Shown here: positions 1 to 64,000 of the stretch, in pieces
Numbering within the stretch: position 1 is the first letter of the stretch
How the letters are laid out: every line of letters starts with the position of its first letter
From: Escherichia phage APCEc01
Sequence record: NC_029091.1
Reading direction: 5' to 3' (one strand)
DNA length: 64,000 bases
The notes under the pieces: model-generated
Told to the model about the DNA's origin: nothing
Seen by the model: only the letters and a program-made list of their open reading frames with translations
The model's database searches: none
Program-made: the position numbers and the translations under genes

Positions 1-1023
1 ATGGCTGAATGGATAGATAATGAATTTGCTTATCGTGCGTTTTCTCACCTCCCTCGTTTTAGACAAATCAATAATTCAAGCACATTTAAATTAACGTTTC
101 GTTGTCCAGTTTGTGGCGACTCCCAGACAGATGCAATGAAAGCCCGCGGTTGGTATTACGGTGGTACTCCTGGTAATGTACATTGCTATAACTGTCAATA
201 CCACAATACAATTTCAGGATACTTAAAAGAGTACGATGAAGAGCTTTATCGCGAGTATCTAATGGAAGTTCGTAAAGAAAAAGCTAGAATGGAACCAAAG
301 ATTGAAAAGGTTCCTGAAGCTAAGCCGGAGCCAGAGAAAAAGACTATAAATTCTTTGCCGTCTTGTTCTCGTCTGGACAAGCTGCCTGAAGAGCATCCTA
401 TTGTGAAATATGTTAAGACTCGGTGTATTCCTAAAGAATCATGGAACAGATTATGGTTCACATTAGAATGGCCCAAATTGGTCAACAAGATTCAACCTGG
501 TACGTATAAGAAAGAGATTCCCGAACCACGTTTAGTTATTCCTATTTTTAATAAAGATGGGAAGGCCGAGTCATTCCAAGGACGTGCACTTCGTAAAGAT
601 GCTCCTCAGAAATATATCACTATTAAAGCGTTTGAGTCTGCAACAAAAATTTATGGTGTTGAACGTGTTAAGGAAGGGGACGTCTGGGTAATGGAAGGCC
701 CTATTGATAGTTTATTCATACCCAATGCAATCGCTATTACAGGCGGCTCGATAGATTTAGATGTGGTACCATTTAAAGAACGTCGGGTATGGGTAATGGA
801 TAATGAACCTAGGCATCCGGATACTATAGCTCGCATGAAGCGATTAGTTGATGCAGGCGAACGTGTCATGTTCTGGGACCGAGCTCCATGGAGATCAAAG
901 GATGTGAATGATATGGTAATGAAAGAAAATGCAACACCACAAGAAATTTTAGAATATATGAAACAGAATATTTCAAGTGGGTTGCATGCTAAAATGAGAT
1001 TATCTCGTTATTCGAAGATTTAA
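1..1023 (+). CDS. 61: DNA primase gp61
   Basis: 340 aa; N-terminal zinc ribbon CPVCGDS...CYNC; TOPRIM-like MEGPIDSLF and DNEPRH; near-colinear with T4 gp61 (342 aa) as I recall it. Confidence 0.9.
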   Translation: MAEWIDNEFAYRAFSHLPRFRQINNSSTFKLTFRCPVCGDSQTDAMKARGWYYGGTPGNVHCYNCQYHNTISGYLKEYDEELYREYLMEVRKEKARMEPKIEKVPEAKPEPEKKTINSLPSCSRLDKLPEEHPIVKYVKTRCIPKESWNRLWFTLEWPKLVNKIQPGTYKKEIPEPRLVIPIFNKDGKAESFQGRALRKDAPQKYITIKAFESATKIYGVERVKEGDVWVMEGPIDSLFIPNAIAITGGSIDLDVVPFKERRVWVMDNEPRHPDTIARMKRLVDAGERVMFWDRAPWRSKDVNDMVMKENATPQEILEYMKQNISSGLHAKMRLSRYSKI

Positions 1024-1217
1024 ACAAGCCCTATAATAGCAAAGGCCAAATCAACTACAGTATCCAATGGAACAGAAGGAACTATAATACCATGGGCAAC
1101 TAACAATGGTGCAATCCCGAAGTTCCATGAAATAATGCCACCTACAACTATTGCAGCGATAGCAGTTTTCTTTTTATTGCCTTTAATAGCGTTGATTAAC
1201 GATGGAAGTTTAAACAT
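1020..1217 (-). CDS. small hydrophobic membrane protein, antisense to the early genes
   Basis: 65 aa; strong SD (TAAGGAGAT) 5 nt before ATG; hydrophobic segments AIAAIVVGGII and LLVAHGIIV; late-promoter-like ATAAATA upstream on the minus strand. Confidence 0.4.
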   Translation of the reverse strand: MFKLPSLINAIKGNKKKTAIAAIVVGGIISWNFGIAPLLVAHGIIVPSVPLDTVVDLAFAIIGLV

Positions 1218-1305
1218 AATATCTCCTTAGTTACCTATTATTTATTACGCTTTATAAAATTAATGTTAGAATTAACTCTCTTATACTGAATTGAAAGGAA
1301 AAATA

Positions 1306-1827
1306 ATGGCACACTTTAACGAATGTTCACAACTTATTTCTGGTGTTGATAAAGCGGAAGAAGCTTATTTTAATGCTCTGATTCACGAAGATAAAGACCC
1401 ACTGCAGGTAATGCTTGATATGCAGAAATCTTTACAGGTTCGTCTGGCAAATGACAAGCCTGAACATAACAAACATCCTGATGAATTGGCCACTGCTGGT
1501 GATGTTGTTGATTGGCTGCGTAATCAGAAAGATTATATTGATGATGAATTCCGTGAACTGCTGACTTCACTTGGCGGTATGAGCAATGGTGAAAAAGCCG
1601 CCAGCAGTGTATGGAAGCCGTGGAAGGCACAACATGCTGAATATCGAAATCGTCGTATCGATGAACTGTCTCCTGAAGACCAGCTTGAAATTAAATTTGA
1701 AATGATTGATATTCTGCATTTCGTTCTAAATATGTTCCAAGGTCTAGGTCTTTCGGCTGAAGAAATCTTTAAACTTTACTACTTGAAAAACCAACACAAC
1801 TTTGAACGTCAGGATAATGGTTACTGA
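1306..1827 (+). CDS. 56: dCTP pyrophosphatase gp56 (MazG-like)
   Basis: Start MAHFNEC at ATG 1306 with RBS AAAGGA (track start 1291 is TTG); about 173 aa; matches T4 gp56 by recollection. Confidence 0.85.
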   Translation: MAHFNECSQLISGVDKAEEAYFNALIHEDKDPLQVMLDMQKSLQVRLANDKPEHNKHPDELATAGDVVDWLRNQKDYIDDEFRELLTSLGGMSNGEKAASSVWKPWKAQHAEYRNRRIDELSPEDQLEIKFEMIDILHFVLNMFQGLGLSAEEIFKLYYLKNQHNFERQDNGY

Positions 1828-1872
1828 TTAAGTTATAAATACACCTGTAATTAAACAACAAAGGAGTTAATT

Positions 1873-2109
1873 ATGGGTGGTTACGTTAATATCAAAACCT
1901 TTACACGTCCGGCTGGTGAAGGTAAAGAAGTTAAAGGTATGGAAGTTTCTGTACCGTTTGAAATTTATTCAAACGAACATCGGATTGCAGATTCTCATTA
2001 TCAGACCTTTCCTTCTGAAAAGGCGGCATATTCTACTGTAGTTTCTGATGCAGCTGACTGGAAAACTAAGAATGCTGCAATGTTTACGCCTACACAAATA
2101 GGTGGTTAA
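1873..2109 (+). CDS. soc: small outer capsid protein Soc
   Basis: 78 aa; GYVNIKTF and HYQTFPSEKAAYSTV match T4 Soc. Confidence 0.85.
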   Translation: MGGYVNIKTFTRPAGEGKEVKGMEVSVPFEIYSNEHRIADSHYQTFPSEKAAYSTVVSDAADWKTKNAAMFTPTQIGG

Positions 2110-2117
2110 TAATTCAA

Positions 2118-2145
2118 GGAATCCTTCGGGATTCCTTTTTTTTTG
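2118..2145 (+). terminator. rho-independent terminator after soc
   Basis: Hairpin AGGAATCCTTCGGGATTCCT followed by a T-run. Confidence 0.7.
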
Positions 2146-2211
2146 TTTCTACAGTTTACAACCACTAAAAACTGTGTTAAGATATTCTTACTTACTCAAG
2201 AGGAGAACAAT

Positions 2212-2439
2212 ATGTTAAATCGTTGGATTAAACCTAATAACACATTAGGTGCTTTGATTGCTCAAGAAGTTTCGTTGAAATACGGTCTTGGATATTACGA
2301 TGATGTAGTCGTACACTCATTCATGATGGATGGTGAAGACGTCAAATTTAATGCCGAAATCCGCTGGGATGACGGTGGTGTTCGTTTTGTTCGAGGAACA
2401 ATTAATGCTTACGATACTGAAGAAGTTGTTTGCTGTTAA
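2212..2439 (+). CDS. hypothetical small protein
   Basis: 75 aa from ATG 2212 with RBS GAGGAG; track start 2143 is TTG. Confidence 0.5.
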   Translation: MLNRWIKPNNTLGALIAQEVSLKYGLGYYDDVVVHSFMMDGEDVKFNAEIRWDDGGVRFVRGTINAYDTEEVVCC

Positions 2440-2452
2440 ACCAGGCGAAGGT

Positions 2453-2653
2453 ATGATGCCTATTCCTGATACACACGAAAAAAGTTGGGAATATATCGGT
2501 GACGGAATGATGGAAGAAGTTGTTCGTCCAAAAACAAAACAGGTTAATGCTTCAAGCTCTTCAAGTTATAATCATTCATACGTATCGTCTTGGCCTGGTG
2601 ATTCTGGGTCAAGTTATTCTGATTGTGGTTCAAGCTCAGGGAGCTGCGAATGA
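2453..2653 (+). CDS. hypothetical small protein with Ser-rich C-terminus
   Basis: 66 aa from ATG 2453; C-terminal SSSSSYNHSYVSSWPGDSGSSYSDCGSSSGSCE. Confidence 0.4.
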   Translation: MMPIPDTHEKSWEYIGDGMMEEVVRPKTKQVNASSSSSYNHSYVSSWPGDSGSSYSDCGSSSGSCE

Positions 2654-2829
2654 ACAAGATAGTTAAATGGTTTAAAAGCTGGGACGATGGTGTCGGTCCA
2701 GAAGATTGGCTGGATGTTCTTGAAGAGAATATGGCTAAAGAATTCAAGAAACATGAAGAAAAGCTCGTCGAAGATGAAGGCGGACGTATTGTAAAACTTT
2801 ATATGGGTGAACCATCGAGGAAATTATAA
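2650..2829 (+). CDS. hypothetical small protein
   Basis: 59 aa; ATG overlaps upstream stop (ATGA). Confidence 0.45.
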   Translation: MNKIVKWFKSWDDGVGPEDWLDVLEENMAKEFKKHEEKLVEDEGGRIVKLYMGEPSRKL

Positions 2830-3293
2830 TGGATGCTATGCTATTTAAAATGTATTTGCTTGAAGCCAAGTCATTTAAACATATACCAGTGGAAGATAAG
2901 ACTCCACTAGAAATAGCTATTCTCATTAACAAAAGTCTAAATAATCCGCAATATATCATAGAAGAATTCTGCAAATTGCAGATTCCTAAAGGTTACAAAA
3001 TTCGTGTAGAGCGAGTTGGAGCTATTACTCATTCTAAAAATTCTCCGTTTAGTCTTGAAGAAGGCATAAAGGACTTAGGTTATGAATCTACGGAAAATGC
3101 CGTTTATGTGAATCCAGAAAAGCGTTTAGATTTGTTTGAAAAGCGAGACCATAAGTATTTTGCCAAAAAATACTTTATTACATCATTAGCAGATTTAATC
3201 CATTTGCAACGAGCTATTTGGAAATTTTTTAAGACAAAAGGTGTAGCGCTAGAAACATTCTCTGAGCAGCCTAGTTTTTATTTAGGTGAATAA
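2829..3293 (+). CDS. hypothetical protein
   Basis: 154 aa; ATG overlaps upstream stop; no motif recognised. Confidence 0.5.
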   Translation: MDAMLFKMYLLEAKSFKHIPVEDKTPLEIAILINKSLNNPQYIIEEFCKLQIPKGYKIRVERVGAITHSKNSPFSLEEGIKDLGYESTENAVYVNPEKRLDLFEKRDHKYFAKKYFITSLADLIHLQRAIWKFFKTKGVALETFSEQPSFYLGE

Positions 3294-3294
3294 T

Positions 3295-3474
3295 ATGGAC
3301 CTTATGAGTATGTTTGACGAGCCTGAAGTTGAGGCTCCTAAAGTGCATCGTAGTGAACTTGTTGATGAACTAGATAGTATTATACAACGACATGGCTTTA
3401 GTTTACCTGTCGAAGCTCTGAAAGACCTTGCCTCTTATTATGACGACCCTCCACCATGGAGTCCTTGGAAATGA
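3295..3474 (+). CDS. hypothetical small protein
   Basis: 59 aa from ATG 3295 (track start 3286 is GTG). Confidence 0.4.
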   Translation: MDLMSMFDEPEVEAPKVHRSELVDELDSIIQRHGFSLPVEALKDLASYYDDPPPWSPWK

Positions 3475-3635
3475 AAGAGAAATTTAAAGAGAAATTCTTA
3501 CTAGAAATCAAGGAAAAAGACTTTGAGACATGGTATCGAATGGTGAAAGGGTTGACATTGCTTTTTAAAGCATCCTTATTCATGTTAAAACAACCTGGTC
3601 CTGATGGTCCTTTAGTAGGAAAGCTTAAAAAGTAG
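3471..3635 (+). CDS. hypothetical small protein
   Basis: 54 aa; ATGA overlap with upstream ORF; below the ORF-track length cut-off. Confidence 0.35.
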   Translation: MKEKFKEKFLLEIKEKDFETWYRMVKGLTLLFKASLFMLKQPGPDGPLVGKLKK

Positions 3636-3663
3636 TTTACATTCCCTCCTCTCGTGTTATGAT
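3635..3663 (+). promoter_or_regulatory. T4-type early promoter
   Basis: GTTTAC, 17-nt spacer, TATGAT; upstream of the modB-like gene. Confidence 0.55.
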
Positions 3664-3690
3664 AGGCTTATCTTTAAATGGAGGTCTATC

Positions 3691-4272
3691 ATGACATGTC
3701 AATCTGAACTTCAAGAACGTGAATACCTAACAAATCTGATTGATAGCAAATTCACCCGCCAAGAACAAAACATTCTCTGGGCTTGCACCGATTCTAAGGA
3801 AGACCCGGATTTCCACTATGAATTAGACCATCTTGTTCGTAAGCATATGACTTCTACAGCACCAGTAGAACTCTACCGTGGTGTAACTCCAGAAGAAGTA
3901 GAACGTCTTTCCCTTCTTTCTGTTGGATGCCATTGGTCTCCTGGACGAGTAACGTCGTTCACAACTGATTTCAGTACAGCTCGTCAATTCTCCGGGAGAT
4001 GGGAATATCAGACGTACACTATTCTTAGTCTCAGGAATGCTCCATTCATTTTTGATTACTACCAAAATATGGTTAACATTGTACTCGCCGGAAAGAACCC
4101 TAAGCATGTTATGGAAGAAACTCGTATCGATGTCCTAGATATGATTGAATCTGAACAAGAGTACATGGTCTCAGGCATCTCTCGATTTGAGATTGTGGAA
4201 ATTGAAGACTTAGAATATGACCCTTTATCTCGATTATACAAAATCATTCATTTGAAAATGTTGAATTTTTAG
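3691..4272 (+). CDS. modB: ADP-ribosyltransferase, ModA/ModB family
   Basis: 193 aa; R-S-E triad elements: LYRG, STS-like FTTDFSTA, E-Q-E (EQEYMVSG); position matches T4 modB. Confidence 0.6.
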   Translation: MTCQSELQEREYLTNLIDSKFTRQEQNILWACTDSKEDPDFHYELDHLVRKHMTSTAPVELYRGVTPEEVERLSLLSVGCHWSPGRVTSFTTDFSTARQFSGRWEYQTYTILSLRNAPFIFDYYQNMVNIVLAGKNPKHVMEETRIDVLDMIESEQEYMVSGISRFEIVEIEDLEYDPLSRLYKIIHLKMLNF

Positions 4273-4329
4273 TGTACAAACTCTTCCGATGATGATATTA
4301 TACCTTTATCAACCACAGGAGAAACCTAA

Positions 4330-4938
4330 ATGTTTATGCCGTATAACGAGTGTGAAATTGAAGAAATGGTTCGTCGTGCTCAAAACCCCGAATATCAAGA
4401 TGTATTGCAGTACGAAATTGATAGTCAATTCAACGATAATGAACAAAGCATCCTTTGGCAGTGTATGGAAAACAAGCCAGACTGTATTCAACAGGAGTTA
4501 AGTTCAATCGTTCGTAGAAATTGGACGTCTTCTGTTCCTGAGACAATGTATCGTGGAATCTCTAAGAAAACTATGGCCACACTTGATGATAAAGGCATTG
4601 GTAGTATTATTAAATTTGACAGAGTAATGAGCTTCAGCCCAGTGTTCGGTGTAGCACGTAACTTTGCTTCGTATAATTTTTACGGAACATTTAATATGTT
4701 CTGCATCAAAGATGCACCATTTGCTTTCAACTTCCGTGAACATATGCTTAACATGATTCTGGCTGCGCCATCTTGTGAGTTCAATGGAGCTTTCCCTGAA
4801 GCGACAAGACGGTCTAATGCTAGACTTATATCCGACGAATGTGAATTTATGCTCCCTATAGGGACTACACTGCGTGTAGATTCTATTATTCAAGATGGAC
4901 GTTATACAATCTGGAATCTGTCTATTGTCAGTTACTGA
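4330..4938 (+). CDS. modA: ADP-ribosyltransferase, ModA/ModB family
   Basis: 202 aa; MYRG, SFS, E-C-E-F motif; tandem to the preceding paralog. Confidence 0.6.
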   Translation: MFMPYNECEIEEMVRRAQNPEYQDVLQYEIDSQFNDNEQSILWQCMENKPDCIQQELSSIVRRNWTSSVPETMYRGISKKTMATLDDKGIGSIIKFDRVMSFSPVFGVARNFASYNFYGTFNMFCIKDAPFAFNFREHMLNMILAAPSCEFNGAFPEATRRSNARLISDECEFMLPIGTTLRVDSIIQDGRYTIWNLSIVSY

Positions 4939-5091
4939 CTGAATTGGAATAACCGGATGGAACTCAGAACCATTATAACACATAAAAAATTAAAGCATTT
5001 TACGAAAAAAGAGTGTACACTACCTGAGGGCATGATATTATAAGCTTATCAGCTAAATGACCTTAACGTCCGTAAGACAGAGGAAAATATT

Positions 5092-5838
5092 ATGTTATCA
5101 AATAATAAAATTAACAAAATCAATCGTCGTCTTGACCACACCAGAGCTTCTGCGAAGAGACGCTCTAAGGATTTTAACTTAGACTTTAATTACCTTAAAA
5201 ACATTCTTGATCAAAAGGTCTGCGCTTACTCAGGTGAATCTTTCAATAACTCTGTTGAAGGTGAGAAATTATCCTTAGAACGTTTTAATAACGATATCGG
5301 CTACATTAAAGGTAATGTTATCCCGGTTAAGAAAAAATATAACACGGCTCGTTCTGATTTAACATTAGAAGAACTTATTGAGAAACGTGACGCTGTTGCA
5401 AGACGTATCGCTAATCCTTCTGCCCGTAAAGTAGAGAAACTTAATCTCGACGAGAAGAAATGGGCCCAAATTAAAAAGGTTTATGATACTATTTTAAAAA
5501 TCCGAGCAAAACGTGAAAATCGTGTTAAGCATATGGCGAACATGATGAAAAATCAACCTTTATCTAACGAATCTAAACTTAGAATTGTTGCTTTGAAAGC
5601 ACGCATTAATGGCTCACATCAAGCAGAAGGCCATGAACTTACTAAACTCAACGTTCTTCTTAAAGGCTCTGACTGGAAAACTAAAACTAAATTAACTGAC
5701 GCTGAATCGCTTTTCGATACATATGATAAAGTTATCCAAGGTCTGCAACGTTTTGAAAAGATTGGTTTCATTGGTAAATTAAAATTGAAACGTGGCTTAC
5801 CACTTAGCGCATCATTATTCCAACTGATTAAAGGTTAA
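5092..5838 (+). CDS. Srd-like protein (assigned by position and size)
   Basis: 248 aa, basic; lies between modA and dda as T4 srd does; no sequence confirmation. Confidence 0.4.
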   Translation: MLSNNKINKINRRLDHTRASAKRRSKDFNLDFNYLKNILDQKVCAYSGESFNNSVEGEKLSLERFNNDIGYIKGNVIPVKKKYNTARSDLTLEELIEKRDAVARRIANPSARKVEKLNLDEKKWAQIKKVYDTILKIRAKRENRVKHMANMMKNQPLSNESKLRIVALKARINGSHQAEGHELTKLNVLLKGSDWKTKTKLTDAESLFDTYDKVIQGLQRFEKIGFIGKLKLKRGLPLSASLFQLIKG

Positions 5839-5840
5839 TT

Positions 5841-6152
5841 ATGGTTTATGTATATGCAATAGTTTATCGAGATATGGAAGGATTTACTGTCCCAGTTCCA
5901 CTTGATGAACATCGTCCTGCAGTATTTTTTAGAAAGGATATTGCAGATAAAGTTTTCGATACTTTGAAAACACAGTATAAAACAGATTTAAAAATGGGAG
6001 TTCTAAGAATGGTCGAAACTCCGCGTAAGTTCTGGTTTAATAAGCTTGAAATGAAACACGTTAAACTAGATGCGGAGACGCAAAGATTGTATCAACGAAT
6101 TCTGGACACAGGCCATATTGTTAGTATTCCAATTGCAGGGACTTTACGATGA
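5841..6152 (+). CDS. hypothetical protein (dda.1 position)
   Basis: 103 aa, immediately upstream of and overlapping dda. Confidence 0.5.
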   Translation: MVYVYAIVYRDMEGFTVPVPLDEHRPAVFFRKDIADKVFDTLKTQYKTDLKMGVLRMVETPRKFWFNKLEMKHVKLDAETQRLYQRILDTGHIVSIPIAGTLR

Positions 6153-7462
6153 CATTTGATGATTTGACTGAAGGCCAGAAAAACGCCTTCAACGTTGTTA
6201 TGAACGCTATTAAAGAAAAGAAACATCATGTAACTATTAATGGGCCTGCTGGTACAGGTAAAACAACCCTTACTAGATTCATCGTTGAAGCTCTTATTTC
6301 TGCCGGAGAATCAGGTATTATTTTAGCAGCCCCTACACATGCTGCTAAAAAGGTTCTAAGCAAACTTGCAGGTCAAGAAGCATCGACTATTCATAGCATT
6401 CTTAAAATCAACCCAACTACATACGAAGAAAACGTATTGTTTGAACAGAAAAAGGTTCCCGACTTAGCCTTGTGTCGTGTACTGTTATTTGATGAAGCGT
6501 CAATGTGCGACCGTTCTCTGTTTAAAATAATGTTAGCTAGTATCCCTAAATGGTGCACAGTAATTGGAATCGGCGACCGATGCCAGATTCGACCGGTAGA
6601 CCCAGGCGAATCAACTGCATATCTAAGTCCTTTCTTCACTCACAAAGACTTCGTGCAATGCAACCTTACAGAAGTTAAACGTAGCAATGCACCAATTATT
6701 GATGTTGCGACTGATATTCGTAATGGCAAATGGATTTACGATAAAGTAGTTGATGGACACGGTGTTCACGGATATACAGACCTTAAATCGTATATGATGA
6801 ACTATTTTAACGTCGTTAAAACTCCTGAAGACCTTTTCGAAAATCGAATGATGGCATTCACAAATAAGTCGGTGGACAAGTTAAATTCAATTATTCGCCG
6901 AAAACTTCTTGAAACAGAAAAACCATTTATTAAAGACGAAGTCATTGTTCTACAAGAGCCGTTTACTAAGACGTACAAGCTAGATGGCAAAAATATGACT
7001 GAAATGCTTTTCAATAATGGGCAATTCGTTCGTATTCGAGATGCTGTAGAAACGTCTACATTCGTTAAAGCACGTGGTGTTTCAGGCGAATATATGATAC
7101 GATACTGGAATCTTACAGTAGAAACATATGGGGATGATGAAGAATACATCCGCGAAGATATAAAGGTTATTTCTTCTGAAGAAGAGCTTTATAAATTCAA
7201 TTTGTTTTTGGCTAAGACCGCAGAAACATACAAATTCTGGAATAAAGGCGGTAAAGCTCCATGGAGCGAATTCTGGGATGCTAAACGTATGTTCACTAAG
7301 GTGAAGGCACTACCAGTATCAACCTTCCATAAGGCCCAGGGTATGTCTGTTGACACGGCCTTTGTTTATACACCGTGTATCCATTATGCTGATTCAGAAT
7401 TAGCTAAACAGTTATTGTATGTCGGCACAACTCGTGGTCGTTTTGACGTCCATTTTATTTGA
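6149..7462 (+). CDS. dda: Dda DNA helicase (SF1)
   Basis: 437 aa; Walker A GPAGTGKTT; matches T4 Dda (439 aa). Confidence 0.9.
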   Translation: MTFDDLTEGQKNAFNVVMNAIKEKKHHVTINGPAGTGKTTLTRFIVEALISAGESGIILAAPTHAAKKVLSKLAGQEASTIHSILKINPTTYEENVLFEQKKVPDLALCRVLLFDEASMCDRSLFKIMLASIPKWCTVIGIGDRCQIRPVDPGESTAYLSPFFTHKDFVQCNLTEVKRSNAPIIDVATDIRNGKWIYDKVVDGHGVHGYTDLKSYMMNYFNVVKTPEDLFENRMMAFTNKSVDKLNSIIRRKLLETEKPFIKDEVIVLQEPFTKTYKLDGKNMTEMLFNNGQFVRIRDAVETSTFVKARGVSGEYMIRYWNLTVETYGDDEEYIREDIKVISSEEELYKFNLFLAKTAETYKFWNKGGKAPWSEFWDAKRMFTKVKALPVSTFHKAQGMSVDTAFVYTPCIHYADSELAKQLLYVGTTRGRFDVHFI

Positions 7463-7471
7463 GAGAAAATT

Positions 7472-8149
7472 ATGAGCACTGATGTTATTATAGATTTTGA
7501 AACATTCGGCAATACATCAAAAGCGGCTGTTATTGACCTTGCGGTTATTGCATATAATTCCGACCCTGAAGTTGTTGAATCATTTGAAGAACTTGTTCAA
7601 CGAGGTAAGCGAATTAAATTTAATTTAGCTTCTCAGAAAGGGAAGCGAGTTTTCGCTAAATCCACTATGAAATGGTGGAAAGAACAATCGGCTGAAGCGC
7701 GTAAAAACTTGGCTCCGTCTGAAGACGATGTCACTACGCTTGAAGGCATTAAAATCTTTTTAGACTATTGCCGAGCTAATAAAGTTGACCAATGGAAATC
7801 ACAGATGTGGTGCCGTGGTATGAGCTTTGACTTCCCGATCTTGGTCGATTTGATTCGTGACCTCTATCGTGATGAAGGTGTTCTTGAACCAGAGATTGAT
7901 ACTGATAAATTAGAACCGGTTAAATTCTGGGCTCAACGTGATATTCGTACGGCAATCGAAGCTTACTCGTTGACACGAGGATTAAGTATGTGTCCATTAC
8001 CGATGGGTACGCTAAAAGGATTCGTTGCCCATGATAGTATTCATGATTGTGCTAAAGATATTTTGATGTTAAAATATGCTCAGCGTTATGCGCTTGGCCT
8101 TGAAGATGTCCCTGAGAATCCTGACCCGTTAAGTGTAAAACAGCGATAA
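7472..8149 (+). CDS. dexA: exonuclease A
   Basis: 225 aa; DEDD-type motif IIDFETFG; matches T4 DexA in size and position. Confidence 0.8.
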   Translation: MSTDVIIDFETFGNTSKAAVIDLAVIAYNSDPEVVESFEELVQRGKRIKFNLASQKGKRVFAKSTMKWWKEQSAEARKNLAPSEDDVTTLEGIKIFLDYCRANKVDQWKSQMWCRGMSFDFPILVDLIRDLYRDEGVLEPEIDTDKLEPVKFWAQRDIRTAIEAYSLTRGLSMCPLPMGTLKGFVAHDSIHDCAKDILMLKYAQRYALGLEDVPENPDPLSVKQR

Positions 8150-8154
8150 AACCA

Positions 8155-8184
8155 GTTTACAACCAAGGATGGTTGGAGTATAAT
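8155..8184 (+). promoter_or_regulatory. T4-type early promoter
   Basis: GTTTAC, 18-nt spacer, TATAAT. Confidence 0.6.
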
Positions 8185-8215
8185 CTTTCTATCTTAACCA
8201 AACAGGAAAAACATT

Positions 8216-8710
8216 ATGAATATCAATACTACGGCTACTTACATCCTGAAAGACGAAAAACAAATCAACTGGTACGGTGCTTCAGTGCGAGCTTATGAAA
8301 AGTTTTGTGAAATTTTAGGTGCCACTCAAGGTAATAGTTTCACTATTGTTAACTTCATCAAACAAGCTGAAGGCCCTTGGTTATTCTTAGAAATTAAAAA
8401 TTCACACGGTACAATTTCTACTACCGCCCTTCCAAGCACTGACTTTGAATTGTTGATTGAAGAAGTAGAACCCGTTAAAGACATCTGTATTGATATGGAT
8501 ATCGCTTGTATGTACGGTACTCTGATTAAGCCTATTGAGCCTACTGATTTGTTGTGTAAAGCTGTTTCAATTCGACGTCCGTTCGCAGGTCCAGTGAGTG
8601 GATGGGTAACTGATCAGTGGATTGAAGACGGTGTCGAACTTCTGAACGTTGTTCATGCAGGTGATTTTAGTGTAGTTCCACGTAGTGCTGTGGTTAATAT
8701 TCTAAATTAA
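8216..8710 (+). CDS. hypothetical protein, member A of a tandem paralog family
   Basis: 164 aa; C-terminal GWVTDQWIEDGVELLNVVHAGDFSVVP shared with the next two ORFs. Confidence 0.6.
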   Translation: MNINTTATYILKDEKQINWYGASVRAYEKFCEILGATQGNSFTIVNFIKQAEGPWLFLEIKNSHGTISTTALPSTDFELLIEEVEPVKDICIDMDIACMYGTLIKPIEPTDLLCKAVSIRRPFAGPVSGWVTDQWIEDGVELLNVVHAGDFSVVPRSAVVNILN

Positions 8711-8770
8711 TGTTGTACATCCAAGGATGGATGGAGTATAGTGAATTCAATTTAAACAAAGAGAGAAATT

Positions 8771-9235
8771 ATGATTACTATTGGTGAAATTAAGCGTGTA
8801 TCGACAGCGTCTCGTTCTAAAGCTGCAGGAAAGCTGGTTGAAGTAGTAGGACTTCGTACTAATGGCATGGGCCGTATTAAAGAAGTTAAAGTTCGAATCA
8901 TTCCTAGTTCTGGAAAAACTGAAACTCAGTTCGCCTATGTAAGTCCTAAATTCTTGGAAACTCGTGTAAGTGCCCACTTTGCTTCAAGCGATATCGTTGA
9001 GCCTACTACACAGTTCAAATGGGCCTTGTGTAAAGGTGTTGAATTCCAGACTGATAAAGAATTTGACTTCATCGATGAATACGGTTATCCAAGCAAAACT
9101 GATACTATGTGTGGCTTCATTAGCGACCAATGGGTTGAAGATGGTGAAAAGTTATACAATATCGTATTCTTAGGTGACTTCCGAGTTGTTAAAGAATCTG
9201 AAATCACTCGCTATGTGTCTCCTCGTAAAGCTTAA
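8771..9235 (+). CDS. hypothetical protein, member B of a tandem paralog family
   Basis: 154 aa; ASRSKAAGKLVEV, FKWALC and GFISDQWVEDGEKLYNIVFLGDF shared with member C. Confidence 0.6.
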   Translation: MITIGEIKRVSTASRSKAAGKLVEVVGLRTNGMGRIKEVKVRIIPSSGKTETQFAYVSPKFLETRVSAHFASSDIVEPTTQFKWALCKGVEFQTDKEFDFIDEYGYPSKTDTMCGFISDQWVEDGEKLYNIVFLGDFRVVKESEITRYVSPRKA

Positions 9236-9244
9236 GGAATTATT

Positions 9245-9664
9245 ATGAATATTGTAAATCTCTCTACAGGTGATTACGTATATGTATCTGTTGCTTCTCG
9301 CTCTAAAGTTGCCGGGAAGTTGGTTGAAGTTCTTTCTGTGAGTGATCCGGTTTTTGGACGTAACGAAGTTAAAGTTCGAGATGTTAATGGTAACATTGGT
9401 TACGTCTCAAGTCAGTTTATTGAACCAGAAGAAAAAGCGTTCAAATGGAAACTGTGCAGGTCAGTTTTAGTTGTAAAAGACCATGAATTTACTATTGCTG
9501 CCGCAACTGATGGGTCTCCATGGACAACGAATCAAGTCGCTGGTTTTATTTCAGACCAATGGGTTGAAGATGGTGTTAAGCTTTATAACATCGTTTTCGC
9601 CGGACAGTTCATGGTAGTTCCTGAATTCCAAATCAAAGGATATAGCCAAGCATCTTTTGCATAA
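9245..9664 (+). CDS. hypothetical protein, member C of a tandem paralog family
   Basis: 139 aa; ASRSKVAGKLVEV, FKWKLC and GFISDQWVEDGVKLYNIVFAGQF. Confidence 0.6.
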   Translation: MNIVNLSTGDYVYVSVASRSKVAGKLVEVLSVSDPVFGRNEVKVRDVNGNIGYVSSQFIEPEEKAFKWKLCRSVLVVKDHEFTIAAATDGSPWTTNQVAGFISDQWVEDGVKLYNIVFAGQFMVVPEFQIKGYSQASFA

Positions 9665-9723
9665 AGTAGTTTACTTCTCCTCCGGTTTTGATATTATAAC
9701 CATATCAACCAGAGGAGAATAAT

Positions 9724-10248
9724 ATGTTAGTTTACCGCGTAGAACGTAGTTTTTGTACTCAACGTGAATCATTACCAGGAATTGCTATCGAAGACGGTAA
9801 AGCCGTCAGAATTTGGGAAACCTCTTGGAATAAAGAACCTCGCTCGCCATACGGTTGGTCGGGCACCGACAACTCTGAAGAAACATGGGAGTTCCTTAAT
9901 AAGCATGGAATACTCTCAGGTAACTTCTACCATCACGGCGACAACTATAATGTCCCTAATCGTCCTACAGTAAATGAAGACAAACTCCTTGAACAAAATA
10001 TCTTAAGATACTATAGAATTGAGCACACATTTGAATTGAACGAAGATTGGGCTCAAGGGTTCTATTTTGGATTTGAAAGTGTTGACGCGGTTTATGCATG
10101 GTTTGATGACCAGGTGGATGTTGAACTCTTGAAAGCTAAAGGATACTACATCGCGGTCTATGAAGCACCTGATTTCATCCTCGGAAGTTGTCAATTAATG
10201 TTTAGACGTTCATTGGCAGAACAAGTTGATTTTATTTTGCTAAAATGA
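9724..10248 (+). CDS. hypothetical protein
   Basis: 174 aa; own early promoter and RBS GAGGAG. Confidence 0.55.
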   Translation: MLVYRVERSFCTQRESLPGIAIEDGKAVRIWETSWNKEPRSPYGWSGTDNSEETWEFLNKHGILSGNFYHHGDNYNVPNRPTVNEDKLLEQNILRYYRIEHTFELNEDWAQGFYFGFESVDAVYAWFDDQVDVELLKAKGYYIAVYEAPDFILGSCQLMFRRSLAEQVDFILLK

Positions 10249-10305
10249 TGTACAACAACTATGGTCTATGATACTATAGACCTATCAAAACAAGAGGAGA
10301 ATATT

Positions 10306-10533
10306 ATGAAACGTCAAATCATTAAAAACGTAACTACTGATTCAAACATCGATGAGTTTGAAGATGTTCTGTTTAATCCTGATTTAGTTGTTGTACAGAA
10401 AAACTGGACCGAATTTTTATGCTACACTGAAGTGGTTTACGTTTACGAAAAACTCGGTGATGAAATGCCTATCTATGGTATCTTCCGTGAAATCACTGAA
10501 AACGGTACAACTTATTGGAAGGAAACTTACTAA
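10306..10533 (+). CDS. hypothetical small protein
   Basis: 75 aa from ATG 10306 with RBS GAGGAG; the track ATG at 10261 lies inside the promoter. Confidence 0.5.
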
Positions 10534-10943
10534 TGGCTAATAAATTCCGCGTTAACTCATGGTACCAATTTAAAGATAAACGTGCCCAAGAAGAGTTTAT
10601 TAAAGACCATACTGATAATGGGATTTACGCACGACGTCTTGGCATGGAACCATTTAAAGTATTAGATGTTGACCATCTTGGGCGTCCTACTAAAATTGTG
10701 ACATCTACTGGCATGGTTGGATACGCAACAGGCGGTGATATTCTTGATGAAAACTTTATCTGGCTCTCTACTAGTGAAGCAGAGTTTTTTGATGAAGTGG
10801 GAAATCCATATCAAGCGTCCGAAGAGCAAGATTCTGGTGAACTTGACGAATTGTCTGAATTTCCGGTGATGACAATTACTATCGAAAATAACGACCAGGC
10901 ATGGTCTTTGTATCAAATGTTGAAAGCACATTTTAAGGAATAA
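10533..10943 (+). CDS. hypothetical protein
   Basis: 136 aa from ATG 10533 (track start 10515 is TTG); acidic C-terminus. Confidence 0.5.
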
Positions 10944-10945
10944 TA

Positions 10946-11125
10946 ATGCCGTTATACGACTATAAATGCCAATCTGAAGATTGCGGACATGAATATGAAA
11001 AAATTAAAAGGATTTCTGAACGAGAAAACGATGTTTGCCCTGAATGTCATCGTCTGTCTACTCGTCGGGTTTCTGCTCCTAAACATGTGAACGGTGGTTT
11101 TTACGACTTACTTAAGAAGGGTTAA
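10946..11125 (+). CDS. zinc-ribbon small protein (FmdB-like CxxC...CPxC)
   Basis: 59 aa MPLYDYKCQSEDCGHEYE...CPECH; below the track cut-off. Confidence 0.5.
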   Translation: MPLYDYKCQSEDCGHEYEKIKRISERENDVCPECHRLSTRRVSAPKHVNGGFYDLLKKG

Positions 11126-11127
11126 TT

Positions 11128-11553
11128 ATGGCTTTTAAAGGTTTTGAAGTTGGTAAGAAATATCGTATTATCAAAGGACAGGAAGATAATTTCTTGAGAA
11201 TTCTTAATACGACGGGTAAACATCTTAATACTAATCTGCATACTACTTTATTGTCCAAAGATTTTATTGTGGAAGAGATGATTGGTTATGGTGTTTCGGT
11301 TATTGCTGTAGAAGCCGTAGGCGATTATGGCCGAACTATTCATAGTATGCAAGGTGATATTCTGCTTTATGGTGCAGAATTTAAATTCTTTGAAGAAGTT
11401 CAGGAACCAGATACAGCTGTCGATTTCAAAAAAGGCTCTATAGAATTTGTTGATGGTTCGGTGATCGTATCAGGCGATGTGGTCATTACAGTTAAAAGTG
11501 AACAAGGGCGTTTGGCTGCAATTGATGCACTTCAGAAAATTAAATTTAAATAA
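11128..11553 (+). CDS. hypothetical protein (goF position)
   Basis: 141 aa immediately upstream of gene 39; size and position match T4 goF; no sequence confirmation. Confidence 0.4.
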   Translation: MAFKGFEVGKKYRIIKGQEDNFLRILNTTGKHLNTNLHTTLLSKDFIVEEMIGYGVSVIAVEAVGDYGRTIHSMQGDILLYGAEFKFFEEVQEPDTAVDFKKGSIEFVDGSVIVSGDVVITVKSEQGRLAAIDALQKIKFK

Positions 11554-11570
11554 GGGCTTCGGCCCTTTTT
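11554..11570 (+). terminator. rho-independent terminator
   Basis: GGGCTTCGGCCC hairpin plus TTTTT. Confidence 0.7.
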
Positions 11571-11594
11571 GCTTTAGATTTCGGATGATAGAAT
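11570..11594 (+). promoter_or_regulatory. MotA-dependent middle promoter candidate for gene 39
   Basis: Mot-box TGCTTTA, 12-nt spacer, TAGAAT; matches the T4 middle-promoter architecture. Confidence 0.5.
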
Positions 11595-11616
11595 ACCTTC
11601 ATAACGAGGAGACAAC

Positions 11617-13434
11617 ATGATTAAAAATGAAATTAAGGTATTGTCAGATGTAGAACATATTAAGAAACGTAGTGGTATGTATATTGGTTCTTCTGCTAAA
11701 GAAGCACATGAGCGTTTTTTGTTTGGTAAATATCAACAAGTTGAATATGTTCCTGGTCTGGTTAAATTAATCGATGAGATTATTGACAACTCGGTTGATG
11801 AAGCTATTCGTACATCATTTAAGTTTGCAAATAAAATTGATGTGCAAATTAAAAATAATCAAGTTTCGGTGGAAGATAACGGACGTGGTATTCCTCAAGG
11901 TTTAGTTACCGACCAAACAGGTGAACAAATTCCTGGGCCTGTAGCAGCCTGGACTATTCCAAAGGCTGGTGGTAACTTTGGTGATGACTCTGAACGCAAG
12001 ACTGGTGGTATGAACGGCGTCGGGAGTAGTTTAACTAATATCTTCTCTACGTTGTTTACAGGCATCACGTCAGATGGCGAAAATGAAATCACTGTTAACT
12101 GTTCAAACGGAATGGAAAACAAATCATGGTCTTCTAAGAAATCTAAAGGTAAAGGCACTAAAGTAATCTTCACTCCTGATTTCTCTTCATTTGAAGAGCA
12201 TAATTTATCTCAAATTTATTTAGATATTACTTTAGACCGACTTCAAACATTGGCAGTCGTTTATCCTGATATCAAGTTCACATTTAATGGTAAAAAGGTT
12301 GATGGTAATTTTAAACGATTTGCTAAACAATTTGGTGAAGATAACATCATTCAAGAAAATGATAAAGTCTCTATAGCATTCACAACATCACCAGATGGCT
12401 TCCGTCATTTAACTTATGTGAATAACATCCATACTAAAAATGGTGGTCATCATGTTGAATGTGTAATGGATGATATCTGCGAACATCTTTTGCCGGGTAT
12501 TAAAAAGAAATATAAGGGTATTGAAGTCACTAAAGCTCGTGTTAAAGAATGTCTCACAATGTTGATGTTTATTAGAGACATGAGCAACATGCGTTTTGAT
12601 TCTCAGACTAAAGAACGTTTAACGTCAACGTATGGTGATATTCGTAATCATATCCAATTAGATGCTAAGAAAATTGCTCAGGCACTTCTTAAAAACGAAG
12701 CCTTGATTATGCCTATTGTTGAAGCAGCATTAGCTCGTAAATTGGCAGCAGAAAAGGCTGCAGAAACTAAAGCAGCTAAAAAGGCAACTAAAGCTAAGGT
12801 TCATAAGCATATTAAAGCTAACCAATGTGGTAAAGATGCAGATACGACATTGTTTTTAACAGAAGGTGATTCGGCAATTGGTTATCTCATTGATGTTCGT
12901 GACCGTGAACTACACGGCGGATTCCCATTACGTGGTAAGGTGATGAATAGCTGGGGTATGTCATATGCTGATATGATGAAGAACAAAGAGCTCTTTGATA
13001 TCTGTGCTATCACGGGTCTTATTCTTGGTGAAAAGGCAGAGAATACGAACTATCGTAATATTGCAATTATGACCGATGCCGATCATGACGGTCTTGGAAG
13101 TATCTATCCGGCTTTGCTTGCTTTCTTTAGTAATTGGCCTGAATTGTTTGAACAAGGACGTATTCGCTTTGTTAAAACACCTGTAATTATTGCACAAATT
13201 GGCAAAGCTCAAAAATGGTTTTATACTGTAGCTGAGTATGAAGAAGTTAAAGATACACTGCCTAAGCATAGTATTCGATACATCAAGGGATTAGGCTCCC
13301 TTGAAAAGTCAGAATATCGTGAAATGATTCAGAACCCTGTGTACGACGTAGTTAAACTTCCTGAAAATTGGAAAGAACTCTTTGAAATGTTGATGGGTGA
13401 TGATTCAGAACTTCGTAAAGAATGGATGTCCTAA
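11617..13434 (+). CDS. 39: DNA topoisomerase II large subunit (GyrB-like ATPase), unsplit 39/60
   Basis: 605 aa; IIDNSVDEA GHKL motif; one continuous ORF covering what T4 splits into genes 39 and 60. Confidence 0.9.
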   Translation: MIKNEIKVLSDVEHIKKRSGMYIGSSAKEAHERFLFGKYQQVEYVPGLVKLIDEIIDNSVDEAIRTSFKFANKIDVQIKNNQVSVEDNGRGIPQGLVTDQTGEQIPGPVAAWTIPKAGGNFGDDSERKTGGMNGVGSSLTNIFSTLFTGITSDGENEITVNCSNGMENKSWSSKKSKGKGTKVIFTPDFSSFEEHNLSQIYLDITLDRLQTLAVVYPDIKFTFNGKKVDGNFKRFAKQFGEDNIIQENDKVSIAFTTSPDGFRHLTYVNNIHTKNGGHHVECVMDDICEHLLPGIKKKYKGIEVTKARVKECLTMLMFIRDMSNMRFDSQTKERLTSTYGDIRNHIQLDAKKIAQALLKNEALIMPIVEAALARKLAAEKAAETKAAKKATKAKVHKHIKANQCGKDADTTLFLTEGDSAIGYLIDVRDRELHGGFPLRGKVMNSWGMSYADMMKNKELFDICAITGLILGEKAENTNYRNIAIMTDADHDGLGSIYPALLAFFSNWPELFEQGRIRFVKTPVIIAQIGKAQKWFYTVAEYEEVKDTLPKHSIRYIKGLGSLEKSEYREMIQNPVYDVVKLPENWKELFEMLMGDDSELRKEWMS

Positions 13435-13449
13435 GCTCCTTCGGGAGCT
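13434..13449 (+). terminator. hairpin after gene 39
   Basis: AGCTCCTTCGGGAGCT hairpin followed by a U-rich tract. Confidence 0.5.
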
Positions 13450-13476
13450 TCATTTTAATTTTAATAAGGCTTAATT

Positions 13477-14577
13477 ATGAAAGTTATGTTTATCCCATCT
13501 CGTGCAGTCCCATTTAACCCAGAACGTGTACAAGGTGGTCTTGAAGCAGTACATTTAAATGTGTTGAAATATCTTGTGTCCATCGGTGCCGATATTGATT
13601 ATATTGGTTTTGATAATGACACATTTGGTGATTGGAAAGTTAATCATCATCCTGTTGGTCATCTGACTAAATTCAGTCTAGGTATGAGTTATACTATGGC
13701 TCGTAAGATTGTTGAACTAGCCGGCATCCATGAATACGATTTTGTTGTTACTATGGAACCGACTAAACTAACCGTTCAGGCAATTAAAGACGCAGGTCTC
13801 TCTAAAGTTCATAAGAATTTTATGGCAACACCATTTGAACCGGTATCTCGTGGCATTGTTCAAATTTGGGACCAGACTATTCAAATTCATAAGAATGGTG
13901 GTAAGAGTTATGCTCCTACTAAAGCCTTCCGTGAATTTGAACGTAAATATTGTTATATGACTTCAGGTCTGACTGACAAAATTGATTATGATTATTGGCG
14001 AGCAAATCCTTTGTTTGAAGCCGAAGATTATCCGGTTATTTGTTTGACTGAAAAGCCAGAAGTTCTTCCGGCGACGGATCTGATTATTAGTGCACAACGT
14101 TATGACACTAAAATGCGTCGTACTGATGTTGCTCTTGAAGCGATTAAAGCACTAGGCGAAAATGGTGCAGGATACTGTCCAAGCAAATGGGCGCCACCGG
14201 CTAAATATCCTGTTATTATTGATGCTCCACACAGTGAAATTATGGAACGTCTTAAAACAGCTAAAGCACTTATTAATACGTGTCCTGACACAGGTACGGT
14301 AGAGAATAGTTCTATTGAAGCCATCTCTAAAGGTGTCCCTGTAATCCAGTTAGTTTTTAAGGATTATCCTCATGCGACATTTGAATACGACCCAGATACT
14401 GTGCGTGTAGAAATTGATTCCTCTACTCCTAAGAAAGAAGTAGTTGCGCTTTACACAAAAGCTGTATTAGAATTCACTGACACATACGAAGCTCGAGTTA
14501 AACGTGCTGAAGCAGTATGGAAGAAGTATAACCGAGATGCAGTTGTTGCGATGTGGGATAAAATCTTCACAGCGTAA
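13477..14577 (+). CDS. putative glycosyltransferase (GT-B-like), candidate DNA hmC sugar transferase
   Basis: 366 aa; GT4-like N-terminus MKVMFIPS...GGLEAV; C-terminal ENSSIEAISKGVPVIQ resembles the GT-B donor-binding EAMAxGxPVV motif; lies between gene 39 and rIIA.1. Confidence 0.5.
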   Translation: MKVMFIPSRAVPFNPERVQGGLEAVHLNVLKYLVSIGADIDYIGFDNDTFGDWKVNHHPVGHLTKFSLGMSYTMARKIVELAGIHEYDFVVTMEPTKLTVQAIKDAGLSKVHKNFMATPFEPVSRGIVQIWDQTIQIHKNGGKSYAPTKAFREFERKYCYMTSGLTDKIDYDYWRANPLFEAEDYPVICLTEKPEVLPATDLIISAQRYDTKMRRTDVALEAIKALGENGAGYCPSKWAPPAKYPVIIDAPHSEIMERLKTAKALINTCPDTGTVENSSIEAISKGVPVIQLVFKDYPHATFEYDPDTVRVEIDSSTPKKEVVALYTKAVLEFTDTYEARVKRAEAVWKKYNRDAVVAMWDKIFTA

Positions 14578-14669
14578 ATCCTGAATAGCCTGAGGCACTA
14601 TTACACATAAGATGATAGATTATATGGTCTTTAGTAATAGTGCCCTAGGAATCTACTGAAGAGAATATT

Positions 14670-14870
14670 ATGAGAACATATAACGTGGACTTGGAACTTT
14701 TTGATAAAGCAGTGCTCCGGGAATTCCGGCTTATCCAAAGATTTTTTGATATCGAATCAGCAGAGTCCTTTAAAGAACGCTTTAAAGAAATTCGATATAA
14801 AATACAAACCGATACAGCTACTAAAGAAGAACTTCTTGAAGTAGCAGAAATTTTTAAACGTAACTTGTGA
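14670..14870 (+). CDS. rIIA.1-like small protein
   Basis: 66 aa immediately upstream of rIIA. Confidence 0.5.
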   Translation: MRTYNVDLELFDKAVLREFRLIQRFFDIESAESFKERFKEIRYKIQTDTATKEELLEVAEIFKRNL

Positions 14871-14882
14871 TGAGAGAAAAAT

Positions 14883-17096
14883 ATGATTATTGAAACGGCT
14901 AAAGAAACGATTATTGGTTCAGGCGGTAAGAGCACAGCATTCACTATTCAAGGCAATAGCAAAGTTTATAAGATTTTGTCTAATGACCTTTATACAAACA
15001 AAGAATTGGCTTGTGTACGTGAATTAATCACAAACTGTATCGATGGACAAATTCTTAATGGTTGCACTGATAAGTTTATTGTTCAGGCTCCAGGTCGTTT
15101 AGACCCACGTTTTGTAGTTCGAGACTTTGGTCCTGGTATGAGTGATTTCACCATTCGAGGTAATGACGAAGAGCCAGGAATCTATAACTCATATTTTGCT
15201 TCAACTAAAACATCGAGTAACGATTTCATTGGTGGATTCGGACTCGGCTCTAAAGCTCCATTAGCATATACCGATACGTTTAACCTTACGTCTTATCACA
15301 ACGGTGAAGTTCGTGGTTACGTAATCTACCAAGATGACACGGGTCCACAGATTAAGCCAACCTTCGTAGATAAGATGGGTCCTGATGACCGTACGGGTGT
15401 AGAAGTAGTTGTACCGGTTAACCCGGAAGATTTTGAAAAGTTCGCATCCGAAATTGCTTATGTTATGCGTCCTCTAGGTGATATTGCAGAAGTTCGTGGT
15501 GTTAAAGATATTAAATACTTTCCTGAATTTGATGATGTGTATTTGGCCAAGGAAGCTCCATGGGGTGAACGTGGTAATATCATGGCTGTTTATGGTGGTA
15601 TTGTATATCCAATCGGAAGTGTTATTAAAGAACAAACATGGATGATGACGCGATGCACTACAGCTTATATTAAATTCCCTATGGGTGAACTAGATGTAGC
15701 CCCGTCTCGTGAAGCATTGTCATTTGATAAACGTACAGTAGCAAATATCCATAAACGCGTTGCAGAAATCGATGCTAAATTGTTCGCTGAAGATTCTAAG
15801 AAATGGATTGATTGTAAATACCCACGTCATGTGTTCCGTGAAATTGATTCTCTTGGCTATACCGCTCGTAAATACATGGAAAAGGCTGGGTCTAATATTG
15901 AATCACTGAAATACTCTAAAGAACAACTAACTTATTCCGAGTTGTACAAACGTTTTAAAATGGGACCCGAATGGTGCAACCTTGGTGTTGTATATGATAT
16001 CGTTTCAGACCCACGACTTCGTCGTATTCGTGAAAGTGGTAGCTCATCGGCAACTATTTCAATTAACAGTCTGATTGGTATTAACATTAAAAACGTTGAA
16101 ATTGTTATTGACGACGTTAAGGGACGCGTTCCATTAATGCGAGCTCTTAATTCAATTGAAATGACTAAAGACGAGGTTAAATTAACCGGTAAAGTTCCAC
16201 GCGGTTTTGGTAAAAGCGTACTATTCGTTGACCCTACAGACGAAGATGCAATGAAACTTCTGGAACGCCTTAAAGTTATCTTTGATGGCGACAACATTAA
16301 CATGTACAAGACTTCAGAGCTTTTACAAATCGTTAAGCCATGGATTGAAGTCAAGACTCGTTCTAATGGGCCTCGTCCTAAATCCCCAAGTGCTCATCGG
16401 TTCTTTAAGAATGAAAACGATGTTTGGGTATCAGAAGATCTCTTTATTCCGGCAAGTGAAGCAGATGAAATCCAAGGTTATGCTATAGTTCGTAATCGTT
16501 CTAATGCTGAATGTCTTGACGCAGATAAAGGTTGGTTGAACTATGACTCCAATTTCTTGACCCGTATTGCTGATTTGTCAGGTATTAAAGAGTTCACTGT
16601 AGTCCGTCCACAGATTGCTAAGAAAGTTCGTAAACTTGGTGAAGTAGAATGCTTGTTCGAAAAATCAATTAACGACTATATTACGCTAATCGATAAAGTA
16701 GATTATGATGAGTATGTATCACCAAGTCGTAGAGCACAGCCCTATCTAAACCATATTACTCGTAACGAAGAGCTTAACTTCCTTAGTAAGTATTTTAGCT
16801 CTAAGAACAAAGAAATCAGTAAAGACTTTGCAAAACTCTCCACAGTAAATAATCGCTGGGGATGGAATCGATTCGCAGGTGCTACTAATACAGACCTGAA
16901 TAAGAAGTTAGAATTGTGTGCTAAAATTTTCGATAAGCTTAAAGATAATGCTTACGATAATGATGATAAAATGGTTATTGAATTCGAAACCAATTATCAT
17001 ATTGTGACAGAATACATGGGACGACGTGGTACTCTTTCCAAAGAACAGGTCGCTCAAATCGTTAAATTCATGAAGGCCGTGGAAGCGGCCAAATAA
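14883..17096 (+). CDS. rIIA: rIIA protein
   Basis: 737 aa; size and position match T4 rIIA (725 aa). Confidence 0.85.
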   Translation: MIIETAKETIIGSGGKSTAFTIQGNSKVYKILSNDLYTNKELACVRELITNCIDGQILNGCTDKFIVQAPGRLDPRFVVRDFGPGMSDFTIRGNDEEPGIYNSYFASTKTSSNDFIGGFGLGSKAPLAYTDTFNLTSYHNGEVRGYVIYQDDTGPQIKPTFVDKMGPDDRTGVEVVVPVNPEDFEKFASEIAYVMRPLGDIAEVRGVKDIKYFPEFDDVYLAKEAPWGERGNIMAVYGGIVYPIGSVIKEQTWMMTRCTTAYIKFPMGELDVAPSREALSFDKRTVANIHKRVAEIDAKLFAEDSKKWIDCKYPRHVFREIDSLGYTARKYMEKAGSNIESLKYSKEQLTYSELYKRFKMGPEWCNLGVVYDIVSDPRLRRIRESGSSSATISINSLIGINIKNVEIVIDDVKGRVPLMRALNSIEMTKDEVKLTGKVPRGFGKSVLFVDPTDEDAMKLLERLKVIFDGDNINMYKTSELLQIVKPWIEVKTRSNGPRPKSPSAHRFFKNENDVWVSEDLFIPASEADEIQGYAIVRNRSNAECLDADKGWLNYDSNFLTRIADLSGIKEFTVVRPQIAKKVRKLGEVECLFEKSINDYITLIDKVDYDEYVSPSRRAQPYLNHITRNEELNFLSKYFSSKNKEISKDFAKLSTVNNRWGWNRFAGATNTDLNKKLELCAKIFDKLKDNAYDNDDKMVIEFETNYHIVTEYMGRRGTLSKEQVAQIVKFMKAVEAAK

Positions 17097-17105
17097 GGAA
17101 ACATT

Positions 17106-18053
17106 ATGTACAATATCAAATGCTTGTCCCAAGAAGAACAGTTAGAAGCTTACGGCCTGGTTGAATCAGGCAAATGGACTCGTAAAGAAATTGCCGATTA
17201 CTTCGACATTTCAACAGATACTCTTCGTAAGATTGTTAAGAATTTTAAAGCAGAAGGCGTTGCCCCTGAAGCAAACGATGCCTCTTATGTAATCGAAGAA
17301 GTTCCAGAAAATGATGAACCTATTATCGGCGGACATCGTCCTGAAATCGTATGGAACGCGTCATCTAAATTTATTTCAATTATTGAAGGACGCGTAGCAT
17401 ACAATGCGACTCCATCAAGTCATGCAAATTTTGAAGAAATTAAAGCTAATCTGGTCGCAGGAAACCTTAGTAAAGCTGTCGAACTTATTAACATCAAGAA
17501 AGCTATTACTAAGTTTGTTGATGGTAATGTTACTATTGAAGGTGGTAGTTTATTTTATCAAGGTATAGAGATTCGTTCAGGGCTGGTTAACCGTATTATT
17601 GATTCTATGGAAAAAGGTGAAGACTTTAAATTCTATCTGCCATTCCTTGAAAACCTGTTAGAAAACCCAAGCGAAAAAGCTGTACAACGTTTATTCGACT
17701 TCTTGGTTGCAAACGATATTGAAATCACTGAAGATGGTCATTTCTATGCGTGGAAAGTAGTTCGTAAGGACTATTTAGACTGCTATAGTGGTACATTTGA
17801 TAACTCCCCAGGTAAAGTTGTTTCAATGCCTCGTACTCGAGTTAACGACGATGATACTCAAACCTGTTCTCGCGGTCTCCATGTTTGTGCTAAATCTTAT
17901 ATTCGCCACTTTGGTTCAAGCTCAGATAAAGTTGTGAAAGTTAAAGTTCATCCACGTGATGTTGTATCCATCCCAGTTGACTATGGTGATGCTAAGATGC
18001 GTACTTGTCGTTACGAAGTAATTTCAGACGTTACTGAATTATTTGCAGAATAA
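17106..18053 (+). CDS. rIIB: rIIB protein
   Basis: 315 aa directly after rIIA; matches T4 rIIB (312 aa). Confidence 0.85.
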   Translation: MYNIKCLSQEEQLEAYGLVESGKWTRKEIADYFDISTDTLRKIVKNFKAEGVAPEANDASYVIEEVPENDEPIIGGHRPEIVWNASSKFISIIEGRVAYNATPSSHANFEEIKANLVAGNLSKAVELINIKKAITKFVDGNVTIEGGSLFYQGIEIRSGLVNRIIDSMEKGEDFKFYLPFLENLLENPSEKAVQRLFDFLVANDIEITEDGHFYAWKVVRKDYLDCYSGTFDNSPGKVVSMPRTRVNDDDTQTCSRGLHVCAKSYIRHFGSSSDKVVKVKVHPRDVVSIPVDYGDAKMRTCRYEVISDVTELFAE

Positions 18054-18058
18054 TAATT

Positions 18059-18082
18059 GGGGACTTCGGTCCCCTTTTTTTC
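18059..18082 (+). terminator. rho-independent terminator after rIIB
   Basis: GGGGACTTCGGTCCCC plus T-run. Confidence 0.75.
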
Positions 18083-18095
18083 TTTAGGGGTAAAC

Positions 18096-18383
18096 ATGAT
18101 TCATCCATTTGACGTATCAGAATCCAAAATCGCTAATCTTCGTGGCCATCATAAATGTAAATCAGTGTATTGCGCTAAATTGGTAAAACACCCGGGCGAT
18201 GCACACTACGGCTGGTTAGAATGCGACGAAGTTGTTATTGAAATTCCGCCGGTAGATGCAGAATATCTTGAAGAAGGTGACCGCATTTATTTTGGCGAAC
18301 TACACATCAGAGGTATCTATGGTAAAGACGAACTTGGGACTGTTGAGGCTGAAGAGTCTTCCGACATTTATCCTGTCGAATGA
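18096..18383 (+). CDS. hypothetical Cys-rich small protein
   Basis: 95 aa from ATG 18096 (track start 18057 is TTG, inside the terminator); HHKCKSVYC...CDE. Confidence 0.45.
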   Translation: MIHPFDVSESKIANLRGHHKCKSVYCAKLVKHPGDAHYGWLECDEVVIEIPPVDAEYLEEGDRIYFGELHIRGIYGKDELGTVEAEESSDIYPVE

Positions 18384-18876
18384 GTTTTTGACTAGCGAAA
18401 TGAAAGTGAAGATTGCTGACACCGCTCGGTATTCCCTGAGCCAAAATCCAGACCAAAACAAAGAAGATGTAGTTCGACGTTGTAAGGTTGCAGTCTTTGC
18501 AGAGTATGTAGTAGCAAATTGGCTAGACGGATATGTTAATAAAGGTATTGAAGATGTAGAAGACCCGTACACGTATGCATGGGACGTGTTAGCCCATCCC
18601 AAATATTGTGGAATTCGTGTAGAAGTCAAGACACATCAGATGGATTCTAAATGGATTTCTGTTACCACAGGATACAGTGGTGATTATCCGGGTGGTAATG
18701 GAATCAATATAGGGCCCTTCTTGAATCATCGAGTCGCAGATTGTATTATTATATTAGATGTCAAAGAAACCTCACCTGACGTCTTCTCTTATTCTATAAA
18801 GTTCGTGGGAGACCATGAAGACCTAAAGAAAATCGTCCGCAAGAGCAACTACAACGGGTGGTATCTTCATCTTTAA
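18319..18876 (+). CDS. PD-(D/E)xK-like nuclease, candidate endonuclease IV (denB)
   Basis: 185 aa from ATG 18319 with SD AGAGGT (alternative ATG 18400 gives 158 aa); WDVL...GIRVEVK resembles a PD-(D/E)xK core; position after rIIB as T4 denB. Confidence 0.4.
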   Translation: MVKTNLGLLRLKSLPTFILSNEFLTSEMKVKIADTARYSLSQNPDQNKEDVVRRCKVAVFAEYVVANWLDGYVNKGIEDVEDPYTYAWDVLAHPKYCGIRVEVKTHQMDSKWISVTTGYSGDYPGGNGINIGPFLNHRVADCIIILDVKETSPDVFSYSIKFVGDHEDLKKIVRKSNYNGWYLHL

Positions 18877-18888
18877 TTTCATAAAAGT

Positions 18889-18918
18889 GTTTACAACTAA
18901 GTAGGACTATGATATAGT
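18889..18918 (+). promoter_or_regulatory. T4-type early promoter with inverted repeat over the -10
   Basis: GTTTAC ... TATAGT; inverted repeat TAGGACTA / TAGTCCTA flanks the -10. Confidence 0.6.
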
Positions 18919-18944
18919 AGTCCTATCTAAAAGAGGATAACATC

Positions 18945-19208
18945 ATGAAATTTAAATTTTTCTACGCAAAACATAAAGTAACAGGCGAATTTGTTTCAAT
19001 GTACAACACTGCAGATGACGAAGGGATGATTTATACCCATTTGGGACTATCTCATTGGGACTCGGACATGCCTTATATGTCATCTGAAGCCGAAATAACT
19101 CGTTTAGTTAACGGACATATGAACGACCATTTTGGTGTTATTCTTTCTAAAGACCTTAAAGAGGTTATCAACAAAGGATATATGGAACTAGCGGAAGTTG
19201 AGATATGA
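18945..19208 (+). CDS. hypothetical protein
   Basis: 87 aa; RBS AAGAGGA. Confidence 0.55.
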   Translation: MKFKFFYAKHKVTGEFVSMYNTADDEGMIYTHLGLSHWDSDMPYMSSEAEITRLVNGHMNDHFGVILSKDLKEVINKGYMELAEVEI

Positions 19209-19291
19209 GCTCTAAAATGTGGATCGGAATATGGTTGCTTAGTATCCCAATGATTTGTATAATATTTTCAATTGTGTTGAGGTACTTATGA
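19205..19291 (+). CDS. small hydrophobic peptide
   Basis: 28 aa MSSKMWIGIWLLSIPMICIIFSIVLRYL; ATGA coupling to the upstream ORF. Confidence 0.3.
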   Translation: MSSKMWIGIWLLSIPMICIIFSIVLRYL

Positions 19292-19398
19292 AAATTGCAC
19301 TTCTTATTGTACTAAGAACAATTTGTGATACGGGTTTTTACATTGCATGTTCGTTCACTGGAACATGGTTGGCTTTAACATATTTTAATGTAATTTAA
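19288..19398 (+). CDS. small hydrophobic peptide
   Basis: 36 aa MKIALLIVLRTICDTGFYIACSFTGTWLALTYFNVI; ATGA coupling. Confidence 0.3.
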   Translation: MKIALLIVLRTICDTGFYIACSFTGTWLALTYFNVI

Positions 19399-19400
19399 TT

Positions 19401-19430
19401 GTTTACAACAAGGTAGGATTATGGTATAGT
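19401..19430 (+). promoter_or_regulatory. T4-type early promoter with inverted repeat over the -10
   Basis: GTTTAC ... TATAGT; inverted repeat GTAGGATTA / TAGTCCTAC. Confidence 0.6.
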
Positions 19431-19458
19431 AGTCCTACTGAAACATGAGGAACACAAA

Positions 19459-19659
19459 ATGGCTAAGCTTTTTAAAGATGTTGAAATTGATGAAAAATTT
19501 GTTCTGAATAATGGTCAGCAGCTTATTCGTGTAGCTTCTATCGCCGGACAAACTCATAACTGTATCGCCCCAACGTGTTGGACTCGATTCTTTATTGAAG
19601 ATGACACTGAATGTTTAACTGTTGAAGAGCTTTTTGAACGTTCTGATATGGCCGAATAA
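19459..19659 (+). CDS. hypothetical protein
   Basis: 66 aa; RBS GAGGAA. Confidence 0.5.
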   Translation: MAKLFKDVEIDEKFVLNNGQQLIRVASIAGQTHNCIAPTCWTRFFIEDDTECLTVEELFERSDMAE

Positions 19660-19661
19660 AA

Positions 19662-19691
19662 TTGTACAAACTCTTGAGAGCAGAGTATAAT
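19662..19691 (+). promoter_or_regulatory. T4-type early promoter with inverted repeat over the -10 (ndd)
   Basis: TTGTAC ... TATAAT; inverted repeat GAGAGCA / TGCTCTC; near-identical cassette recurs at 47823. Confidence 0.6.
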
Positions 19692-19735
19692 GCTCTCATG
19701 GATTACAAAAACATTAATCAATTGAGGAAATTAGC

Positions 19736-20182
19736 ATGTCCAAATATTTAACTCGTAAAGACCTTCTGGCAGTTGGCGGTGAAGTTGTTGCAGTAGTTCG
19801 TAATGGCGAATACGGTTCCGAAGTTTCTAAAGAGTTTCGTTCTCGTGAAGGTTTTTACTTCTTTGTTAAAGGTTCATCTGATTGGCGACAAGTAGCAGCA
19901 CGATTCTTTGTAGGACGTCAACGTTCTAAACAAGGGTTGGATGCAATTCTTTCTCACATTCGTCAAGGCCGTTCGCAACTAGCCCGTACCATGGGCACTA
20001 ACAATATTGAATATGATGTAATCTTTGTTGCAGCTAAGAACATGAAACCACTGACCACTGGTTATGGTAAAGGTCAATTGGCTCTGGCATTCACTCGCAA
20101 CCATACATCAGAATATCAAACACTCACTGAAATGAACCGTCTTCTGGCTGATAATTTCAAATTCATTCTGCAGAGTTACTAA
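19736..20182 (+). CDS. ndd: nucleoid disruption protein Ndd
   Basis: 148 aa; QRSKQG..LSHIRQ.RSQLART and [36 protein letters not shown] match T4 Ndd. Confidence 0.85.
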
Positions 20183-20234
20183 TTTATACAGGCCTATTAA
20201 GTTAGGCCTTTAATTTATTTTTGAGGTAATTAAA

Positions 20235-20381
20235 ATGGTAGCATGGATTATTGCATTGCTGTGTTGGTCGTTTTTATTCGTTAACACTTTAGTTACAGGC
20301 GAAACAACAGTATTTCAACAGGCCGTATCACAAGGTACCTTAGCGGTCTTAGCTCTTCTTAACGTGTTAAAAGGCGAGTAA
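20235..20381 (+). CDS. small membrane protein (ac-like position)
   Basis: 48 aa hydrophobic; RBS GAGG. Confidence 0.4.
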   Translation: MVAWIIALLCWSFLFVNTLVTGETTVFQQAVSQGTLAVLALLNVLKGE

Positions 20382-20521
20382 TGATTAAGAAAATCTTAGC
20401 AGGAGCCTTCGGGCTCTTGTTGTTGCTTACGGTTCTGTACTACGGTGTGATGTTTGGACTAATCCAAGTAGTGCTTTTCATTTCAGATGTTATAATGGTT
20501 ATTCGTTCATTAATATGGTGA
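20381..20521 (+). CDS. small membrane protein
   Basis: 46 aa hydrophobic; TAATG overlap with the upstream ORF. Confidence 0.4.
   Translation: MIKKILAGAFGLLLLLTVLYYGVMFGLIQVVLFISDVIMVIRSLIW
20472..20496 (+). promoter_or_regulatory. MotA-dependent middle promoter candidate for gene 52
   Basis: TGCTTTT, 12-nt spacer, TATAAT; about 30 nt upstream of the gene 52 ATG. Confidence 0.4.
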
Positions 20522-20525
20522 AAAT

Positions 20526-21851
20526 ATGCAATTGAATTCTCGTAATCTAAAAAGTATTATTGATAACGAAGCCTTAGCATATGCGATGTACACCGTTGAA
20601 AACCGTGCAATCCCAAACATGATTGATGGATTTAAGCCGGTTCAACGTTTTGTGGTTCATCGTGCGTTAGATTTGGCTCGTGGTAATAAAGAAAAATTTC
20701 ATAAACTTGCGTCAATTGCAGGCGGTGTTGCAGATTTAGGTTATCACCATGGTGAATCTTCTGCACAAGATGCAGGTGCATTAATGGCTAACACATGGAA
20801 CAACAACTATCCACTGTTAGATGGCCAAGGCAACTTTGGTTCTAGAACAGTCCAAAAAGCTGCAGCATCTCGTTATATTTTTGCTCGTGTAAGTAAAAAT
20901 TTCTATAACGTATATAAAGATACTGAATATGCTCCAGCTCATGAAGATAAAGAACACATTCCACCAAAATTTTATCTTCCTATTATTCCGACAGTTCTTT
21001 TAAATGGCGTCTCTGGTATTGCAACCGGTTACGCAACAAATATTCTGCCTCATAGTTTTAAATCAGTCAAAAAGGCTGTATTACAAGCTCTTCAAGGTAA
21101 AAATGTCACTAAGCCAAAAGTTGAATTCCCGGAATTCCGTGGTGAAGTACATGAAGTTGATGGGCGTTATGAGATTCACGGAACATATAAGTTCACATCT
21201 CGCACTCAAATGCAGATAACTGAAATCCCATATAAATTCGACCGTGAAACGTATGTGAGTAAGGTTCTTGACCCGTTGGAAGACAAAGGTCTAATCTCAT
21301 GGGAAGATGATTGTGGTGAACACGGCTTTGGGTTTAAGGTGAAGTTCCGTAAAGAGTACTCGCTTCCTGATGATGAAGAGCTACGTCATGAAAAAATCAT
21401 GAAAGATTTTAGTCTCATCGAACGTCGTTCACAAAACATCACAGTGATTAATGAAAAGGGTAAATTAGCGGTCTACGATAACGTAGTGGACTTAATCAAA
21501 GATTTTGTTGAAGTCCGTAAGACTTACGTTCAGAAACGTATTGACAACAAAATCCTTGAATCTGAAAAAGCATTTAAACTTGCTTTTGCTAAGGCACACT
21601 TCATCAAAAAAGTTATCAACGGTGAAATTGTGATTCAGGGCAAGACTCGTAAAGCTTTGTCTGAAGAGCTAGCACAAATCGAAATGTATAAAGAACATGT
21701 CGATAAACTGGTAGGTCTTAACATCTTCCATATCACTTCCGACGAAGCACGTAAACTAGCAGAAGAAGCTAAAGCTAAGAAAGAAGAAAATGAGTATTGG
21801 AAGTCTACTGATGTTGTGACAGAGTACACTAAAGACTTGGAGGCACTTTGA
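20526..21851 (+). CDS. 52: DNA topoisomerase II medium subunit
   Basis: 441 aa; size and position match T4 gp52 (442 aa). Confidence 0.85.
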   Translation: MQLNSRNLKSIIDNEALAYAMYTVENRAIPNMIDGFKPVQRFVVHRALDLARGNKEKFHKLASIAGGVADLGYHHGESSAQDAGALMANTWNNNYPLLDGQGNFGSRTVQKAAASRYIFARVSKNFYNVYKDTEYAPAHEDKEHIPPKFYLPIIPTVLLNGVSGIATGYATNILPHSFKSVKKAVLQALQGKNVTKPKVEFPEFRGEVHEVDGRYEIHGTYKFTSRTQMQITEIPYKFDRETYVSKVLDPLEDKGLISWEDDCGEHGFGFKVKFRKEYSLPDDEELRHEKIMKDFSLIERRSQNITVINEKGKLAVYDNVVDLIKDFVEVRKTYVQKRIDNKILESEKAFKLAFAKAHFIKKVINGEIVIQGKTRKALSEELAQIEMYKEHVDKLVGLNIFHITSDEARKLAEEAKAKKEENEYWKSTDVVTEYTKDLEAL

Positions 21852-21927
21852 GTGCCCTAGCCTTAGGATTTCTCGGTGCAATAGCTGCACTAGTGATTTG
21901 GCTGTATTGGTTGGACAAACATGATTA

Positions 21928-21947
21928 GGGAGCTTCGGCTCCCTTTT
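21928..21947 (+). terminator. rho-independent terminator after gene 52
   Basis: GGGAGCTTCGGCTCCC plus TTTT. Confidence 0.7.
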
Positions 21948-21971
21948 GTGCATTTTTTTTCTCACAAAACA

Positions 21972-22000
21972 GTTTACTTTTGCTTCAAACATGATAGTAT
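21972..22000 (+). promoter_or_regulatory. T4-type early promoter (cassette copy 1)
   Basis: AGTTTACTTTTGCTTCAAACATGATAGTATAAACCTATCAAAACAAA; nearly identical to the copy at 22293. Confidence 0.55.
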
Positions 22001-22039
22001 AAACCTATCAAAACAAAACAACCAAATTGGAGAAATAAA

Positions 22040-22255
22040 ATGTCTAAAATGAAATTAACTCAAAACACAACTACTCGTTTCGGTAAAGTTAAACCTGGTA
22101 TGAATGCTCCCCGTAAAGCACTTGTTGAAGAATTAAATTTCTTAGAAGTTGAAATCAATTCTTTAGTGGTTCGCGGTTCAAATGGACATCATTTAGAAAA
22201 GCTTCGTTCTAAAAAGGCAAAACTTATTGGCCTTATTAAAGAAATGAGTTTGTAA
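22040..22255 (+). CDS. hypothetical basic small protein
   Basis: 71 aa; begins MSK like MotA and shares its upstream cassette. Confidence 0.5.
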   Translation: MSKMKLTQNTTTRFGKVKPGMNAPRKALVEELNFLEVEINSLVVRGSNGHHLEKLRSKKAKLIGLIKEMSL

Positions 22256-22292
22256 ATTTTACCAGGGCTTTTGAAAAAGAGCCCAAAATAAA

Positions 22293-22321
22293 GTTTACTT
22301 TTGCTTCAAACATGTTATTAT
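22293..22321 (+). promoter_or_regulatory. T4-type early promoter (cassette copy 2, motA)
   Basis: AGTTTACTTTTGCTTCAAACATGTTATTATAGACCTATCAAAACAAA. Confidence 0.55.
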
Positions 22322-22358
22322 AGACCTATCAAAACAAATACTAATTTGGAGAAATAAA

Positions 22359-22991
22359 ATGTCTAAAGTTACTTACATCATCAAAGCTTCTGAAAACGCT
22401 CTGAATGAAAAAACTGCTGCAATAATGGTTTATATCATTAAGAACAACTTCACCACTGCTGCCAATGTCCGTGAAGCTCTGGAAGCAGAATACAATGCAT
22501 CGGTTGTTAACTCTAACATTGGCGTATTGATTAAGAAAGGTTTAGTCGAAAAATCTGGTGATGGACTTATAGCAACAGGCGAAGCAATGGATATTATCCA
22601 AAAAGCTGCAGACCTCTTTGCCCAAGAAAATGCTCCAGAACTTCTTCAGAAACGTAACACTAGAAAAGCACGTGGAGTTACTCCTGAAATGCATGAATTA
22701 GCAAACTTTGTTTTTGAAAATATTAAAGATAAAGTTGAAGTTAAAGAAATTGGCGAAAACCGTAGTAACTTGGAAGTTCGATTTGCAAAACGAGTTCTAG
22801 GTATTCGTCAGATCGAAATTCGTCGAAATGGTTCTCTTAGAATCTTTGCATACAACATGTCAGAAACTGAATCAAAGCTGTTTACTTCTCTTGAAAATGA
22901 TGTTAAGATTAAGATCGGTGGTAAATATACTTACATTGACTTCCCTAATGTGTCCAAAGAAATCATTACCCTTGTAACTAACGTACTGTGA
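22359..22991 (+). CDS. motA: middle-transcription activator MotA
   Basis: 210 aa; MSKVTYIIKAS and VVNSNIGVLIKKGLVEKSGDGLI match T4 MotA. Confidence 0.9.
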   Translation: MSKVTYIIKASENALNEKTAAIMVYIIKNNFTTAANVREALEAEYNASVVNSNIGVLIKKGLVEKSGDGLIATGEAMDIIQKAADLFAQENAPELLQKRNTRKARGVTPEMHELANFVFENIKDKVEVKEIGENRSNLEVRFAKRVLGIRQIEIRRNGSLRIFAYNMSETESKLFTSLENDVKIKIGGKYTYIDFPNVSKEIITLVTNVL

Positions 22992-23001
22992 GGAATACAT
23001 A

Positions 23002-23331
23002 ATGAATAAGCTGAATATTATTAACGAACTTCGTAAATGTGCAGAACCTACTCAGGAAGGATGGGATATTTGGTACCACGGGGCTTATTTAGGGACAATT
23101 GTAAAGATTAAAGCAGGCCAATATACGGTTATTCGTGAAAATAATGACGCGCCATTTGGCCTTCGTAAAAACTACATGGCAGCGATCAGTTCATTTGTTG
23201 ATGCAGCTTACGAAATCTATAAAGAAGATTATAAAGAATACCAGCAGTCACAACCGGTTATTCGTTCGATTGGTGTAAATAAACAAGCACAAAAATCTAT
23301 TTGGCAACGTATTAAAGGATGGTTTAAATGA
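23002..23331 (+). CDS. hypothetical protein
   Basis: 109 aa; RBS GAGGAA. Confidence 0.5.
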
Positions 23332-23789
23332 AAACTTTTAAAGAACGTTTAGCTCTGTTAGATAAAGCTTTGTCGCGTGAGACTCCGGAAAGTCTGGCTG
23401 CTAAATTAGCTTCTTACGGCGGTGAATATACAGAACAAAATGTTTTAGATGAAGTTCCTGAAATCTGTTGGCAGACTGTGTATTGGGATGAAAACCAAAA
23501 GTATCAACGACGAATTGTCTGTGCAGCCAACCGTTTTAAATTAAAAGATGGACGAACTCTTATTATTCCAGGTGCTCGTCATTATTCTAAAGATATGGCA
23601 GAAGTTTTAGATGTAGTTAAACCTCAATTAGTTACTCAACAAGTTTGTGATGATGACCAAGGGTTTATTGACCAATATAGTAATTATTGGACACGTGAAG
23701 AAGCAATGATTATTGCAACTTACGCTGGACAAGTACGTATTGAACGTGGTGGTAATGAAAAAGAACTTTATTCTGAGGACCTTTACTAA
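23328..23789 (+). CDS. hypothetical protein
   Basis: 153 aa; ATGA coupled. Confidence 0.5.
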
Positions 23790-24070
23790 TGAATCTTAAA
23801 CAACTCCAGATTGATGCTATTGAAGCCCACATTAATCATATCAAACGCCTGAATGCTATGATGGAAGAAAATTATGGTATGTATGCTAATCAGCCTGGTT
23901 GGGATGCTTTAGACCATCCTTATTTGGTTAATTTATGTAAAGGTGATACGTTAGCAATTATTCGTGATGGGTTAAAACCTTTCTTGCGCGACATGTATAT
24001 TAAAATGAACGAAGAAATTATTAGCTCGTTTCAATATCAATTAAGGAAATTAGACGATGAGAATAATTGA
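23789..24070 (+). CDS. hypothetical protein (Arn-like position and size)
   Basis: 93 aa between motA and asiA; T4 Arn is 92 aa; not confirmed by sequence. Confidence 0.35.
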   Translation: MNLKQLQIDAIEAHINHIKRLNAMMEENYGMYANQPGWDALDHPYLVNLCKGDTLAIIRDGLKPFLRDMYIKMNEEIISSFQYQLRKLDDENN

Positions 24071-24272
24071 TTCTAAAGCAGATTATTTTAATTCTGTTAA
24101 TGATAAGAATAAAGCTTTAATTCGTCACTTTATTACTGAGATGGGATATACTGACTCTAAAGATTTGAAAGAGCACATTATCGAATGTTCTGTGGCTAAA
24201 AAGTTTTCTTTCACAGACAAATGTTTAAATGAGGTTATAAATCATTATGAACAATCTTGTAGCAAAACATGA
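24057..24272 (+). CDS. hypothetical protein
   Basis: 71 aa, overlapping its neighbours. Confidence 0.4.
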   Translation: MRIIDSKADYFNSVNDKNKALIRHFITEMGYTDSKDLKEHIIECSVAKKFSFTDKCLNEVINHYEQSCSKT

Positions 24273-24655
24273 TTTCAATAAGGCTTCCGTCCATAAGGAC
24301 AAGAAGAAATCAGAACTTCAATCTAAACGTAAACAAAAACATAAGGGTAAAGACTATGCTTACTAAAATCAAAGAAAATCCTGCCACTGAACTTGTTATT
24401 CGATGCGAAGAACTTGCAGAGCTTTATCAGGTTAACAGAGAAGTGTGTCGTAGTGTTATCGTAGATATGGAAGACGAAGTATGTTCTCGTATTCCTTTTA
24501 GTGTTGATTTCAATCACATGAAGCCTGGTGAAATCACTATCGTCTTTGGTTCTGACTATACTGAAGAACGGGCTCTTAATGCCCTAGAATATGAAATGTC
24601 ATTCTTTGACATACAGGACTACATTGATAGTTATAAGGAACAATATGAGTCATAA
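24269..24655 (+). CDS. hypothetical protein
   Basis: 128 aa from the coupled ATG at 24269; alternative start 24356 gives 99 aa. Confidence 0.4.
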   Translation: MISIRLPSIRTRRNQNFNLNVNKNIRVKTMLTKIKENPATELVIRCEELAELYQVNREVCRSVIVDMEDEVCSRIPFSVDFNHMKPGEITIVFGSDYTEERALNALEYEMSFFDIQDYIDSYKEQYES

Positions 24656-24806
24656 TCTTCAGAACGTAGTAGAGGCCGAACGTGAGCGTGAGGCTTTAGT
24701 CTATAATGAACTATTAGTTCAATTCTTGGTCTTACACTCGTACGAACAGGAAGACTATACCAATTACGTTAAAAGCGTAGAAAAAGCCGTTTACAATCAA
24801 CACTGA
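24645..24806 (+). CDS. hypothetical small protein
   Basis: 53 aa; RBS AAGGA. Confidence 0.35.
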   Translation: MSHNLQNVVEAEREREALVYNELLVQFLVLHSYEQEDYTNYVKSVEKAVYNQH

Positions 24807-24818
24807 TAATGGTACTAT
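24789..24818 (+). promoter_or_regulatory. T4-type early promoter for asiA
   Basis: GTTTAC, 18-nt spacer, TACTAT. Confidence 0.5.
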
Positions 24819-24852
24819 ACTCCTATCAATTAAGTGGAATGAATAAAACGTT

Positions 24853-25125
24853 ATGAATAAAGACATTGAAATCGTACGTGAAATTATTACTATTGCTTCT
24901 ATTTTGATTAAATTCTCTAGGGAAGATATTGTTGAAGACCGAGCAAGTTTCATCGGATTCTTGAATGAGATTGGAATTAAAAAAGATGGTCGGCAGCTAA
25001 ATCAGAATTCGTTCAGAAAACTAATTACAAATTTAACTGCCGAAGAAAAGAAAACACTGATTAGTGAATTCAATGAAGGTTTTGAAAATATTTATCGTCA
25101 TTTAGCGATGTATTCTAACAACTAA
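24853..25125 (+). CDS. asiA: anti-sigma-70 factor AsiA
   Basis: 90 aa; REIITIASILIKFSREDIVE and NEGFENIYRHL match T4 AsiA almost throughout. Confidence 0.95.
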   Translation: MNKDIEIVREIITIASILIKFSREDIVEDRASFIGFLNEIGIKKDGRQLNQNSFRKLITNLTAEEKKTLISEFNEGFENIYRHLAMYSNN

Positions 25126-25785
25126 TTATTTAGCCCTTCCTAGTATTCGGACCGCTTGGTTGCATATAGCCGCTAAGCGATCTTCCTCAAGTATATTATT
25201 CCCCTTATACCAATACATCGTCACAGTTCCAGCATAGATGTTATCCAAATTAAAGTATGGACAACTATACATATAAGAAAGTTCGGCAGTCTTAGATTTT
25301 GTAGGCAAAAATGCAAATTCTGATTTAGATGAGAAATGACGGCCACTTAAATGAATTATATATTCATTAGCCGTTTTATCCACCGGGAATCCACCAAGGG
25401 ACTTTTCAGAAATTGTGCTAGGTAGTTTGCCTTCATAAGCTATAAGGTCGACAAAATAATTTAAGTTTTTAGGTCTGAAAGAATACACAGCACTAAAATC
25501 TGCACCAGATGAGATATGAACTATTTGCAGTTGTTCTAGAGCCGCAGATTCAAAACGTAAAGCTCGTTCTTTTTGGATTATTTCAGTATAAGTATCATAC
25601 TTAGCTCTTACATAATAATCCAGCAAAATACTTCCTTTGTACCATATTAGTGCCATTAGGAACAAAAGAATAATTACCGCTACTCGGGACATTAAAACCT
25701 TTCCAGTAGCGTTATCTTTGAAAATACGATCTAGCAACCCAAATAGAATATCACTAAGCGAAAATGACACTTTTGGTGTTGCCAT
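25126..25785 (-). CDS. t: holin T
   Basis: 219 aa; N-terminal TM then large periplasmic domain; matches T4 holin (218 aa). Confidence 0.9.
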   Translation of the reverse strand: MATPKVSFSLSDILFGLLDRIFKDNATGKVLMSRVAVIILLFLMALIWYKGSILLDYYVRAKYDTYTEIIQKERALRFESAALEQLQIVHISSGADFSAVYSFRPKNLNYFVDLIAYEGKLPSTISEKSLGGFPVDKTANEYIIHLSGRHFSSKSEFAFLPTKSKTAELSYMYSCPYFNLDNIYAGTVTMYWYKGNNILEEDRLAAICNQAVRILGRAK

Positions 25786-25794
25786 AATACCTCC

Positions 25795-26346
25795 TTACTT
25801 AAAGATATTTATAATCGCTTTGATAATAGATTTGTTTTCAAGGTCAGGGAATTTAGGTAATTCGCCGCCAAGATGTTCATGTTTTTCTAAAAGGGCAAAG
25901 AATTTTTTGAGCTCTTTAAATTTTCGTTTTTCTTCTCTATTAGCAACCTCTGCGTCAATAAGAGAACTTAAAACACTGAATAATTTATAGAGTTCATGAA
26001 TTTTCTTATCACGTTGAACTACGCGTTTATATGCTTCATCTTCCTTCCACCCGTCGTCAGTCCAAAGGTCAAATTCACCTGGTTCTTCTGTAGTGACATT
26101 TTGAAGAGCACCTGGAGTGTCAATAACAATTTTTTGCTTATCATAAGTCCATACTGTTTTTCCGCGATGGTCTTCAACATATACCCATTCTTGCTCGCGT
26201 TCATCAAATATAACAGCATAGCCTTCTTTAGGGTCTAAAGGTTTTTTTGGTGTCGAATGAGCCGGAAATCCTACGCCTTTTAATGGTTTATAATTTTCTT
26301 CTTTGTAAAATTCTTTAGTGTCAAAATAATAGTGATAGAGTTTCAT
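25795..26346 (-). CDS. 38: gp38, distal long tail fiber assembly chaperone (T4-type)
   Basis: 183 aa; MKLYHYYFDTKEFYKEENYKP and FALLEKHEHLGGE match T4 gp38. Confidence 0.9.
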   Translation of the reverse strand: MKLYHYYFDTKEFYKEENYKPLKGVGFPAHSTPKKPLDPKEGYAVIFDEREQEWVYVEDHRGKTVWTYDKQKIVIDTPGALQNVTTEEPGEFDLWTDDGWKEDEAYKRVVQRDKKIHELYKLFSVLSSLIDAEVANREEKRKFKELKKFFALLEKHEHLGGELPKFPDLENKSIIKAIINIFK

Positions 26347-26356
26347 ATTATAAAAA

Positions 26357-26370
26357 GGGACCGAAGTCCC
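26357..26370 (-). terminator. hairpin between genes 37 and 38
   Basis: GGGACTTCGGTCCC on the minus strand, followed by a T-run. Confidence 0.5.
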
Positions 26371-26376
26371 TTCTCC

Positions 26377-29300
26377 TTATGCTAAACGAACGATATAGTT
26401 AAAAGCAACGTTTTTAACTGTGTTTTCTGTATTTCCTGTGGCATTTACAGTTATTGTATGTCCATGGGAACCAATTGCAACAGTATGAGAATGAGCACCA
26501 ATACCTACCGAATGGGTATGAGCACCAATACCCACAGTATGAGCATGGTTACCAGTAGCGCTAGTAGTTCCTGACCAACTATGAGTGTGGGCACCGTCTG
26601 AAGAAGTTTTGGCTATATTCGACCGTGCAGTAGCACCGTTCACGGTTCCAGTGAATTTAGCGTCGGCGTTTGCACCTACACTATTATATCCGTCATAGAA
26701 TATGTTATTGGATATGTCGGCTCGTATCTGAGGACCTGAACGCGCGTGTTGGTGCGCACCAGCGGAACTAGTATTACCACTCACTGTATGGTTATGGTTA
26801 CCAGTGGTATTACTGGTCTTAGTACCATAATCAAAGCTTGAAGTCGTTTTGCTACCATAATCAAAACTTGACGTATTTTTAGTACCCAAATCTGTGCTTG
26901 ATGCACTTGCACTATGGCTATGAGCCTTAACACCGTCTGCTTCTGTACTCAATACAGCACGCCCAGATGGTTTACCCTTGATAGTTTGACCACGCATATC
27001 AGGCAGAGTGCCGGAAGGATACACCGCAGCTAACTTAGGATACAAGTCAGCATCAAATGTTTGACCTTCCATTATGGCATAACCTTCAGGAGGTGTATCA
27101 GTAGGCCAAGGAATCGGAGCACCAATTGGGTAACTCGAGACAATATCCGTCTTAAGGTTATTTATTGTTGTATTCAAGTTAGCAAAATTACCAGAACCAC
27201 CAGTGATATTACCATCAGTACCGAATTGAGCATTTCCGACTTTAAGAGGTTTAGTAATATCGACAGAATCAGAGTTTAATGCAATACCATGTGAATATGT
27301 GTAGCTGTGCATACGAACGACGTTGCCGCCATCGCCAATACCTAAATACCATTTCGGAACATCTGCTTTACGTCCTTGAATGAAGTTAGAAGACTTTTGT
27401 GTTGGAGCATTTATTCTAATAGCATCTGATGCCATATTTACTGTTATGCGTTGACCAGCCGTAGTTCCAGCCGCTTCTACTTTAAATCTACCGCCGCCGA
27501 TATCTACATCATGATCCATGGAAACTTTACCATTACTTAATGTAATATAGAACGGACGTAAATTAGAAATACCACCTGATTCACCAGCATTCTGCGGAGT
27601 TGGAATAATATAAAACTTATCTTCAGAACGACGGAAAATAGCACCATATTCAGCATCGTAAATACGGAAAGCATCAGCAGTCCCGCCAATTTTAACCTGT
27701 CCGGTAATTGAGGCACCACCTTGAACAAACAATCCATTATTCATTGTAACGTTGCCAACTAGAGTGCTTAATCCGTTAACTCTAAGACTTCCGTCGGTTA
27801 TTAAGCTTCCTCTAGCATTAACCTGTCCATTGAACTGAGTTACAACAGGGCCTGTAGTTTCAGAACCGGTCGGAGCTACACGCTGCGCATAAAAATAATA
27901 ACCTTGCCCATCTGATACTTCAAAAACTGATTCACGAGATTTATCACCTGAAGCGTTAAAGGCATTACCCCACGCTTTAATAGATACATAACTTTTATTC
28001 TGGCCCGCGCGAGTACCGCCAGCCCACAGTATAGTTTTAGTGCCATCTATTGCTGTAGGAGCGTCAAGTTGAATACCATCGGGTCTAGCACCAGTAAGAA
28101 CTAACCCGTTATCAAATTTAATTCTTTGTATTGAAGATACTGTGCCGTCTGCTCTAAGATTTAATTCGTTAACCCCGGTCTTAATATTTAAAATACCGGG
28201 TTCAACAATAAGACCTTCACCCATTGAAATAGCTACTCGGCCAGTACCACGAAAATAGTGATAAAGTTTACCGTTACTGTTATAGCCAAGATGTGTTTGT
28301 CCATCGCCAGAGTTATTACCATCTATTTCGGTTCTGATAGAAACCATTGCAGAGTTTTGACCTGGTAAAATCCATGTGGCACCTTGGTCGGTACTGCGTC
28401 CAAATATGGTTTTGCTTGTGCCACGGAAACCATCGGAAGTAACAGAAGCAACAGAATAACCTCCGCCTACTAAATCAAAATTACCTTGTTTAATATATTT
28501 CAGACCAGTTACAGTGTCGCCGAGAACAAGATACTTATCGCCCATTACACCGACGTTACCATAATCACTAGACGGGAAATCTGTAGTGAATGTACCTAAT
28601 GCAAGGCTATTACGGCCAGCCATTCGGCCATCGTTACGAATACCATACTGTTTTGACTGTGGAGTATTACCTGTCCACCAAGACATTTCATCGGCTTGGC
28701 CTAATTGAGCAGTACAAAGCTCATGCCACATAGTGCCACCGGATTTGGCACGAACTCTACGAAGATAGTTTACACCATTCGTTTCACCGGTGCCCGGGTA
28801 TACATACTTAACTAATGAATCCGTATCATATACACCAAATGCTTTGCCATCGTGAATAACAGTATCAACCCCAATGCGTTTAGTTAATAACGAATCTGAT
28901 GCTAAAATACGGTTGGCTTGAAATTCACCGCCGTTTATAGAACGGAAATAGAATTCACTATTGGTAGTACTTCCTGTTCCTTGTCTAACCCTAAGACGTA
29001 TTTCACCATCAGTTGTAGTTTGAGGACGAGCATATATAACGCCACGTTCAGTGCCATCGGCATTTTCAAACCAAAGATGGGCATTTGCTGTTTCACCGGT
29101 TGAAGCTCTTGAATAAAACGAACCTTGCAATGCTCTAAAAACTTGAGCTGAAATACTACTACCAGCGGTAATCTGGCCACTTGTGGAAAAATTTCCAAAA
29201 TTGTTTATTGGTCCATTGACGCGTAAAGTTCCATCAATAGTTACATTTCCACTGATATTACCGCCAGCGGAAATGCTTAAATCGATGATATTTCCTGAAT

Positions 29301-29427
29301 CATCTTTAGTAAAAAGAGTTCTATCTTTTAAGTTTATAGCCAATTCACCTTCGGCTAATACTGAAGCAGCAGGACGTGCACCTGCGGTTTTGCTTCTTTT
29401 AAATTGTATTTGTTTTAAAGTAGCCAT
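26377..29427 (-). CDS. 37: gp37, long tail fiber distal subunit
   Basis: 1016 aa; C-terminal His boxes ([34 protein letters not shown]) typical of the T4 gp37 tip. Confidence 0.9.
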
Positions 29428-29435
29428 AAGTCCTC

Positions 29436-30101
29436 TTAATAATAGCCGAAATCTTGAACAGAATCCTTAATTACGATTTGGTCGAAACGAGGAACATGAT
29501 TAGCCTCAGACGCCGGATTCTGTGAGAAAAAGTTTGGTGCTGTTAAAGTACCAGTCATGGTATCGCCTTTACGCAATACACGGGAATTTGCGTTATCCGT
29601 AACAATATTTATTCGTCCATCAACATAATCTTTTCTTGTGAGATCATTTGCTGCAACCGGAGCAGTCATATCGCTTCTTACTTGTCCTGAAGCAGATACA
29701 ACGCCCTTTGTATTAATATCGCCATTACGTGTATTGATTACTACAGTTCTACCCGCTGTTCCTTGTGATGATTTAAAACCAATACCATACCACGAAACAA
29801 TATCAATATTTGCTGTAACAAAAGTAGCTGCATCTCCATTACCAGGATAAATACCAGATTGATTTGTATTGTTTATAGCATATGGTATTTGAACACCGCT
29901 GTTAAATGTTACCTTTGATGCATAAGTACCACCATTAGCTTTAGAAACGAAATCGTTATCAGCAGCTTGTGGTTTATTATATTCTGAATAGAGTTTAAAC
30001 GTTTTATACAGGACGTCATCACCTGCTGGCATTAAAGGGAAATTACCTTGATGCCATATAACGGCACCGCCAGTTGTACTACCAGCTTTTAAATCGGCCA
30101 T
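29436..30101 (-). CDS. 36: gp36, long tail fiber hinge
   Basis: 221 aa, same size and position as T4 gp36. Confidence 0.85.
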
Positions 30102-30125
30102 AGTTGTCTCCTTATATGTATACCA

Positions 30126-30133
30126 TATTTATA
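30126..30133 (-). promoter_or_regulatory. late promoter (TATAAATA) for gene 36
   Basis: TATAAATA on the minus strand about 25 nt upstream of the gp36 ATG. Confidence 0.65.
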
Positions 30134-30140
30134 CAAAAAT

Positions 30141-30158
30141 GGGAGACCGAAGTCTCCC
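30141..30158 (-). terminator. hairpin terminator after gene 35
   Basis: GGGAGACTTCGGTCTCCC on the minus strand followed by U-rich sequence. Confidence 0.6.
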
Positions 30159-30163
30159 TAAAT

Positions 30164-31291
30164 TTATTCTGATGCTTCTTCAAATTCTTGTCCAAATACC
30201 TTACCGGTATAAGTTGAAGATTGAGTAGGTAATGTCATTATGTCTGGAGCACTTAAAGATTCTGAAACATAATTTACACGAATACCATTTATACCAAACT
30301 CAGCAGGTTTTGAAACGCTTCCATTGCATGATACTTCAGTTAATATAACGTTTCTTAATCCACCTTGCCCTACTGGAGCTGTACGATAACAATAAATCGT
30401 GAACCCGTCAGCACCAGCAGGAATTTCTATGTAGTCTTCATATATCTTCCATTCACCTGCGCCCCCATCAAAGTTTATATCCTTAAATGAAATAGGTGAA
30501 GTAGAAAGAGATTTAAAGAAACGAATAGAAAGTCGTGTCGTCCCTTGTGCTAACAAATCAGCATCGGCCATTAGTTGGAATTTCATATAAAGGAAATCTC
30601 CAGGCTTCAATTTATACCCAGCGAGAGGTGTAATAATGGACGTTGTAGGCATCCTTTTAATTTCATTATTAGTACCTCCAACAGCAGATAAAAATGTGTC
30701 TGTCGATTCGTACGTACGACTAGGGAAGCCGGTAGCACCAATATCATCGATCGTGTCGTACACAACATCAAGTGGTGTACTATAGTCGGTTGAAGTTTTC
30801 TTATTACTATACTTAATATGTTCTAGTGCTATAGCATTCTTACCAGAAATATAAAATGCCGAATAAGAAATGTCCACTATATTTAAAACTTGTTGAGCTA
30901 ATGGAATAGCAGAACTTCCGGCTTTATTAAACCATGCAAGAACTTCTAGCGGAAAGTTTGTTTTAGCGTTAGTAACAAGAGCAAATATAAAATTTGAAGA
31001 ATATGTGTCCATGAAAGTAACAAATGCACTTGACGTGGCGTCGTTTTCAGTAGAGAAATTATATGTCTTAGATTCAACTACTGCACCCGTTGTAGGATTT
31101 ATTACACGAACGTTTAATCCAACGGAAAAAACCTGGGACCCAAGTGGATTATCCTGGAACTTAATATAAGCAGGAGATGTTGATAGCGGGCAAGAGCCCG
31201 CTATGCTTAATTTAAATCGTACTGAATTGCTTTCCGATAAAAATGGCGTTTGGACGTATCCTTGTCCAAACTTAGCCATAAATTTTTCCAT
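30164..31291 (-). CDS. 35: gp35, long tail fiber hinge connector
   Basis: 375 aa; position and size as T4 gp35 (372 aa). Confidence 0.85.
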   Translation of the reverse strand: MEKFMAKFGQGYVQTPFLSESNSVRFKLSIAGSCPLSTSPAYIKFQDNPLGSQVFSVGLNVRVINPTTGAVVESKTYNFSTENDATSSAFVTFMDTYSSNFIFALVTNAKTNFPLEVLAWFNKAGSSAIPLAQQVLNIVDISYSAFYISGKNAIALEHIKYSNKKTSTDYSTPLDVVYDTIDDIGATGFPSRTYESTDTFLSAVGGTNNEIKRMPTTSIITPLAGYKLKPGDFLYMKFQLMADADLLAQGTTRLSIRFFKSLSTSPISFKDINFDGGAGEWKIYEDYIEIPAGADGFTIYCYRTAPVGQGGLRNVILTEVSCNGSVSKPAEFGINGIRVNYVSESLSAPDIMTLPTQSSTYTGKVFGQEFEEASE

Positions 31292-31299
31292 AATACCTC

Positions 31300-34200
31300 T
31301 TATTCAATCCACTCGAATTTAACAGATTTATTCACAGGGTCTGGAATAATGCGGACATTACCAATCCTTAAGAAATCCCTTATTGTCAAGTTTCCGATTG
31401 TTGCATTATCAGAAGGTAAAGCACCAATATCAGAAGGTTGAGGAGGGTTTCCACCATCAAATACCTGAACAAAACTTGACCAAGAATTTTTAGTTTTCTG
31501 CCATGTACGTGTCCAACGGGTTGTACGTGCTTCTGGAGTTGTTGGATAAGTAATCCAATCTTGGTAAAGTGAATCAAGTGTATTACCAAACTGAGTCAAT
31601 GTACCAGGAGATTTAACTTCTTCGCCACGTTCTAAGTATGGAAGCCCAGTCACTTCATTAGTTTTTTCAACCATTTTAAAATAACCTGGGAACTGGTTAT
31701 AAGTGGCTGAATCGTTAATATCGATTGACCAGAATCCTACAGTATCAGATGTTGGTGCACGGGTATATAAATCAGACGTTTTAGTACCCTGAGAACGAAT
31801 TCTCGAGTTAACAGTCAAACCATCTGAATTTATAGTAGCACCTTTGGCAATGATTAAGCCTTCACCAATTGTAATCTGACCGGATTGGTTATTAATTGAT
31901 AATGGACGTAATCCATTAAATCCACCAGTCTGATCACCTGATGCAGTAAGCATAAAATATGTGCTGCCTCCATCATTGCGAATAAAGAATCCGTAATCAC
32001 CACTAATTGCTCTGAAAGCATTTGCAGACTTGCTAATGAATTCACCATTGGCTGTAACTGAACGACCAAATGTTGCAACACCATTCGCATTTAACGTGCC
32101 TGAAGCGTTAACATTTATTGGCATCACAGTACCATTAATGCTAAACGCTATATTCCCATCTTTATTACGTTGAGAATAAAAATGATTAGACGTTTCATCA
32201 CCAACTTCAAATACAGTAGAACGTGTTGTATCTGATCCGCCACCAAACTGATTTCCCCAAACTCTGATAGTCATCGTCTGTGCTGGGTTAGTTCCAGTCT
32301 GAGGTCCTTTTTCAAAAATCAGTCGAGTAGCTGTTCCCGTATTAGAAATAGTCAGTGTACTATTAGCAGATACCGAACCACCAAACGTAGCAGTACTAGA
32401 TGATACAAGAGGGGCACTCAGATTCGTTTGTTGGGTTAAGGTTAGTGAACCATTAACCGTCTGTGCAATGTCCCTACGAATGAACTGAGATGAATCTAGT
32501 CCATCTAATAAATTACTATCTACGGCTTTAGCTTTCAATGGCAAATAATTTGCTAATACACGGTTTAATTCATATGGGGATATAGCATAGCTATTTTTTT
32601 CATATGATTCTAAAGGTTGTGTTGAACCAACTGTATCATTACCAACGAATGTAATTGAACCAGATGAAGTTTTAACAAATCCACGAATTGCTGTAGTAGC
32701 AGCCCATGTTGGTTCATTCTGGACAATCCATTTTAAATTCTTAGGAGATACAGCAGTATTAGCAGAAGTTCCTGTTATAGTTTCAGCCTGAGTAGCAACC
32801 TTAATTACGCCTTCAGACGTTTCAGTGGACTTAGTCCCTAAAAGCTTTTTAGGAGTAATAAGAACATCATCTAAAGTTCCTGCATTAGATTCTGCCTGAG
32901 TCGCTACGCGAAGTGTACCACGTTGTGTTTCATTTGCTTTAGAAATATCAAGAGTATAATGGTTCCACAAGGTTCCTTCTTCAATAAGTCCAGAATCAGA
33001 ATTAACACTGGTACGGTCAGAAGAATCAAAATGAGTTTTAATTTTCAGTGGAGTCGAGATACGAGTATCATCAGTTCCAGTATCAAATTCAACTTGCGTA
33101 GCAAGTTCGGCTATGCCGGATAATCCTTCCGTAGCTTTCCTATCATTTAACGTCTTAGGCGTTACTGCACGTGTATAATCAGTCCCAGCATTAGTTTCTG
33201 TTTGCGTAGCAATTTCAATTAAACCAATACGTCCATCAGTAGAAGTTTTCTTATGTAGTGTTTCAGGAGTTACTACAGCGTGAGAATAACCTGCTTGTGA
33301 TTGACCAGCAATTACTTCACTATCAACAGCTAAAATTACTGCACCTTGTTGAGCATAAGTTGCTTTATATTGGTCAAGGGCTTTAGGAGAAATAGTTAAA
33401 TTATTTACGGTTTTATTATAAACGTTAGTGCCTGCAGCACCACGAGTTTCAGCAGGAGTAGCAGAAGTAGTTGATACATATTTAACTATACCTGATAGTG
33501 TTTCAGAACCCTGACGTGCCTGCAATTTCTTAGGTGTAATAATCGTTGTGTCATCAAGACCAGCATCGGTTTCAGTCTGAGTAGCAATTTCAGCAAGACC
33601 GCGACGAGTTTCAGTTGCTGTACGCTCATTTAGTTTTTTAGGCGTAACAATAGTATCGTCCACAAATGATGCTGTGGAATTCTGGTTAACTTGTGCTGTT
33701 GTAGCAATTTTAGCGATACCACGTCGAGCTTCAGTTGCTGTACGATTTGCCAACGTTTCAGGAGTAATAGCCACTTCTTTAGCTGGAGTATTCTCTAAAT
33801 CAACATTTGCTTGCGCTTGAGTAGCAAGAGCAATAACACCTAAACGAGCTCGTGTAGCATCAGTTCCAGCATCAACACGTTCTACAGTTGGGACGTTTTG
33901 TTGAACAACCCAATAACGTGTACCAGCAACGGTGTCTTCGATATACGCTAATTCTAATACAGGAACATATGAAGTAGTGCCATTGAATTCTAGTTCAGTA
34001 ACAGAGACCCATTGAGCATCAGGTGGATATTCAGAACGTTTAGGGAACTGAAGCAATGCAACAGAAGAAGCAATTGTATCACCTTCGGCAGCTTTAATTT
34101 TTACTGTTTGGCCTTTACGCATGTAGTTCATTGAAATTTTAACAGTGTCACCACTCAAAATTCCGGAAGGCAGCGTAAGATTAATAGTTCCGGCTGTAGC

Positions 34201-35175
34201 GTTATTTGTGCCAAAAATAAGAACTTCTTCATTTGGACGAATATTTGAATCCGCACGGATAATACGAAGACGCGATTTCTGGTCGCCTTCCCATATACGC
34301 CATAAACTATTTGCAGCATCAAAAACAAAAAACGCGTCAGAGTCATTTCTGCCTTCGGCAATATGAGTCCCGACTTCACCAATAGACGTTGTATCATCAA
34401 ATGTTTTAACAATTGTATGATACAGTGGGTTTAATCTATCTAAATCGACTAGGCTGATTATATCACCATTGTTAGCATTACGTGGAAGTGTAATGTTGAT
34501 TGGTGCTGCACTAGTAAAACGACGAACGATAAAATCATTTGCTTGTGCTTGATATGGTGACGCAGGTGTAACAGTGATTGATTCTTTACCATAATCGGTA
34601 ATATACATCTGCCACAAACGATTACTAAACACAAACAATAGTTGTGAACGTGGGCGCGTCATTAAAACTGTACGAACTTGTTCACCTCTAAAGTTTAAAA
34701 TACTCTGCACAGACGCGTTAATCTGTACTTTAACTGTCCCGGTTCTTCCACCAATATCAGCCAAAACAACAGTATCACCATCAACCGGCGCATTTGGCAA
34801 CGTGAAAACCATATCATTGCCGGCACCAGTGTTAACCGAAATCGATTCACCTGAAGAAAGTTGATAAGTCCCAGAAGCGACAGTTATCCATTGTGCATCA
34901 GTACGAACTGCACGCCATTGTAAAAGGTTAAATGCCCCGGAAGGAGACACGATATCATTTATTGCTTGATATAAACGGTTGTCATAAAGAACAACAAATC
35001 CTTTATTATATCCACGCGTAGAATCATATACTTGAACGGTGTTTTCTTGTACCAGGAAGTCAACGTTTACGCCATCAGTACCTACTGTACGGTCGGCTAA
35101 TGCTACGTTAACAATCTTGTCGCCACCGGCGTCCAGACCGTCTTCGGCTCTGAACTTACGTTTGATGTCGGCCAT
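31300..35175 (-). CDS. 34: gp34, long tail fiber proximal subunit
   Basis: 1291 aa (T4 1289 aa); internal repeats of the form ETRRGLAEIATQTETDAGLDDTTIITPKKL. Confidence 0.9.
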   Translation of the reverse strand: MADIKRKFRAEDGLDAGGDKIVNVALADRTVGTDGVNVDFLVQENTVQVYDSTRGYNKGFVVLYDNRLYQAINDIVSPSGAFNLLQWRAVRTDAQWITVASGTYQLSSGESISVNTGAGNDMVFTLPNAPVDGDTVVLADIGGRTGTVKVQINASVQSILNFRGEQVRTVLMTRPRSQLLFVFSNRLWQMYITDYGKESITVTPASPYQAQANDFIVRRFTSAAPINITLPRNANNGDIISLVDLDRLNPLYHTIVKTFDDTTSIGEVGTHIAEGRNDSDAFFVFDAANSLWRIWEGDQKSRLRIIRADSNIRPNEEVLIFGTNNATAGTINLTLPSGILSGDTVKISMNYMRKGQTVKIKAAEGDTIASSVALLQFPKRSEYPPDAQWVSVTELEFNGTTSYVPVLELAYIEDTVAGTRYWVVQQNVPTVERVDAGTDATRARLGVIALATQAQANVDLENTPAKEVAITPETLANRTATEARRGIAKIATTAQVNQNSTASFVDDTIVTPKKLNERTATETRRGLAEIATQTETDAGLDDTTIITPKKLQARQGSETLSGIVKYVSTTSATPAETRGAAGTNVYNKTVNNLTISPKALDQYKATYAQQGAVILAVDSEVIAGQSQAGYSHAVVTPETLHKKTSTDGRIGLIEIATQTETNAGTDYTRAVTPKTLNDRKATEGLSGIAELATQVEFDTGTDDTRISTPLKIKTHFDSSDRTSVNSDSGLIEEGTLWNHYTLDISKANETQRGTLRVATQAESNAGTLDDVLITPKKLLGTKSTETSEGVIKVATQAETITGTSANTAVSPKNLKWIVQNEPTWAATTAIRGFVKTSSGSITFVGNDTVGSTQPLESYEKNSYAISPYELNRVLANYLPLKAKAVDSNLLDGLDSSQFIRRDIAQTVNGSLTLTQQTNLSAPLVSSSTATFGGSVSANSTLTISNTGTATRLIFEKGPQTGTNPAQTMTIRVWGNQFGGGSDTTRSTVFEVGDETSNHFYSQRNKDGNIAFSINGTVMPINVNASGTLNANGVATFGRSVTANGEFISKSANAFRAISGDYGFFIRNDGGSTYFMLTASGDQTGGFNGLRPLSINNQSGQITIGEGLIIAKGATINSDGLTVNSRIRSQGTKTSDLYTRAPTSDTVGFWSIDINDSATYNQFPGYFKMVEKTNEVTGLPYLERGEEVKSPGTLTQFGNTLDSLYQDWITYPTTPEARTTRWTRTWQKTKNSWSSFVQVFDGGNPPQPSDIGALPSDNATIGNLTIRDFLRIGNVRIIPDPVNKSVKFEWIE

Positions 35176-35205
35176 TCGTTTTTCCTTTATTGTTTCAATA
35201 ATACT

Positions 35206-35213
35206 TATTTATA
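35206..35213 (-). promoter_or_regulatory. late promoter (TATAAATA) for gene 34
   Basis: TATAAATA on the minus strand about 30 nt upstream of the gp34 ATG. Confidence 0.65.
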
Positions 35214-35278
35214 CCAGTTTACGCTTTCAAATGAGTGTGTTACTATAGACAAGTTGACTAACTGAACAAGAGGTTCAT

Positions 35279-36196
35279 ATGGATTTAGAAATGATGTTGG
35301 ATGAAGATTACAAAGAAGGTATTGCACTTGCCGACTTTAGTAACATTGCATTGGCAGCCGCATTAAACAACTTTGAAGACGGCGATAAAATTACTGTTCC
35401 GATGGTTCGCCATGTAATCTTGAATTCAATTCGTAAAAACGTAGTGATGTTCCGTAAGCAAGGCTATACAAAATTTGTATTGTGTATGGATAATGCTACT
35501 TCAGGTTATTGGCGTCGTGACTTTGCTTACTATTACAAGAAAAATCGTAAAACCGATCGTGAAGCTTCAAAGTGGGATTGGGAAGGATATTTTACTGCAC
35601 TCCATCAAGTTGTTGATGAGATTAAGAAATACATGCCATACGTTGTAATGGATATTGACAAGTATGAAGCGGATGACCATATCGGTGTATTAACTAAATA
35701 TTTGTCATTAGCCGGTCATAAGGTATGTATTGTTGCATCAGATGGTGACTTTACACAATTACACAAATATCCTAACGTTAAACAGTGGTCGCCACCACAG
35801 AAAAAATGGGTTAAAATTAAGAACGGTTCTGCTGAAATTGATTGCATGACTAAAATCCTTAAAGGTGACCGTAAGGATGGTGTTGCATCTGTTCGAGTTC
35901 GTGGTGACTTCTGGTTTACTCGAGTTGAAGGTGAACGAACTCCGAGCATGAAAACAACGATTATTGAAGCAATTGCCAATGACCGTTCTCAAGCTGAAGT
36001 ATTATTAAGTGCAGAAGAATATAAACGGTATCAAGAAAATTTGGTTCTCATTGATTTTGATTATATCCCTGATAATATTGCTTCAACCATTATAGAGTAT
36101 TATAACTCATATAAACCACAACCTAAAGGCAAGATTTATTCATACTTTGTAAAATCTGGTCTTTCTAAATTAACAAGTGTAATTAATGAATTCTGA
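35279..36196 (+). CDS. rnh: RNase H (5'-3' exonuclease / flap endonuclease)
   Basis: 305 aa, same as T4 Rnh; position next to dsbA and 34. Confidence 0.85.
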   Translation: MDLEMMLDEDYKEGIALADFSNIALAAALNNFEDGDKITVPMVRHVILNSIRKNVVMFRKQGYTKFVLCMDNATSGYWRRDFAYYYKKNRKTDREASKWDWEGYFTALHQVVDEIKKYMPYVVMDIDKYEADDHIGVLTKYLSLAGHKVCIVASDGDFTQLHKYPNVKQWSPPQKKWVKIKNGSAEIDCMTKILKGDRKDGVASVRVRGDFWFTRVEGERTPSMKTTIIEAIANDRSQAEVLLSAEEYKRYQENLVLIDFDYIPDNIASTIIEYYNSYKPQPKGKIYSYFVKSGLSKLTSVINEF

Positions 36197-36203
36197 GGTA
36201 AAC

Positions 36204-36473
36204 ATGGCTAAGAAAGAAGCAGTTGAATTTAATCAAGATGTGCATGGTGAAGAACTGGCTAAACTAGTCAAGGAAGCTTCCGATAACAAACTTAAAATTT
36301 CTGGTTATAATGAACTGATTAAAGACATTCGTACTCGTGCTAAAGAAGAGCTTGGTGTCGATGGAAAAATGTTTAATCGTTTGTTAGCTCTTTATCATAA
36401 AGACGCTCGTGATCAATTTGAAGCTGAAAACGAAGAGGTAGTCGAGCTTTATGACACAGTTTTCACTAAGTGA
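36204..36473 (+). CDS. dsbA: dsDNA-binding protein DsbA
   Basis: 89 aa from ATG 36204 with SD GAGGT (T4 DsbA is 89 aa). Confidence 0.75.
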   Translation: MAKKEAVEFNQDVHGEELAKLVKEASDNKLKISGYNELIKDIRTRAKEELGVDGKMFNRLLALYHKDARDQFEAENEEVVELYDTVFTK

Positions 36474-36789
36474 TATTAAACCGGTTGATGAGGCCGGTTT
36501 ATCTGAACAAGAATTAGCAGTAAAACACGATAAAGATGATATCGCTAAATTGCTTGACCGGCAAGAAAACGGATTCATTATCGAATCCATGGTTGAACAA
36601 TTTGGTATGTCTTATTTAGAAGCAACAACTGCTTTCTTGGAAGAAAATTCTATTCCAGAAACACAATTTGCTAAATTTATTCCTACAGGAATTGTTGAAA
36701 AAATTACAAGCGAAGCAATTGACGAAAACATGCTTCGCCCATCAGTTGCTCGTGGCGAAAAAACTAATACGTTAGATTTCTTATTATGA
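36451..36789 (+). CDS. 33: gp33 late transcription co-activator
   Basis: 112 aa, identical length and position to T4 gp33. Confidence 0.8.
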   Translation: MTQFSLSDIKPVDEAGLSEQELAVKHDKDDIAKLLDRQENGFIIESMVEQFGMSYLEATTAFLEENSIPETQFAKFIPTGIVEKITSEAIDENMLRPSVARGEKTNTLDFLL

Positions 36790-37439
36790 TTAAAATACGC
36801 ATGCCTCCTGATGGAGAACGTTATATTAACGGAAAATCGGTATACAAACTATACTTGATGTGCAAACAACATTTTAATGGTCGGTATGACGTAATCAAAT
36901 ATAACTGGTGCATGCGTGTTTCGGATAATGCGTATCAAAAACGCCGAGATAAATATTTCTTTGAAAAACTAGCAGAGAAATATAAATTGAAGGAACTCAC
37001 CTTGATATTCATAAGCAACTTAGTTGCTAACCAAGACGCATGGATTGGTGAGATATCAGACGCTGATGCATTAGTTTTCTATAGGGAATATATTGGACGT
37101 CTCAAACAAGCCAAGGAGACGTTTGCTGAAGACGTACGTAACATCTACTATTTCAGTAAGAAAGTTGAAGTTAGTGCGCTTCAAGAGATATTTGATTATA
37201 ATAACAACGTTCAGTCGAGCTACATATTTAAATTGCTACAAAGCAATATAATTTCATTTGAAACTTTCTTATTGTTGGACTCGTTTTTGAATATTATAGA
37301 TAAGCACGACGAACTCACCGATAACTTAGTCTGGCAAAATTATTCTACCAAATTAAAGGCATATCGAAAAATACTTCAAATCGATGGAAATGTTGCTAAG
37401 AAATTGTTCATAGAAACAATCAAATCATGTAAGTATTAA
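36786..37439 (+). CDS. 59: gp59 helicase loader
   Basis: 217 aa, identical length and position to T4 gp59. Confidence 0.8.
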   Translation: MIKIRMPPDGERYINGKSVYKLYLMCKQHFNGRYDVIKYNWCMRVSDNAYQKRRDKYFFEKLAEKYKLKELTLIFISNLVANQDAWIGEISDADALVFYREYIGRLKQAKETFAEDVRNIYYFSKKVEVSALQEIFDYNNNVQSSYIFKLLQSNIISFETFLLLDSFLNIIDKHDELTDNLVWQNYSTKLKAYRKILQIDGNVAKKLFIETIKSCKY

Positions 37440-37468
37440 GCTTTATTTCTTGTGTGTTAAAATTACTT

Positions 37469-37557
37469 TATAAATAAATCATACCAGCTACGAGGTATAA
37501 GTGTCGTAGCAACCAACTGTAAATAAATTAAATAATCTAAATAAAAGGTAATAATCC
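37469..37557 (+). promoter_or_regulatory. gene 32 leader: TATAAATA, hairpin and A/U-rich translational operator
   Basis: TATAAATA at 37469-37476; 7-bp inverted repeat GCTACGA / TCGTAGC; then an unstructured A/U-rich tract up to the ATG, as in T4 gene 32 autoregulation. Confidence 0.55.
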
Positions 37558-38460
37558 ATGTTTAAACGTAAATCTACTGCTGACCTCGCTGCTCAAATGG
37601 CTAAACTGAATGGTAACAAAGGTTTCTCTTCAGAAGATAAAGGCGAATGGAAGCTGAAGCTAGATGCATCCGGTAATGGTCAAGCGGTAATTCGTTTCTT
37701 GCCAGCAAAAACTGATGATGCACTACCATTTGCAATTCTTGTTAACCACGGTTTCAAGAAAAATGGTAAATGGTATATTGAAAATTGCTCTTCTACACAT
37801 GGTGATTATGACTCTTGTCCTGTATGTCAGTACATTAGTAAAAATGACCTGTACAATACCAACAAAAATGAATATTCTCAACTGAAACGTAAAACTTCTT
37901 ATTGGGCTAATATTCTGGTTGTTAAAGACCCTCAAGCTCCAGATAACGAAGGTAAAGTATTTAAATATCGTTTCGGTAAAAAGATTTGGGACAAAATCAA
38001 TGCAATGATTGCTGTTGATACCGAAATGGGTGAAACTCCAGTTGATGTTACTTGTCCGTTTGAAGGTGCCAACTTCGTTCTGAAAGCTAAGCAGGTTTCC
38101 GGTTTTAGCAACTATGACGAATCTAAATTCTTGGGTCAATCTGAAATTCCTCGTATTAATGATGAAGCATTCCAGAAAGAACTATATGACCAGATGGTAG
38201 ACCTTACTACTTTGACGGCTAAAGACCAGTTCAAATCCTTTGAAAAATTAAATGAATCTTTCGCTAAGGTTCTTGGTACTGCCGCTCTTGGTGGTGCAGC
38301 AGCCGCAGCAGCTTCTGTTGCAGATAAAGTTGCTTCTGACCTTGACGATTTTGATAAAGACATGGAAGCCTTTAGTTCTGCAAAAACTGAAGATGACTTC
38401 ATGAGCTCTACCTCATCCTCTGATGATGGCGACCTCGATGACCTGTTAGCTGGTTTATAA
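37558..38460 (+). CDS. 32: gp32 single-stranded DNA-binding protein
   Basis: 300 aa; [19 protein letters not shown], Zn-ligand region and acidic C-terminus match T4 gp32. Confidence 0.95.
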
Positions 38461-38466
38461 TAAATT

Positions 38467-38488
38467 GGGAGACTTCGGTCTCCCTTTT
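38467..38488 (+). terminator. rho-independent terminator after gene 32
   Basis: GGGAGACTTCGGTCTCCC plus TTTT. Confidence 0.75.
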
Positions 38489-38515
38489 GAGTATCTGTAA
38501 ATTGCCGAAAAAGTT

Positions 38516-38546
38516 GTTTACTTCTTCCCTGGATGTGTTAGTATAG
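38516..38546 (+). promoter_or_regulatory. T4-type early promoter
   Basis: GTTTAC ... TAGTAT/TATAGA followed by CCTATCAACAACATGAGGAAA. Confidence 0.55.
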
Positions 38547-38573
38547 ACCTATCAACAACATGAGGAAATCAAA

Positions 38574-38966
38574 ATGGAAATCGGAAAATCTTATATCATT
38601 AACCCTTTATTTAAAGATGACTTTGTTCAAGAAGCACCACACAATAATGCTAAGATGTTAAAATTGATTGAACTCCACGGGCCTAGTTTTGTTGTAAACG
38701 GAATGGAACCTGATTATGATAGCGATACGTCAAACGTAGTAAGTGTAACTATGGAAGATGGTACTGTATGTTCTGCCGGTGGTGAAATTGAAACTTATTT
38801 TGAGATTTATCCTGACGAGTTCAAATACTTTACTGAGGTAGATATAGTAAAGCCTCAACCTACTAACGAAGGTATAGCTTTAGGTGTAACAAAAATCCAT
38901 TGTATCGTAGATGAAACCAACGTCGACGAAATCATCGAACTTTTGCAAAAAACTTTTAAAAAGTAG
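38574..38966 (+). CDS. hypothetical protein (frd.3 position)
   Basis: 130 aa. Confidence 0.5.
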   Translation: MEIGKSYIINPLFKDDFVQEAPHNNAKMLKLIELHGPSFVVNGMEPDYDSDTSNVVSVTMEDGTVCSAGGEIETYFEIYPDEFKYFTEVDIVKPQPTNEGIALGVTKIHCIVDETNVDEIIELLQKTFKK

Positions 38967-39028
38967 TGTACAATCAGATAGGGTTATGTTATAGTAGCCC
39001 TATCAAATCAAAAGTGAAGGAGAATAAA

Positions 39029-39277
39029 ATGAGATTGCAACGTCAGAGCATCAAAGATTCTGAAGTTAGAGGTAAATGGTACTTCAACATCGTTGGTAAA
39101 GATGCTGAACTCCTTGAACAAGCTGAAGAAGCTTTACGCGAAATGGGTTGGAACGAAGAATGTGATGGATGTCCACTCTACGAAGATGGTGAAAGTGCAG
39201 GATTCTGGATTTGCCACTCTGATGTTGAAATGTTCAAAGCCGATTGGAAAGTTGTTAAGAAAAATCTGAGGAAATAA
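39029..39277 (+). CDS. hypothetical protein (frd.2 position)
   Basis: 82 aa from ATG 39029 with RBS GAAGGAG (track start 38966 is GTG inside the promoter). Confidence 0.5.
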   Translation: MRLQRQSIKDSEVRGKWYFNIVGKDAELLEQAEEALREMGWNEECDGCPLYEDGESAGFWICHSDVEMFKADWKVVKKNLRK

Positions 39278-39279
39278 TT

Positions 39280-40965
<1,686 letters not shown>

Positions 40966-40966
40966 A

Positions 40967-41221
40967 ATGATTTTACGTTTTATTAATTCATATGGCACCA
41001 CAATTTTTGAAATGAAAAATCCAAGTGAACTGGATATCCCTTCACCGAATAGTGAAATCACAGTTAAAGGTGAACGATTCATTTGTTATTCACATGAACG
41101 AATTTATGAATATCGTGAATTCTGTGGTGGATTCGGTATAGAAAAAGAACCGTTGGTTTATTTCAATATCACAGTCTTGACACCTAAAGAATACGAAGAA
41201 ATTATTGCTGAGGATAATTAA
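40967..41221 (+). CDS. hypothetical protein (nrdA.1 position)
   Basis: 84 aa. Confidence 0.45.
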   Translation: MILRFINSYGTTIFEMKNPSELDIPSPNSEITVKGERFICYSHERIYEYREFCGGFGIEKEPLVYFNITVLTPKEYEEIIAEDN

Positions 41222-41308
41222 CGCTTCAGTTTAAAAGTGTATAATAAATTAACGGGATAAATACTATCCCGTTTGGAGTAATGTCTATCAACCTATACTG
41301 AGGAATAT

Positions 41309-43564
41309 ATGCAAGTAACTAAGAGCAGTGGTGTATCCCAAAATTTTGATGCACAGAAAATTATTCAAGTCTTAACTTGGCAATGTGAAGGAACACAAAT
41401 TGACCCATATGAATTGTACGAAGAAATTAAGACCCATCTTGTCGACGGGATGAGCACCAAAGATATCCAGAAGATTTGTATTAAAGTTGCAGCTAACTCG
41501 ATTTCTGTCGAAGAACCTGATTATCAGTATGTCGCCGCCAAAGGGCTAATGTTTGCACTTCGTAAAGATGTATATGGGCAGTTTGAACCGCCTGCTTTTA
41601 TCGACCATATTTCTTACTGTGTTAATGAAGGCAAATATGACCCTGAGCTGTTGTCTCAATATTCAGCAGAAGAAATCATTTATCTCGATTCACAGATTAA
41701 ACATGAACGAGACTTTGACCTGACTTATGCTGGTGCTATGCAGCTTAAAGAAAAATATCTAGTTAAAGATAAAACAACTGGGAAGATTTATGAAACTCCA
41801 CAGTTTGCTATCATGGCTATTGGCATGGCCTTACACCAAGACGAAACTCATGACCGTTTGAAACATATTATTCGTTTTTATGATGCCGTTTCTACTCATC
41901 AAGTTTCATTGCCAACCCCAATTATGGCAGGTGCTCGTACTCCGACTCGCCAGTTCTCTAGTTGTGTAGTTATTGAAGCCGGTGATTCGTTAAAATCTAT
42001 TAACAAAACTTCAGCATCAATTATTGAATATATTTCTAAACGAGCTGGTATCGGTATCAACGTTGGTATGCTTCGTGCAGAAGGTTCTAAGATCGGTATG
42101 GGTGAAGTTCGACATACGGGTGTTATTCCATTCTGGAAACATTTCCAAACTGCAGTAAAATCTTGTTCTCAAGGTGGTATTCGTGGTGGTGCTGCTACAG
42201 CGTATTATCCGATGTGGCACTTAGAAGTAGAGAACCTATTAGTTCTGAAAAATAACAAAGGCGTGGATGAAAACCGTATTCGACATATGGACTACGGAAT
42301 TCAGATTAATGACCTTATGATGGAACGCCTTGGTAAAAATGATTATATTACTTTATTTAGCCCTCACGAAATGTCAGGCGAACTATACTACTCGTTCTTT
42401 GAAGATCAAGATAAATTCCGTGAGCTTTATGAGAAAGCTGAAAAAGACCCAACAATCAGAAAGAAAAGAATCAAAGCACTAGAACTCTTTGAATTGTTCA
42501 TGACTGAACGTTCTGGCACCGCTCGAATTTATCCGCAATTCGTTGATAACACGAACAACTACACTCCATTTATTCGTGAAAAAGCTCCAATTCGTCAGAG
42601 TAACTTATGTTGTGAAATCGCTATTCCAACTAATGATGTGAATGGTCCTGATGCTGAAATTGGTTTATGCACATTATCTGCTTTTGTATTAGATAAATTT
42701 GATTGGCAAGACCAAGATAAAATTAATGAACTTGCTGAAGTACAAGTACGTGCACTTGATAACCTGCTAGACTATCAAGATTATCCGGTTCCGGAAGCTT
42801 TAAAAGCTAAAAAGCGTCGAAACCTCGGTGTTGGTGTGACGAACTATGCAGCATGGTTAGCTTCTAACTTTGCTTCATATGAAGACGCTAACGATTTGAC
42901 TCATGAATTGTTTGAGAGATTGCAATATGGCCTTATCAAAGCATCAATCAAACTCGCCAAAGAAAAAGGATGTTGCGAGTATTATTCAGACACTAAATGG
43001 TCTAGAGGCGAATTACCTATCGACTGGTACAATAAAAAGATTGACCAAATCGCAGCCCCGAACTACGTCTGTGACTGGGAAGAACTTCGAGCTGAACTCA
43101 AAGAACATGGAATTCGTAACTCAACGTTGTCTGCACTCATGCCTTGTGAGTCAAGCAGTCAAGTATCAAACTCTACAAACGGGATTGAGCCACCACGTGG
43201 TCCAGTAAGTATTAAAGAATCTAAAGAAGGCAACTTCCGACAGGTTGTTCCTAATATCGAACATAACATGAGTCTTTACGACTATGCGTGGAAACTTGCT
43301 AAGAAAGGTAATAAACCTTATTTGACCCAAGTTGCTATCATGTTGAAATGGGTGTGCCAATCTGCTTCTGCTAATACTTACTATGACCCTGCAGTATTTG
43401 AGAAAGGTAAAGTGCCAATGTCAGTAATGCTTGACGATCTGCTTTACTTCTGGTACTTTGGCGGAAAAAACCTCTACTATCATAACACTCGTGATGGGTC
43501 TGGTACAGACGACTATGAATTAGAAACACCTAAAGCAGAAGATTGTTCTGCTTGTAAGCTTTAA
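41309..43564 (+). CDS. nrdA: aerobic ribonucleotide reductase large subunit
   Basis: 751 aa; class Ia RNR; matches T4 NrdA (754 aa). Confidence 0.9.
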   Translation: MQVTKSSGVSQNFDAQKIIQVLTWQCEGTQIDPYELYEEIKTHLVDGMSTKDIQKICIKVAANSISVEEPDYQYVAAKGLMFALRKDVYGQFEPPAFIDHISYCVNEGKYDPELLSQYSAEEIIYLDSQIKHERDFDLTYAGAMQLKEKYLVKDKTTGKIYETPQFAIMAIGMALHQDETHDRLKHIIRFYDAVSTHQVSLPTPIMAGARTPTRQFSSCVVIEAGDSLKSINKTSASIIEYISKRAGIGINVGMLRAEGSKIGMGEVRHTGVIPFWKHFQTAVKSCSQGGIRGGAATAYYPMWHLEVENLLVLKNNKGVDENRIRHMDYGIQINDLMMERLGKNDYITLFSPHEMSGELYYSFFEDQDKFRELYEKAEKDPTIRKKRIKALELFELFMTERSGTARIYPQFVDNTNNYTPFIREKAPIRQSNLCCEIAIPTNDVNGPDAEIGLCTLSAFVLDKFDWQDQDKINELAEVQVRALDNLLDYQDYPVPEALKAKKRRNLGVGVTNYAAWLASNFASYEDANDLTHELFERLQYGLIKASIKLAKEKGCCEYYSDTKWSRGELPIDWYNKKIDQIAAPNYVCDWEELRAELKEHGIRNSTLSALMPCESSSQVSNSTNGIEPPRGPVSIKESKEGNFRQVVPNIEHNMSLYDYAWKLAKKGNKPYLTQVAIMLKWVCQSASANTYYDPAVFEKGKVPMSVMLDDLLYFWYFGGKNLYYHNTRDGSGTDDYELETPKAEDCSACKL

Positions 43565-43618
43565 GACTTTTTATTATAATTTACTCATGGATGAGTTAAT
43601 AACTAAGTGAGAAATATA

Positions 43619-44797
43619 ATGAGTACAGTTTTTAACACACAACAAGTCGATGTTTTGAATGAACCGATGTTCTTTGGTTCTGGTCTTGGCCTCGCACGGT
43701 ATGATATTCAGCGTCATAAAGTTTTTGAAGAGCTTATCGAAAAGCAGCTCTCGTTCTTTTGGCGTCCCGAGGAAGTAAACTTGATGTTGGATTCGGCCCA
43801 GTTTAATAAGCTTCCACAGTTCCAACAGGACATCTTTACCAACAACCTTAAGTATCAATCATTATTAGATTCTATCCAAGGTAGAGCACCATCTGCGGTA
43901 CTTATGTCATTGCTTTCAGACCCTTCATTAGATACATGGGTTGCTACATGGACTTTCAGTGAAACTATTCACTCTCGTTCATATACTCATATTATGCGAA
44001 ATCTTTATACAGATCCATCGAAGGTGTTTGATGAGATTGTATTAGATGAAGCTATTATGAAGCGTGCCGAATCTATCGGACGATATTATGATGATGTTCT
44101 GGTTAAAGCTCGTTATTGGGAAAACGCTAAAGCTGATATCGAATACCAAAAAGAAATTAATGCAGACGAAGACGTTATTGAAGATGCTATTGAGCATGAG
44201 ACATATTGGAAGCGTGAGCTAATGAAATCTCTTTACCTCTGTTTGCATGTTATTAATGCCTTAGAAGCTATTCGTTTTTATGTATCTTTCGCATGCACCT
44301 TTAACTTCCACAAGAATATGGAAATCATGGAAGGTAATGCCAAGATTATGAAGTTCATTGCTCGTGATGAACAGCTCCACCTCAAGGGCACTCAATATAT
44401 TATTCGTGCTTTACAAGATGGCGAAGACGGTGATGAATGGGTCAAAATTGCTCAAGAGTGTGAACAAGAAGCAGTTGATATTTTCATGGAAGTTAACGCT
44501 CAAGAAAAAGAATGGGCTGAACACTTGTTTAAAGATGGTGCTCTTCCAGGTCTAAATGTTAAAATCCTAAGTGAATTTGTGGATTATCTTACCGTGTCTC
44601 GTATGCGTAGTTGTGGTCTGCCATGTCCTCTTAAAGACGTATCAACTCGTCATCCTATTCCATGGATTCGTGAGTATTTGAACTCTGATTTGGTTCAAGC
44701 AGCCCCACAAGAAGTTGAAATCAGTTCTTATCTTGTCGCACAAATTGATAATGATGTAGACCAAAATGTAATCAATTCATACAAAAAATATTTCTAA
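43619..44797 (+). CDS. nrdB: aerobic ribonucleotide reductase small subunit (intron-less)
   Basis: 392 aa from ATG 43619 (track start 43607 is GTG); continuous ORF. Confidence 0.9.
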   Translation: MSTVFNTQQVDVLNEPMFFGSGLGLARYDIQRHKVFEELIEKQLSFFWRPEEVNLMLDSAQFNKLPQFQQDIFTNNLKYQSLLDSIQGRAPSAVLMSLLSDPSLDTWVATWTFSETIHSRSYTHIMRNLYTDPSKVFDEIVLDEAIMKRAESIGRYYDDVLVKARYWENAKADIEYQKEINADEDVIEDAIEHETYWKRELMKSLYLCLHVINALEAIRFYVSFACTFNFHKNMEIMEGNAKIMKFIARDEQLHLKGTQYIIRALQDGEDGDEWVKIAQECEQEAVDIFMEVNAQEKEWAEHLFKDGALPGLNVKILSEFVDYLTVSRMRSCGLPCPLKDVSTRHPIPWIREYLNSDLVQAAPQEVEISSYLVAQIDNDVDQNVINSYKKYF

Positions 44798-44801
44798 GGA
44801 C

Positions 44802-44820
44802 GGGACTTCGGTCCCACTTT
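44802..44820 (+). terminator. hairpin after nrdB
   Basis: GGGACTTCGGTCCC followed by ACTTTATT. Confidence 0.5.
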
Positions 44821-44823
44821 ATT

Positions 44824-45234
44824 ATGAAAGATATCGCCGCCGAATATTCCTTTATTAAATATACAGAATTGGAGCTATTAGAAGATGCAACAATTAAAAC
44901 AGTTGATGTCCCTAATAAGAAAAATGTCATATATGCTATTGCTATAGATGACGAACTTGTGTATATTGGTAAAACCAAGAATTTAAAGAAACGCATTAAC
45001 TATTATCGAACAGCCATAAATCGAAAAGACCAGACTTCAGATTCAAGAAAATCACTTATGATTTTGGATGCCTTAATGCAAGGCAAAAAGGTTGAATTCT
45101 GGGCCCGCCAATGTTTTGACCTTTCAGTCACCAACGAACTTGGTTCAATGACCATCGCAACAATGGACCTTGAAGAACCGCTTTTTATCAAAAAGTTCAA
45201 CCCGCCTTGGAATATCCAACATAAGAAAAAGTAG
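44824..45234 (+). CDS. denA: endonuclease II (GIY-YIG family)
   Basis: 136 aa as T4 DenA; GIY-YIG-like VYIGKTKNLKKRINYY. Confidence 0.8.
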   Translation: MKDIAAEYSFIKYTELELLEDATIKTVDVPNKKNVIYAIAIDDELVYIGKTKNLKKRINYYRTAINRKDQTSDSRKSLMILDALMQGKKVEFWARQCFDLSVTNELGSMTIATMDLEEPLFIKKFNPPWNIQHKKK

Positions 45235-45281
45235 TTTACACACCACAAGGATTGTGGTACAATTTAAAAAAAACTAACTGA

Positions 45282-46415
<1,134 letters not shown>

Positions 46416-46476
46416 CGGTTTACAAACACCAAGGATGGTGATACTATGGGTTTATCAACAACACGAGGAGAAAATT

Positions 46477-46977
46477 ATGAATATGCAATTGATTACTAAC
46501 GATATGGTCGTAAACGCTTTTGGAGACACAACTGACGGAATCCGGGTCTTTAAGAAAGGACGTCCAGTTGGTTATCTTACTGACCTACGTGTTACACTGG
46601 CCAAAAATCTTAAAAAGAAAGTAAAACAAAAAGAGTATTCAACCCGATACGCTGAAGAGAAACGCGAAGCGATGCCGGAAGCAGTTAATGCCATGGTAGA
46701 ATTTCTTCAAAACAATTTGACTAAATATGATGCTAATGTGTTCATTAATATTAGTCAACCAAACGTACATATCGCAGGTATAAAATTCTACATTATTTGC
46801 GACCCTCTTACCGACAAATTCAACCGCCTCGGAATTTCAAGTCCATATCATACAGCAGAAGAGTTGTGTGTATTGTTTGAATCATACAAAATCCAGTGTG
46901 ATGGTTTGAAAACCGTTCTTATCAATGGATTATCCCGAGATGAAATCATTGAGATTATTAAAACATGCTTAAAGTAA
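46477..46977 (+). CDS. Alc-like protein (assigned by position and size)
   Basis: 166 aa from ATG 46477 with RBS GAGGAG; T4 Alc is 167 aa and lies between 63 and pseT.3. Confidence 0.4.
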   Translation: MNMQLITNDMVVNAFGDTTDGIRVFKKGRPVGYLTDLRVTLAKNLKKKVKQKEYSTRYAEEKREAMPEAVNAMVEFLQNNLTKYDANVFINISQPNVHIAGIKFYIICDPLTDKFNRLGISSPYHTAEELCVLFESYKIQCDGLKTVLINGLSRDEIIEIIKTCLK

Positions 46978-47321
46978 ATCCTATTTACGCTATAGTAGCA
47001 GCTTTTGCTCTAGTTTCTACGGTAACAATAGTTGTCTTAAACAACAAAGTTGATTCGTTGAATACTGAATTAGCTTCTGTCAAAGAGACTGCTAAAAACA
47101 ATGCTAAAGTATTAGACGACTTCAAGGTTCAATATCAGTCAATCGAAGAAATGACTTATAAGAACCGTGTTTTAGTTGACCAACTTAAGGCCGAAAATGA
47201 AAAGCTCCGTAAGGATTCGAAGAAGAAGAACGTGGTGGCAAGTAAGCCAGGATTGGTCGAAAAACAAATCAACAGGTCCTTCGATTCCTTTGCAGAAGAC
47301 CTCAGGAAGCTCTCAGAATGA
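46965..47321 (+). CDS. i-spanin (inner-membrane spanin, pseT.3-like)
   Basis: 118 aa; N-terminal TM IYAIVAAFALVSTVTIVVL then a charged coiled-coil region. Confidence 0.65.
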   Translation: MLKVNPIYAIVAAFALVSTVTIVVLNNKVDSLNTELASVKETAKNNAKVLDDFKVQYQSIEEMTYKNRVLVDQLKAENEKLRKDSKKKNVVASKPGLVEKQINRSFDSFAEDLRKLSE

Positions 47322-47608
47322 TTAAATTAACTGTGGCTGTATTATCTATTGGTCTCCTAGTTGGATGTACTCAGGATGTGCCAGTAAGCCCTAAAGAAAC
47401 TTTACATCCTTCATGGCCTACGCCTATTTCCGAATATAACCAGAAATGGCAAGTAAAGGTTATTGATGGTAATCCATGGGTTGGAATGCCGTTTGAAGAC
47501 TCTCAAGAATTTCGTATCTGGTTAAACGACGTAAAAAGATATATACATGACCAGAAGACTATGTTATGTTATTATCGTAGTGGTTTAAAAGAGGAAAAAT
47601 GCCAATGA
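47318..47608 (+). CDS. o-spanin lipoprotein (pseT.2-like)
   Basis: 96 aa; signal peptide with lipobox LLVGC; ATGA coupled to the i-spanin. Confidence 0.65.
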   Translation: MIKLTVAVLSIGLLVGCTQDVPVSPKETLHPSWPTPISEYNQKWQVKVIDGNPWVGMPFEDSQEFRIWLNDVKRYIHDQKTMLCYYRSGLKEEKCQ

Positions 47609-47823
47609 CTAAAGAACAGCATGAATACATTAAAGGGCTTATCTATGAATCTGAAATGGCGGCTATGATTTATGGACGCCAGATTCAACGATTAGAATCT
47701 TTGCCTCCGACTAATGACCGCTTGTTAGTTCAGTCTCGTGCTAATCTGAAAAATGAATATCAGAATAAGTGGGCAGTAGCGACTAAAGCTCTTCATGAGT
47801 ATATTGAATCTTTAGTAAAATAG
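47599..47823 (+). CDS. hypothetical protein
   Basis: 74 aa; RBS AGAGGAAA. Confidence 0.45.
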   Translation: MPMTKEQHEYIKGLIYESEMAAMIYGRQIQRLESLPPTNDRLLVQSRANLKNEYQNKWAVATKALHEYIESLVK

Positions 47824-47852
47824 TTTACAAACTCTCGGGAGCAGAGTATAAT
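47823..47852 (+). promoter_or_regulatory. T4-type early promoter with inverted repeat over the -10
   Basis: GTTTAC ... TATAAT; inverted repeat GGGAGCA / TGCTCC; close copy of the ndd promoter cassette. Confidence 0.6.
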
Positions 47853-47880
47853 GCTCCTATGGATAATTGAGGAAATCTAA

Positions 47881-48179
47881 ATGAAAACATTACTAGAGAA
47901 TTACATCAAACGGTCTGATGAGTATATTGATATCTGCCGTGGAATGACACTTGTAGATTATGACAAAGATGCAGCAAAGGCACTAGATGAAGCAGGTAAA
48001 GCTCTTCGTAAAGCTGCTAAAGAAAAAGGGTTGGATTTGCAACAACTCAAAAGTCATATGATTAAATTTATTTCTTCAAACGTTAGAAGTACGTCAATTA
48101 ATAAAAACGTTGCTGAAATTAATAAAGACCGGCGCGAACTCAACATTCGTATTCTTGAAGCTTTCTTAGGAATCAAATA

Positions 48180-48180
<1 letters not shown>
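47881..48180 (+). CDS. hypothetical protein
   Basis: 99 aa. Confidence 0.5.
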
Positions 48181-49266
<1,086 letters not shown>

Positions 49267-49267
<1 letters not shown>

Positions 49268-49458
49268 TGAAACGATTATATGAAGTGATTGAGGCCATCG
49301 AACATCATAAAGAATATTTGTTTGTAGCATGGCCTTTAGTAAATGGACAGTTCGGTATTGATGTGCTGGACTATGAGCATGAAGAACGTTTGGATGGCGG
49401 TATATTTGATAACGTCGACCAGGCAATTGAATGGTTAAATGAAAACTATGTACGATAA
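49267..49458 (+). CDS. hypothetical protein
   Basis: 63 aa. Confidence 0.45.
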
Positions 49459-49663
49459 ACATCATGAAATCGAAGATGAAGCATACAAAATGCTTCGTAA
49501 ACTAGTGGGACTTAATATGAGTCCTACATTAATCAACAAACTCGCAGGAATTCGTAATGATCTGAATACTCGTTACAAAGGCGAATATCATGTAGAGTTT
49601 GTTCCTGTAGGTGAACCGACCGAGCGATTTGTTGTTCGAGTTAAAGTAAATACTGTACACTGA
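49439..49663 (+). CDS. hypothetical protein
   Basis: 74 aa. Confidence 0.45.
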   Translation: MKTMYDKHHEIEDEAYKMLRKLVGLNMSPTLINKLAGIRNDLNTRYKGEYHVEFVPVGEPTERFVVRVKVNTVH

Positions 49664-49670
49664 GGTAATT

Positions 49671-49946
49671 ATGTTCCCAACTTATTCTGAAATTGTAAAG
49701 GTAGTCTTCAGTCAGATTATTGCTAATAATATGTTTGAAGTGCTTGATAATGCAGCCGAACTCAGAGTTCATGCTCAACTAACTCATGTACTCAATGCTT
49801 TGCTCCCAGACCAAGTAGATTCTATTGCTATTACTCTTCTCCCTGGGTCTGCACACGTCATAGTGGTATTTGATCTTGACGGCGATTTAGTTATCCAATG
49901 TGATATCAATTTCGGTACACAAAAAATTGAATGCAAAGCAATTTAA
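49671..49946 (+). CDS. hypothetical protein
   Basis: 91 aa. Confidence 0.45.
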   Translation: MFPTYSEIVKVVFSQIIANNMFEVLDNAAELRVHAQLTHVLNALLPDQVDSIAITLLPGSAHVIVVFDLDGDLVIQCDINFGTQKIECKAI

Positions 49947-50006
49947 TGGTTTACAACATGGTGGAGTTGTGATACTATAACTCTACCAACAAATGAGGAA
50001 ATAGAA

Positions 50007-50243
50007 ATGCTAAGTGAAAACCCAATTACAGTACACGAATTTCAGATTAAAGTAAAAGAATTTGCTCAAGCACTCATCAATAAAGTGTCTGAACGTTTCC
50101 AAGATGCAACATTACGAGTTATTCAAGAATCTCCACGTTCTTTTCTCATAATCGTTAATCCTAAAGATGGTGACCAAATTACTAATCTTAAATTAGGCAG
50201 TGATGGTCTTGTTGAAGCAACTCGAGTATATGGAACACTATAA
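50007..50243 (+). CDS. hypothetical protein
   Basis: 78 aa; own early promoter. Confidence 0.5.
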   Translation: MLSENPITVHEFQIKVKEFAQALINKVSERFQDATLRVIQESPRSFLIIVNPKDGDQITNLKLGSDGLVEATRVYGTL

Positions 50244-50363
50244 TGAGAGCTATCTCATTACTATCGAGAATGGTCATAAATCTGAGCACTACCAACTTAG
50301 CCTGTCTAATCCGGTTAAAGGTATTGTTGAATCAGAATCTGTTTATATCTCCTAAGGATTGTT

Positions 50364-51356
50364 ATGTTACCTGTCGTCGGAAAACTTATTTCTCCAAAAG
50401 AACTGGCTGAGATTATTCCTTTGTCGGAAGCTTACGCGTCACAAGTGGTTTCTCATCGCGAACAAGTTAATTCGATTATGAACGGTGAAGACCCACGCAA
50501 ACTTATTGTTGTAGGTCCTTGTTCAATTCATGACCCTATTGCTGCTGTTGAATACGGCAAACGTCTGGCTGAACTTCAAACTCGTCTTCCTAATGTTCTG
50601 TTAGTGATGCGCGTTTATTTTGAAAAGCCTCGAACTACCGTAGGTTGGAAAGGTCTTGTAAATGATCCATATCTTGACGGAAGTTTTGATATGAACCACG
50701 GTCTTATAGTTGCACGAACATTGTGTCGTAAACTTCTACGTATGGGACTTCCATTAGCAACTGAAGTATTAGACCCATTCACGATTAAGTATCTTTCTGG
50801 TATTTTCTCATGGGTTGCTATTGGCGCCCGTACGACTGAAAGTCAGACACATCGTGAAATTGCTTCAGGTCTACCGATGTGCGTAGGCTTCAAGAACGCA
50901 ACCAATGGTTCTATTAAAGTAGCTACAGACGCGATGTATAGTGCCGCCTGGCCTCATCGGTATATGGGTATGGACGTCGATGGTACTGTAGGCATTGTTG
51001 AAGCTGAAGGTAATCAGAATACGCATATCGTATTGCGTGGTGGGACCAACGGTCCGAACTATCATTCTTCTGATATTCAAGAAGCTTCTAACAAAGCAAG
51101 GGCAGTAGGTCTGAATCATTATGTAATGGTTGACTGTAGCCATGCAAACGCTGATGGGCATTATAGCAATCAAATTGGTATTGGTAAAAATTTAGCAGCT
51201 AATGATTTGGTCAAAGGAATTATGATAGAATCGTTCCTACATGAAGGAAATCAAAAAATTTCTGATAATATGTCCTATGGCGTTTCCGTTACCGATGCGT
51301 GCATCAGTTGGGAACAAACTAAAGAGCTGTTAACTTATATTAATAAGGTTCAATAA
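50364..51356 (+). CDS. 3-deoxy-D-arabino-heptulosonate-7-phosphate (DAHP) synthase, class I (AroG/AroF/AroH-like)
   Basis: 330 aa; GPCSIHD, YFEKPRTTVGWKGL, GARTTESQ.HRE.ASGL, CSHAN, HEGNQ and TDACI.WE align with E. coli AroG, including the metal-ligand Cys/His/Glu/Asp positions. Confidence 0.85.
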   Translation: MLPVVGKLISPKELAEIIPLSEAYASQVVSHREQVNSIMNGEDPRKLIVVGPCSIHDPIAAVEYGKRLAELQTRLPNVLLVMRVYFEKPRTTVGWKGLVNDPYLDGSFDMNHGLIVARTLCRKLLRMGLPLATEVLDPFTIKYLSGIFSWVAIGARTTESQTHREIASGLPMCVGFKNATNGSIKVATDAMYSAAWPHRYMGMDVDGTVGIVEAEGNQNTHIVLRGGTNGPNYHSSDIQEASNKARAVGLNHYVMVDCSHANADGHYSNQIGIGKNLAANDLVKGIMIESFLHEGNQKISDNMSYGVSVTDACISWEQTKELLTYINKVQ

Positions 51357-51937
51357 TGAAAGCTAGCACATACCTTCAGATTGCATATCTGATTTCTCAA
51401 GAATCAAAATGTTGTTCATGGAAAGTTGGCGCCGTCATTGAAAAAGATGGACGCATTATTTCTACAGGTTATAATGGCTCTCCTTCAGGTGGTACAAACT
51501 GTTGCGAACATGCATCCGAAAACGGTTGGTTGAAGAATAAACCAAGCCCGGTCATCGTTGCTGGTCATAAAGAAGGCACTACAGCATTTGGACGGGCAGA
51601 TAATTTTGTTTTGGCTAAAGAACATCGGGCCGCTCATAGTGCATGGTCTGCTAATAACGAAATCCATGCTGAATTGAATGCCATTTTGTTTGCTGCTCGC
51701 AAAGGTAATTCTATTGAAGGTGCTACGTTGTATACGACACTTTCTCCGTGTCCTGATTGCACTAAAGCTATTACACAGTCAGGTATTAAAAAGGTTGTAT
51801 ATGCAGAATTATATGACCGATCTCCTGAAAATTGGGCAGACATTCTTAAACAAGCTGGTATTGAAGTAATTCAGTACTCTCGTAATAATCTTCGTTCTCT
51901 GAATTGGGAACAAATTCGAAACTTTTGTGGTGAATAA
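51356..51937 (+). CDS. cd: dCMP deaminase
   Basis: 193 aa; zinc motifs HAELNAI and SPCPDC; near-colinear with T4 Cd. Confidence 0.95.
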   Translation: MKASTYLQIAYLISQESKCCSWKVGAVIEKDGRIISTGYNGSPSGGTNCCEHASENGWLKNKPSPVIVAGHKEGTTAFGRADNFVLAKEHRAAHSAWSANNEIHAELNAILFAARKGNSIEGATLYTTLSPCPDCTKAITQSGIKKVVYAELYDRSPENWADILKQAGIEVIQYSRNNLRSLNWEQIRNFCGE

Positions 51938-51938
51938 T

Positions 51939-52235
51939 ATGATTTTAACTGAACAAGAAACTATGGTTCTTCGTGAACGTATTAAAACTATTCTGTCTGT
52001 AGGCGTTCATTGTGTTGTATTTGAAAAGGCTAACGGTGATGTTCGTACGATGTTTGCCTCCCGCGATGAACTTGAAGTCAAATATGAAAATAACAATCCG
52101 GCAACAGAAGTTCGTTATGAACCTCGTGAATCAGTTCGAGCATTCGATACCAAGTTAGGTCAGTGGCGTTCTTTCCGCCTTGATAAAGTAATTTCGGTTG
52201 ATGGTACTCCGGTAGAACGTTTGCTTCTTATGTAA
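51939..52235 (+). CDS. hypothetical protein
   Basis: 98 aa from ATG 51939 (track start 51927 is GTG). Confidence 0.45.
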   Translation: MILTEQETMVLRERIKTILSVGVHCVVFEKANGDVRTMFASRDELEVKYENNNPATEVRYEPRESVRAFDTKLGQWRSFRLDKVISVDGTPVERLLLM

Positions 52236-52292
52236 TATGCTTTACGACTAGTATGATATTATTAATCTATCGTCAAACAACAAGGAAATAAG

Positions 52293-52625
52293 ATGTCTGA
52301 AGTACAACTCCCAATTCGTGCTGTTGGTGAATATGTCATTCTGGTTTCTGAACCCGCTCAAGCAGGTGATGAAGAAGTTACAGAATCAGGACTTGTGATT
52401 GGTAAACGTGTTCAAGGTGAAGTTCCTGAACTATGTGTAGTTCATTCTGTAGGTCCTGATGTTCCTGAAGGTTTTGTTGAAGTCGGTGATTTGACTCCAC
52501 TACCAGTTGGACAAATTCGAAATGTTCCACATCCATTTGTGGCTTTGGGACTTAAACAACCTAAAGAAATTAAACAGAAATTCGTAACATGCCACTATAA
52601 AGCTATTCCGTGTCTTTATAAGTGA
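52293..52625 (+). CDS. 31: gp31 co-chaperonin (GroES-like)
   Basis: 110 aa; nearly identical to T4 gp31 as recalled ([28 protein letters not shown]). Confidence 0.95.
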
Positions 52626-52632
52626 TATAAAT
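52625..52632 (+). promoter_or_regulatory. late-promoter-like TATAAATA upstream of rIII
   Basis: TATAAATA directly after the gp31 stop. Confidence 0.4.
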
Positions 52633-52749
52633 AACTATATGAAGAGAACACTCTTCTAAGCGGTAGCCTACAACTGAGAGACTTGTCGAAAGAAGGTGAA
52701 ATTCAGACGAACGTGGCTACTAAATATTATCTCGAATTGAGAATTTAAA

Positions 52750-52998
52750 ATGATTAAACAATTACAACACGCTCTTGAACTGCAACGAAACGCATGGAAT
52801 AACGGTCACGAAAACTACGGCGCGTCGATTGATGTTGAAGCCGAAGCACTGGAAATCCTGCATTATTTCAAACATCTGAACCCGGTACAGGCAGCTTTGG
52901 CTTCTGAACTGGAAGCAAAAGATGAACTGAAATATGCTAAGCCTTTGGCTTCTGCAGCTCGTAAAGCAGTACGTCATTTTGTTATTACCCTTAAATAA
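52750..52998 (+). CDS. rIII: rIII lysis-inhibition accessory protein
   Basis: 82 aa, same as T4 RIII; position after gene 31. Confidence 0.8.
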   Translation: MIKQLQHALELQRNAWNNGHENYGASIDVEAEALEILHYFKHLNPVQAALASELEAKDELKYAKPLASAARKAVRHFVITLK

Positions 52999-53295
52999 GT
53001 TTTAGGTGATTCGCTACCTTAAGTGCGGCTAGAAAATCGAGGAGCCGTCGAACTGTCTGATTAATGATTTGCGAATCATTATAGTTTTAAGGCCCCGGCA
53101 GTTTTACGGTGTACCTCTTGAATGTATTTTGTACTATCACGCGTCAGAAAAAGGTTATCTGTCTAAGTCGTGGTTGGTATGATGACGGGTTTATGGTTAT
53201 CCTGTCGGTAAATATTCAAAACCTAAGTACCCCTTTGAGGGCTTTCGCAGGCAATGCCAATAAGTCCTGCATTTTCATTTAAAAGAGAATTTATA

Positions 53296-53472
53296 ATGGC
53301 AAAACAAGTTAAAGCAAAGAAAGCAGTTGAAAAGAAAGTTGGTGATTCTAAACGCGCTGGCTACAAGCGTGGGTCGAACTCTCGTATCAATCAAACTGTT
53401 GAGAAGATCATGCGCCGAGCACGTGCGGTTCTTCGAGATGATGCTTCTCGTTTTGGAAAGGTTGTTGCATAA
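53296..53472 (+). CDS. hypothetical basic small protein
   Basis: 58 aa from ATG 53296 (the track ATG at 53254 has no RBS); Lys/Arg-rich. Confidence 0.4.
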   Translation: MAKQVKAKKAVEKKVGDSKRAGYKRGSNSRINQTVEKIMRRARAVLRDDASRFGKVVA

Positions 53473-53477
53473 TTTTA

Positions 53478-53499
53478 GGGAGACTTCGGTCTCCCTTTT
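53478..53499 (+). terminator. rho-independent terminator
   Basis: GGGAGACTTCGGTCTCCC plus TTTT; identical to the hairpin at 38467. Confidence 0.75.
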
Positions 53500-53602
53500 G
53501 TGCGTTTAGGGCGGAAAAAGTTTAAAAAGATGTTTACTCTCCTGTAGGATGTGTTACTATAGACTTGTACCACCTAATCAATAAAACAACCTGGAGAACA
53601 AA

Positions 53603-53971
53603 ATGAAAATCAATCTGAACTCATACATCAAATGTAAAGACCATGATGGTTATAAAGCTATCGAAATTAAAGAATTCCAGTGGATGTTATACAAAGAGCA
53701 ATTTGAGTTCGTAGGTTGTATGACCCCTGAAGGTCCTTCTGATGATTTCTCTTGGAAAATTGTGTTAGCAAACTTTTTCACAGGTGACACATACGAATTA
53801 AAAACTATTATTACCGGTAAAATTCGTTCAGAAACATATGTTGACGAAGAAACTGGTTACTCTGAAGATGTTACATGGTATCAAAATGGACGCATTACCG
53901 CAGATAACCTGATCGAAAAAATGAAAGCCAAAGGTGTTTTAAATTTAGACAATTGGATTAAAGTTGCATAA
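53603..53971 (+). CDS. hypothetical protein
   Basis: 122 aa. Confidence 0.5.
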   Translation: MKINLNSYIKCKDHDGYKAIEIKEFQWMLYKEQFEFVGCMTPEGPSDDFSWKIVLANFFTGDTYELKTIITGKIRSETYVDEETGYSEDVTWYQNGRITADNLIEKMKAKGVLNLDNWIKVA

Positions 53972-54045
53972 AACAGTTTACTTTGGTACAGGTTATGTTA
54001 TTATAGACCTGTACCAACAAACAACTTAAACATCTGGAGAATAAA

Positions 54046-54411
54046 ATGAACTACACCAACTTCGAACGTAAATATGTTTCTAACGGTATTGCTGGTTCTT
54101 CTGAAGTTATTTGCTTATGGAAACACGAAAACGGTACAGTTTGTGAAATCGAACAGTGCATGACTCCTAATTACGTTTATATGCGATTTGAAAATGGTAT
54201 CACGGTTTCAATCACGATGGAAGGTTCAAATTTTAAAATTGCATTAGATGATGATTTCCGTCAGCGTGATTTAGGTACTCATCCTTGCTGGAATGGTGTT
54301 AATCGTAAACTTCTGGTTAAAACTTGGATTCGTCATATCCTGAGTAACCGAGCTAAACCTGAACATCTTGAAGCAATCTTTGATGTAGTTCTTAACGAAT
54401 TTGATATCTAA
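54046..54411 (+). CDS. hypothetical protein
   Basis: 121 aa. Confidence 0.5.
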   Translation: MNYTNFERKYVSNGIAGSSEVICLWKHENGTVCEIEQCMTPNYVYMRFENGITVSITMEGSNFKIALDDDFRQRDLGTHPCWNGVNRKLLVKTWIRHILSNRAKPEHLEAIFDVVLNEFDI

Positions 54412-54446
54412 ATTAATTGGGAGCCGAAGCTCCCACTGAGGAAATT

Positions 54447-55061
54447 ATGTTTAAAGTTAATACTTTTTATAAAATGAATTTTAAAAATGGGGATATTACT
54501 CCACACCTTAAAAACATGTTCTCATATGACCTTATTGAGCCTTTTGAAGTTTTAGAAGTTACTGATGCCGGCTCAGTTTGTGAAATTAGAACTTCTGAAG
54601 GTAAAATTTATCAGGCCGGTGTTGGTAAATTCAGTAATTGTTTTACTTTAATATTCTCGACCGATTTAGATGAGCATTTTATTGAATGTCCTAACCCTAA
54701 GGTCTATGAAGTTCCACATCAAGAAACTAAGAAAAATGGACCGCACGAATATACGAAGGTTGAAACTCCTCACGGCGTGATGTGGCGACATAACTCTCCT
54801 TTTGGAAGTAAAGGAACATTTGCTCAACTGGCTAAGCCCTACGACGATGAAAAATATGTAGTAGTCCTTTTATCTGAACAGGGTACTCAAGACCGTGGAT
54901 GCCAGCGTTCTGGTTTATTGAGTGAACTCGAAGCTCATAACCTAGCACGTGAATTCGTTGAGAAAAATCCTGGTTCTGAAGCTCTAGTCATGAAAGCAAT
55001 TACTCAATATATCACTGCTCAACCTGTTGTTCATCCGGTAGAAATTAATTTCATTAAGTAG
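54447..55061 (+). CDS. hypothetical protein
   Basis: 204 aa from ATG 54447 (track start 54417 is TTG inside a hairpin). Confidence 0.5.
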   Translation: MFKVNTFYKMNFKNGDITPHLKNMFSYDLIEPFEVLEVTDAGSVCEIRTSEGKIYQAGVGKFSNCFTLIFSTDLDEHFIECPNPKVYEVPHQETKKNGPHEYTKVETPHGVMWRHNSPFGSKGTFAQLAKPYDDEKYVVVLLSEQGTQDRGCQRSGLLSELEAHNLAREFVEKNPGSEALVMKAITQYITAQPVVHPVEINFIK

Positions 55062-55115
55062 TGTACATCCAAGGACGGATTAGAGTATAATGATTTCTTT
55101 AGTAAGTGGAAAAAT

Positions 55116-55313
55116 ATGAAATTTTTAATAGCACAAACAGTCCAATTAAAAGGTGTTGGAATCCCTGGGATGATTTTTAAAGTTCTCAACGAATTTAAAA
55201 CTGCCGCTGGAATTATCAATGAAGCGTATGCTGTTCAATGGGTTGATGGGACTTCTGACATACGTATGGGTAAAGAGTTATCTCCTATTAAAGGGTTGAA
55301 ACATGTTGAATAA
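55116..55313 (+). CDS. hypothetical protein
   Basis: 65 aa. Confidence 0.45.
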   Translation: MKFLIAQTVQLKGVGIPGMIFKVLNEFKTAAGIINEAYAVQWVDGTSDIRMGKELSPIKGLKHVE

Positions 55314-55521
55314 ATTAATCCAGAAATTGTTTGGTACGGAAATGATTGAAGTTACTTATCGTGTAACCGACGTTTTTCCATATTACGCGGAAAACCGTTT
55401 AGAACCATACGTTACGTCAATTAAAATGCCTAAAAATGACAGAAATTTATCTATCGAAGACCGTATACCTGGATACGGACATTGGGCTGATGTTGAAATT
55501 ATAAGTGTTAAAGATGTCTGA
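55303..55521 (+). CDS. hypothetical protein
   Basis: 72 aa. Confidence 0.45.
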   Translation: MLNKLIQKLFGTEMIEVTYRVTDVFPYYAENRLEPYVTSIKMPKNDRNLSIEDRIPGYGHWADVEIISVKDV

Positions 55522-55972
55522 ATTAGAAATAAGAAGTAATTTCAAATGGCCGTCATGTGCATTAAGTAACTTTGCTCAATGGCCTTTTGTTATGGATGGT
55601 ATTCAATTCGGAGGTCTTGAAGGATTTCTCCAAGGATGTAAGGTGAAAAATGTTGAACAACAAAGACGTATATTTGGGTTGTCTGGATTGGCTGCACAGC
55701 AAGCTGGAAGGTCTTACGCAAGAGCTCAGGACCGTGGGACTCTCTTCTGGTTAGGAGTTCCATTTTCAAGATACTCCGAAGCGTGGAAAGAATTATACAC
55801 AAATGCATATTTTGAAGCCGCGATCCAAAACAAGGGGTTTCGTGATGCCTTACAAGCCTCTAAAGGAAAAATTTTGAAGCACAGCATGGCCAGCCACCTA
55901 ACAAAAGATGATACAATACTAACTGAAGATGAATTTATTGACGTGTTAAACCTATTAAGAGACTCTTTATGA
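55514..55972 (+). CDS. NADAR-domain protein (YbiA-like)
   Basis: 152 aa; LSNFAQWPFVMDGIQFGGLEGFLQGCKV aligns with E. coli YbiA FSNFAAWPIKVDGKTWPTSEHYFQAQKF. Confidence 0.6.
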   Translation: MSELEIRSNFKWPSCALSNFAQWPFVMDGIQFGGLEGFLQGCKVKNVEQQRRIFGLSGLAAQQAGRSYARAQDRGTLFWLGVPFSRYSEAWKELYTNAYFEAAIQNKGFRDALQASKGKILKHSMASHLTKDDTILTEDEFIDVLNLLRDSL

Positions 55973-56793
55973 AGCCTACTATTTTGACTGATATTGATGG
56001 TGTATGTTTAAGCTGGCAATCTGGACTTCCTTATTTTGCCCAAAAATATAACCTTCCATTAGAACATATTTTAAAAATGATTCAGGACGAAAAATTTATT
56101 TCTCCTGGTAAACTGTTCAATACCGACGATAACCTTGGTAAACAATTAATAGAAAAATATAATAGCTCTGATTTTATTCGTTACTTAGCGCCTTATTCTG
56201 ATGCTCTTCGAGTTATCAATAAACTAAAAGAAGACTATAATTTTGTAGCCGTGACGGCGCTAGGTGATTCAATTGATGCTCGATTGAATAGACAATTTAA
56301 TTTGAATGCTTTGTTCCCAGGCGCTTTCTCTGAAGTAATGATGTGTGGTCATGATTCTTCAAAGGAACAATTATTCGAACTAGCTAAAACAAAATATAAC
56401 GTAATTTGTTACGTTGACGATTTAGCTCATCATTGTGACCATGCGGCAGAAATTCTTAATGTACCGATTTATTGGTTGGCTCGTGGTGAACGTGATGCCA
56501 TTCCTCGTACTGCACAACGTGTACACACGTGGGATGATATTGAATCTCGTTTGGTTCTGCCTAAGAATAATTCAGATTCAGATCGTGAAGACCTTTTAAA
56601 ACGATTGGCGGATTTGCTTAAAGAATCTGGTGCAACAAGTCCAGGTGCATGGCCCAATCAAATTGGTGGCCCCTCGACAACACGTACTCCATATACCTGG
56701 CGAACCCAAGGACCAACTGATATGCAGCCGTGGTGGACGATTCAAAACTTTCCTTTAGATTCGTCTAAATGGACTTGGTCTATAAATTGTTAA
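55969..56793 (+). CDS. HAD-superfamily phosphatase, 5'(3')-deoxyribonucleotidase-like, with unusual C-terminal extension
   Basis: 274 aa; motif I ILTDIDGV and motif IV YVDD; C-terminal roughly 85 aa are Trp/Pro/Thr-rich; ATGA coupled to the NADAR gene. Confidence 0.55.
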   Translation: MKPTILTDIDGVCLSWQSGLPYFAQKYNLPLEHILKMIQDEKFISPGKLFNTDDNLGKQLIEKYNSSDFIRYLAPYSDALRVINKLKEDYNFVAVTALGDSIDARLNRQFNLNALFPGAFSEVMMCGHDSSKEQLFELAKTKYNVICYVDDLAHHCDHAAEILNVPIYWLARGERDAIPRTAQRVHTWDDIESRLVLPKNNSDSDREDLLKRLADLLKESGATSPGAWPNQIGGPSTTRTPYTWRTQGPTDMQPWWTIQNFPLDSSKWTWSINC

Positions 56794-56802
56794 GGGTTAA
56801 TT

Positions 56803-57072
56803 ATGTTTGTAGTTCATGATATTACAGATGGCAAAAATACCACACGTGACTACGGTCACGTTAACATGTTCTTTCGAGACTGGCCATTGTTTCGTTCAGT
56901 AAAAGACGCAGAAATATTTAAAGAGTGTGTTGAACAAGGGTTCATCTACATTTCAGAATACTATGTTGAAGGACTCGGTAAATGGATTACAACTTATCAG
57001 AAAACGCTGAAATCGCTTCTAGATGAAGTGGCTTATAATAGAACCGTAACCAAAATCGAGGACATCAAATGA
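56803..57072 (+). CDS. hypothetical protein
   Basis: 89 aa. Confidence 0.45.
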   Translation: MFVVHDITDGKNTTRDYGHVNMFFRDWPLFRSVKDAEIFKECVEQGFIYISEYYVEGLGKWITTYQKTLKSLLDEVAYNRTVTKIEDIK

Positions 57073-58562
57073 TTTTAGATATTTTAAACCAAATAGCTGC
57101 GATCGGTTCTACTAAAACAAAACAGGAAATCCTTAAGAAAAATAAGGACAACAAATTACTTGAACGTGTGTATCGTTTAACATATGCACGTGGTATCCAG
57201 TATTATATTAAGAAATGGCCAGGACCAGGTGAAAGGTCTCAAGCGTATGGTCTTCTTGAATTAGATGACATGTTGGATTTTATTGAGTTCACATTAGCCA
57301 CTCGTAAACTCACTGGTAATGCTGCAATTAAAGAGCTCATGGGTTATATCGCTGATGGTAAACCTGATGATGTAGAAGTCCTTCGTCGTGTAATGATGCG
57401 CGACCTTGAAGTAGGTGCTTCAGTGTCTATCGCGAATAAGGTGTGGCCTGGACTTATTCAATTGCAACCACAGATGTTAGCATCTGCATATGACGAGAAA
57501 TTGATTACTAAAAATATTAAATGGCCCGCATTTGCCCAATTAAAAGCAGATGGTGCTCGTTGTTTCGCTGAAGTTCGCGATGATGGTGTTCAATTCTTTT
57601 CTCGTGCCGGCAATGAATATCATGGTCTTACTCTATTAGCGGATGAACTAATGGAAATGACTAAAGAAGCTCGTGAAAGACACCCTAATGGGGTTTTAAT
57701 CGACGGTGAATTAGTTTACCATTCATTTGATATTAAAAAGGCTGTGAGCTCAGGAAATGACCTGTCGTTCTTATTTGGTGATAATGAAGAATCCGAAGAA
57801 GTACAAGTTGCGGACCGTAGCACTTCAAACGGTTTAGCAAATAAATCTCTTCAAGGGACTATTTCTCCTAAAGAAGCTGAAGGTATGGTTCTTCAAGCCT
57901 GGGACTATGTTCCTTTAGATGAAGTCTATTCTGATGGCAAAATTAAAGGTCAGAAATACGATGTTCGTTTTGCTGCTCTTGAAAATATGGCTGAAGGCTT
58001 TAAACGAATTGAGCCAATTGAAAATCAGTTAGTTCGTAATCTTGACGAAGCTAAAGTGGTTTATAAAAAATATGTTGACCAAGGTCTTGAAGGTATTATC
58101 CTTAAAAACCGTGATTCGTATTGGGAAAACAAACGTTCTAAGAACCTAATTAAATTTAAAGAAGTTATTGATATCGCTTTAGAAGTTGTAGGATACTATG
58201 AACACTCTAAAGACCCTAACAAATTAGGTGGTGTCGAACTCGTATCACGTTGTCGTCGTATTACAACCGATTGCGGTTCAGGTTTTAAAGATACAACTCA
58301 TAAAACAGTTGACGGTGTAAAGGTTCTTATTCCTTTAGACGAGCGTCATGATTTAGACCGTGAACGATTAATGACCGAAGCTCGTGAAGGTAAATTAATT
58401 GGACGTATCGCTGATTGTGAATGTAATGGTTGGGTTCATTCTAAAGGCCGTGAAGGCACTGTAGGTATTTTCCTCCCAATTATTAAAGGGTTCCGTTTTG
58501 ATAAAACAGAAGCGGATTCGTTTGAAGACGTATTTGGACCGTGGTCCCAGACAGGTTTATAA
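57069..58562 (+). CDS. 30: ATP-dependent DNA ligase
   Basis: 497 aa; size and position match T4 gp30 (487 aa); contains a ligase motif-I-like KADGAR (motif identity is my reading, not checked). Confidence 0.85.
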   Translation: MILDILNQIAAIGSTKTKQEILKKNKDNKLLERVYRLTYARGIQYYIKKWPGPGERSQAYGLLELDDMLDFIEFTLATRKLTGNAAIKELMGYIADGKPDDVEVLRRVMMRDLEVGASVSIANKVWPGLIQLQPQMLASAYDEKLITKNIKWPAFAQLKADGARCFAEVRDDGVQFFSRAGNEYHGLTLLADELMEMTKEARERHPNGVLIDGELVYHSFDIKKAVSSGNDLSFLFGDNEESEEVQVADRSTSNGLANKSLQGTISPKEAEGMVLQAWDYVPLDEVYSDGKIKGQKYDVRFAALENMAEGFKRIEPIENQLVRNLDEAKVVYKKYVDQGLEGIILKNRDSYWENKRSKNLIKFKEVIDIALEVVGYYEHSKDPNKLGGVELVSRCRRITTDCGSGFKDTTHKTVDGVKVLIPLDERHDLDRERLMTEAREGKLIGRIADCECNGWVHSKGREGTVGIFLPIIKGFRFDKTEADSFEDVFGPWSQTGL

Positions 58563-58750
58563 TGAAAGCTTATTTAGAAACAGTTATTGTAGCTAAGAAG
58601 GATGGTGGAGATGTTTCCACCTCTTGCTCTCAGATTATATTAGATTTTCCTAATAACGATTCCTATCATATTTTTATGGACAATTTCGATAAGTACGAAA
58701 AAGGCTCTAATTTTGAAGTTTATCGTACTTTGCTTCCGATTGTGGATTAA
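58562..58750 (+). CDS. hypothetical protein
   Basis: 62 aa; TAATG overlap with the ligase stop. Confidence 0.4.
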   Translation: MKAYLETVIVAKKDGGDVSTSCSQIILDFPNNDSYHIFMDNFDKYEKGSNFEVYRTLLPIVD

Positions 58751-58769
58751 GAGCCTTCGGGCTCTTTTT
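58751..58769 (+). terminator. rho-independent terminator
   Basis: GAGCCTTCGGGCTC plus TTTTT. Confidence 0.7.
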
Positions 58770-58805
58770 GGCATAAATATAAATTATTACTAAAAGGAAA
58801 ACACT

Positions 58806-60893
58806 ATGTCTGAACAATTAAATGAAGTGTTTGAATCTGAAGGCAGTCTTCCTGTCGTCAATTTGAACCCTAAAGCTAAAGTTCCACAAGTCTGGAAAAT
58901 TGGTGATATCGATACAAATATTGTAGTTCGTTTATTCTCTTACCTTTCCGAAGGCGACGCTGTAAAACAAGTTAAACTTGGCGACAAATACGCTCATGTT
59001 GTTATTATGAGTCTGTCTGAAAAGGGTAATCTCGCTGAATTGAAAAATGGCCTTGGTCCTGCTCCTATTGATGCAATCAACACCATTTTCAATACAGTAT
59101 ATGAACAAGTTAAAGCTCTTCGTATGGATGCAGTTCTGTTCCGATTCCCTACCAAGAAATTGAAAGGACGTGGACAACAGCTTCAAACTCTTCTTGCTCG
59201 TTTAGTTTCTACTAAAACCGGTGGTCGTTTTAAAGTATTGTCGGCAATGTATCAATTCACAGGTAAACACACCTATGTGATGATGGTTCGTAAAAATGCC
59301 AACATTGAAGATATTAAAGGCATCCCTAACATTAACACAGAGTTGTACACGAAAGTAGATTCTGATGTTGGCGAAGTTTATGTGAGTAAAAAGACCGGCG
59401 AAAAAGTCACCAAAGAAACGGCTATCGCTGGTTCTATTGCTGCTGTAGAAGAAAAACGTAAAGATAAGCCTGTTATTGCTCGTACTAAAATTTCTCGTCG
59501 TGCTATTGCCGCAAGCCAATCTTTAGAAGCTGACCGCCAAGAAGGTGAGTTATTCCAGAAATACGAAAATTCTGCTAAAGAAGTTAGTGGCCCGGCTACA
59601 GCCGAATTACTTCCTGAAGCATATGAAATCGTACTAGCCCAAGCATCATCCACAGCAAAAGGCACTTTAGTTGCTGATATCGAAAATAAGATTTATAATC
59701 GTATTGATGAATCCTTTAGATTTGCTGATGAAGTTTCTTATGGTAGTGTTATTAAGCCAACTTTAGAAAAGTTTGCTAAGAAAATTAAAACTGAAAAAAC
59801 AACATCTGTTAAAGCATTAGCTGCTTTTGTTGAAGCTGCAAACGAAATTGCGGACTCTATTAAAGACGAATGGTTTGAAGATTTTAGACGTGATAATTTC
59901 CAACTGGCCGACGATGTTTTAGCTGAAGTATCTGAAAAAACTTGGAAACAACGTAAATCAGCGTTCTTGTCTAATGTGATGTATACTTATGCACGAGAAT
60001 CGGCTAGAGGCACCTTTAATATAACAATGAATCGGGACCCTAAACAATACTCTGTTGCTGAAAAACGAGCTATTCGCGAATATGCCTCTTCTGCGTATAC
60101 CGATATCAATAATATGTTGTTAGGCCGTTATAAACCGGATTTTTATGATGTTGCAGATGAAGATGAAGTTAAACGCGCTATTGATGGTCTTGATTCGGCG
60201 TTTTTAAATGGAGACCGTTTACCTGAAGGACTAACGTTGTATAGAGCCCAGTCTATCAGAATGCCTATTTACGAAGCAATGGTTAAAAATAAGGTATTCT
60301 ACTTCAGAAACTATGTTTCTACTTCATTAGCTCCTATTATTTTTGGTGGGTTTAAAGAGAACGTTGCCCTTGGACTTGCTCCTGAAGAAGTTCGCAAAGA
60401 GCTTAACATTGACAATAATGACGAAGGTGTTACTATTTCTCCTAGCCTGGCACGTACCGCTATGCATGCGCCAGAACAAATTCGTGTTAATGTTGGATGG
60501 GCCATTGATGGCGCTCATAAAGTTAACGTGATTTATCCCGGACAGTTGAGTAATCACCCTAATGAGCAAGAAATTATTTTGCCTAGAGGCATTCTCTTGC
60601 AGATAAATAAAATTACAGATGCGTCATCTGACACTGGTGCAGGTTTAGAATCCAACCTTAAATTTATTCAAGCTGAAGTCATGTCCTCGGACCAGTTGGA
60701 CGAAGCTGTCATTTACGATGGTGATGTTCTCATGGAAACAGGCGAGGTAGTTGCTATGACGGGTGAAATCGAATCAGATGAGCCGGTATCTTTTGCCTCA
60801 TTTGTAGAAAAAACTAGTGCACCTAAAGGTTTGAAATTGTTAGCATCTTTAATGGATTTAGAATCAGTTCCGTTTAAATTTATCCAAGGATAG
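58806..60893 (+). CDS. alt: Alt ADP-ribosyltransferase (virion-packaged)
   Basis: 695 aa (T4 682 aa); R-S-E elements LYRAQS, YVSTSL, NEQEIILPRG; position next to gene 30. Confidence 0.8.
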   Translation: MSEQLNEVFESEGSLPVVNLNPKAKVPQVWKIGDIDTNIVVRLFSYLSEGDAVKQVKLGDKYAHVVIMSLSEKGNLAELKNGLGPAPIDAINTIFNTVYEQVKALRMDAVLFRFPTKKLKGRGQQLQTLLARLVSTKTGGRFKVLSAMYQFTGKHTYVMMVRKNANIEDIKGIPNINTELYTKVDSDVGEVYVSKKTGEKVTKETAIAGSIAAVEEKRKDKPVIARTKISRRAIAASQSLEADRQEGELFQKYENSAKEVSGPATAELLPEAYEIVLAQASSTAKGTLVADIENKIYNRIDESFRFADEVSYGSVIKPTLEKFAKKIKTEKTTSVKALAAFVEAANEIADSIKDEWFEDFRRDNFQLADDVLAEVSEKTWKQRKSAFLSNVMYTYARESARGTFNITMNRDPKQYSVAEKRAIREYASSAYTDINNMLLGRYKPDFYDVADEDEVKRAIDGLDSAFLNGDRLPEGLTLYRAQSIRMPIYEAMVKNKVFYFRNYVSTSLAPIIFGGFKENVALGLAPEEVRKELNIDNNDEGVTISPSLARTAMHAPEQIRVNVGWAIDGAHKVNVIYPGQLSNHPNEQEIILPRGILLQINKITDASSDTGAGLESNLKFIQAEVMSSDQLDEAVIYDGDVLMETGEVVAMTGEIESDEPVSFASFVEKTSAPKGLKLLASLMDLESVPFKFIQG

Positions 60894-60951
60894 TTTACAA
60901 ACACATGGATGTGTGATACTATCATCCCATCAACAACATGAGGAAAACGTT

Positions 60952-61245
60952 ATGAAATCTATGCTTCGCTTTAATGGTCAAGAACTAGTAGTTGAAGATG
61001 CTATCCCAGCGGATGATGTTTTTAACGAAGCTGTGATTGACGAATTGAATCGAGTATTCCCAGGTGCATTCCATATTGCTATGGAACCTCTTAAAAACTT
61101 TCGTGACCCTGAGCACACTGATCAAATTTTTATCGGTGTGGTGACAGGTCATTTAGAAACAGAGGTACCAATGGTCGTATTAGTTAAATACTCTAAAGAT
61201 GATACTCCATTCCGAGCACCAGCATTCCTTTCATTCCGTAAATAA
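60952..61245 (+). CDS. hypothetical protein
   Basis: 97 aa from ATG 60952 (track start 60913 is GTG in the promoter). Confidence 0.45.
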   Translation: MKSMLRFNGQELVVEDAIPADDVFNEAVIDELNRVFPGAFHIAMEPLKNFRDPEHTDQIFIGVVTGHLETEVPMVVLVKYSKDDTPFRAPAFLSFRK

Positions 61246-61254
61246 ACCCCTAAA

Positions 61255-61276
61255 GGGAGACAACGTCTCCCTTTTT
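61255..61276 (+). terminator. rho-independent terminator at the convergence of early and late units
   Basis: GGGAGACAACGTCTCCC plus TTTTT, between the alt-side ORF and the end of gene 54. Confidence 0.65.
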
Positions 61277-61277
61277 C

Positions 61278-62240
61278 TTATAGTCCTAAAACTCTTGACG
61301 CAGAATTCACCACACCTGTCAATGTGTTTATATTAGACACACCACCAGCAGTCCCACCTAATCTAGAAAGTCTTGATACTGCACTTCCTAGACCAGAATC
61401 ATTCTGATTATTTCCAAACATTCCTGAAACACTACTAATAAGTCCTGATTCCAGCCATTCTAAAGCGGCCTGTCTATTTACAGCACCTGATTGCATAACG
61501 CGATAAGCAAATGTTACATCAAAAACTGTTATCTGATTATCACCATCATACGTTAACTCAGGAGAAGAGACACTAACAGGAATACATCCTGTGAACATGA
61601 CAGCGGTATGTGGTAAACCATTTCGTGCGTGTAAATTAACCTGAATATCTGCTTCGACGTCTTGTGGTAAAGCACGAAGACCTGTTACAGGGTCTTGGAC
61701 TGAGTTTACCCAGTCTTGCATTGCTCTAAAGTTAGATGCTTCAGAATCCATTCTAAAGCTTATTACTAACGGGTCCATTTCACGGCCGGTAATTCGGATG
61801 TTCGGGGAGTTATAGTTGAAATCCGTTTCATAAGATAATCGGTTCTCAGGCATTTTTACAGAATAAATCATTAAACCTGTATTATTATATGCCATATTGA
61901 AGAAGTCTATCAGATAAGCTCCTACTGTGAACTCACCTAACAAGCTTTGTACCGTACGTTGACTCATTGCTCCAATCAGGTATTTACTTATACCTGATTT
62001 TCGAATTAATTTCTGTGTTCCTGCTGTAATCAGGGTTGTTACGCCCTGATTGATATCACCTTGAGACAATCCTAGCCAATCTGAATCCAACCCTAAGTTA
62101 TTATAAGCAAAACTACCAATTGACGAAATTAGTGAAGACGATTTGGTTGATGGTGTAGTAGCAAATACACAACTAAACATATTGTTTCGTTGGAAATCTG
62201 CATTTATAGCTTGGTTATTAAATTCTTCTAAAGAATACAT
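61278..62240 (-). CDS. 54: gp54 baseplate tail-tube initiator
   Basis: 320 aa, same as T4 gp54; position. Confidence 0.85.
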   Translation of the reverse strand: MYSLEEFNNQAINADFQRNNMFSCVFATTPSTKSSSLISSIGSFAYNNLGLDSDWLGLSQGDINQGVTTLITAGTQKLIRKSGISKYLIGAMSQRTVQSLLGEFTVGAYLIDFFNMAYNNTGLMIYSVKMPENRLSYETDFNYNSPNIRITGREMDPLVISFRMDSEASNFRAMQDWVNSVQDPVTGLRALPQDVEADIQVNLHARNGLPHTAVMFTGCIPVSVSSPELTYDGDNQITVFDVTFAYRVMQSGAVNRQAALEWLESGLISSVSGMFGNNQNDSGLGSAVSRLSRLGGTAGGVSNINTLTGVVNSASRVLGL

Positions 62241-63349
62241 TAGAAAGTCCCCGCATAAAGTGAAGAACGGTTTAATGTAATAATTTCTCGCATTGTTATC
62301 TCTAACGTAAATGTTGATGGTAAGTTAGGAGCAACAGCGAGACCATTAAATTGTCCATTTGGAGTTTTATCAAAACGTACGCTTTGAATTTGACATGGAC
62401 CAAATACGTCAGTTAATCCATCAAATTTAGACGTATAACCAAAGTTTTTAACCATCCAAATTGTAGGGTTGCTTACAACTAATACATTTGTTAATGACGC
62501 AGTAATCTTTTCAAACAATGTCTTATTTTTTACTGCATCATCTGGCGTCATAGGCTCAATAAACGTTGAACGGTACCATTCGTCTAAATAACTTTTAATC
62601 TCTTGGGCGTACTGTGATTTACCGGTCTCACCATATGAGAAATAGTTAAAATACTGGTAAATGTTTATAATAGCCATAAGGTCTTCAGTTGAACGCGGAG
62701 TTAAATCCCATGTAAAGACTTTGGTACGGTTCTCAGCACCACCGTACATACTACGAGAAGTCGTATAAATCTGTTCGTTATTATCGGCCATAAGCCCTTG
62801 AGTAATAGAATCTAATGCACCAAAAACTGCAGTAGAAGCAATGTTACTTAAAACACCCGTAGCAGTACCTCCACCTTTAGTAATAAGGCTATCACCGATA
62901 TCATTAAAACGATGTGAAGTTGTATCAACATCAGATTTGGAACGTGGCAAAAGTATATTAGCAACAGGAGTTTTGTTTATAGTGGACTTATTAGCTCCGG
63001 CAGGAAGCAAGCCATTTGAGAATTTAGTCACTGCATCTTTCACGTTGTCAGTTAAATCTGATATGATACCATTAGATGAAGTCCCGGCATACGCCGGACG
63101 TAAATTCCTGAGGGATCCTGAATCGCGTGCAGACATATTGTACGCGGTAAATAATAATCCATTCTTATAAAGGTCTGTTACCTGGAAGTCTCCTGTGGAG
63201 TCATTTCCGGCTGCTCTTCCTGTAGGAAATTGAGCAACATAAGTTTTAGTAGTTGTTTCGGTTTTAGTGCTTTGCCCGGCACTTTCTGAGACTGGGATTG
63301 CTTTATTTAAATCCTTTGCATCTACTACTATTTCTTTTACACTAATCAT
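62240..63349 (-). CDS. 48: gp48 baseplate tail-tube cap
   Basis: 369 aa (T4 364 aa); position. Confidence 0.85.
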   Translation of the reverse strand: MISVKEIVVDAKDLNKAIPVSESAGQSTKTETTTKTYVAQFPTGRAAGNDSTGDFQVTDLYKNGLLFTAYNMSARDSGSLRNLRPAYAGTSSNGIISDLTDNVKDAVTKFSNGLLPAGANKSTINKTPVANILLPRSKSDVDTTSHRFNDIGDSLITKGGGTATGVLSNIASTAVFGALDSITQGLMADNNEQIYTTSRSMYGGAENRTKVFTWDLTPRSTEDLMAIINIYQYFNYFSYGETGKSQYAQEIKSYLDEWYRSTFIEPMTPDDAVKNKTLFEKITASLTNVLVVSNPTIWMVKNFGYTSKFDGLTDVFGPCQIQSVRFDKTPNGQFNGLAVAPNLPSTFTLEITMREIITLNRSSLYAGTF

Positions 63350-63357
63350 AATAATCC

Positions 63358-64000
63358 TTAATTAACACCGGTGGCATGGAAAATTCCAGGAGCCGTTGTA
63401 CTTGTTACAGGGGTCATATTCTGGACTACGGTATTCTTTTTGACGACATTATTTGTGTTACTAATCGCCGCTACCGGTTGCTGTTGTTTAGATTCAGAAG
63501 CACGTCCTTTCTCTATTGACTGAACTTGTTTTGCTTCCGGAGATTTAGACGAAGATTCAGGCTTAACTGTTGTCTGAGCCTTTTTGGCTTCAGCCATTTT
63601 ATTATTTAGCTTTTCAAATCTAGCATCTAGTTCCTTTTTAACAACAGGAGTTTTATTAAGTTCAGGGTCTTTAATAAGTTTACTTAAATCAGCATAAGAC
63701 TTCTCGACGTTTTTAGCATTTTCCGGATTAGTCATATCGATTTTATCGATATAATCCTCAAATCTAACCAGTGCCGCACGAGTTTCATTAGCTTTTATAT
63801 ACGCCTCTTTACGCTCCTCTTCAGGTAACTCTTTTAATTTTGCTGATTCCGCAGCACGCTCATCGCTTGTACTAAACTCTTCTTTATTGTCATTACCACG
63901 AACCCAGTTAGTAACGAATGTTTTGCCGCGTTGTAACATATCAAGACCTTTAGAAACGGTTCCTAATTCCCCATCGTCACGTTTCATTTGATATTTAGCG
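63358..64000 (-). CDS. 29: gp29 tail-length tape measure / baseplate hub protein, 3' portion (5' end beyond window)
   Basis: ORF open to the window edge; Lys/Glu-rich coiled-coil C-terminal region; position upstream of 48. Confidence 0.7.
   Translation of the reverse strand, partial: AKYQMKRDDGELGTVSKGLDMLQRGKTFVTNWVRGNDNKEEFSTSDERAAESAKLKELPEEERKEAYIKANETRAALVRFEDYIDKIDMTNPENAKNVEKSYADLSKLIKDPELNKTPVVKKELDARFEKLNNKMAEAKKAQTTVKPESSSKSPEAKQVQSIEKGRASESKQQQPVAAISNTNNVVKKNTVVQNMTPVTSTTAPGIFHATGVN

Follow-up and report, generated by a model that had tools for sequence, protein, structure and literature searches.

The convergent asiA/t junction of Escherichia phage APCEc01: a compact layout, probably inherited, and its likely read-through into the opposite genes

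In the genome of Escherichia phage APCEc01 (NC_029091.1), the early gene asiA and the late holin gene t converge and touch by their stop codons. This raises the question of where the transcripts that arrive from either side end, and whether the RNA of one unit interferes with the expression of the other, in particular with that of the lysis gene. We analysed a stretch of 64,000 nucleotides of this genome (hereafter the window) and compared the junction with those of related phages. We consider it probable that two convergent T4-like units meet here tail to tail, in an inherited compact layout, with leaky read-through into the opposite genes. The arrangement itself is already known: it is present in the reference annotation of T4 and is common to hundreds of sequenced relatives.

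Two units that meet stop to stop

AsiA matches Pfam PF09010 with E = 2.4e-32 (residues 2-81 on positions 1-85 of a profile of 85) and T matches PF11031 with E = 6.8e-91 (residues 6-218 on positions 2-233 of 233); both matches cover nearly the full profile, and both proteins have the length expected for their family (about 90 and about 218 amino acids, respectively). According to a survey of the strand blocks, asiA closes an early block on the + strand (about 3691 to 25125) and t closes the late block 34-35-36-37-38-t on the - strand. The former is the last gene of an early unit, with a putative sigma-70 promoter of its own, and the latter the last gene of a late unit for tail fibres and lysis, with a putative late promoter, TATAAATA.

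The motif upstream of asiA consists of GTTTACA, a 17-base spacer and TACTAT, with TG before the -10 element. Across seven aligned lineages, including T4, six of the seven bases of GTTTACA are invariant and the TA...T of the -10 element is nearly unchanged. The motif TATAAATA lies 21 bases upstream of the start codon of t, within the 3' end of gene 38, and is found at t in six of the seven lineages, the sequence being TATAAGT in Klebsiella phage EI. In the window as a whole it is found 6 times, against 6.9 expected by chance, so that the argument for a late promoter is one of position and conservation. The two motifs, both conserved in the seven lineages, face each other at a distance of about 1 kb.

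At 25120..25131 the window reads aac TAA TTA ttt: the TAA of asiA (25123..25125) is immediately followed by the stop codon of t (25126..25128, a TAA that reads TTA on the + strand), and both stops together build a six-base palindrome, TAATTA. Since the spacer is 0 bases long, there cannot be a terminator between the two genes, and a transcript long enough to code for the complete protein cannot end before the junction. When 80 bases with the junction in the middle are folded, neither strand forms a strong hairpin (-11.9 and -10.6 kcal/mol), no stem with an A run upstream and a U run downstream is found in 25100..25150, and a consensus terminator scan of 22000..30000 returns no terminator-like site from 23920 to 29161. 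The features of a two-way intrinsic terminator, that is, a G+C-rich hairpin between the stops and flanking A and U runs, are absent at asiA/t.

A preliminary description of this DNA had stated that asiA (+, ending at 25125) and t (-, ending at 25126) abut without a terminator, which the contiguous TAA and TTA confirm. It also concluded that the opposing transcripts must overlap. We agree that they should, considering that conserved promoters face each other and that the best candidate stop signals, described below, are located inside the opposite gene; the overlap should amount to at least about 210 bases even if both of these embedded signals are used efficiently.

Table 1. Features of the asiA/t region and of the control junction in the window
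Feature	Position	Strand	Description
Early-type sigma-70 promoter motif	24789..24818	+	5' of asiA; consensus scan, motif only
asiA, anti-sigma-70 factor	24853..25125	+	ORF, 90 aa; Pfam AsiA; AsiA in the JK42 annotation
Hairpin B	24979..25043	-	stem-loop 25043..24990, then U6 24984..24979; inside asiA
asiA/t junction	25123..25128	.	asiA TAA, then t stop (TTA on +); spacer 0
t, T-type holin	25126..25785	-	ORF, 219 aa; Pfam Phage_holin_T; JK42 annotation
C-rich, G-poor RNA (rut-like composition)	25139..25255	+	untranslated, just after the asiA stop
Hairpin A	25149..25183	+	24-58 bases 3' of the asiA stop codon; falls within the holin codons for ..DRLAAICNQAVR..
Gene 38, tail fibre assembly	25795..26346	-	ORF, 183 aa; Pfam Caudo_TAP
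Late promoter motif TATAAATA	25806..25813	-	pattern search, motif only
37-38 spacer hairpin	26347..26372	-	AAGGGAC-UUCG-GUCCCUU then UUUAUAAU; terminator-like on the late strand
Control convergent junction	61246..61277	.	32-base spacer with a canonical two-way terminator

Two-way intrinsic terminators are the usual occupants of convergent junctions. In the window, a survey of the strand switches finds one true convergent junction besides asiA/t, and it contains such a terminator (AAAGGGAGAC-AAC-GTCTCCCTTT plus TT, A-rich upstream; -12.8 and -15.6 kcal/mol). The genes that flank it match phrog_1739 and the phrog_45 tail-tube family (320 aa); judging from position and length, they are probably the equivalents of T4 alt.-3 and gene 54. 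By contrast, asiA/t has neither a spacer nor a hairpin flanked by A and U runs: the usual terminator between convergent units is missing because the stops of asiA and t touch.

The junction in related phages

The window belongs to a Mosigvirus. Its nearest relative in GenBank, Shigella phage JK42, is 99.7% identical over the 1.4-kb stretch compared, and its asiA and t are annotated in the same way. In the T4 reference (NC_000866.4), t (160221..160877) and asiA (160878..161150) are also separated by a gap of 0, as they are in a second T4 assembly. T4 shares with the window the two genes, their convergence, the zero spacer and TAATTA, the early (asiA) and late (t) promoter motifs, and the neighbours 38, 37 and the arn/motA block, while the DNA is about 73% identical, AsiA 72 to 73% and T about 75%. 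In their identification of asiA, Orsini et al. (J Bacteriol, 1993) reportedly mapped it to the end of the lysis gene t, with an early promoter upstream of it.

We surveyed 44 related loci which, with the window, give 45 junctions that encode AsiA. A convergent t follows the AsiA gene in all 45, with gaps of -4 to +26 bases: 0 in 21 cases (the window, T4 and 19 further loci), an overlap of 4 bases in 14, +8 in four, +17 or +18 in two and +26 in one. Three loci are apparent outliers, whose junction sequences begin as in the main gap groups; we read L016 as having a frameshifted or poorly aligned t end, L025 as a locus that probably ends before t is complete, and L032 as a likely duplicated segment. 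The tight junction persists down to 45% AsiA identity. It is also found in Acinetobacter phage AM101, from another subfamily, which has the TAATTA junction in common with the window, T4 and Mosigvirus OLB35. We discarded the idea that the zero gap or the TAATTA palindrome is a signal in itself, considering that the gaps of the relatives range from -4 to +26 and that the sequences differ.

The layout therefore does not look like a chance coincidence of the APCEc01 genome, being the same in JK42, T4 and other related loci, and the compact form is best explained by inheritance from an ancestor common to T4 and this phage.

Other relatives have a stop signal at the equivalent position. A hairpin lies exactly in the junction of the X20-type phages, where it is of the UUCG type, and of L021; in EnC07 the junction hairpin is made from the two stop codons, and the Acinetobacter phages have an intragenic terminator, described below. 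These are reduced or embedded forms of the two-way terminator, which occurs in full in Aeromonas phage avDM7, Serratia phage Muldoon and Pseudomonas phage PspYZU05, where it separates t from the asiA unit. Some relatives thus have a hairpin or a two-way terminator where asiA and t touch in the window, which means that a need for read-through is not conserved. The series from two-way terminator to small hairpin, stop-codon hairpin, zero gap and 4-base overlap displays the extent to which the terminator is squeezed out of the junction or into the coding sequence; it is ordered by spacer length alone and implies no direction of change.

Candidate stop signals inside the opposite genes

On the early strand, hairpin A has an energy of -15.8 kcal/mol in the window, with z = -1.8 over 91 bases. 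No U tract directly follows its stem: the tail is AUCUUCCUC, with 4 U in 9 bases. The U tract is absent in T4 as well. A hairpin is present at the same site in T4, OLB35, L040, L041, L043 and L044 (-14.5 to -22.1 kcal/mol), and a tail of five or six U is found there only in L041, L043, L044 and Acinetobacter phage AM101. In the Acinetobacter phages, the site, at the same distance from the asiA stop (24 to 58 bases), is a canonical intragenic terminator. When the codons are synonymously recoded, the fraction of sequences that fold at least as well is 0.08 for the window, 0.012 for T4, 0.002 for L041 and 0 of 500 for both L043 and L044; this control leaves out L005, L007 and L040, which were read in the wrong frame. 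In all six lineages with a correctly read frame the + strand version of the hairpin is more stable than the - strand version. In the window it is marginal (0.08 on recoding, z = -1.8); seven of 15 lineages lack it, and an eighth has a weak one (-10.1 kcal/mol). The hairpin registers of the enterobacterial and Acinetobacter-type lineages are one base apart. We regard hairpin A as a candidate leaky terminator or stabiliser of the 3' end of the asiA transcript.

The RNA of the early strand just past asiA is also C-rich and G-poor. The C/G ratio at 25139..25255 is 1.8 to 2.4 in 78-base windows, the 95th percentile of the whole window being 1.61. As a general rule, untranslated RNA is a target of Rho (review), and the composition of this untranslated asiA extension suggests that its termination may depend on Rho.

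On the late strand, hairpin B, 83 to 147 bases past the t stop, is the stronger structure: its energy is -22.2 kcal/mol (z = -3.96; none of 200 shuffles folds as well), against -15.4 kcal/mol on the + strand, and synonymous recoding gives 0.003 (L044, read in the wrong frame, is left out of this control). Its six U begin 5 bases after the stem, which is not canonical for an intrinsic terminator (0 to 2 bases). With its U6, it is strong in Mosigvirus, and OLB35 has it in identical form; in T4 it does not reach significance (0.31), and X20, EnC07 and DK-13 lack it. It is a candidate terminator for late transcripts. An Rfam search of 22000..30000 gave only a sub-threshold match to a plant microRNA precursor over hairpin B, which we attribute to chance. 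RNAalifold, applied to each strand of the 15 lineages, finds no consensus pairs, which indicates that neither embedded hairpin is universally conserved.

Further along the early strand, the hairpin in the spacer between genes 37 and 38 folds on both strands (-16.5 kcal/mol on - and -11.5 kcal/mol on + over 56 bases), and T4 has GGGGC-UUCG-GCCCC at this position. It is missed by the consensus scanner and caught by a permissive scan which, as is usual in AT-rich DNA, returns many weak candidates; it is the only clean one. This hairpin is the likely end point of antisense read-through from the early unit, the early-type signal of T4 extending over t and 38 and not over 37.

Taken together, these elements suggest the following scheme. 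Polymerase coming from either side would enter the opposite gene. On the early strand, it would be limited by hairpin A, devoid of a U tract, and then by untranslated C-rich RNA on which Rho may load, so that termination would be leaky. A dwindling share of the early transcripts would continue, as antisense RNA, through t and 38 as far as the 38/37 hairpin, while hairpin B and its U6 in asiA may halt part of the late transcripts.

Transcripts of T4 and the weight of the overlap

At its default settings, featureCounts ignores the strand of the reads. The expression data available to us all concern T4, which shares only about 73% DNA identity with the window, and one of the two studies used featureCounts at default settings (PMC9697503), while the other used a stranded library kit and does not state the strandedness option of featureCounts (PMC6024815).

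At 5 minutes, the reads per base are 5.7 for asiA, 2.3 for t and 0.53 for 38 (PMC6024815, Table S1): the density over t is about 40% of that over asiA and 4.3 times that over 38, so that it falls from asiA to t to 38. At the alt.-3/54 junction of T4, which bears a terminator, the drop in read density is 32-fold, compared to 2.5-fold at asiA/t. In a motA-amber infection, asiA, t and 38 change by similar factors (3.20-, 3.17- and 3.11-fold), whereas gene 37 changes 0.58-fold; the authors termed the rise of t and 38 unexpected (PMC6024815). In the second dataset, the RNAs of t and 38 are classed as early, those of 37, 35 and 34 as middle and that of 36 as late, while the gp38 protein is late and the T protein was not detected (PMC9697503). 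The proportionality to asiA does not hold in a host deleted for dksA, in which t and 38 are up 2.2- to 2.4-fold and asiA 1.5- to 1.6-fold (PMC6024815).

Hence early-type T4 RNA over t and 38 tracks asiA rather than gene 37, which, in so far as the counts are unstranded, indirectly fits leaky early read-through; read-through is what we infer from these counts. Should they instead distinguish the strands, what is seen early over t and 38 would have to be sense RNA, and a different explanation would be required.

Such an explanation can be formulated. Both transcripts may terminate efficiently just inside the opposing genes, at hairpin A with the help of Rho and at hairpin B, so that there would be a 3' overlap of about 210 bases and no long antisense RNA, and the early t/38 signal of T4 would be sense RNA from an unrecognised early or MotA-independent promoter. 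Both hairpins do fold somewhat better than their shuffle or recoding controls, the Acinetobacter phages have a canonical terminator at the site of hairpin A, and the library of PMC6024815 was stranded. However, a U tract is missing from hairpin A both in the window and in T4, and the U run of hairpin B is 5 bases off the stem. There are sigma-70-like matches on the - strand near 38 and t (26480..26453, 26354..26326 and 25382..25355), but such matches occur at the level expected by chance (26 found, 26.1 expected from shuffled sequence). A sense promoter upstream of 38 would also give the wrong polarity, since the signal declines from asiA to t and from there, by a factor of 4.3, to 38; in the motA-amber infection, t and 38 respond by the same factor as asiA; and gp38 is classed as late and T is undetected, although both RNAs are classed as early. 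We consider this explanation quite unlikely.

It may also be that the terminator-less junction is kept by selection, the read-through RNA having a regulatory job. Early antisense RNA over t could delay or limit holin synthesis and so help to set lysis timing, or late transcription through asiA could help to shut off AsiA, in either case by RNA pairing or by collision of polymerases. Holin dose is a known determinant of lysis timing, which counts for this proposal, as do the conservation of the tight junction to 45% AsiA identity while other convergent junctions keep their terminators, the dedicated promoters facing each other about 1 kb apart, and the substantial amount of early-type RNA over t in T4, about 40% of asiA density. 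On the other hand, little antisense RNA should remain once late promoters are active (from about 5 to 7 minutes) and the t message accumulates, and lineages that block read-through are viable (X20-type phages, L021, the Acinetobacter phages and the distant relatives with two-way terminators). We regard selected antisense control as unlikely. A more elaborate version, in which selection maintains the loss of the terminator and the holin, and lysis with it, is locked for safety or timed by a long antisense RNA covering t and 38, hairpin A tuning the passage of polymerase, would also explain the published early MotA-independent "expression" of t and 38 in T4; we consider it very improbable.

We therefore favor leaky read-through with little consequence. 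The preliminary description had suggested antisense interference between early and late transcription at the lysis gene; such interference would probably be minor, since the two classes are largely transcribed at different times, early promoters fading as late ones fire. At 37 C, late promoters switch on about 5 to 7 minutes post infection, and early transcription is already ending by 5 minutes. We judge that the effect on holin or AsiA levels is small, at most a fail-safe that silences stray early holin message; if antisense RNA did affect holin dose, which is hypothetical, it would bear on lysis timing. The abutment of asiA and t is a real feature of a compact genome layout, and probably one of low consequence.

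Mutual interference between convergent promoters has been described for pR/pL of coliphage 186 and for the excludons of Listeria, where the two promoters work simultaneously and their mutual repression was measured. As in these systems, asiA/t has promoters (here, promoter motifs) that point at each other across a stretch devoid of a terminator, and genes with opposed roles, host takeover and lysis; unlike in these systems, the promoters at asiA/t belong to different temporal classes. Another likeness is antisense read-through from a unit of the opposite temporal class in T4, where RNA of the non-coding strand comes from an unterminated neighbouring unit, and there is a literature on "anti-late RNA" of T4 from the 1970s. 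Over t, the antisense RNA is deduced here from count tables; we found no description of it in the literature searched on T4 antisense RNA and on start-site and terminator maps, and the supplement of a preprint on T4 start-site mapping (dRNA-seq) has no entries for asiA or t.

Read-through would be a simple explanation for the published t/38 anomaly of T4, which is also visible in the RNA classes of the second study. In T4-like phages, what unstranded counts register over t and 38 is probably early antisense read-through, and not early expression of the holin.

The asiA/t junction and its conservation

Bases 25120..25131 read aac TAA TTA ttt: the stop codons of the early anti-sigma-70 factor gene asiA and of the late holin gene t are in direct contact and form the palindrome TAATTA. 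That these convergent genes abut, as stated in the preliminary description, is borne out in full by the sequence, the ORFs, the Pfam matches, the annotation of Shigella phage JK42 (Mosigvirus, Tevenvirinae), which is 99.7% identical to the window across 1.4 kb around the junction and has asiA and t at identical relative coordinates, and the T4-like neighbourhood, with the tail-fibre genes 38 and 37 (-) upstream of t and an arn/motA-type early block (+) upstream of asiA. No junction hairpin is found in the 80 bases centred on the stop codons, which fold only to -11.9 and -10.6 kcal/mol, and a consensus scan returned no terminator-like site between 23920 and 29161.

Across seven aligned lineages, T4 among them, the early promoter motif is invariant at six of its seven GTTTACA positions and at the TA...T of its -10 element; the late motif is conserved in position in six of the seven, the last having TATAAGT. 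Two putative dedicated promoters of different temporal class, both identified as motif matches, thus point at one another over a distance of about 1 kb.

Features of the asiA/t region and of the second convergent junction in the window
Feature	Position	Strand	Details
Early promoter motif	24789..24818	+	T4 early pattern: GTTTACA, 17 bases, TACTAT, TG before -10
AsiA, 90 residues	24853..25125	+	Pfam AsiA, E = 2.4e-32
Hairpin B, 54 bases, inside asiA	25043..24990	-	U6 starts 5 bases after stem-loop
Holin T, 219 residues	25126..25785	-	Pfam Phage_holin_T, E = 6.8e-91
Hairpin A, inside t	25149..25183	+	24 to 58 bases past asiA stop; -15.8 kcal/mol
Late promoter motif TATAAATA	25813..25806	-	21 bases upstream of t start codon
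UUCG hairpin then U run, 37-38 spacer	26347..26372	-	also folds on + strand
Textbook two-way terminator, 32-base spacer	61246..61277	both	AAAGGGAGAC-AAC-GTCTCCCTTT plus TT, A-rich upstream

We surveyed the window, seven GenBank relatives and 37 IMG/VR loci retrieved by AsiA alignment, extending the AsiA and T matches out to the stop codons at each locus to measure the gap. The surveyed loci represent about a dozen distinct lineages, because many are near-duplicates; Acinetobacter phage AM101, from a different subfamily, is among them. At every locus, t is convergent and directly follows asiA. The gap is zero (TAATTA or TAATCA) at 21 junctions including the window, and 14 others overlap by 4 bases (CTAA or TTAA); gaps of 8 bases (EnC07-type, 4 junctions), 17 or 18 bases (X20-type, 2 junctions) and 26 bases (L021, 1 junction) also occur. 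The start of the junction sequence of three apparent outliers is identical to these gap groups; they are putatively explained by a t end that is frameshifted or aligned poorly (L016), a locus ending within t (L025) and a duplicated segment (L032). In this last locus (IMGVR_UViG_2974741249_000001, 2767..3506), the junction apparently carries tandem duplicates of the 3' parts of asiA and t, and other segments are repeated as well; the assembly may be at fault, or the duplication may be genuine.

The arrangement is already known: it is present in the T4 reference annotation (t 160221..160877, asiA 160878..161150, zero gap), with which a second T4 assembly agrees. The 1993 identification of asiA reportedly already described it.

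According to a rough gene map, the window contains only one other real convergent junction, at 61245/61278, which has a two-way terminator. This junction is flanked by a gene matching phrog_1739 and one for a 320-aa tail-tube-family protein, which are taken, by position and length, as the equivalents of T4 alt.-3 and gene 54. Equally canonical two-way terminators (-12 to -25 kcal/mol), one of them annotated as such, occupy the spacers before t in three distant relatives, Aeromonas avDM7, Serratia Muldoon and Pseudomonas PspYZU05, where asiA is followed by one or two small ORFs and 19 to 50 bases separate the last early gene from t. The X20-type, L021 and EnC07 junctions are intermediate states. 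The 17 to 26-base gap of the former two consists almost wholly of GGAGAC-CGAA-GTCTCC, whose loop is UUCG when read on the late strand and which lacks a U tract on the + strand (Serratia phage X20, 1762..1779 of its locus, L027 and L021). In the 8-base gap of Enterobacter phage EnC07, the hairpin GTAACA-tcct-TGTTAC holds both stop codons within its stem. This hairpin, at 1838..1851 of the EnC07 locus, also occurs in L017-L019, and its stem is extended by GCC/GGC.

Hairpins embedded in the coding sequences

Hairpin A, on the early-strand RNA, is made of the holin codons for ..DRLAAICNQAVR.. and a hairpin is found at the same site in T4, OLB35, L040, L041, L043 and L044 (-14.5 to -22.1 kcal/mol). 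It is missing in 7 of 15 lineages and weak in an eighth (-10.1 kcal/mol), RNAalifold gives no consensus structure over the 15 lineages, and no U tract follows the hairpin in the window or in T4. A U5-6 tract comes after it in L041, L043, L044 and AM101, and there it is a canonical intrinsic terminator encoded within t; the z-score of the AM101 fold is -3.5 for the + strand vs -1.3 for the - strand. As a control, we replaced the holin codons with random synonymous ones and scored how often the recoded sequences equalled or exceeded the stability of the native fold: the fraction is 0.08 in the window, 0.012 in T4, 0.046 in OLB35, 0.002 in L041 and 0/500 in L043 and L044. In none of these six lineages is the + fold less stable than the - fold, which is consistent with use on the asiA transcript.

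The terminator of the asiA transcript in L041, L043 and L044 (roughly 25 to 60 bases beyond the stop codon of asiA) and in AM101 (1491..1529 of its locus) has a G+C-rich stem of 9 to 12 bp, and lies wholly within C-terminal holin codons of the opposite strand, the U run corresponding to Lys-Lys codons. Compared by eye with T4 and Mosigvirus, it appears to carry synonymous changes that are compensatory.

Rho acts on untranslated RNA. The untranslated RNA just past the asiA stop is C-rich and G-poor, with a C/G ratio of 1.8 to 2.4 at 25139..25255 (the 95th percentile of the window is 1.61), a composition that would be expected of a Rho loading region. Further into t, about 215 to 250 bases beyond the asiA stop codon, is an imperfect palindrome, CGGCCACTTAAATGAATTATATATTCATTAGCCG, at 25339..25374. 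It forms a fold on either strand (-7 and -11 kcal/mol), with TTTTATCC next on the + strand, and could act as a weak second stop on early RNA that reads through.

Hairpin B, on the late-strand RNA, is more stable (-22.2 kcal/mol, z = -3.96) than all of 200 shuffles, has a recoding fraction of 0.003 and is stronger as - strand RNA than as + strand RNA. Mosigvirus OLB35 has it in identical form; in T4 the fold is not significant, and X20, EnC07 and DK-13 lack it. A sub-threshold Rfam match to a plant microRNA precursor at 24983..25056 (-), which results from this long hairpin, was rejected as chance (21 bits vs a gathering score of 60, E = 0.16). The opposing transcripts should overlap, as the preliminary description expected: even with efficient termination at both hairpins, they would share about 210 bases (24979..25183).

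Early RNA over t and 38 in T4

All the expression evidence is from T4, not from APCEc01. By default featureCounts is unstranded, and the general cDNA kit used for the RT-qPCR was presumably random-primed. That kit was used in PMC6024815, and featureCounts was run with default settings in PMC9697503.

In stranded-library RNA-seq at 5 minutes (PMC6024815, Table S1), the signals of arn, asiA.1 and asiA in the motA-amber infection are 3.20-, 2.95- and 3.20-fold those of the wild type, those of t and 38 are 3.17- and 3.11-fold, and that of 37 is 0.58-fold; the paper does not give the strandedness setting of the counts. The authors noted that t and 38 are "unexpectedly" up and late genes down, and proposed "an unusual expression mechanism" for the two genes. 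Because the fold changes are alike, the t and 38 signal behaves as the early unit ending at asiA. Wild-type mean reads per base fall from 5.7 (asiA) to 2.3 (t) and 0.53 (38), and this signal ends at the 37/38 boundary (0.57 for 37), where it coincides with the 37-38 hairpin, kept in T4 as GGGGC-UUCG-GCCCC (about 3003..3029 of the T4 locus). The consensus terminator scanner overlooked this hairpin. The drop at asiA/t is only 2.5-fold, compared to 32-fold (15.6 to 0.49 reads per base) at the alt.-3/54 junction, and motA has no significant effect on gene 54 in these data.

Probable read-through and its alternatives

We consider that the junction is probably an ordinary, conserved case of genome compaction where early and late units meet, in which termination is leaky and there is therefore some antisense read-through. 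The early RNA would be the main antisense read-through, crossing t and 38. That termination is instead efficient, and that t and 38 are genuinely transcribed early in sense, is quite unlikely: in an independent time course (PMC9697503) the RNA of t and 38 is early, that of 37, 35 and 34 middle and that of 36 late, but gp38 is a late protein and the T protein was not detected, so that early sense transcription fits poorly with the protein data as well as with the polarity of the signal. The preliminary description took the further step of proposing functional antisense interference at the lysis gene. This is possible but unsupported, and we find it unlikely, since late promoters become active about 5 to 7 minutes post-infection at 37 C, early transcription is already ending at 5 minutes, and a hairpin or terminator, whether at the junction itself or immediately beyond it, is tolerated in several lineages.

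Read-through that yields antisense RNA from T4 genes is an old observation (the "anti-late RNA" literature), and for gene 32 it is the subject of a cited title. The small additions made here, besides read-through as a simple candidate explanation for the published anomaly of t and 38, are the comparative series of junction states and the terminator-like hairpins embedded in coding sequence.

A caveat is that, in a dksA-deletion host, the T4 signal increases 2.4-fold for t and 2.7-fold for 38, about double the 1.3-fold change of asiA, and the t/asiA density ratio reaches about 0.8 to 1.1, up from about 0.4 (PMC6024815). DksA would then appear to lower read-through at asiA/t, provided that read-through is the source of the t signal.

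Follow-up and report, generated by a model that had tools for sequence, protein, structure and literature searches.

The DAHP synthase gene and its surroundings

The window analysed here is a stretch of 64,000 nucleotides of Escherichia phage APCEc01 (NC_029091.1). An open reading frame at positions 50364-51356 (plus strand, as are all features below) encodes a type I-alpha DAHP synthase (3-deoxy-7-phosphoheptulonate synthase) of 330 amino acids. It opens at the first ATG past an upstream stop codon, and the short N-terminus of the protein is therefore genuine; a Shine-Dalgarno-like AAGGA (50354-50358) is positioned 5 nt ahead of this ATG. The gene is directly followed by cd (51356-51937), annotated as such in Mosigvirus vB_EcoM_SCS57, whose product is a dCMP deaminase of 193 amino acids (Pfam dCMP_cyt_deam_1, E=1.6e-26). 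The two genes, originally described as translationally coupled, share a TAATG (51354-51358), in which the stop codon TAA (51354-51356) overlaps the ATG of cd (51356-51358), and an AAGG is found 9-12 nt upstream of the latter, an arrangement consistent with translational coupling. DAHP synthase and cd lie end to end in Kanagawavirus CIP9 (0 nt between them) and Marfavirus F48 (2 nt); X20, EcS1 and PM2 lack the overlap, and one or two small ORFs separate both genes there.

Upstream, the immediate neighbour is a homologue of cd.2 (50007-50243; DUF7320), recognised by Pfam and by the annotation of RB69 and T4, and the conserved slot is anchored by the polynucleotide kinase/phosphatase gene pseT (48368-49267; Pfam HAD_PNKP and AAA_33), in synteny across six genera. 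In T4 only the small cd.1 ORF is located between cd.2 and cd, and the T4 annotation thus agrees with the earlier statement that T4 carries nothing but small cd.x ORFs here. Alignment to the cd.2/cd junction of RB69 delimits a segment of 1113 bp between two copies of ATAATGA at 50240-50246 and 51353-51359 (whole feature 50240-51359), which consists of an ORF of 41-51 amino acids and the DAHP synthase gene and is missing from RB69-type Mosigviruses; the uninterrupted junction was found in 11 records (about six phages). The gap between cd.3 and cd.2 holds a sigma-70-like TTTACA-17-TACTAT with an upstream TG (49950-49978), identified by a promoter scan, and the early promoter Pe133.3 of T4 (a misc_feature of the T4 record) occupies the same gap. 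The promoter and terminator scan as a whole did not yield more than expected from shuffled sequence; by synteny, the site is a candidate for an early promoter from which cd.2, DAHP synthase and cd would be transcribed. The DAHP synthase gene is probably part of an early pseT-cd transcription unit.

Family assignment and catalytic residues

The window had been predicted to encode a full-length, apparently competent enzyme of the AroG type, and profile matches, structural matches and intact residues all bear out an enzyme of the AroF/AroG type. The protein matches Pfam DAHP_synth_1 (PF00793; E=5e-75, 252 bits at a cut-off of 25.5), TIGR00034 (aroFGH) over its full length (427 bits, cut-off 173) and NF009395 (454 bits, cut-off 343). 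Its best match among solved structures is E. coli AroF (6agm, E=2e-104), with AroG (1gg1) at E=1e-90, and it is 51%, 47% and 43% identical to AroF, AroG and AroH, respectively. The thresholds of the equivalog models for AroG (NF006723; 363 bits, below 568) and AroH (NF009396; 386 bits, below 463) were missed. The gene is virus-encoded and has no close bacterial donor, its bacterial homologues being at most 55% identical.

The sequence can be aligned with E. coli AroF, AroG and AroH over the full length, and the metal ligands as well as the residues binding PEP and erythrose-4-phosphate (E4P) are identical. A misalignment of the motifs had been named as a possible flaw; in a real alignment GPCSIHD, KPRTTVGWKGL, CSHAN and TDAC line up with the AroG ligands C61, H268 and D326 and with the KPRT loop. 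The ligands of the phage enzyme are C53, H260, E289 and D311 (AroG Cys61, His268, Glu302 and Asp326). Three of the four motifs originally assigned to metal binding (GPCSIHD, CSHAN and TDAC) are therefore correct, and HEGNQ is not, as the glutamate ligand is E289 of 'MIES', five residues before the glutamate of HEGNQ. R92, K97, P98, R99, T100, R165, K186 and R234 (AroG numbering), which bind PEP and E4P, are all kept, and none of the 12 residues for catalysis and substrate binding varies among 30 phage and 98 bacterial sequences. Judged by these residues, the gene apparently encodes an active DAHP synthase that would convert PEP and E4P to DAHP.

The original prediction had also raised a co-option of the enzyme for arabinose-5-phosphate or another sugar phosphate, which would make it a neofunctionalised, KDO8P-synthase-like aldolase joining PEP and such a substrate into a DNA-modifying sugar. 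DAHP and KDO8P synthases have a common fold, E. coli DAHP synthase takes five-carbon phosphosugars, although poorly, and the phage isomerase makes arabinose-5-phosphate. Against this, the KPRT loop for E4P and every substrate-binding residue are identical to those of bacterial DAHP synthases. No KDO8P synthase model appeared among the NCBIfam matches of the window protein, which match DAHP synthase models, and the loop is KPRT and not of the KANRS type. In addition, arabinose on 5-hydroxycytosine is what was found where DNA was analysed, in RB69 and DLP3 (PMC13326640). We thus consider a change of substrate extremely improbable.

Loss of the inhibitor site

The phage enzyme is 20-26 residues shorter than E. 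coli AroF, AroG and AroH and lacks the N-terminal lid residues; the alignment confirms that its N-terminus is eight residues shorter than that of AroG. It had been proposed that this may render the enzyme deregulated. Our comparison of the inhibitor site covered the N-terminal residues 6, 7 and 10 together with P150, Q151 and S180 (AroG numbering), and the short N-terminus turned out to be one of several losses of inhibitor-contacting residues throughout the phage clade. AroG residues 6-7 are deleted in 30 out of 30 phage-clade sequences, in which 48-52 residues precede Cys61, compared to at least 58 in bacteria. Gln151 is glutamine in 98 of 98 bacterial sequences and lysine or arginine in all 30 members of the phage clade (lysine in the window protein), Ser180 is replaced by proline in 30/30 and Pro150 by isoleucine in 29/30. 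Q151 and S180 contact the main chain of the inhibitor, and the substitutions P150L and S180F confer feedback resistance (PMC9529685). Thus, the feedback-inhibitor site is dismantled across the phage clade as far as its sequence is concerned. Since the phage clade is altered at the same positions as engineered feedback-resistant AroG and AroF variants (P150L, S180F and changes of Q151), a loss of feedback inhibition is to be expected, and the phage enzyme is probably blind to aromatic amino acids; the insensitivity itself is our inference. Unlike the engineered variants, the phage changes are natural, fixed over at least six phage genera and joined to the N-terminal deletion. At AroG position 211 the phage enzyme has a glycine, as does the Tyr-sensitive AroF. 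Within Mosigvirus, dN/dS of the gene is 0.37-0.41, a value based on 9-12 differences only, and deep conservation was therefore used as the argument in its place.

Distribution and co-occurrence with a U32 gene

The original prediction described a shikimate-pathway enzyme at this locus as unexpected, which does not hold: the gene is present in 211 phage records, in many of which it is already annotated as a DAHP synthase, and genome papers class it as an auxiliary gene boosting aromatic synthesis (PMC11845039, PMC8022965). The gene itself is therefore not new, and the literature names it an auxiliary gene of unknown function. In SCS57 (OM960734.1; CDS coordinates matching over bases 1-64000) it is a 'hypothetical protein'. 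It is absent from several hundred other records that have the same genomic region. Outside the T4-like phages, an I-alpha enzyme occurs in Aeromonas phage HJ05, with no U32 gene within 4 kb and with a methyltransferase and an Acb2/Tad1-like protein as neighbours; other non-T4 I-alpha DAHP synthases were found on unverified, unannotated faecal contigs.

The phage of the window possesses the whole arabinosyl-5-hydroxycytosine module, comprising isomerase, AfhE-like, HAD, thymidylate-synthase-like hydroxylase and glycosyltransferase genes. Inside this module, outside the window at about 158400-159560 of SCS57, resides a U32 gene adjoining the thymidylate-synthase-like 5-hydroxy-dCMP synthase, which is dependent on O2 and flavin. 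The SCS57 U32 protein is 99.5% identical to RB69 gp50. Based on Pfam, to which we owe the family assignment, RB69 gp50 (42 bits), its SCS57 homologue, F48 gp095 and Thanatos TH2_068 are members of Peptidase_U32 (three of them scanned directly and above the cut-off), and a U32 subfamily profile recovers the IMG/VR copy L026, identical to that of SCS57, at E 6e-195. Ten cysteines are invariant in the phage proteins, including a C-terminal CX4CX3CX2C. The phage proteins are remote relatives of RlhA, TrhP and UbiU/V: HMM comparison with RlhA, UbiU and UbiV gave marginal local matches only, and of three E. coli paralogues compared, RlhA aligned best (hhalign E 7e-5, 204 columns).

In raw tblastn counts per host label, DAHP synthase was found in 123 Escherichia, 25 Klebsiella, 12 Shigella, 6 Serratia, 7 Proteus, 4 Enterobacter and 3 Edwardsiella records, and U32 in 135, 26, 14, 7, 7, 4 and 3, respectively, so that the two nearly coincide. 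U32 is also present in 8/8 long T4-like IMG/VR contigs having a phage-clade DAHP synthase. As DAHP synthase and U32 are some 60 kb apart, physical linkage does not explain their co-occurrence; among the T4-like phages it may be traceable to few ancestral events. U32 occurs without DAHP synthase in RB69 and about five other Mosigviruses (JK36, JK42 and moha among them), in Tegunavirus and in Mosugukvirus, and DAHP synthase would therefore be an accessory booster rather than a requirement.

The glycosyltransferase gene between gp39 and rIIA (13477-14577, at the position of RB69 gp3; RB69p003 is named arabinosyltransferase 2 in Table 1 of PMC13326640) had been suggested as a partner of the DAHP synthase. 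It is part of the same DNA-modification pathway, yet not the gene with which DAHP synthase co-occurs. The two are found together within Mosigvirus only: tblastn detected no homologue of this transferase in the Klebsiella, Serratia and Proteus phages carrying DAHP synthase, and about 55 Acinetobacter phages have the transferase without a DAHP synthase on the phage genome itself. Only four DAHP synthase matches (about 48% identity) bear an Acinetobacter label, and the one inspected was located on a contig of its own (13 kb) in a metagenome assembly. U32 is likewise lacking in the approximately 55-57 Acinetobacter phages, whose hosts are aerobes, equipped with arabinosyltransferase and arabinose-5-phosphate isomerase. 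Among T4-like phages, DAHP synthase thus tracks the U32 gene and not arabinosylation itself.

The same distribution bears on the idea of a carbon-flux valve, by which the drain of E4P and PEP would pull the non-oxidative pentose-phosphate pathway towards ribulose-5-phosphate for the synthesis of arabinose and nucleotides. For every T4-like carrier, arabinosylated DNA derived from ribulose-5-phosphate is either known or predicted (PMC13326640), which would fit. We nevertheless rate such a valve as highly improbable: the arabinosylating Acinetobacter phages have isomerase and transferase and no DAHP synthase on their own genomes, Marfaviruses have DAHP synthase and no phage isomerase, and a drain of E4P, itself an intermediate of the pathway, would waste carbon. 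Based on this reciprocal pattern, the arabinose-5-phosphate isomerase, or pentose-phosphate flux, was discarded as the main link. A valve would also leave unexplained the chorismate mutase and the full shikimate pathway that are found beside U32 as described below.

Chorismate mutase and independent phage lineages

In Marfavirus, Kanagawavirus, Winklervirus, Bragavirus and Shewanella phage Thanatos, the ORF right after U32 belongs to Pfam CM_2; altogether, chorismate mutase was found beside U32 in five of the genera sampled as well as in one Shewanella phage. All 51 records with a phage chorismate mutase have it beside the thymidylate-synthase-like module gene, and U32 adjoined it wherever inspected. 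In Mosigvirus, the genus of the window, BLASTP, Pfam and hhalign revealed no recognisable chorismate mutase next to U32. A 79-aa ORF following the Mosigvirus U32 gene was considered as a diverged version and rejected (BLASTP E 8.1, no Pfam match, hhalign probability 0.1%).

Non-T4 viral contigs from metagenomes display the same gene company with other enzymes. A type I-beta DAHP synthase directly adjoins U32 on three of them (L023, L040 and L074), and a fusion of DAHP synthase and chorismate mutase does so on nine (L051, L052, L054, L055, L081, L166, L167, L169 and L170). Of 15 viral loci with an I-beta DAHP synthase, seven have U32 next to it, as do four out of four further fusion contigs, and an I-beta enzyme or a fusion lies next to U32 at no fewer than 12 metagenomic loci. 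Contig L170, which has a terminase match, combines AroB, U32, the fusion, AroK, AroQ, AroA, AroC and AroE in one cluster. The divergent U32 phages also carry glycosyltransferase, isomerase and AfhE-like genes; a thymidylate-synthase-like hydroxylase was not found within 10 kb (phmmer E<=1e-5), L042 giving a weak match at 4e-5. The phage fusions have the DAHP_synth_1 plus C-terminal CM_2 architecture of the bifunctional type I-beta enzymes of Bacteroidota and Firmicutes and are 44-46% identical to those of Bacteroidota. Their nearest named homologues are from Bacteroidota. The fusions are of another subtype than the I-alpha enzyme of the window; their relevance here is limited to an association with U32 that arose independently and by convergence. 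The association of DAHP synthase and U32 hence recurs independently in unrelated phages, via non-orthologous enzymes. These independent I-beta enzymes also match DAHP synthases far better than KDO8P synthases (1e-49 versus 1e-9), and fusions to chorismate mutase make sense only for the shikimate route, which is a further reason not to favour co-option for a sugar phosphate.

According to the genome papers cited above, the gene would simply provide more Phe, Tyr and Trp for phage protein, with no tie to DNA modification. An intact and probably deregulated DAHP synthase would suit this purpose, and phenylpyruvate, the proposed by-product of U32, could supply Phe anyway. Such a general auxiliary function would not account for the restriction of the gene to T4-like phages with U32 or for its lack in several hundred other records with the same region, nor for the position of non-orthologous DAHP synthases and chorismate mutase beside U32 within dNMP and sugar-nucleotide modules of unrelated phages. 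Furthermore, neither prephenate dehydratase nor prephenate dehydrogenase nor an aminotransferase accompanies the phage DAHP synthase and chorismate mutase genes. We therefore regard this explanation as unlikely. Another chorismate-derived product might be supplied instead, for example quinones, or pABA/folate to support the synthesis of dTMP. The DAHP synthase gene is indeed part of a nucleotide-metabolism operon beside cd, and T-even phages depend on folate. To us this appears very unlikely, since the companion chorismate mutase of the relatives commits chorismate to prephenate and away from pABA and isochorismate, the complete viral pathway on L170 has chorismate mutase as its last step and lacks pab, ubi and men genes in its vicinity, and T4, a heavy folate user, does without DAHP synthase. 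Taken together, the link to DNA modification that had been envisaged stands through co-occurrence with the U32 gene of the 5-hydroxycytosine module and with chorismate mutase, and is not favoured as far as the glycosyltransferase or a co-opted sugar-phosphate reaction is concerned.

A proposed role in prephenate supply

Several U32 proteins are linked to hydroxylations that depend on prephenate and do not need O2. RlhA introduces 5-hydroxycytidine into 23S rRNA and requires prephenate and Fe-S clusters (PMC5727448), TrhP and TrhO constitute a dual prephenate/O2 pathway for tRNA (PMC6599085), and prephenate is the oxygen donor for UbiU/V, 18O from C4-[18O]-shikimate having been recovered in ubiquinone (PMC10990095); direct hydroxylase activity in vitro has so far been reported for no U32 protein (PMC10990095). 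The oxygen of the phage thymidylate-synthase-like hydroxylase stems from O2, and the published scheme for arabinosyl-5-hydroxycytosine in RB69, HY126 and DLP3 contains only this O2/flavin hydroxylase; the U32 protein RB69p050 is labelled 'sugar or heterocycle reductase', and prephenate, chorismate mutase and DAHP synthase go unmentioned (PMC13326640).

The phage system resembles the known ones in several respects. Its U32 protein has conserved cysteines, as have RlhA (ho5C2501), TrhP (ho5U34) and UbiU/UbiV, and we propose that, as for RlhA and TrhP, the likely target is C5 of a pyrimidine. It is paired with an O2/flavin enzyme for what would be the same product, the thymidylate-synthase-like hydroxylase, as TrhP is with TrhO and UbiU/UbiV with UbiI/H/F. 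A dependence on the aro pathway, as known for RlhA, TrhP and UbiU/V, is suggested for the phages by gene company. In contrast to these systems, that of the phages is viral, it would act on DNA or one of its precursors, and the phages bring genes for prephenate supply with them (DAHP synthase and chorismate mutase, and in one phage the full shikimate pathway).

We therefore consider it likely that a deregulated DAHP synthase raises prephenate for the anaerobic C5-hydroxylation of cytosine. Unrestrained by abundant Phe, Tyr and Trp, the phage enzyme would push carbon into the shikimate pathway of the host, and the additional flux would yield more chorismate and, in turn, more prephenate. The latter is the stoichiometric oxygen-atom donor of U32-family Fe-S hydroxylases and would also be that of the phage U32 protein, which would offer an O2-independent alternative for the C5-hydroxylation of cytosine, most likely at the level of dCMP. 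This route would be needed in the anoxic gut, and about 64,000 cytosines per genome multiplied by the burst size would amount to millions of prephenate molecules per infected cell. Prephenate use, a cytosine substrate and an anaerobic role are each suggested for the phage U32 protein by these parallels. In a wider sense, it seems somewhat probable that many phages possess a second, O2-independent route to 5-hydroxycytosine DNA by U32 and prephenate that is fuelled by the shikimate genes they carry. In the phage of the window this would be a DAHP synthase free of feedback control; sister genera have chorismate mutase, other phages have fusions of both enzymes, and one phage has all seven steps of the pathway.

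The dismantled allosteric site, the co-occurrence with U32 and the independent lineages combining DAHP synthase, chorismate mutase and U32 appear to be new. A full-text literature search linking prephenate, U32 and phage returned nothing relevant; recent papers may already treat the subject. If the proposal is correct, this would be the first hydroxylation in the metabolism of DNA or dNMPs that depends on prephenate, and shikimate genes of viruses would for the first time be given a functional explanation. The use of prephenate as an oxygen donor, a recent discovery made with RNA and ubiquinone, would then include DNA precursors. An annotated but orphan DAHP synthase gene would be given a job, and RB69 gp50, conserved and without accepted function in the arabinosyl-hydroxycytosine module, a role. 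As the known 5-hydroxy-dCMP synthase requires O2, the U32 route would also explain how gut T-even phages replace cytosine under anoxia. Host aro genes and oxygen would then have a hidden influence on how well a phage does, a point to consider in phage therapy with Mosigvirus, Marfavirus and Kanagawavirus. Finally, the window gene is predicted to encode a DAHP synthase that is feedback-resistant by nature and could be used in metabolic engineering.

Results

Identity and prior annotation of the phage DAHP synthase

The open reading frame at 50364-51356 (+), which begins at the first ATG past an in-frame stop and carries AAGGA 5 nt upstream of this codon, encodes a 330-residue protein that is almost certainly a DAHP synthase. 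This assignment, made in the original prediction, was borne out by the reading frame itself, by Pfam DAHP_synth_1 (E 5e-75, profile search), by NCBIfam TIGR00034 aroFGH (427 bits, cut-off 173) and NF009395 (454 bits, cut-off 343), and by solved structures, with E. coli AroF 6agm at the top (E 2e-104; AroG 1e-90). Identity is 51% to AroF, 47% to AroG and 43% to AroH, and the NCBIfam equivalog scores for AroG (363, cut-off 568) and AroH (386, cut-off 463) stayed under threshold. The glutamate metal ligand had been misplaced in 'HEGNQ'; by alignment, it is E289 of 'MIES'. As a gene call, the enzyme is ordinary and already annotated. It was matched in 211 phage records (tblastn), many labelled aroF, DAHP synthase or phospho-2-dehydro-3-deoxyheptonate aldolase, and three papers mention the gene, among the auxiliary genes of Mosigvirus that have no assigned function (bioRxiv 10.1101/2020.01.19.911818), as phiC120 ORF64 (PMC8022965) and, for a Kanagawavirus copy, as a gene for aromatic amino acids (PMC11845039); its presence in phages was thus already known. 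The same gene is labelled 'hypothetical protein' in Escherichia phage vB_EcoM_SCS57 (Mosigvirus, OM960734.1), where the CDS coordinates match the window, and the pseT-cd-31 region shares 99% identity with Shigella phage JK45. A biochemical study of a phage DAHP synthase was not found in the accessible literature.

Allosteric site

In an alignment of 30 DAHP synthases of the T4-like phage clade with 98 bacterial ones (AroG numbering), the 12 catalytic and substrate residues are invariant in the phage clade, and also in the bacteria save for T100, which is Ser in three; with these residues intact, the phage-clade enzyme looks active. Gln151, present in 98/98 bacterial sequences, is Lys or Arg in all 30 phage sequences; Ser180 (97/98 bacteria) is Pro and Phe209 (97/98) is Tyr in 30/30, and Pro150 (91/98) is Ile in 29/30. 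Residues 6-7, kept in the bacteria, are deleted throughout the phage clade, and 48-52 residues precede Cys61, compared with at least 58 in bacteria. Q151 and S180 contact the inhibitor main chain, and classical feedback-resistant mutants include P150L and S180F (PMC9529685). Since inhibitor-binding positions (Q151/S180) and resistance sites (P150/S180) are replaced, the sequence comparison argues strongly that the phage-clade enzyme is probably blind to feedback. A close bacterial donor was not found; bacterial homologues are at most 55% identical, and all have at least 341 residues.

Genomic slot

The order pseT ... cd.2, DAHP synthase, ... cd, gp31 is common to Mosigvirus, Kanagawavirus, Winklervirus, Marfavirus, Bragavirus and Kagamiyamavirus. 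In T4, cd.1 takes the position of DAHP synthase, and the gap between cd.3 and cd.2 holds an early promoter; a promoter scan placed a sigma-70-like site in the corresponding gap of the window (49950-49978, +), and synteny with the T4 promoter suggests early expression of the window gene. In the window, the DAHP synthase TAA and the ATG of the dCMP deaminase gene (cd) overlap as TAATG (51354-51358, +), in keeping with the predicted coupling to cd, but such coupling is not universal, because one or two small ORFs intervene in three of the six genera. DAHP synthase is absent from RB69 and from about five other Mosigviruses (mar005P1, JK36, JK42, moha and ECO111 5-P; 11 records). The presence/absence difference of 1113 bp is flanked by an ATAATGA repeat, so that the stop/start overlap is kept with or without the segment. 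The RB69 dCMP deaminase (locus L001, 9743-10252) as annotated stops early, at 169 residues (...ADILKPSWY-stop), compared with 193 in the window (51356-51937) and T4, which could be a frameshift or sequencing error. The strongest sigma-70-like site of the region (TTTACA-17-TATAAT, 11/12) lies at 47824-47852, just 5' of the ORF at 47881.

Co-occurrence with a U32 gene

The original prediction had proposed as partner the glycosyltransferase at 13477 (+), in the position of RB69 gp3 (arabinosyltransferase 2). Its homologues occur in Mosigvirus and 55 Acinetobacter phages, and it was not found in DAHP synthase carriers outside Mosigvirus. A phage arabinose-5-P isomerase occurs in 57 Acinetobacter phages with no DAHP synthase on their own genomes and is missing from the Marfaviruses, which do have the synthase. 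Because transferase and isomerase distributions thus diverge from that of DAHP synthase, arabinosylation as such was rejected as its correlate. The Marfavirus module (L012, Klebsiella phage F48, 39741-45408) comprises AfhE-like, HAD, U32, chorismate mutase, thymidylate-synthase-like and glycosyltransferase genes; host KdsD/GutQ presumably substitutes for the missing phage isomerase.

The correlate in T4-like phages is the U32 gene, on counts that ignore kinship. Lying about 60 kb from DAHP synthase, between the genes for DNA polymerase and uvsX, it is part of the arabinosyl-5-hydroxycytosine module and encodes 386-389 residues (SCS57 158400-159560, 99.5% identical to RB69 gp50); RB69 gp50 and F48 gp095 reach 42-45 bits on Pfam Peptidase_U32 (cut-off 22.4). 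By tblastn, the two distributions are nearly alike, with 220 records for U32 and 211 for DAHP synthase: 135 and 123, respectively, under the label Escherichia, 26 and 25 under Klebsiella, 14 and 12 under Shigella, 7 and 6 under Serratia, 7 and 7 under Proteus, 4 and 4 under Enterobacter, and 3 and 3 under Edwardsiella; Yersinia has 6 for U32, with DAHP synthase not among the matches listed. U32 was found in no Acinetobacter phage (tblastn). All eight long T4-like IMG/VR contigs with a phage-clade DAHP synthase also have U32, and no T4-like carrier without U32 was found; U32 without DAHP synthase occurs in RB69-type Mosigviruses, Tegunavirus TG1 and Mosugukvirus PM2.

Ten Cys, among them those of a C-terminal CX4CX3CX2C, are invariant in the phage U32 subfamily, which of three E. 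coli paralogues compared aligned best to RlhA (hhalign E 7e-5, versus 8e-3 for UbiU). The U32 protein RlhA is needed for 5-hydroxycytidine in 23S rRNA, with Fe-S clusters and prephenate (PMC5727448), and tRNA 5-hydroxyuridine arises by dual routes, through the prephenate-dependent U32 protein TrhP and the O2-dependent TrhO (PMC6599085). Prephenate is the oxygen-atom donor of UbiU/V-dependent anaerobic hydroxylations, and the authors of that study propose this for U32 proteins generally (PMC10990095). The known phage 5-hydroxy-dCMP synthase is a flavin enzyme that takes oxygen from O2, and the published arabinosyl-5-hydroxycytosine scheme lists RB69p050 as a 'sugar or heterocycle reductase', mentioning no U32, prephenate, chorismate or DAHP (PMC13326640).

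Chorismate mutase beside U32

The ORF directly 3' of U32 exceeds the cut-off of Pfam CM_2 in Marfavirus F48, Kanagawavirus Entb_45, Winklervirus X20, Bragavirus phiP4-3 and Shewanella phage Thanatos-2. This chorismate mutase was found in 51 records, in 51/51 beside the module's thymidylate-synthase-like gene (tblastn), including Serratia phages LC53 and 92A1, whose DNA reportedly contains arabinosyl-5-hydroxycytosine (PMC13326640). In Mosigvirus, a 79-residue ORF (SCS57 locus L013, 19558-19797; RB69 ORF049c) occupies the exact slot of chorismate mutase in the other sampled genera; it is unrelated in sequence and was rejected as a mutase. Mosigvirus, without its own enzyme, must depend on host PheA/TyrA.

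Independent lineages in metagenomic phages

A large metagenomic sister clade of the phage U32 (37-58% identity) places the gene, on non-T4 viral contigs, in dNMP or sugar-nucleotide modules with glycosyltransferase, isomerase, AfhE-like protein, dTMP-kinase-like protein and dCMP deaminase; the search for a thymidylate-synthase-like gene within 10 kb of U32 was negative. Here U32 lies immediately beside a 248-residue type I-beta DAHP synthase (L023, L040; a longer one in L074), a DAHP synthase-chorismate mutase fusion (L051, L052, L054, L055 and L081; four of five Pfam-confirmed) or a lone chorismate mutase (L057). The L023 enzyme matches P. furiosus DAHP synthase at E 2e-49, versus about 1e-9 for KDO8P synthases. 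U32 is adjacent in 7 of 15 viral I-beta loci and elsewhere on the contig in an eighth; on four of four further fusion-bearing contigs it lies within about 650 nt, together with isomerase and AfhE-like genes. Among named sequences, the fusions have their closest homologues in Bacteroidota. On L170 (ENA ERZ28633460, TONG22-1 scaffold_16, 114,718 bp, with a Terminase_6N match), a cluster at 7909-19132 comprises AroB, U32, the fusion, glycosyltransferase, dTMP-kinase-like, isomerase, AfhE-like, AroK, type II dehydroquinase, AroA, AroC and AroE genes. All seven shikimate enzymes and chorismate mutase, leading from PEP and E4P to prephenate, thus surround U32, and the contig appears to be a virus bearing a complete shikimate pathway.

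Some U32 loci have other neighbours. On L022 (JGI 3300081836, a 466-kb megaphage-sized contig; 9447-11086), dCMP deaminase overlaps the U32 start by 4 nt, echoing the DAHP synthase/cd overlap of the window, near PolIII-alpha polymerase, dTMP kinase, UDG and radical SAM genes. L024/L025 (10001-16360) carry two U32 paralogues with NT5C, deoxynucleoside kinase, nucleoside 2-deoxyribosyltransferase and a radical SAM/SPASM gene, which may represent a different U32-based nucleoside modification; an adjoining dockerin/GH43 protein suggests a Clostridia-like host.

Discussion

Non-orthologous DAHP synthases (I-alpha in T4-like phages, I-beta elsewhere) have repeatedly joined U32 and chorismate mutase, which makes prephenate the common denominator. 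DAHP synthase opens the pathway that ends in chorismate, from which prephenate is made. We lean towards a combined mechanism in which these genes serve as a viral arm supplying prephenate to an O2-independent 5-hydroxycytosine route. A feedback-blind phage DAHP synthase would remove the supply bottleneck where the host's own DAHP synthases are held down by feedback inhibition and repression, and the putative U32 hydroxylase would use prephenate on the O2-independent way to 5-hydroxycytosine DNA, acting on dCMP, DNA or another substrate. The demand would fall within one latent period. At the window G+C of 37.9%, a genome would hold about 64,000 cytosines, and a burst of 100-200 gives a calculated 6-13 million hydroxylations per cell, about a tenth or more of the cell's total aromatic amino-acid content as estimated from textbook composition. 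Phages of Enterobacterales and Shewanella have both the O2 enzyme and U32, Acinetobacter phages the O2 enzyme only, without U32, and divergent metagenomic phages U32 only. Enterobacterales and Shewanella are facultative anaerobes, Acinetobacter and Stenotrophomonas strict aerobes. According to a published gene table, Stenotrophomonas phage DLP3 has the O2 enzyme only (PMC13326640). This host pattern fits an anaerobic role of U32, and the divergent U32-only phages probably infect anaerobes. The accessible literature offered no function for the phage DAHP synthase, and prephenate supply is a good lead, testable with existing phages, as natural DAHPS-minus isolates exist.

Homologues also occur in other viral settings. 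The 79-kb non-T4 Aeromonas phage HJ05 (L010, 3899-5546) encodes a 387-residue DAHP synthase (38% identity) beside an Acb2/Tad1-hairpin anti-defence-like protein and a methyltransferase; with no U32 within 4 kb, this enzyme may serve another role. Dozens of putative giant-virus contigs (L098-L165, IMG/VR GVMAG) carry type I-alpha homologues at 41-49% identity, for which viral origin and contamination are both possible.

Follow-up and report, generated by a model that had tools for sequence, protein, structure and literature searches.

The 297-nt spacer that separates rIII from gene 30.9 (52999–53295) in Escherichia phage APCEc01, a T4-like phage of the Mosigvirus group, is, as we argue here with moderate confidence, a transcribed intercistronic array of RNA cassettes that includes at least one mimic of a type III antitoxin and probably a second. 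The spacer was analysed within a 64,000-nucleotide stretch of the phage genome, referred to below as the 64-kb window. ToxI is the RNA antitoxin of the ToxIN type III toxin–antitoxin (TA)/abortive-infection system, and the phage probably carries RNA decoys against host defences of this kind, in which infection triggers a suicide toxin. The initial annotation had proposed a small RNA or a regulatory region at this place. It was right about the kind of element, in that the spacer holds conserved, structured + strand RNA with covariation, but the pieces themselves, a ToxI repeat and a pseudoknot, had gone unrecognised. Nothing that we found points to a replication or packaging site, which had been offered as another possibility.

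The spacer starts immediately after the rIII stop codon at 52998. The rIII gene (52750–52998, + strand, 82 aa) matches the PHROG 'lysis inhibition accessory protein' (7.6e-43) and is annotated as rIII in relatives. The first gene 3' of the spacer is 30.9 (53296–53472, + strand, 58 aa, ATG at 53296), whose product is small and very basic, belongs to PHROG 1427 (unknown function) and has no Pfam family match; in relatives it is annotated as 30.9 and followed by a terminator. Sequence homologous to the spacer is present in 771 phage records. The observation that no credible gene lies between the rIII stop and the 30.9 start was borne out: the spacer contains just two ORFs, of 37 and 57 aa (the latter at 53109–53282), which begin with TTG or GTG and are not preceded by a ribosome-binding site. 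We compared the frame and extent of these ORFs among 11 genomes (the window and 10 relatives) and found no conserved protein-coding gene; frames, starts and ends differ, and the indels are not multiples of three. ARAGORN found no tRNA.

A decayed gene was among the options in the initial annotation. That the region is a decayed or tiny protein gene, for example the 57-aa ORF or a form of gp30.9 that starts at the ATG at 53254, is hardly credible. Small ORFs are annotated in the spacer of some records (38 aa in G53, 43 aa in NicPhage, and two ORFs in SV76), and the T4T record starts a 72-aa gp30.9 at the ATG equivalent to 53254. However, the annotated ORFs differ between records, the RefSeq T4 and Mosigvirus records give gp30.9 as the 58/59-aa form, the longer frame is broken by a 1-nt indel in ATK47 and G53, and the pattern of substitution is one of compensation for RNA pairing, not of synonymous change. 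We rejected a hidden gene because its ORFs are not conserved in the 10 relatives, and on comparison of these sequences 52999–53295 is truly non-coding, with no ORF that survives in relatives.

Two computational checks had been recommended for this region. The first, a search of 52999–53295 against the Rfam covariance models (E ≤ 10), gave no match, nor did seven related loci; this silence is uninformative because genuine toxI arrays, used as a control, also go unmatched, and the library holds no ToxI or type III antitoxin model. The second, alignment with relatives, revealed compensatory changes in the cassettes designated modules A, B, C, and PK, and one compensatory pair in module D3. Minimum free energy folding of the whole spacer was unexceptional (z = −1.1 for the + strand and −0.7 for the − strand), and the evidence for structure is the comparative data, not the folding energy. 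A literature search for T4 small RNAs or the rIII–30.9 spacer found nothing specific.

Module A is a single ToxI-like repeat (pseudo-ToxI) of 36 nt on the + strand (53004–53039, AGGTGATTCGCTACCTTAAGTGCGGCTAGAAAATCG), recognised by its identity to ToxI, blastn, and covariation. The ToxI sequence used as query was a 100% match to pECA1039 and to about 50 small E. coli and Salmonella plasmids, in which the repeats lie directly 5' of a gene annotated as 'type III toxin-antitoxin system ToxN/AbiQ family toxin'. Module A is identical to the ToxI of pECA1039 (ToxI_Pa) at 32/36 positions, and its first 25 nt are those of the second bacterial family, the IncX4/Lelliottia ToxI, and of the pseudo-ToxI of phage phiTE (25/25); the repeat as a whole is a hybrid between both bacterial families. 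When the whole spacer was compared by blastn with plasmids and 5,426 E. coli genomes (a search space of 7.3–28 Gb), the matches were exclusively toxI arrays and covered query positions 1–44 only, at 87–90% identity (E 1e-4 to 7e-3). The exact variant in the window had 0 matches among 185,579 bacterial species representatives. Within the 64-kb window module A is unique, and 0/100 shuffled windows produced a match.

The pseudoknot pairs of module A (AGGU/ACCU and YGC/GCR) are formed in 97.3% of cells across 17 variants from phages and bacteria. In three pairs both sides have changed, none of 500 shuffles reached the observed values, and slid controls stayed at or below 57%. Relative to ToxI_Pa, the repeat carries the compensatory changes U9C and A25G, two Ts for three, and one extra A, all of which are among the changes that separate the phiTE pseudo-ToxI from ToxI. 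All differences of the phiTE repeat outside group 4 were reported to have 'no impact' on antitoxic activity (Blower et al., PMC3475682); mutation of C27-U28-A29 (group 4) alone abolished activity, with C27 and U28 essential against ToxN_Pa (PMC3475682). Module A retains G26-C27-U28-A29-G30 (GCUAG), as in ToxI_Pa, and, judged by the published mutagenesis, its core should be active. The 5' tail is UUUU versus AUUC in ToxI. An AAAU, the published ToxN cleavage motif (AA^AU), is found at 53034 within the 3' boundary GAAAAUC, as in family-2 ToxI, and another at 52993 lies 9 nt, not 4 nt, ahead of AGGUG; these flanking sites carry little weight because AAAU occurs every ~83 nt in the genome. Module A is a single copy flanked by rIII and 30.9, with no tandem repetition and no toxN gene, and we therefore regard it as an orphan ('pseudo') repeat like that of phiTE rather than a TA locus.

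Module A is an accessory element among relatives: the window, JK36, ATK47, VR7, and TG1 have it, RB69, JS09, and EP01 lack it, and T4 has a degenerate version (A'). A well-preserved ToxI repeat occurs in many Mosigvirus, Gaprivervirus, and Tegunavirus genomes, and the variants in T4-like lineages track the two bacterial ToxI families, with UGC/GCA and CGC/GCG stems. An unannotated ToxI-like repeat was also seen in unrelated phages (Salmonella phage 7-11, Kuravirus, and T5-like Klebsiella phages), which suggests that the strategy is widespread.

Module B, a long irregular hairpin of 88 nt (53039–53117, + strand), was defined by RNAalifold and compensatory changes. The initial annotation had pointed to an 8-bp stem, TAATGATT-TGCG-AATCATTA, at 53056–53075; the stem exists, but at 53062–53081, and it is no chance hairpin, being the apical helix of the conserved 25-bp module B structure (helix 3, 53062–69/53074–81, with a UGCG loop). 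Below it are helix 2 (53044–57/53097–110) and helix 1 (53039–42/53114–17), and an asymmetric internal loop of ~15 nt (53082–53096) is conserved. RNAalifold analysis of 16 distinct variants gave 25 pairs, 7 of them with compensatory double changes; 99.3% of cells are paired, the observed values were reached by 0/500 shuffles, and slid controls did not exceed 62%. Three pairs are G-U in all or most variants, which favours RNA of the + strand as the structured molecule. Module C is a hairpin identified by covariation (53134–53176, + strand), with an inner helix at 53145–48/53158–61 and the loop AAAAGGUUA; five of its 12 predicted pairs show compensatory changes among eight variants. It is missing from T4, and phages F1 and pSs-1 have a different module of ~150 nt in its place. 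This ~150-nt module of other phages is a kissing-loop module.

The initial annotation had also read GTTTTAC/TTGAAT (53101–53107/53118–53123) as a promoter-like pair. We rejected it: the two elements are 10 nt apart, which is not a valid −35/−10 arrangement, and a sigma-70 consensus scan found no promoter in the spacer. The same scan did not pick up GTGTAC-N17-TACTAT (53109–53137, + strand), which, read by eye, may be a weak T4-type early promoter; SV76 and JS09 have TTTACG-N17-TACTAT at the same B/C junction, and the promoter consensus of the T4/PST PeSLs is TTTACW-N17-TAYWAT (PMC4122927). An intrinsic terminator lies after 30.9 (53477–53497). The cassettes fall within the rIII 3' untranslated region, and transcription from the rIII promoters would run through them.

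PeSLs are dispersed repeats that combine a terminator stem-loop with an early promoter (Arbiol 2010; Comeau 2014; PMC4122927), and the spacer is like them in consisting of small intergenic modules tied to mosaic insertions, deletions, and swaps in T4-like genomes. A reading of the spacer as a PeSL-type recombination or regulatory DNA cassette, with hairpins that work at the DNA or terminator level and not as functional RNAs, is quite improbable. It draws on the striking mosaicism of the spacer, on the early promoter consensus at the B/C junction in SV76 and JS09 and its counterpart in the window, and on a genuine terminator-plus-promoter pair just downstream (53477–53560). However, a terminator scan of the + strand across 52999–53295 found none, and no stem of A, B, C, or PK is followed by a U-run. 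No extra copies of the cassettes turned up when the 64-kb window was searched with blastn, by pattern, and with a covariance model, except for a module upstream of rIII, whereas PeSLs are dispersed. The spacer cassettes further differ from PeSLs in their pseudoknots and RNA-level covariation, the persistence of G-U pairs and the compensatory changes indicate that selection acts on a folded + strand RNA, and the promoter-bearing module C is wholly missing from T4. A three-way module lies upstream of rIII in the window and within the spacer in other phages.

The most conserved piece of the spacer is module PK, an H-type pseudoknot on the + strand (53179–53228) that is found in 52/53 related loci. 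Stem 1 (53184–89/53201–06) has 6 bp, stem 2 (53190–96/53222–27) has 6 bp and one bulge, and an A-rich loop, GGUAAAUAUUCAAAA, occupies 53207–21. Both stems covary among 24 phage variants (score 0.474 versus 0.211 for shuffled alignments; 0/500 shuffles reach the observed value), and the copy in the window scores 60.5 bits against the covariance model of phage PKs. PK occurs once per genome and always at the rIII–30.9 locus: a scan of viral contigs with the PK loop motif gave mostly chance matches, the real copies all being at this T4-like locus, and an exact-motif scan of the bacterial genome collection gave 0 matches. PK is followed by two candidate hairpins on the + strand. Module D2 (53231–53241), a small GC hairpin (CCC/GGG) in the conserved string GUACCCC-UUUGA-GGGCUU, is seen at almost every locus, on one side of PK or the other, its pairs kept and barely varying. 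Module D3 (53247–53270) may form a GCAGG/CCUGC hairpin with a conserved 14-nt loop, CAAUGCCAAUAAGU; it is 100% paired and has one compensatory pair (A-U to U-A, in related loci L028 and L042), and RNAalifold prefers a competing fold without covariation.

The architecture of PK resembles that of TenpI, whose published description gives a stem 1 that is conserved, a stretch of A, and a stem 2 that covaries (Nadig et al. 2025, Sci Rep, PMC12283969). As references we used loci whose toxins pass the NCBIfam TenpIN cutoff and have tandem ~50-nt repeats upstream; the hosts are E. coli, Enterobacter, and Klebsiella plasmids. The PK of the window has stem 1, the loop GGUAAAUAUUCAAAA, and stem 2 in a pseudoknot, and its elements follow the same order as in 27 TenpI units: within a unit of ~50 nt, the 5' strand of stem 1, the 5' strand of stem 2, a short loop, the 3' strand of stem 1, an A-rich loop that begins CG(U)UAAA, and the 3' strand of stem 2, with stem 2 covarying in both. 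The two differ in that stem 1 is nearly invariant in TenpI and varies in sequence among phage PKs; in the window it is GACGGG/CCUGUC versus GUGG/CCAC in TenpI, and GGUAGG is missing. Furthermore, the PK of the window is a single copy with no tenpN gene nearby, whereas TenpI is tandem and directly upstream of the TenpN gene.

At the sequence level, the PKs of distant T4-like phages can be aligned by hand with TenpI at ~64% identity overall and 77% in the core. A covariance model built from bacterial TenpI only, run on 24 T4-like loci, placed 11 of 13 best matches on PK (E 0.011–1.5), each of them marginal singly, and reciprocal nhmmer searches between PK and TenpI reached a best E of 9e-4 with the copies of relatives. 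The PK of the window itself was detected neither by the TenpI covariance model (E ≤ 10) nor by nhmmer, and the phage PK model scored only 16 bits on TenpI. The homology thus runs via a chain of other phages, and the resemblance could be convergence or chance architecture. Weighing these comparisons, we consider PK to be probably a more diverged TenpI mimic, analogous to module A. For the remaining modules, blastn against plasmids and the 5,426 E. coli genomes found no bacterial counterparts of B, C, D2, and D3, nhmmer comparison of B, C, D2/D3, and the ~150-nt and three-way modules with 34 ToxIN/TenpIN loci gave nothing meaningful, and in a 417-nt spacer of a distant phage, which contains the ~150-nt and three-way modules, only the ToxI-like part had blastn matches in plasmids and E. 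coli genomes.

The near-universal presence of PK at a fixed locus fits a housekeeping cis-regulatory role as well as a decoy. A possible though doubtful alternative is that the cassettes are ordinary cis-acting elements of the rIII–30.9 mRNA (stabilisers of the rIII 3' end, sites for RNase III/E/G or RegB, or a structured leader or operator of 30.9) and that the ToxI-like piece is a functionless relic of recombination with a toxIN plasmid. One locus and one copy per genome look more regulatory than like an accessory counter-defence, and the end of PK is 68 nt upstream of the 30.9 start, close to the 67 nt of the gene 32 operator pseudoknot (PMC3014915). The basic nature of gp30.9 and a weak hairpin that sequesters the Shine–Dalgarno sequence before 30.9 in many lineages also fit this alternative. 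Module B is long enough for an RNase III-type substrate and has a conserved GGAG (53041–53044), the core motif of RegB; however, this GGAG is base-paired, and its 3' context misfits the strong-site consensus GGAGRAYARAA. T4 is still sensitive to toxIN despite module A', as the relic idea would allow, whereas module A in the window is not decaying: compensatory changes have kept its pseudoknot, C27-U28-A29 is retained, and its variants parallel the two families of bacterial ToxI. The spacer is mosaic across relatives, ranging from 120 to 416 bp with cassettes inserted, deleted, and permuted, and such free variation of order and presence would be unusual for one integrated leader. In Yersinia phage TG1, rIII is followed by D2, PK, A, and a terminator without 30.9, which shows that the cassettes are not tied to that gene.

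Under the reading that we favour, that of an array of antitoxin-mimicking RNA cassettes, the array would be carried on the rIII/30.9 message, in which no intrinsic terminator is predicted until after 30.9. Infection would halt host transcription, the unstable host ToxI would decay, and the freed ToxN would encounter the phage-made ToxI-like pseudoknot of module A. ToxN may then trim module A at the flanking AAAU and become occupied or inhibited, so that abortive infection is blunted. The single repeat could also be the starting point of tandem expansion or of recombination with plasmid toxI, as experiments have demonstrated for phiTE. Modules B, C, D2, and D3 might serve as insulators or processing sites that let the pseudoknots fold and be released, as the leader of 30.9, or as further decoys. 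Several points count against protection by module A. Only one copy exists, embedded in an mRNA, whereas the 1.5 pseudo-ToxI repeats of wild-type phiTE did not spare that phage from abortion until they had expanded (PMC3475682). Moreover, E. coli toxIN restricts T4, and TifA is the one counter-defence published for the T4 family (PMC10853763).

A broader version, which we regard as unlikely, is that the spacer is a swappable 'RNA counter-defence island', each cassette acting as decoy or antidote against a different abortive-infection toxin that binds RNA. It would take in the pseudo-ToxI, the TenpI-like PK, B, C, D3, and the ~150-nt kissing-loop and three-way modules, all constitutively expressed as the rIII 3' UTR and exchanged between phages by recombination. 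If it were true, PK would be the first phage-borne TenpI mimic, and T4-family phages would carry multi-valent RNA anti-toxin arrays beside TifA.

Experiments have characterised a single case in which an RNA mimics a type III antitoxin, that of phiTE, and in searchable papers the T4 family is described as countering ToxIN via the protein TifA only. Here a ToxI repeat occupies a fixed, presumably constitutively transcribed position in company with a pseudoknot similar to the antitoxin of another type III family. Should it prove functional, this array would help to explain differences in ToxIN/TenpIN sensitivity among the T-even phages used in therapy, would provide a natural setting in which to follow how one antitoxin repeat can expand and so allow escape, and would mean that 'empty' intergenic DNA of dense phage genomes can hold RNA counter-defences missed by protein-centred annotation and Rfam.

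Compared with known systems, the array would have the same purpose as TifA, ToxN neutralisation, and is found in the same phage family. However, TifA, a protein, works by trapping ToxN on RNA and is encoded elsewhere (Srikant 2022; Guegler 2023); the 64-kb window contains no TifA homologue, and the two TifA papers do not mention a ToxI-like RNA in T4-like phages. PK is like the gene 32 operator of T2, T4, and RB69 in being an H-type pseudoknot in a T4-family mRNA, ~67 nt upstream of the start in the operator. It differs in sequence and locus, in being followed by hairpins versus an unstructured UUAAA-repeat tract, and in persisting in a phage without 30.9. Genuine ToxI, encoded on pECA1039 and E. 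coli/Salmonella plasmids of ~6 kb, with a second family on IncX4, Lelliottia, and Hafnia plasmids, has the 36-nt unit, the pseudoknot pairs, and the AAAU-containing 3' boundary in common with module A; in contrast, genuine arrays have 3.5–9 tandem repeats, their own promoter and terminator, and a position directly upstream of toxN.

The closest relative of module A is the pseudo-ToxI of phiTE (Blower et al. 2012, PLoS Genet), the sole phage in which such an element is annotated ('ncRNA pseudo-ToxI, weak antitoxin to ToxN', NC_020201 106714–106772). Both are orphan 36-nt repeats in the intergenic DNA of a lytic phage, on the transcribed strand and without toxN; their 25 nt at the 5' end are identical, a 39-nt alignment is 89.7% identical, and they share the 2T form and the extra A. 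They differ in repeat number (one in the window versus 1.5 in phiTE), in the 5' tail of module A, and in setting, the rIII 3' UTR of a T4-like phage (Straboviridae) as opposed to a site next to a tRNA in the rv5-like phiTE. Finally, the window keeps C27-U28-A29, whereas phiTE has GAC there, a change that alone is inactivating against ToxN_Pa.

The spacer under study (52999–53295, + strand) lies within the gene order cd, 31.1, 31, rIII (52750–52998), spacer, 30.9 (53296–53472), terminator, 30.8, and the 975 bases around it match Mosigvirus genomes (Shigella phage JK36, Escherichia phage SCS57) at up to 98%. Spacer homologues occur in 771 phage records, including T4 (~76% identity, with deletions), whose RefSeq entry has a 244 bp spacer between rIII and the 58-aa gp30.9. 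As the initial annotation had noted, the stretch is ORF-poor: it holds ORFs of 37 and 57 aa only, TTG- or GTG-initiated, and neither frame nor extent is kept across ten relatives. The possibility it had raised of coding via the ATG at 53254 was not borne out; the T4T record begins 30.9 at this start, but in ATK47 and G53 a 1-nt indel disrupts the frame. The annotation of 30.9 is itself inconsistent, at 72 aa in T4T (HM137666) and RB14 and 58/59 aa in RefSeq T4, RB69, and Mosigvirus records; since ATK47 and G53 do not keep the longer frame open (53254–53295 in the window), it is the short form that is conserved. The initiation region of 30.9 (53285–53298, GAGAAUUUAUAAUGG) resembles the A/U-rich target consensus of the RegA repressor, AAAAUUGUUAUGUAA.

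The GTTTTAC/TTGAAT pair proposed as promoter-like has a spacing of 10 nt and is not a promoter. A T4 late-promoter motif (TATAAATA) was found at 52626–52633, directly 3′ of the gp31 stop codon; therefore, late transcription would also cover the leader module of rIII and all of the spacer. After 30.9, positions 53477–53560 form a typical unit resembling a T4-type promoter-early stem-loop cassette, an intrinsic terminator (GGGAGACTTCGGTCTCCCTTTT) followed by the early-promoter consensus GTTTAC-N17-TACTAT upstream of 30.8.

Since the folding energy of the whole region was unremarkable, structure was tested comparatively, by aligning the spacers of annotated phages and of 40 IMG/VR loci found by searching with the RIII protein. 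Among the aligned phages the spacer spans 120–416 bp and forms a mosaic of recurring cassettes whose order varies: A-B-C-PK-D2-D3 in the window, a diverged A followed by B-PK-D2-D3 in T4, no A in RB69 and JS09, PK-D2-D3 only in EP01, and D2-PK-A-terminator in Yersinia phage TG1, which lacks 30.9. The best-supported reading interprets the spacer as an array of transcribed RNA cassettes. Under the main rival, PK, B, C, and D would have housekeeping roles in cis-regulation or processing, and A would be a passenger; against it, the cassettes are present in TG1, which has no 30.9, their order is freely permuted, and the functional nucleotides of ToxI, the RNA antitoxin of the type III system ToxIN, are actively preserved in A.

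Module B (53039–53117) contains the hairpin of the initial annotation, whose 8-bp stem exists, although its true place is 53062–53081, six bases off the position first assigned. The compensatory changes sought there were found: across 16 distinct variants, B forms a 25-bp hairpin of three helices with 99.3% of cells paired and compensatory double changes at seven pairs, values reached by 0 of 500 shuffles and lost in shifted controls. On the opposite strand the conserved G-U pairs would become A-C mismatches, so it is the RNA of the + strand that folds. No counterpart of B was found in bacteria (plasmids, E. coli genomes) or type III loci. In module C (53134–53176), also a hairpin, 5 of the 12 pairs covary; some relatives have a T4-type early-promoter consensus at its 5′ edge, and the window has a weaker version of it; D2 (53231–53241) and D3 (53247–53270) are small hairpins with one covarying pair only.

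Many distant phages carry two additional modules, of ~150 and ~65 nt. The former (ACGGCAAGTGCATGCTACCCCGAGG...GCTAACGGTGTGCAACAGATAAGAG) takes the place of module C in many T4-like phages (loci L009, 517–676; L010; L036, 1452–1590; L044; and most of L030–L049) and is absent from the window; by eye, it shows covarying loop-loop complementarity (CGATGG/CCATCG to CAATGA/TCATTG), with no Rfam match and no bacterial homologue by blastn. A conserved structured module of ~65–75 nt (GGTAGCCTACAACTGAGAGACTTGTCGAAAGAAGGTGAAATTCAGACGAACGTGGCTACT) lies just upstream of rIII in the window (52660–52737, gp31-rIII spacer) and upstream of 30.9 instead in distant T4-like phages. In those phages its outer stem is compensatorily changed (GGGAGC...GCTCCC); the module has no Rfam match, and at both locations a small hairpin follows that could sequester the Shine-Dalgarno sequence.

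Module A (53004–53039, AGGTGATTCGCTACCTTAAGTGCGGCTAGAAAATCG) was tested as ToxI because its sequence resembles that antitoxin. The ToxI unit used as query matched at 100% the tandem repeats that pECA1039 and many small plasmids of E. coli and Salmonella carry immediately before genes annotated as ToxN/AbiQ toxins. In an independent blastn search with the full 297-nt spacer, covering all plasmids and every complete E. coli genome, toxI arrays were the only matches, through query positions 1–44 only. The first 25 nt of module A recur unchanged in a second ToxI family (plasmids IncX4 pU90-1 and those of Lelliottia and Hafnia) and in the experimentally studied pseudo-ToxI of phage phiTE. Relative to ToxI of pECA1039, module A carries the compensatory pair U9C/A25G, a loop one U shorter, and one extra A, all among the differences that separate the phiTE pseudo-ToxI from ToxI; in mutagenesis, activity was unaffected by any of the phiTE differences outside group 4, whether introduced one at a time or combined, whereas C27G or U28A alone abolished it (Blower et al., PMC3475682). 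Module A retains C27-U28-A29. Its pseudoknot is supported by 97.3% of cells paired, with covariation, over 17 phage and bacterial variants, and module A itself appeared in no shuffle. The sequence of module A is hybrid: the 25 nt at its 5′ end follow the IncX4/Lelliottia/phiTE family and its GCUAG the pECA1039 family (compared with loci L175–L177); the exact combination was found in no bacterial genome among GTDB species representatives.

Module A is very likely a ToxI mimic in identity, and a mimic function is plausible; counted against that function are its single copy in the window and the ToxIN sensitivity of wild-type phiTE and T4 (PMC3475682; PMC10853763). The papers on TifA, the T4-family protein inhibitor of ToxN, which deal with T4 and RB69 against toxIN, make no mention of a ToxI-like RNA (PMC10853763), and the published RB69 phenotype does not bear on module A because RB69 lacks it. 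An Rfam search, suggested by the initial annotation, gave no match for the spacer, a negative explained by the genuine toxI arrays themselves (pECA1039 and two other plasmids), which yield none in release 15; the library appears to lack a model for type III antitoxin RNAs, a blind spot in genome scans. ToxI-like repeats were found in 100 phage records, unrelated phages included, and are annotated in phiTE only. Unannotated examples, with repeats at 701–741 of locus L178, 701–740 of L179, and 701–767 of L180 among them, come from Salmonella phage 7-11, whose single unit has an AAAU at both boundaries and is followed by a terminator; from Kuravirus XT18, again with a single unit; from T5-like Klebsiella phage PWKp9S, with two units in tandem inside the tRNA cluster; and from Erwinia phage IT22 and Vibrio phage RYC.

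Module PK (53179–53228), a 50-nt element present in 52 of 53 loci, once per genome and invariably after rIII, is an H-type pseudoknot in which both stems covary (score 0.474 vs. 0.211 ± 0.024 in shuffles and ≤0.159 in slid controls). Since type III antitoxins are pseudoknots, we compared it with TenpI, the RNA antitoxin of TenpIN. A published E. coli TenpN sequence located plasmid loci whose toxins score above the NCBIfam TenpIN cutoff and lie downstream of tandem ~50-nt repeats, e.g., TTGTGGCGGTAGGAACATCCCCACGTTAAAAACCCAAATTCCCTGT; 23 further metagenome loci yielded 27 distinct units. TenpI arrays upstream of tenpN (L183–L208) are bracketed, just before the terminator, by a covarying helix (GTAGTT...AACTAC to GCAGTT...AACTGC), which suggests that a stem closes the whole precursor. 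The bacterial-only TenpI covariance model did not detect PK in the window; when it was run on 24 loci from T4-like phages, PK was the exact site of 11 among the 13 best matches (E 0.011–1.5), and reciprocal profile searches agreed (best E 9e-4). With these mixed statistics, we hold with moderate confidence that PK is probably TenpI-related and its window copy a diverged member; this second cassette would then probably be a TenpI mimic, a function against which its near-universality is counted.

The literature, within incomplete coverage, gave no account of a conserved T4-family locus in which a ToxI repeat stands together with further structured cassettes and a pseudoknot of TenpI type. Pseudo-ToxI as such is an established kind of element, of which a single case has been characterised. 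All TenpI units share the order stem 1, stem 2, A-rich loop, with stem 2 covarying, in agreement with a 2025 tenpI survey (PMC12283969), and PK has the same order.

Follow-up and report, generated by a model that had tools for sequence, protein, structure and literature searches.

A predicted AdfN orthologue and a nucleotidase-like HAD phosphatase encoded by overlapping genes in the DNA ligase block of Escherichia phage APCEc01

Positions 55514 to 56793 of the window, a stretch of 64,000 nucleotides from Escherichia phage APCEc01 (NC_029091.1), hold two overlapping genes, which an earlier note made from the letters of the DNA had read as a candidate functional pair of a NADAR-domain protein and a HAD nucleotidase. 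Our analysis indicates that the first of them very probably encodes the anti-DarT1 protein AdfN and the second, gp30.2, an independent phosphatase resembling the NT5C nucleotidases, the overlap between the two genes being mere packing. The DarT1 toxin of the host would ADP-ribosylate guanines in the phage DNA, and AdfN would cleave the guanine-ADP-ribose bond through E36, K43 and H123, allowing replication to proceed. gp30.2 would act separately as a Mg-dependent HAD phosphatase with an Asp nucleophile and a small helical C1 cap, and both genes would belong to the early block 30.5-30.4-30.3-30.2-30.1-30 (DNA ligase)-alt.1-alt. A functional pairing of 30.3 and 30.2 was not supported.

The locus and its gene block

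The DNA of the window was 99.9% identical to that of Shigella phage JK36 (Mosigvirus, Tevenvirinae), indicating that the phage is a T4-like Mosigvirus, and the annotation of JK36 names the two ORFs gp30.3 and gp30.2. Both ORFs were present with the coordinates, the ATGA overlap and the motifs that the earlier note had given for them. Gene 30.3 (adfN) occupies positions 55514..55972 of the + strand and encodes 152 aa when read from ATG 55514, or 155 aa if the GTG at 55505 is counted as the start. Gene 30.2 (55969..56793, +; 274 aa) is the ORF directly after it, and the two share the ATGA at 55969..55972 of the + strand, where the ATG of 30.2 (55969-55971) lies over the TGA of 30.3 (55970-55972). 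On the upstream side, gene 30.4 (55303..55521, +; 72 aa, phrog_2042) shares its last 8 nt with the beginning of adfN. Gene 30.1 (56803..57072, +), encoding a DUF3045 protein (Pfam PF11243, E 1.4e-26), lies between 30.2 and its downstream neighbour, gene 30 (57069..58562, +), which encodes an ATP-dependent DNA ligase according to the annotations of JK36, T4 and RB69. The 30.1/gene 30 junction is also an ATGA overlap, at 57069. The order of the block in JK36 is 30.6A-30.5-30.4-30.3-30.2-30.1-DNA ligase-alt.1-alt, and the blocks of T4 and RB69 are alike.

Matches to gp30.3 and gp30.2 were obtained by tblastn in 1509 and 1438 phage records, respectively. These matches in about 1,450 to 1,500 phage records, together with the family-profile scores, indicate that 30.3 and 30.2 are real genes and not chance ORFs. 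A promoter-like site agreeing with the consensus at 10 of 12 positions was located in the gap upstream of 30.5 (55062..55091, +), and no terminator-like site was found on the + strand between this site and the end of gene 30. This weak candidate may be the start of a transcription unit running from 30.5 to 30; in 52-61 kb, promoter-like and terminator-like sites were no commoner than in shuffled sequences. The Rfam search detected no RNA family in 53000-59000, and the base composition of 52-61 kb showed no anomaly and no sign of recent insertion.

gp30.3 is a predicted orthologue of AdfN

The 152-aa ORF contains the NADAR-core motif LSNFAQWPFVMDGIQFGGLEGFLQGCK and matched the Pfam family PF08010 (Phage_30_3, "Bacteriophage protein GP30.3") along the whole profile (positions 1-138 of 138), at a score of 232.1 bits (cut-off 36, E 2.1e-69). 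One homologue of gp30.3 (P0163) carries an additional PF08719 match. A search of PDB sequences with the single gp30.3 sequence returned no match, and a profile of 53 homologues reached E. coli YbiA (E 0.006) as the sole match of note, so that the NADAR fold had to come from structure prediction. When the AlphaFold2 model (pLDDT 93.7) was compared with the PDB by Foldseek, the top three matches were the only three NADAR structures, those of YbiA (2B3W), of the Phytophthora protein PnNADAR with ADP-ribose (8BAU) and of the Geobacter lovleyi NADAR (8BAT), and all further matches had E values above 2. The residues E36, K43 and H123 were invariant in the 53 homologues; in the window they are encoded on the + strand at 55619-55621, 55640-55642 and 55880-55882, respectively. 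H123 is of the phage type, since phage NADARs carry His in place of the catalytic Glu or Asp of the last strand (Glu in YbiA, Asp in BC4488) (PMC11125620, PMC11543638). The earlier note had taken this ORF for a NADAR protein and had set the fold in a structural prediction as a check; the PF08010 match, the modelled fold and the three conserved residues uphold this assignment. As judged from the model, gp30.3 has the NADAR fold, and its catalytic residues are intact.

In T-even phages, resistance to DarTG1 was traced to gene 30.3 by Johannesman et al. (Nat Commun 2025, PMC11825919), who renamed the gene adfN and found AdfN to be both necessary and sufficient as the factor by which these phages counter DarTG1. 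Plaquing of T4 or T2 on DarTG1 hosts was abolished in the absence of adfN, purified AdfN removed ADP-ribose from DarT1-modified DNA, and the protein was impaired by E36A, by K43A and by an RB69-like truncation (PMC11825919). Cihlova et al. 2024 independently demonstrated hydrolysis of guanine-ADPr, and not of thymine-ADPr, in vitro (PMC11125620), and the thymine-specific DarTG2 is not countered by AdfN (PMC11825919). T4 AdfN did not rescue uninfected E. coli from DarT1 toxicity, and its rescue of phages outside the T-even group was partial; a T-even-specific factor required for full activity is proposed by the authors (PMC11825919). RB69, the type Mosigvirus, is sensitive to DarTG1 because a frameshifting T insertion truncates its AdfN, which ends 15 residues early, and this phage was rescued by ectopic AdfN (PMC11825919).

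The gp30.3 protein of the window was 96% identical to T4 gp30.3 over the full length, with E36 and K43 at matching positions. The T insertion of RB69 was absent from the window adfN, the full 152 aa were retained, and the C-terminal helix (aa 138-151 in the AlphaFold2 model) was intact. Given its identity to the T4 protein, gp30.3 is predicted to be AdfN, an orphan DarG1-like NADAR with guanine-ADP-ribose DNA glycohydrolase activity. Since its adfN is intact and lacks the RB69 frameshift, the phage is predicted by orthology to be resistant to DarTG1. The anti-DarT role proposed in the earlier note is thus borne out for the guanine-modifying DarTG1, which the T4 orthologue counters, but not for the thymine-modifying DarTG2, and it had already been published. 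That phage NADARs undo DarT-type ADP-ribosylation of DNA is known from work published in 2023-2025, and therefore the NADAR half of the locus brings no new biology. The NADAR/anti-DarT reading shows, however, that the right mechanism could be reached from sequence alone.

gp30.2 is a putative HAD phosphatase

The motifs TDIDGVC and YVDDLAHH were found in the 274-aa ORF, and all four HAD motifs are present, namely I (DxD), II (T/S), III (K) and IV (DD). Their codons lie on the + strand at 55990-55992 (D8), 55996-55998 (D10), 56254-56256 (T96), 56362-56364 (K132) and 56416-56421 (D150-D151). In 51 close homologues D8, D10 and K132 were invariant and T96, D150 and D151 were at least 90% conserved; conservation of D8, D10, K132, T96 and D151 extended to 61 distant relatives. 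The AlphaFold2 model, made with the 51 homologues, was confident at residues 1-222 and predicted a Rossmannoid HAD fold. In this model a C1-capped HAD core (residues 1 to about 195) is followed by a helix (203-221) and by a W/P-rich tail (223-274, nt 56635-56790) that is predicted to be disordered. The protein matched phrog_420, whose function is unassigned in the database, with E 1.5e-77. Curated HAD profiles remained below their cut-offs (HAD_2, 16 bits vs 23.8, E 0.014; NCBIfam TIGR01428, 12.7 vs 125.4), and the membership of gp30.2 in the HAD superfamily therefore rests on fold and motifs. On this footing gp30.2 can be predicted with confidence to be a C1-capped HAD phosphatase of a phage-specific family.

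A search of PDB sequences gave a sub-threshold match to the mouse cytosolic 5'(3')-deoxyribonucleotidase (2JAO, E 0.11). The Pfam family NT5C (PF06941) was not matched by the window protein, and weak matches were seen in only four of the 51 close homologues. A HMMER scan of 1.84 billion representatives yielded 1082 relatives of gp30.2, and a set of 62 family members, made up of the 61 distant relatives and the window core, was scanned against Pfam. NT5C was matched by 26 of these 62 (best E 4.2e-10), more than any other Pfam family, and one distant relative (P0345) passed the NT5C cut-off (36.8 bits vs 24.8). In the HMMER alignments the nearly invariant W16 of gp30.2, eight residues past the nucleophile, aligned with a Phe of the cytosolic deoxyribonucleotidase (dNT), a residue with a base-stacking role in that enzyme. 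The structural matches of gp30.2 did not single out the dNTs from other HADs. A profile search of a 5.8-billion-protein set returned only phage homologues, without names or Pfam domains. Fusion proteins with a gp30.2-like domain (P0262, P0308, P0206, P0250) contained no informative partner domain, and a literature search gave no relevant paper on gp30.2 or on phage HAD deoxyribonucleotidases.

The label of deoxyribonucleotidase-like HAD phosphatase that this ORF had been given can thus be kept at the level of remote homology, the 5'(3')-deoxyribonucleotidases being the annotated family nearest to it. The fold, the four motifs and the NT5C-linked relatives point to remote homology, but the window protein has no NT5C match of its own, and membership in that family is not supported, the link to NT5C being transitive only. 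The small helical C1 cap suggests a small phosphomonoester as the most likely kind of substrate for gp30.2, and the family link to NT5C makes a (deoxy)nucleoside monophosphate the best guess.

Relationship between 30.3 and 30.2

In the window, ORFs of 60 aa or more meet in an ATGA at ten junctions, those of 30.3/30.2 and 30.1/ligase among them. Overlaps were present at five of the eight junctions that lie between 30.6A and alt in JK36 and at about half of those in the matching 10 kb of the T4 genome. Translational coupling as proof of a shared function was rejected, since overlaps are generic in these genomes; the 30.3/30.2 overlap comes from the head-to-tail packing of T4-type early genes, and not from any joint work of the two products.

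The neighbourhood of gp30.2 was determined in 73 loci flanked on either side by 3 kb or more, which are not independent lineages, so that the counts are descriptive. In 66 of the 73 loci a DNA ligase gene lay downstream of 30.2 at a distance of up to 1 kb, whereas 30.3 abutted 30.2 in 18 and was within 6 kb in 36. Among 80 viral contigs retrieved with the gp30.3 profile, the overlapped 30.3-30.2 pair occurred in T-even-like phages only; 30.2 was 0.7-1.2 kb from 30.3 in six contigs, and most of the others had no 30.2 within 6 kb. The order is gp32-30.2-x-ligase in Aeromonas phage 65, 30.3 is missing from the surroundings of 30.2 in Klebsiella phage KP179, and Acinetobacter phage ZZ1 keeps the order 30.3-30.2-ligase-alt. 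The neighbour that 30.2 has conserved is DNA ligase and not the NADAR gene. Over 1400 T4-like genomes have kept gp30.2, a nucleotidase-like phosphatase with DNA ligase as its steadiest neighbour. Where 30.3 and 30.2 are close, 30.3 is always upstream and on the same strand, and this fixed order, together with the near-equal genome sets (1509 vs 1438 records), may reflect an ancestral link between the two genes.

The effect of disrupting either gene on growth in the presence of DarTG1 was taken from the HIDEN-SEQ transposon screen of T4 (Extended Data Table 6, sheet "Control_vs_DarTG1"; bioRxiv 10.1101/2025.11.20.689424), which covers one plasmid-borne DarTG1 system in one host. Two genes were significant in this screen, 30.3 and 30.4. 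Insertions in 30.3 were lost on DarTG1 (log2FC -7.25, adjusted p 0), whereas 30.2, with 71 TA sites, was neutral (log2FC -0.12, p 0.61) (bioRxiv 10.1101/2025.11.20.689424). In the absence of DarTG1 adfN was non-essential, with 27 of 28 sites hit; 30.2 was non-essential on K-12 (72 of 72 sites hit) and neutral in M9 vs LB (-0.10) (bioRxiv 10.1101/2025.11.20.689424).

Alternative explanations

In the scheme of a coupled NADAR and HAD pair, the ADP-ribose freed by AdfN, or a nucleotide signal related to it, would be processed by the phosphatase, in counter-defence (DarTG, Thoeris) or in ADP-ribose housekeeping. The ATGA overlap kept in T4, Mosigvirus and JS98-like phages (in RB69 as sequence) and the nearly identical genome-level distribution of 30.3 and 30.2 are in agreement with such a scheme, as are the further T-even factor that T4 AdfN reportedly needs for full activity (PMC11825919) and the intact 30.2 of RB69, in which ectopic AdfN works. 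On the other hand, 30.2 insertions were neutral under the very conditions in which 30.3 insertions were lost, overlapping junctions are normal in this block, and the 30.3-30.2 adjacency has been lost in most lineages while 30.2 stays beside the ligase. Moreover, HAD phosphatases require a phosphomonoester, which free ADP-ribose and cyclic signal nucleotides do not offer unless first cleaved. These results make the coupled pair very improbable, and the claim of the earlier note does not stand; nothing was found in support of Thoeris-related or other nucleotide-signal degradation by the two proteins. Still harder to credit is that AdfN manages the ADP-ribosylation carried out by the phage's own Alt, ModA and ModB, and not counter-defence. 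The alt gene (58806-60893, JK36 annotation) does lie about 3 kb downstream in the block, the order 30.3-30.2-30-alt recurs in Acinetobacter phage ZZ1, and two Mod-like genes are present in the window (~3748-4203 and ~4336-4929). However, T4 tolerated adfN insertions except on DarTG1, and NADARs target guanine-ADPr in DNA whereas Alt and Mod target proteins according to annotation notes; this suggestion too was left with nothing in its support. The three ADP-ribosyltransferases on which it had been based are approximately correct: Alt is present, and the two Mod-like genes are 30-38% identical to T4 ModA/ModB.

With AdfN as an anti-DarT1 protein and gp30.2 as an independent phosphatase, the role of the latter may be sought in the DNA ligase/replication module, where it would clear by-product nucleotides or act on dNMP pools, like the dNMP nucleotidases of modified-base phages. 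The 66 loci with a nearby ligase include homologues of 25% identity (L162, L163) and span three Straboviridae subfamilies, and the NT5C-like affinity of the family and the invariant W16 aligned with the Phe of cytosolic dNT point in the same direction. We nevertheless regard this role as rather unlikely: the order of core genes in T4-like phages often reflects inheritance rather than function, 30.2 is dispensable in both LB and M9 whereas the ligase is essential, and no paper on gp30.2 was retrieved.

gp30.2 was also considered as the T-even cofactor of AdfN; its distribution fits, and the candidate was ruled out by the neutral 30.2 insertions in the T4 transposon screen on DarTG1. The screen thus speaks against gp30.2 as the missing helper of AdfN and hints weakly at gp30.4, which was found in T-even-like loci only, RB69 included. 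Gene 30.4 was the sole further DarTG1-conditional gene of T4 (log2FC -1.79, adjusted p 0.014) and was neutral in M9, and 30.5 gave a non-significant -3.0 on DarTG1 (bioRxiv 10.1101/2025.11.20.689424). The simpler explanation for the effect of 30.4 is polarity on adfN, and the value of 30.5 would be in line with a gradient of polarity. The authors of the screen argue, however, that such effects are weak in general, and 30.1, which precedes the essential ligase gene, tolerated insertions (bioRxiv 10.1101/2025.11.20.689424). That gp30.4 is the T-even helper required by AdfN, with gp30.2 as a separate NT5C-like nucleotidase of the ligase module, has an outside chance of being correct.

Comparison with known systems

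The closest counterpart of the window gp30.3 is its orthologue T4 AdfN, which has the same length of 152 aa, the same E36/K43/H123, C-terminal helix and position, and the same overlaps with 30.4 and 30.2; the window allele differs by six substitutions (K11R, E89P, I120V, M125I, H128G and D139A). The adfN gene of RB69, from the same genus Mosigvirus, is truncated by a frameshift, whereas the window allele is intact. DarG1, which serves as the NADAR antitoxin in DarT1-NADAR systems (G. lovleyi, 8BAT; Schuller et al. 2023, PMC11543638), resembles gp30.3 in the NADAR fold, in the catalytic Glu and Lys and in the hydrolysis of guanine-ADP-ribose, as known for the AdfN family. Unlike DarG1, gp30.3 is without the N-terminal extension, has a His for the Asp of the last strand and has no DarT gene adjoining it. 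The best structural match of gp30.3, the housekeeping NADAR YbiA of E. coli (2B3W; E 7.4e-5, TM 0.67), shares the SNF...E...K core but only 18% identity, and carries a Glu where gp30.3 has the His in the last strand. YbiA has been assigned a role in the metabolism of riboflavin intermediates (PMC11825919, PMC11125620).

T4 gp30.2 is the orthologue of the window gp30.2; the HAD cores of the two are about 85% identical and the N-terminus and motifs are the same, but the C-terminal tail has diverged, and the overall identity is 73%. A GIEYLYNRPT-type tail motif is present in T4 gp30.2 and in many homologues from Klebsiella phages, and absent from the tails of the window protein and of RB69. With the 5'(3')-deoxyribonucleotidases (NT5C PF06941; cdN/mdN, 2JAO, 6G2N; S. 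epidermidis 3BWV) gp30.2 shares only 15-18% identity, and it differs from them in an additional helix at the C-terminus and in its W/P-rich tail of about 50 residues, which is predicted to be disordered.

Genes around adfN

Gene 30.4, a 72-aa ORF lying just 5' of adfN (55303-55521, + strand), overlaps the start of adfN by 8 nt. In the transposon screen of T4, 30.4 was significantly depleted on DarTG1 (log2FC -1.79, adjusted p 0.014), adfN and 30.4 being the only genes with significant depletion, and 30.4 was neutral in M9 (bioRxiv 10.1101/2025.11.20.689424). Gene 30.4 is confined to T-even-like phages, RB69 among them, and AdfN reportedly requires an additional T-even factor (PMC11825919). The depletion of 30.4 on DarTG1 could be due either to a polar effect on adfN or to a role of its own, in which case gp30.4 would be a candidate for the T-even factor of AdfN.

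Further upstream, a 214-aa ORF (54417-55061, + strand) with no match in Pfam is found where T4 and RB69 have gp30.6, of about 95 aa. In phage JK36 this ORF is named gp30.6A and starts at an ATG 30 nt further in, giving 205 aa. Since the 214-aa ORF sits where gp30.6 would be, the slot immediately upstream of the adfN block is variable. Inside gene 30.3 the T4 annotation places an out-of-frame gene, 30.3', of 75 aa. The equivalent frame within adfN of the window (55650-55754, + strand) is open for only 34 aa, indicating that 30.3' is not conserved; judged from the reading frame, 30.3' is probably not a real gene.

The adfN-30.2 junction and gp30.2

In the RB69 locus (L003 6225-6268), a frameshift in adfN also shifts the adfN stop upstream, to a point 42 nt before 30.2 begins, and the ATGA coupling is therefore lost. 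Despite this loss RB69 30.2 is still intact, its product sharing 97% identity with gp30.2 of the window.

The C-terminal tail of gp30.2 (residues 223-274; 56635-56790, + strand) is predicted to be disordered. Alignment of gp30.2 homologues (A4) revealed hypervariable, disordered tails rich in P, W and Y, and many homologues of about 200 aa in total have no tail at all. A short motif close to the C-terminus, G(T)GIEYLxN(R)QPT, is common to T4 and many Klebsiella-phage homologues, whereas the tails of the window and RB69 proteins lack it. The motif may be loosely similar to the sliding-clamp-binding peptides of LDFLF type that occur in T4 proteins. A gp30.2-like HAD domain also occurs joined to other sequence in some metagenomic proteins (P0017, P0262, P0308, P0206 and P0250); in P0017 the partner is DUF3045, the gp30.1 domain, and the long N-terminal regions of P0262 (591 aa) and P0308 (660 aa) gave no Pfam match.

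Comparison with the ADP-ribosylation genes of T4

Two Mod-like ADP-ribosyltransferase paralogues (about 3748-4203 and 4336-4929, + strand) share only 30-38% identity with T4 ModA and ModB, a divergence far greater than that of adjacent-block genes such as adfN (96%). Besides AdfN, T4 encodes the macrodomain protein Tk.4 (tk.4, outside this window), renamed AdfM and reported to be the anti-DarTG2 factor (bioRxiv 10.1101/2025.11.20.689424); T-even phages therefore have one eraser for ADP-ribose linked to guanine and another for ADP-ribose linked to thymine.
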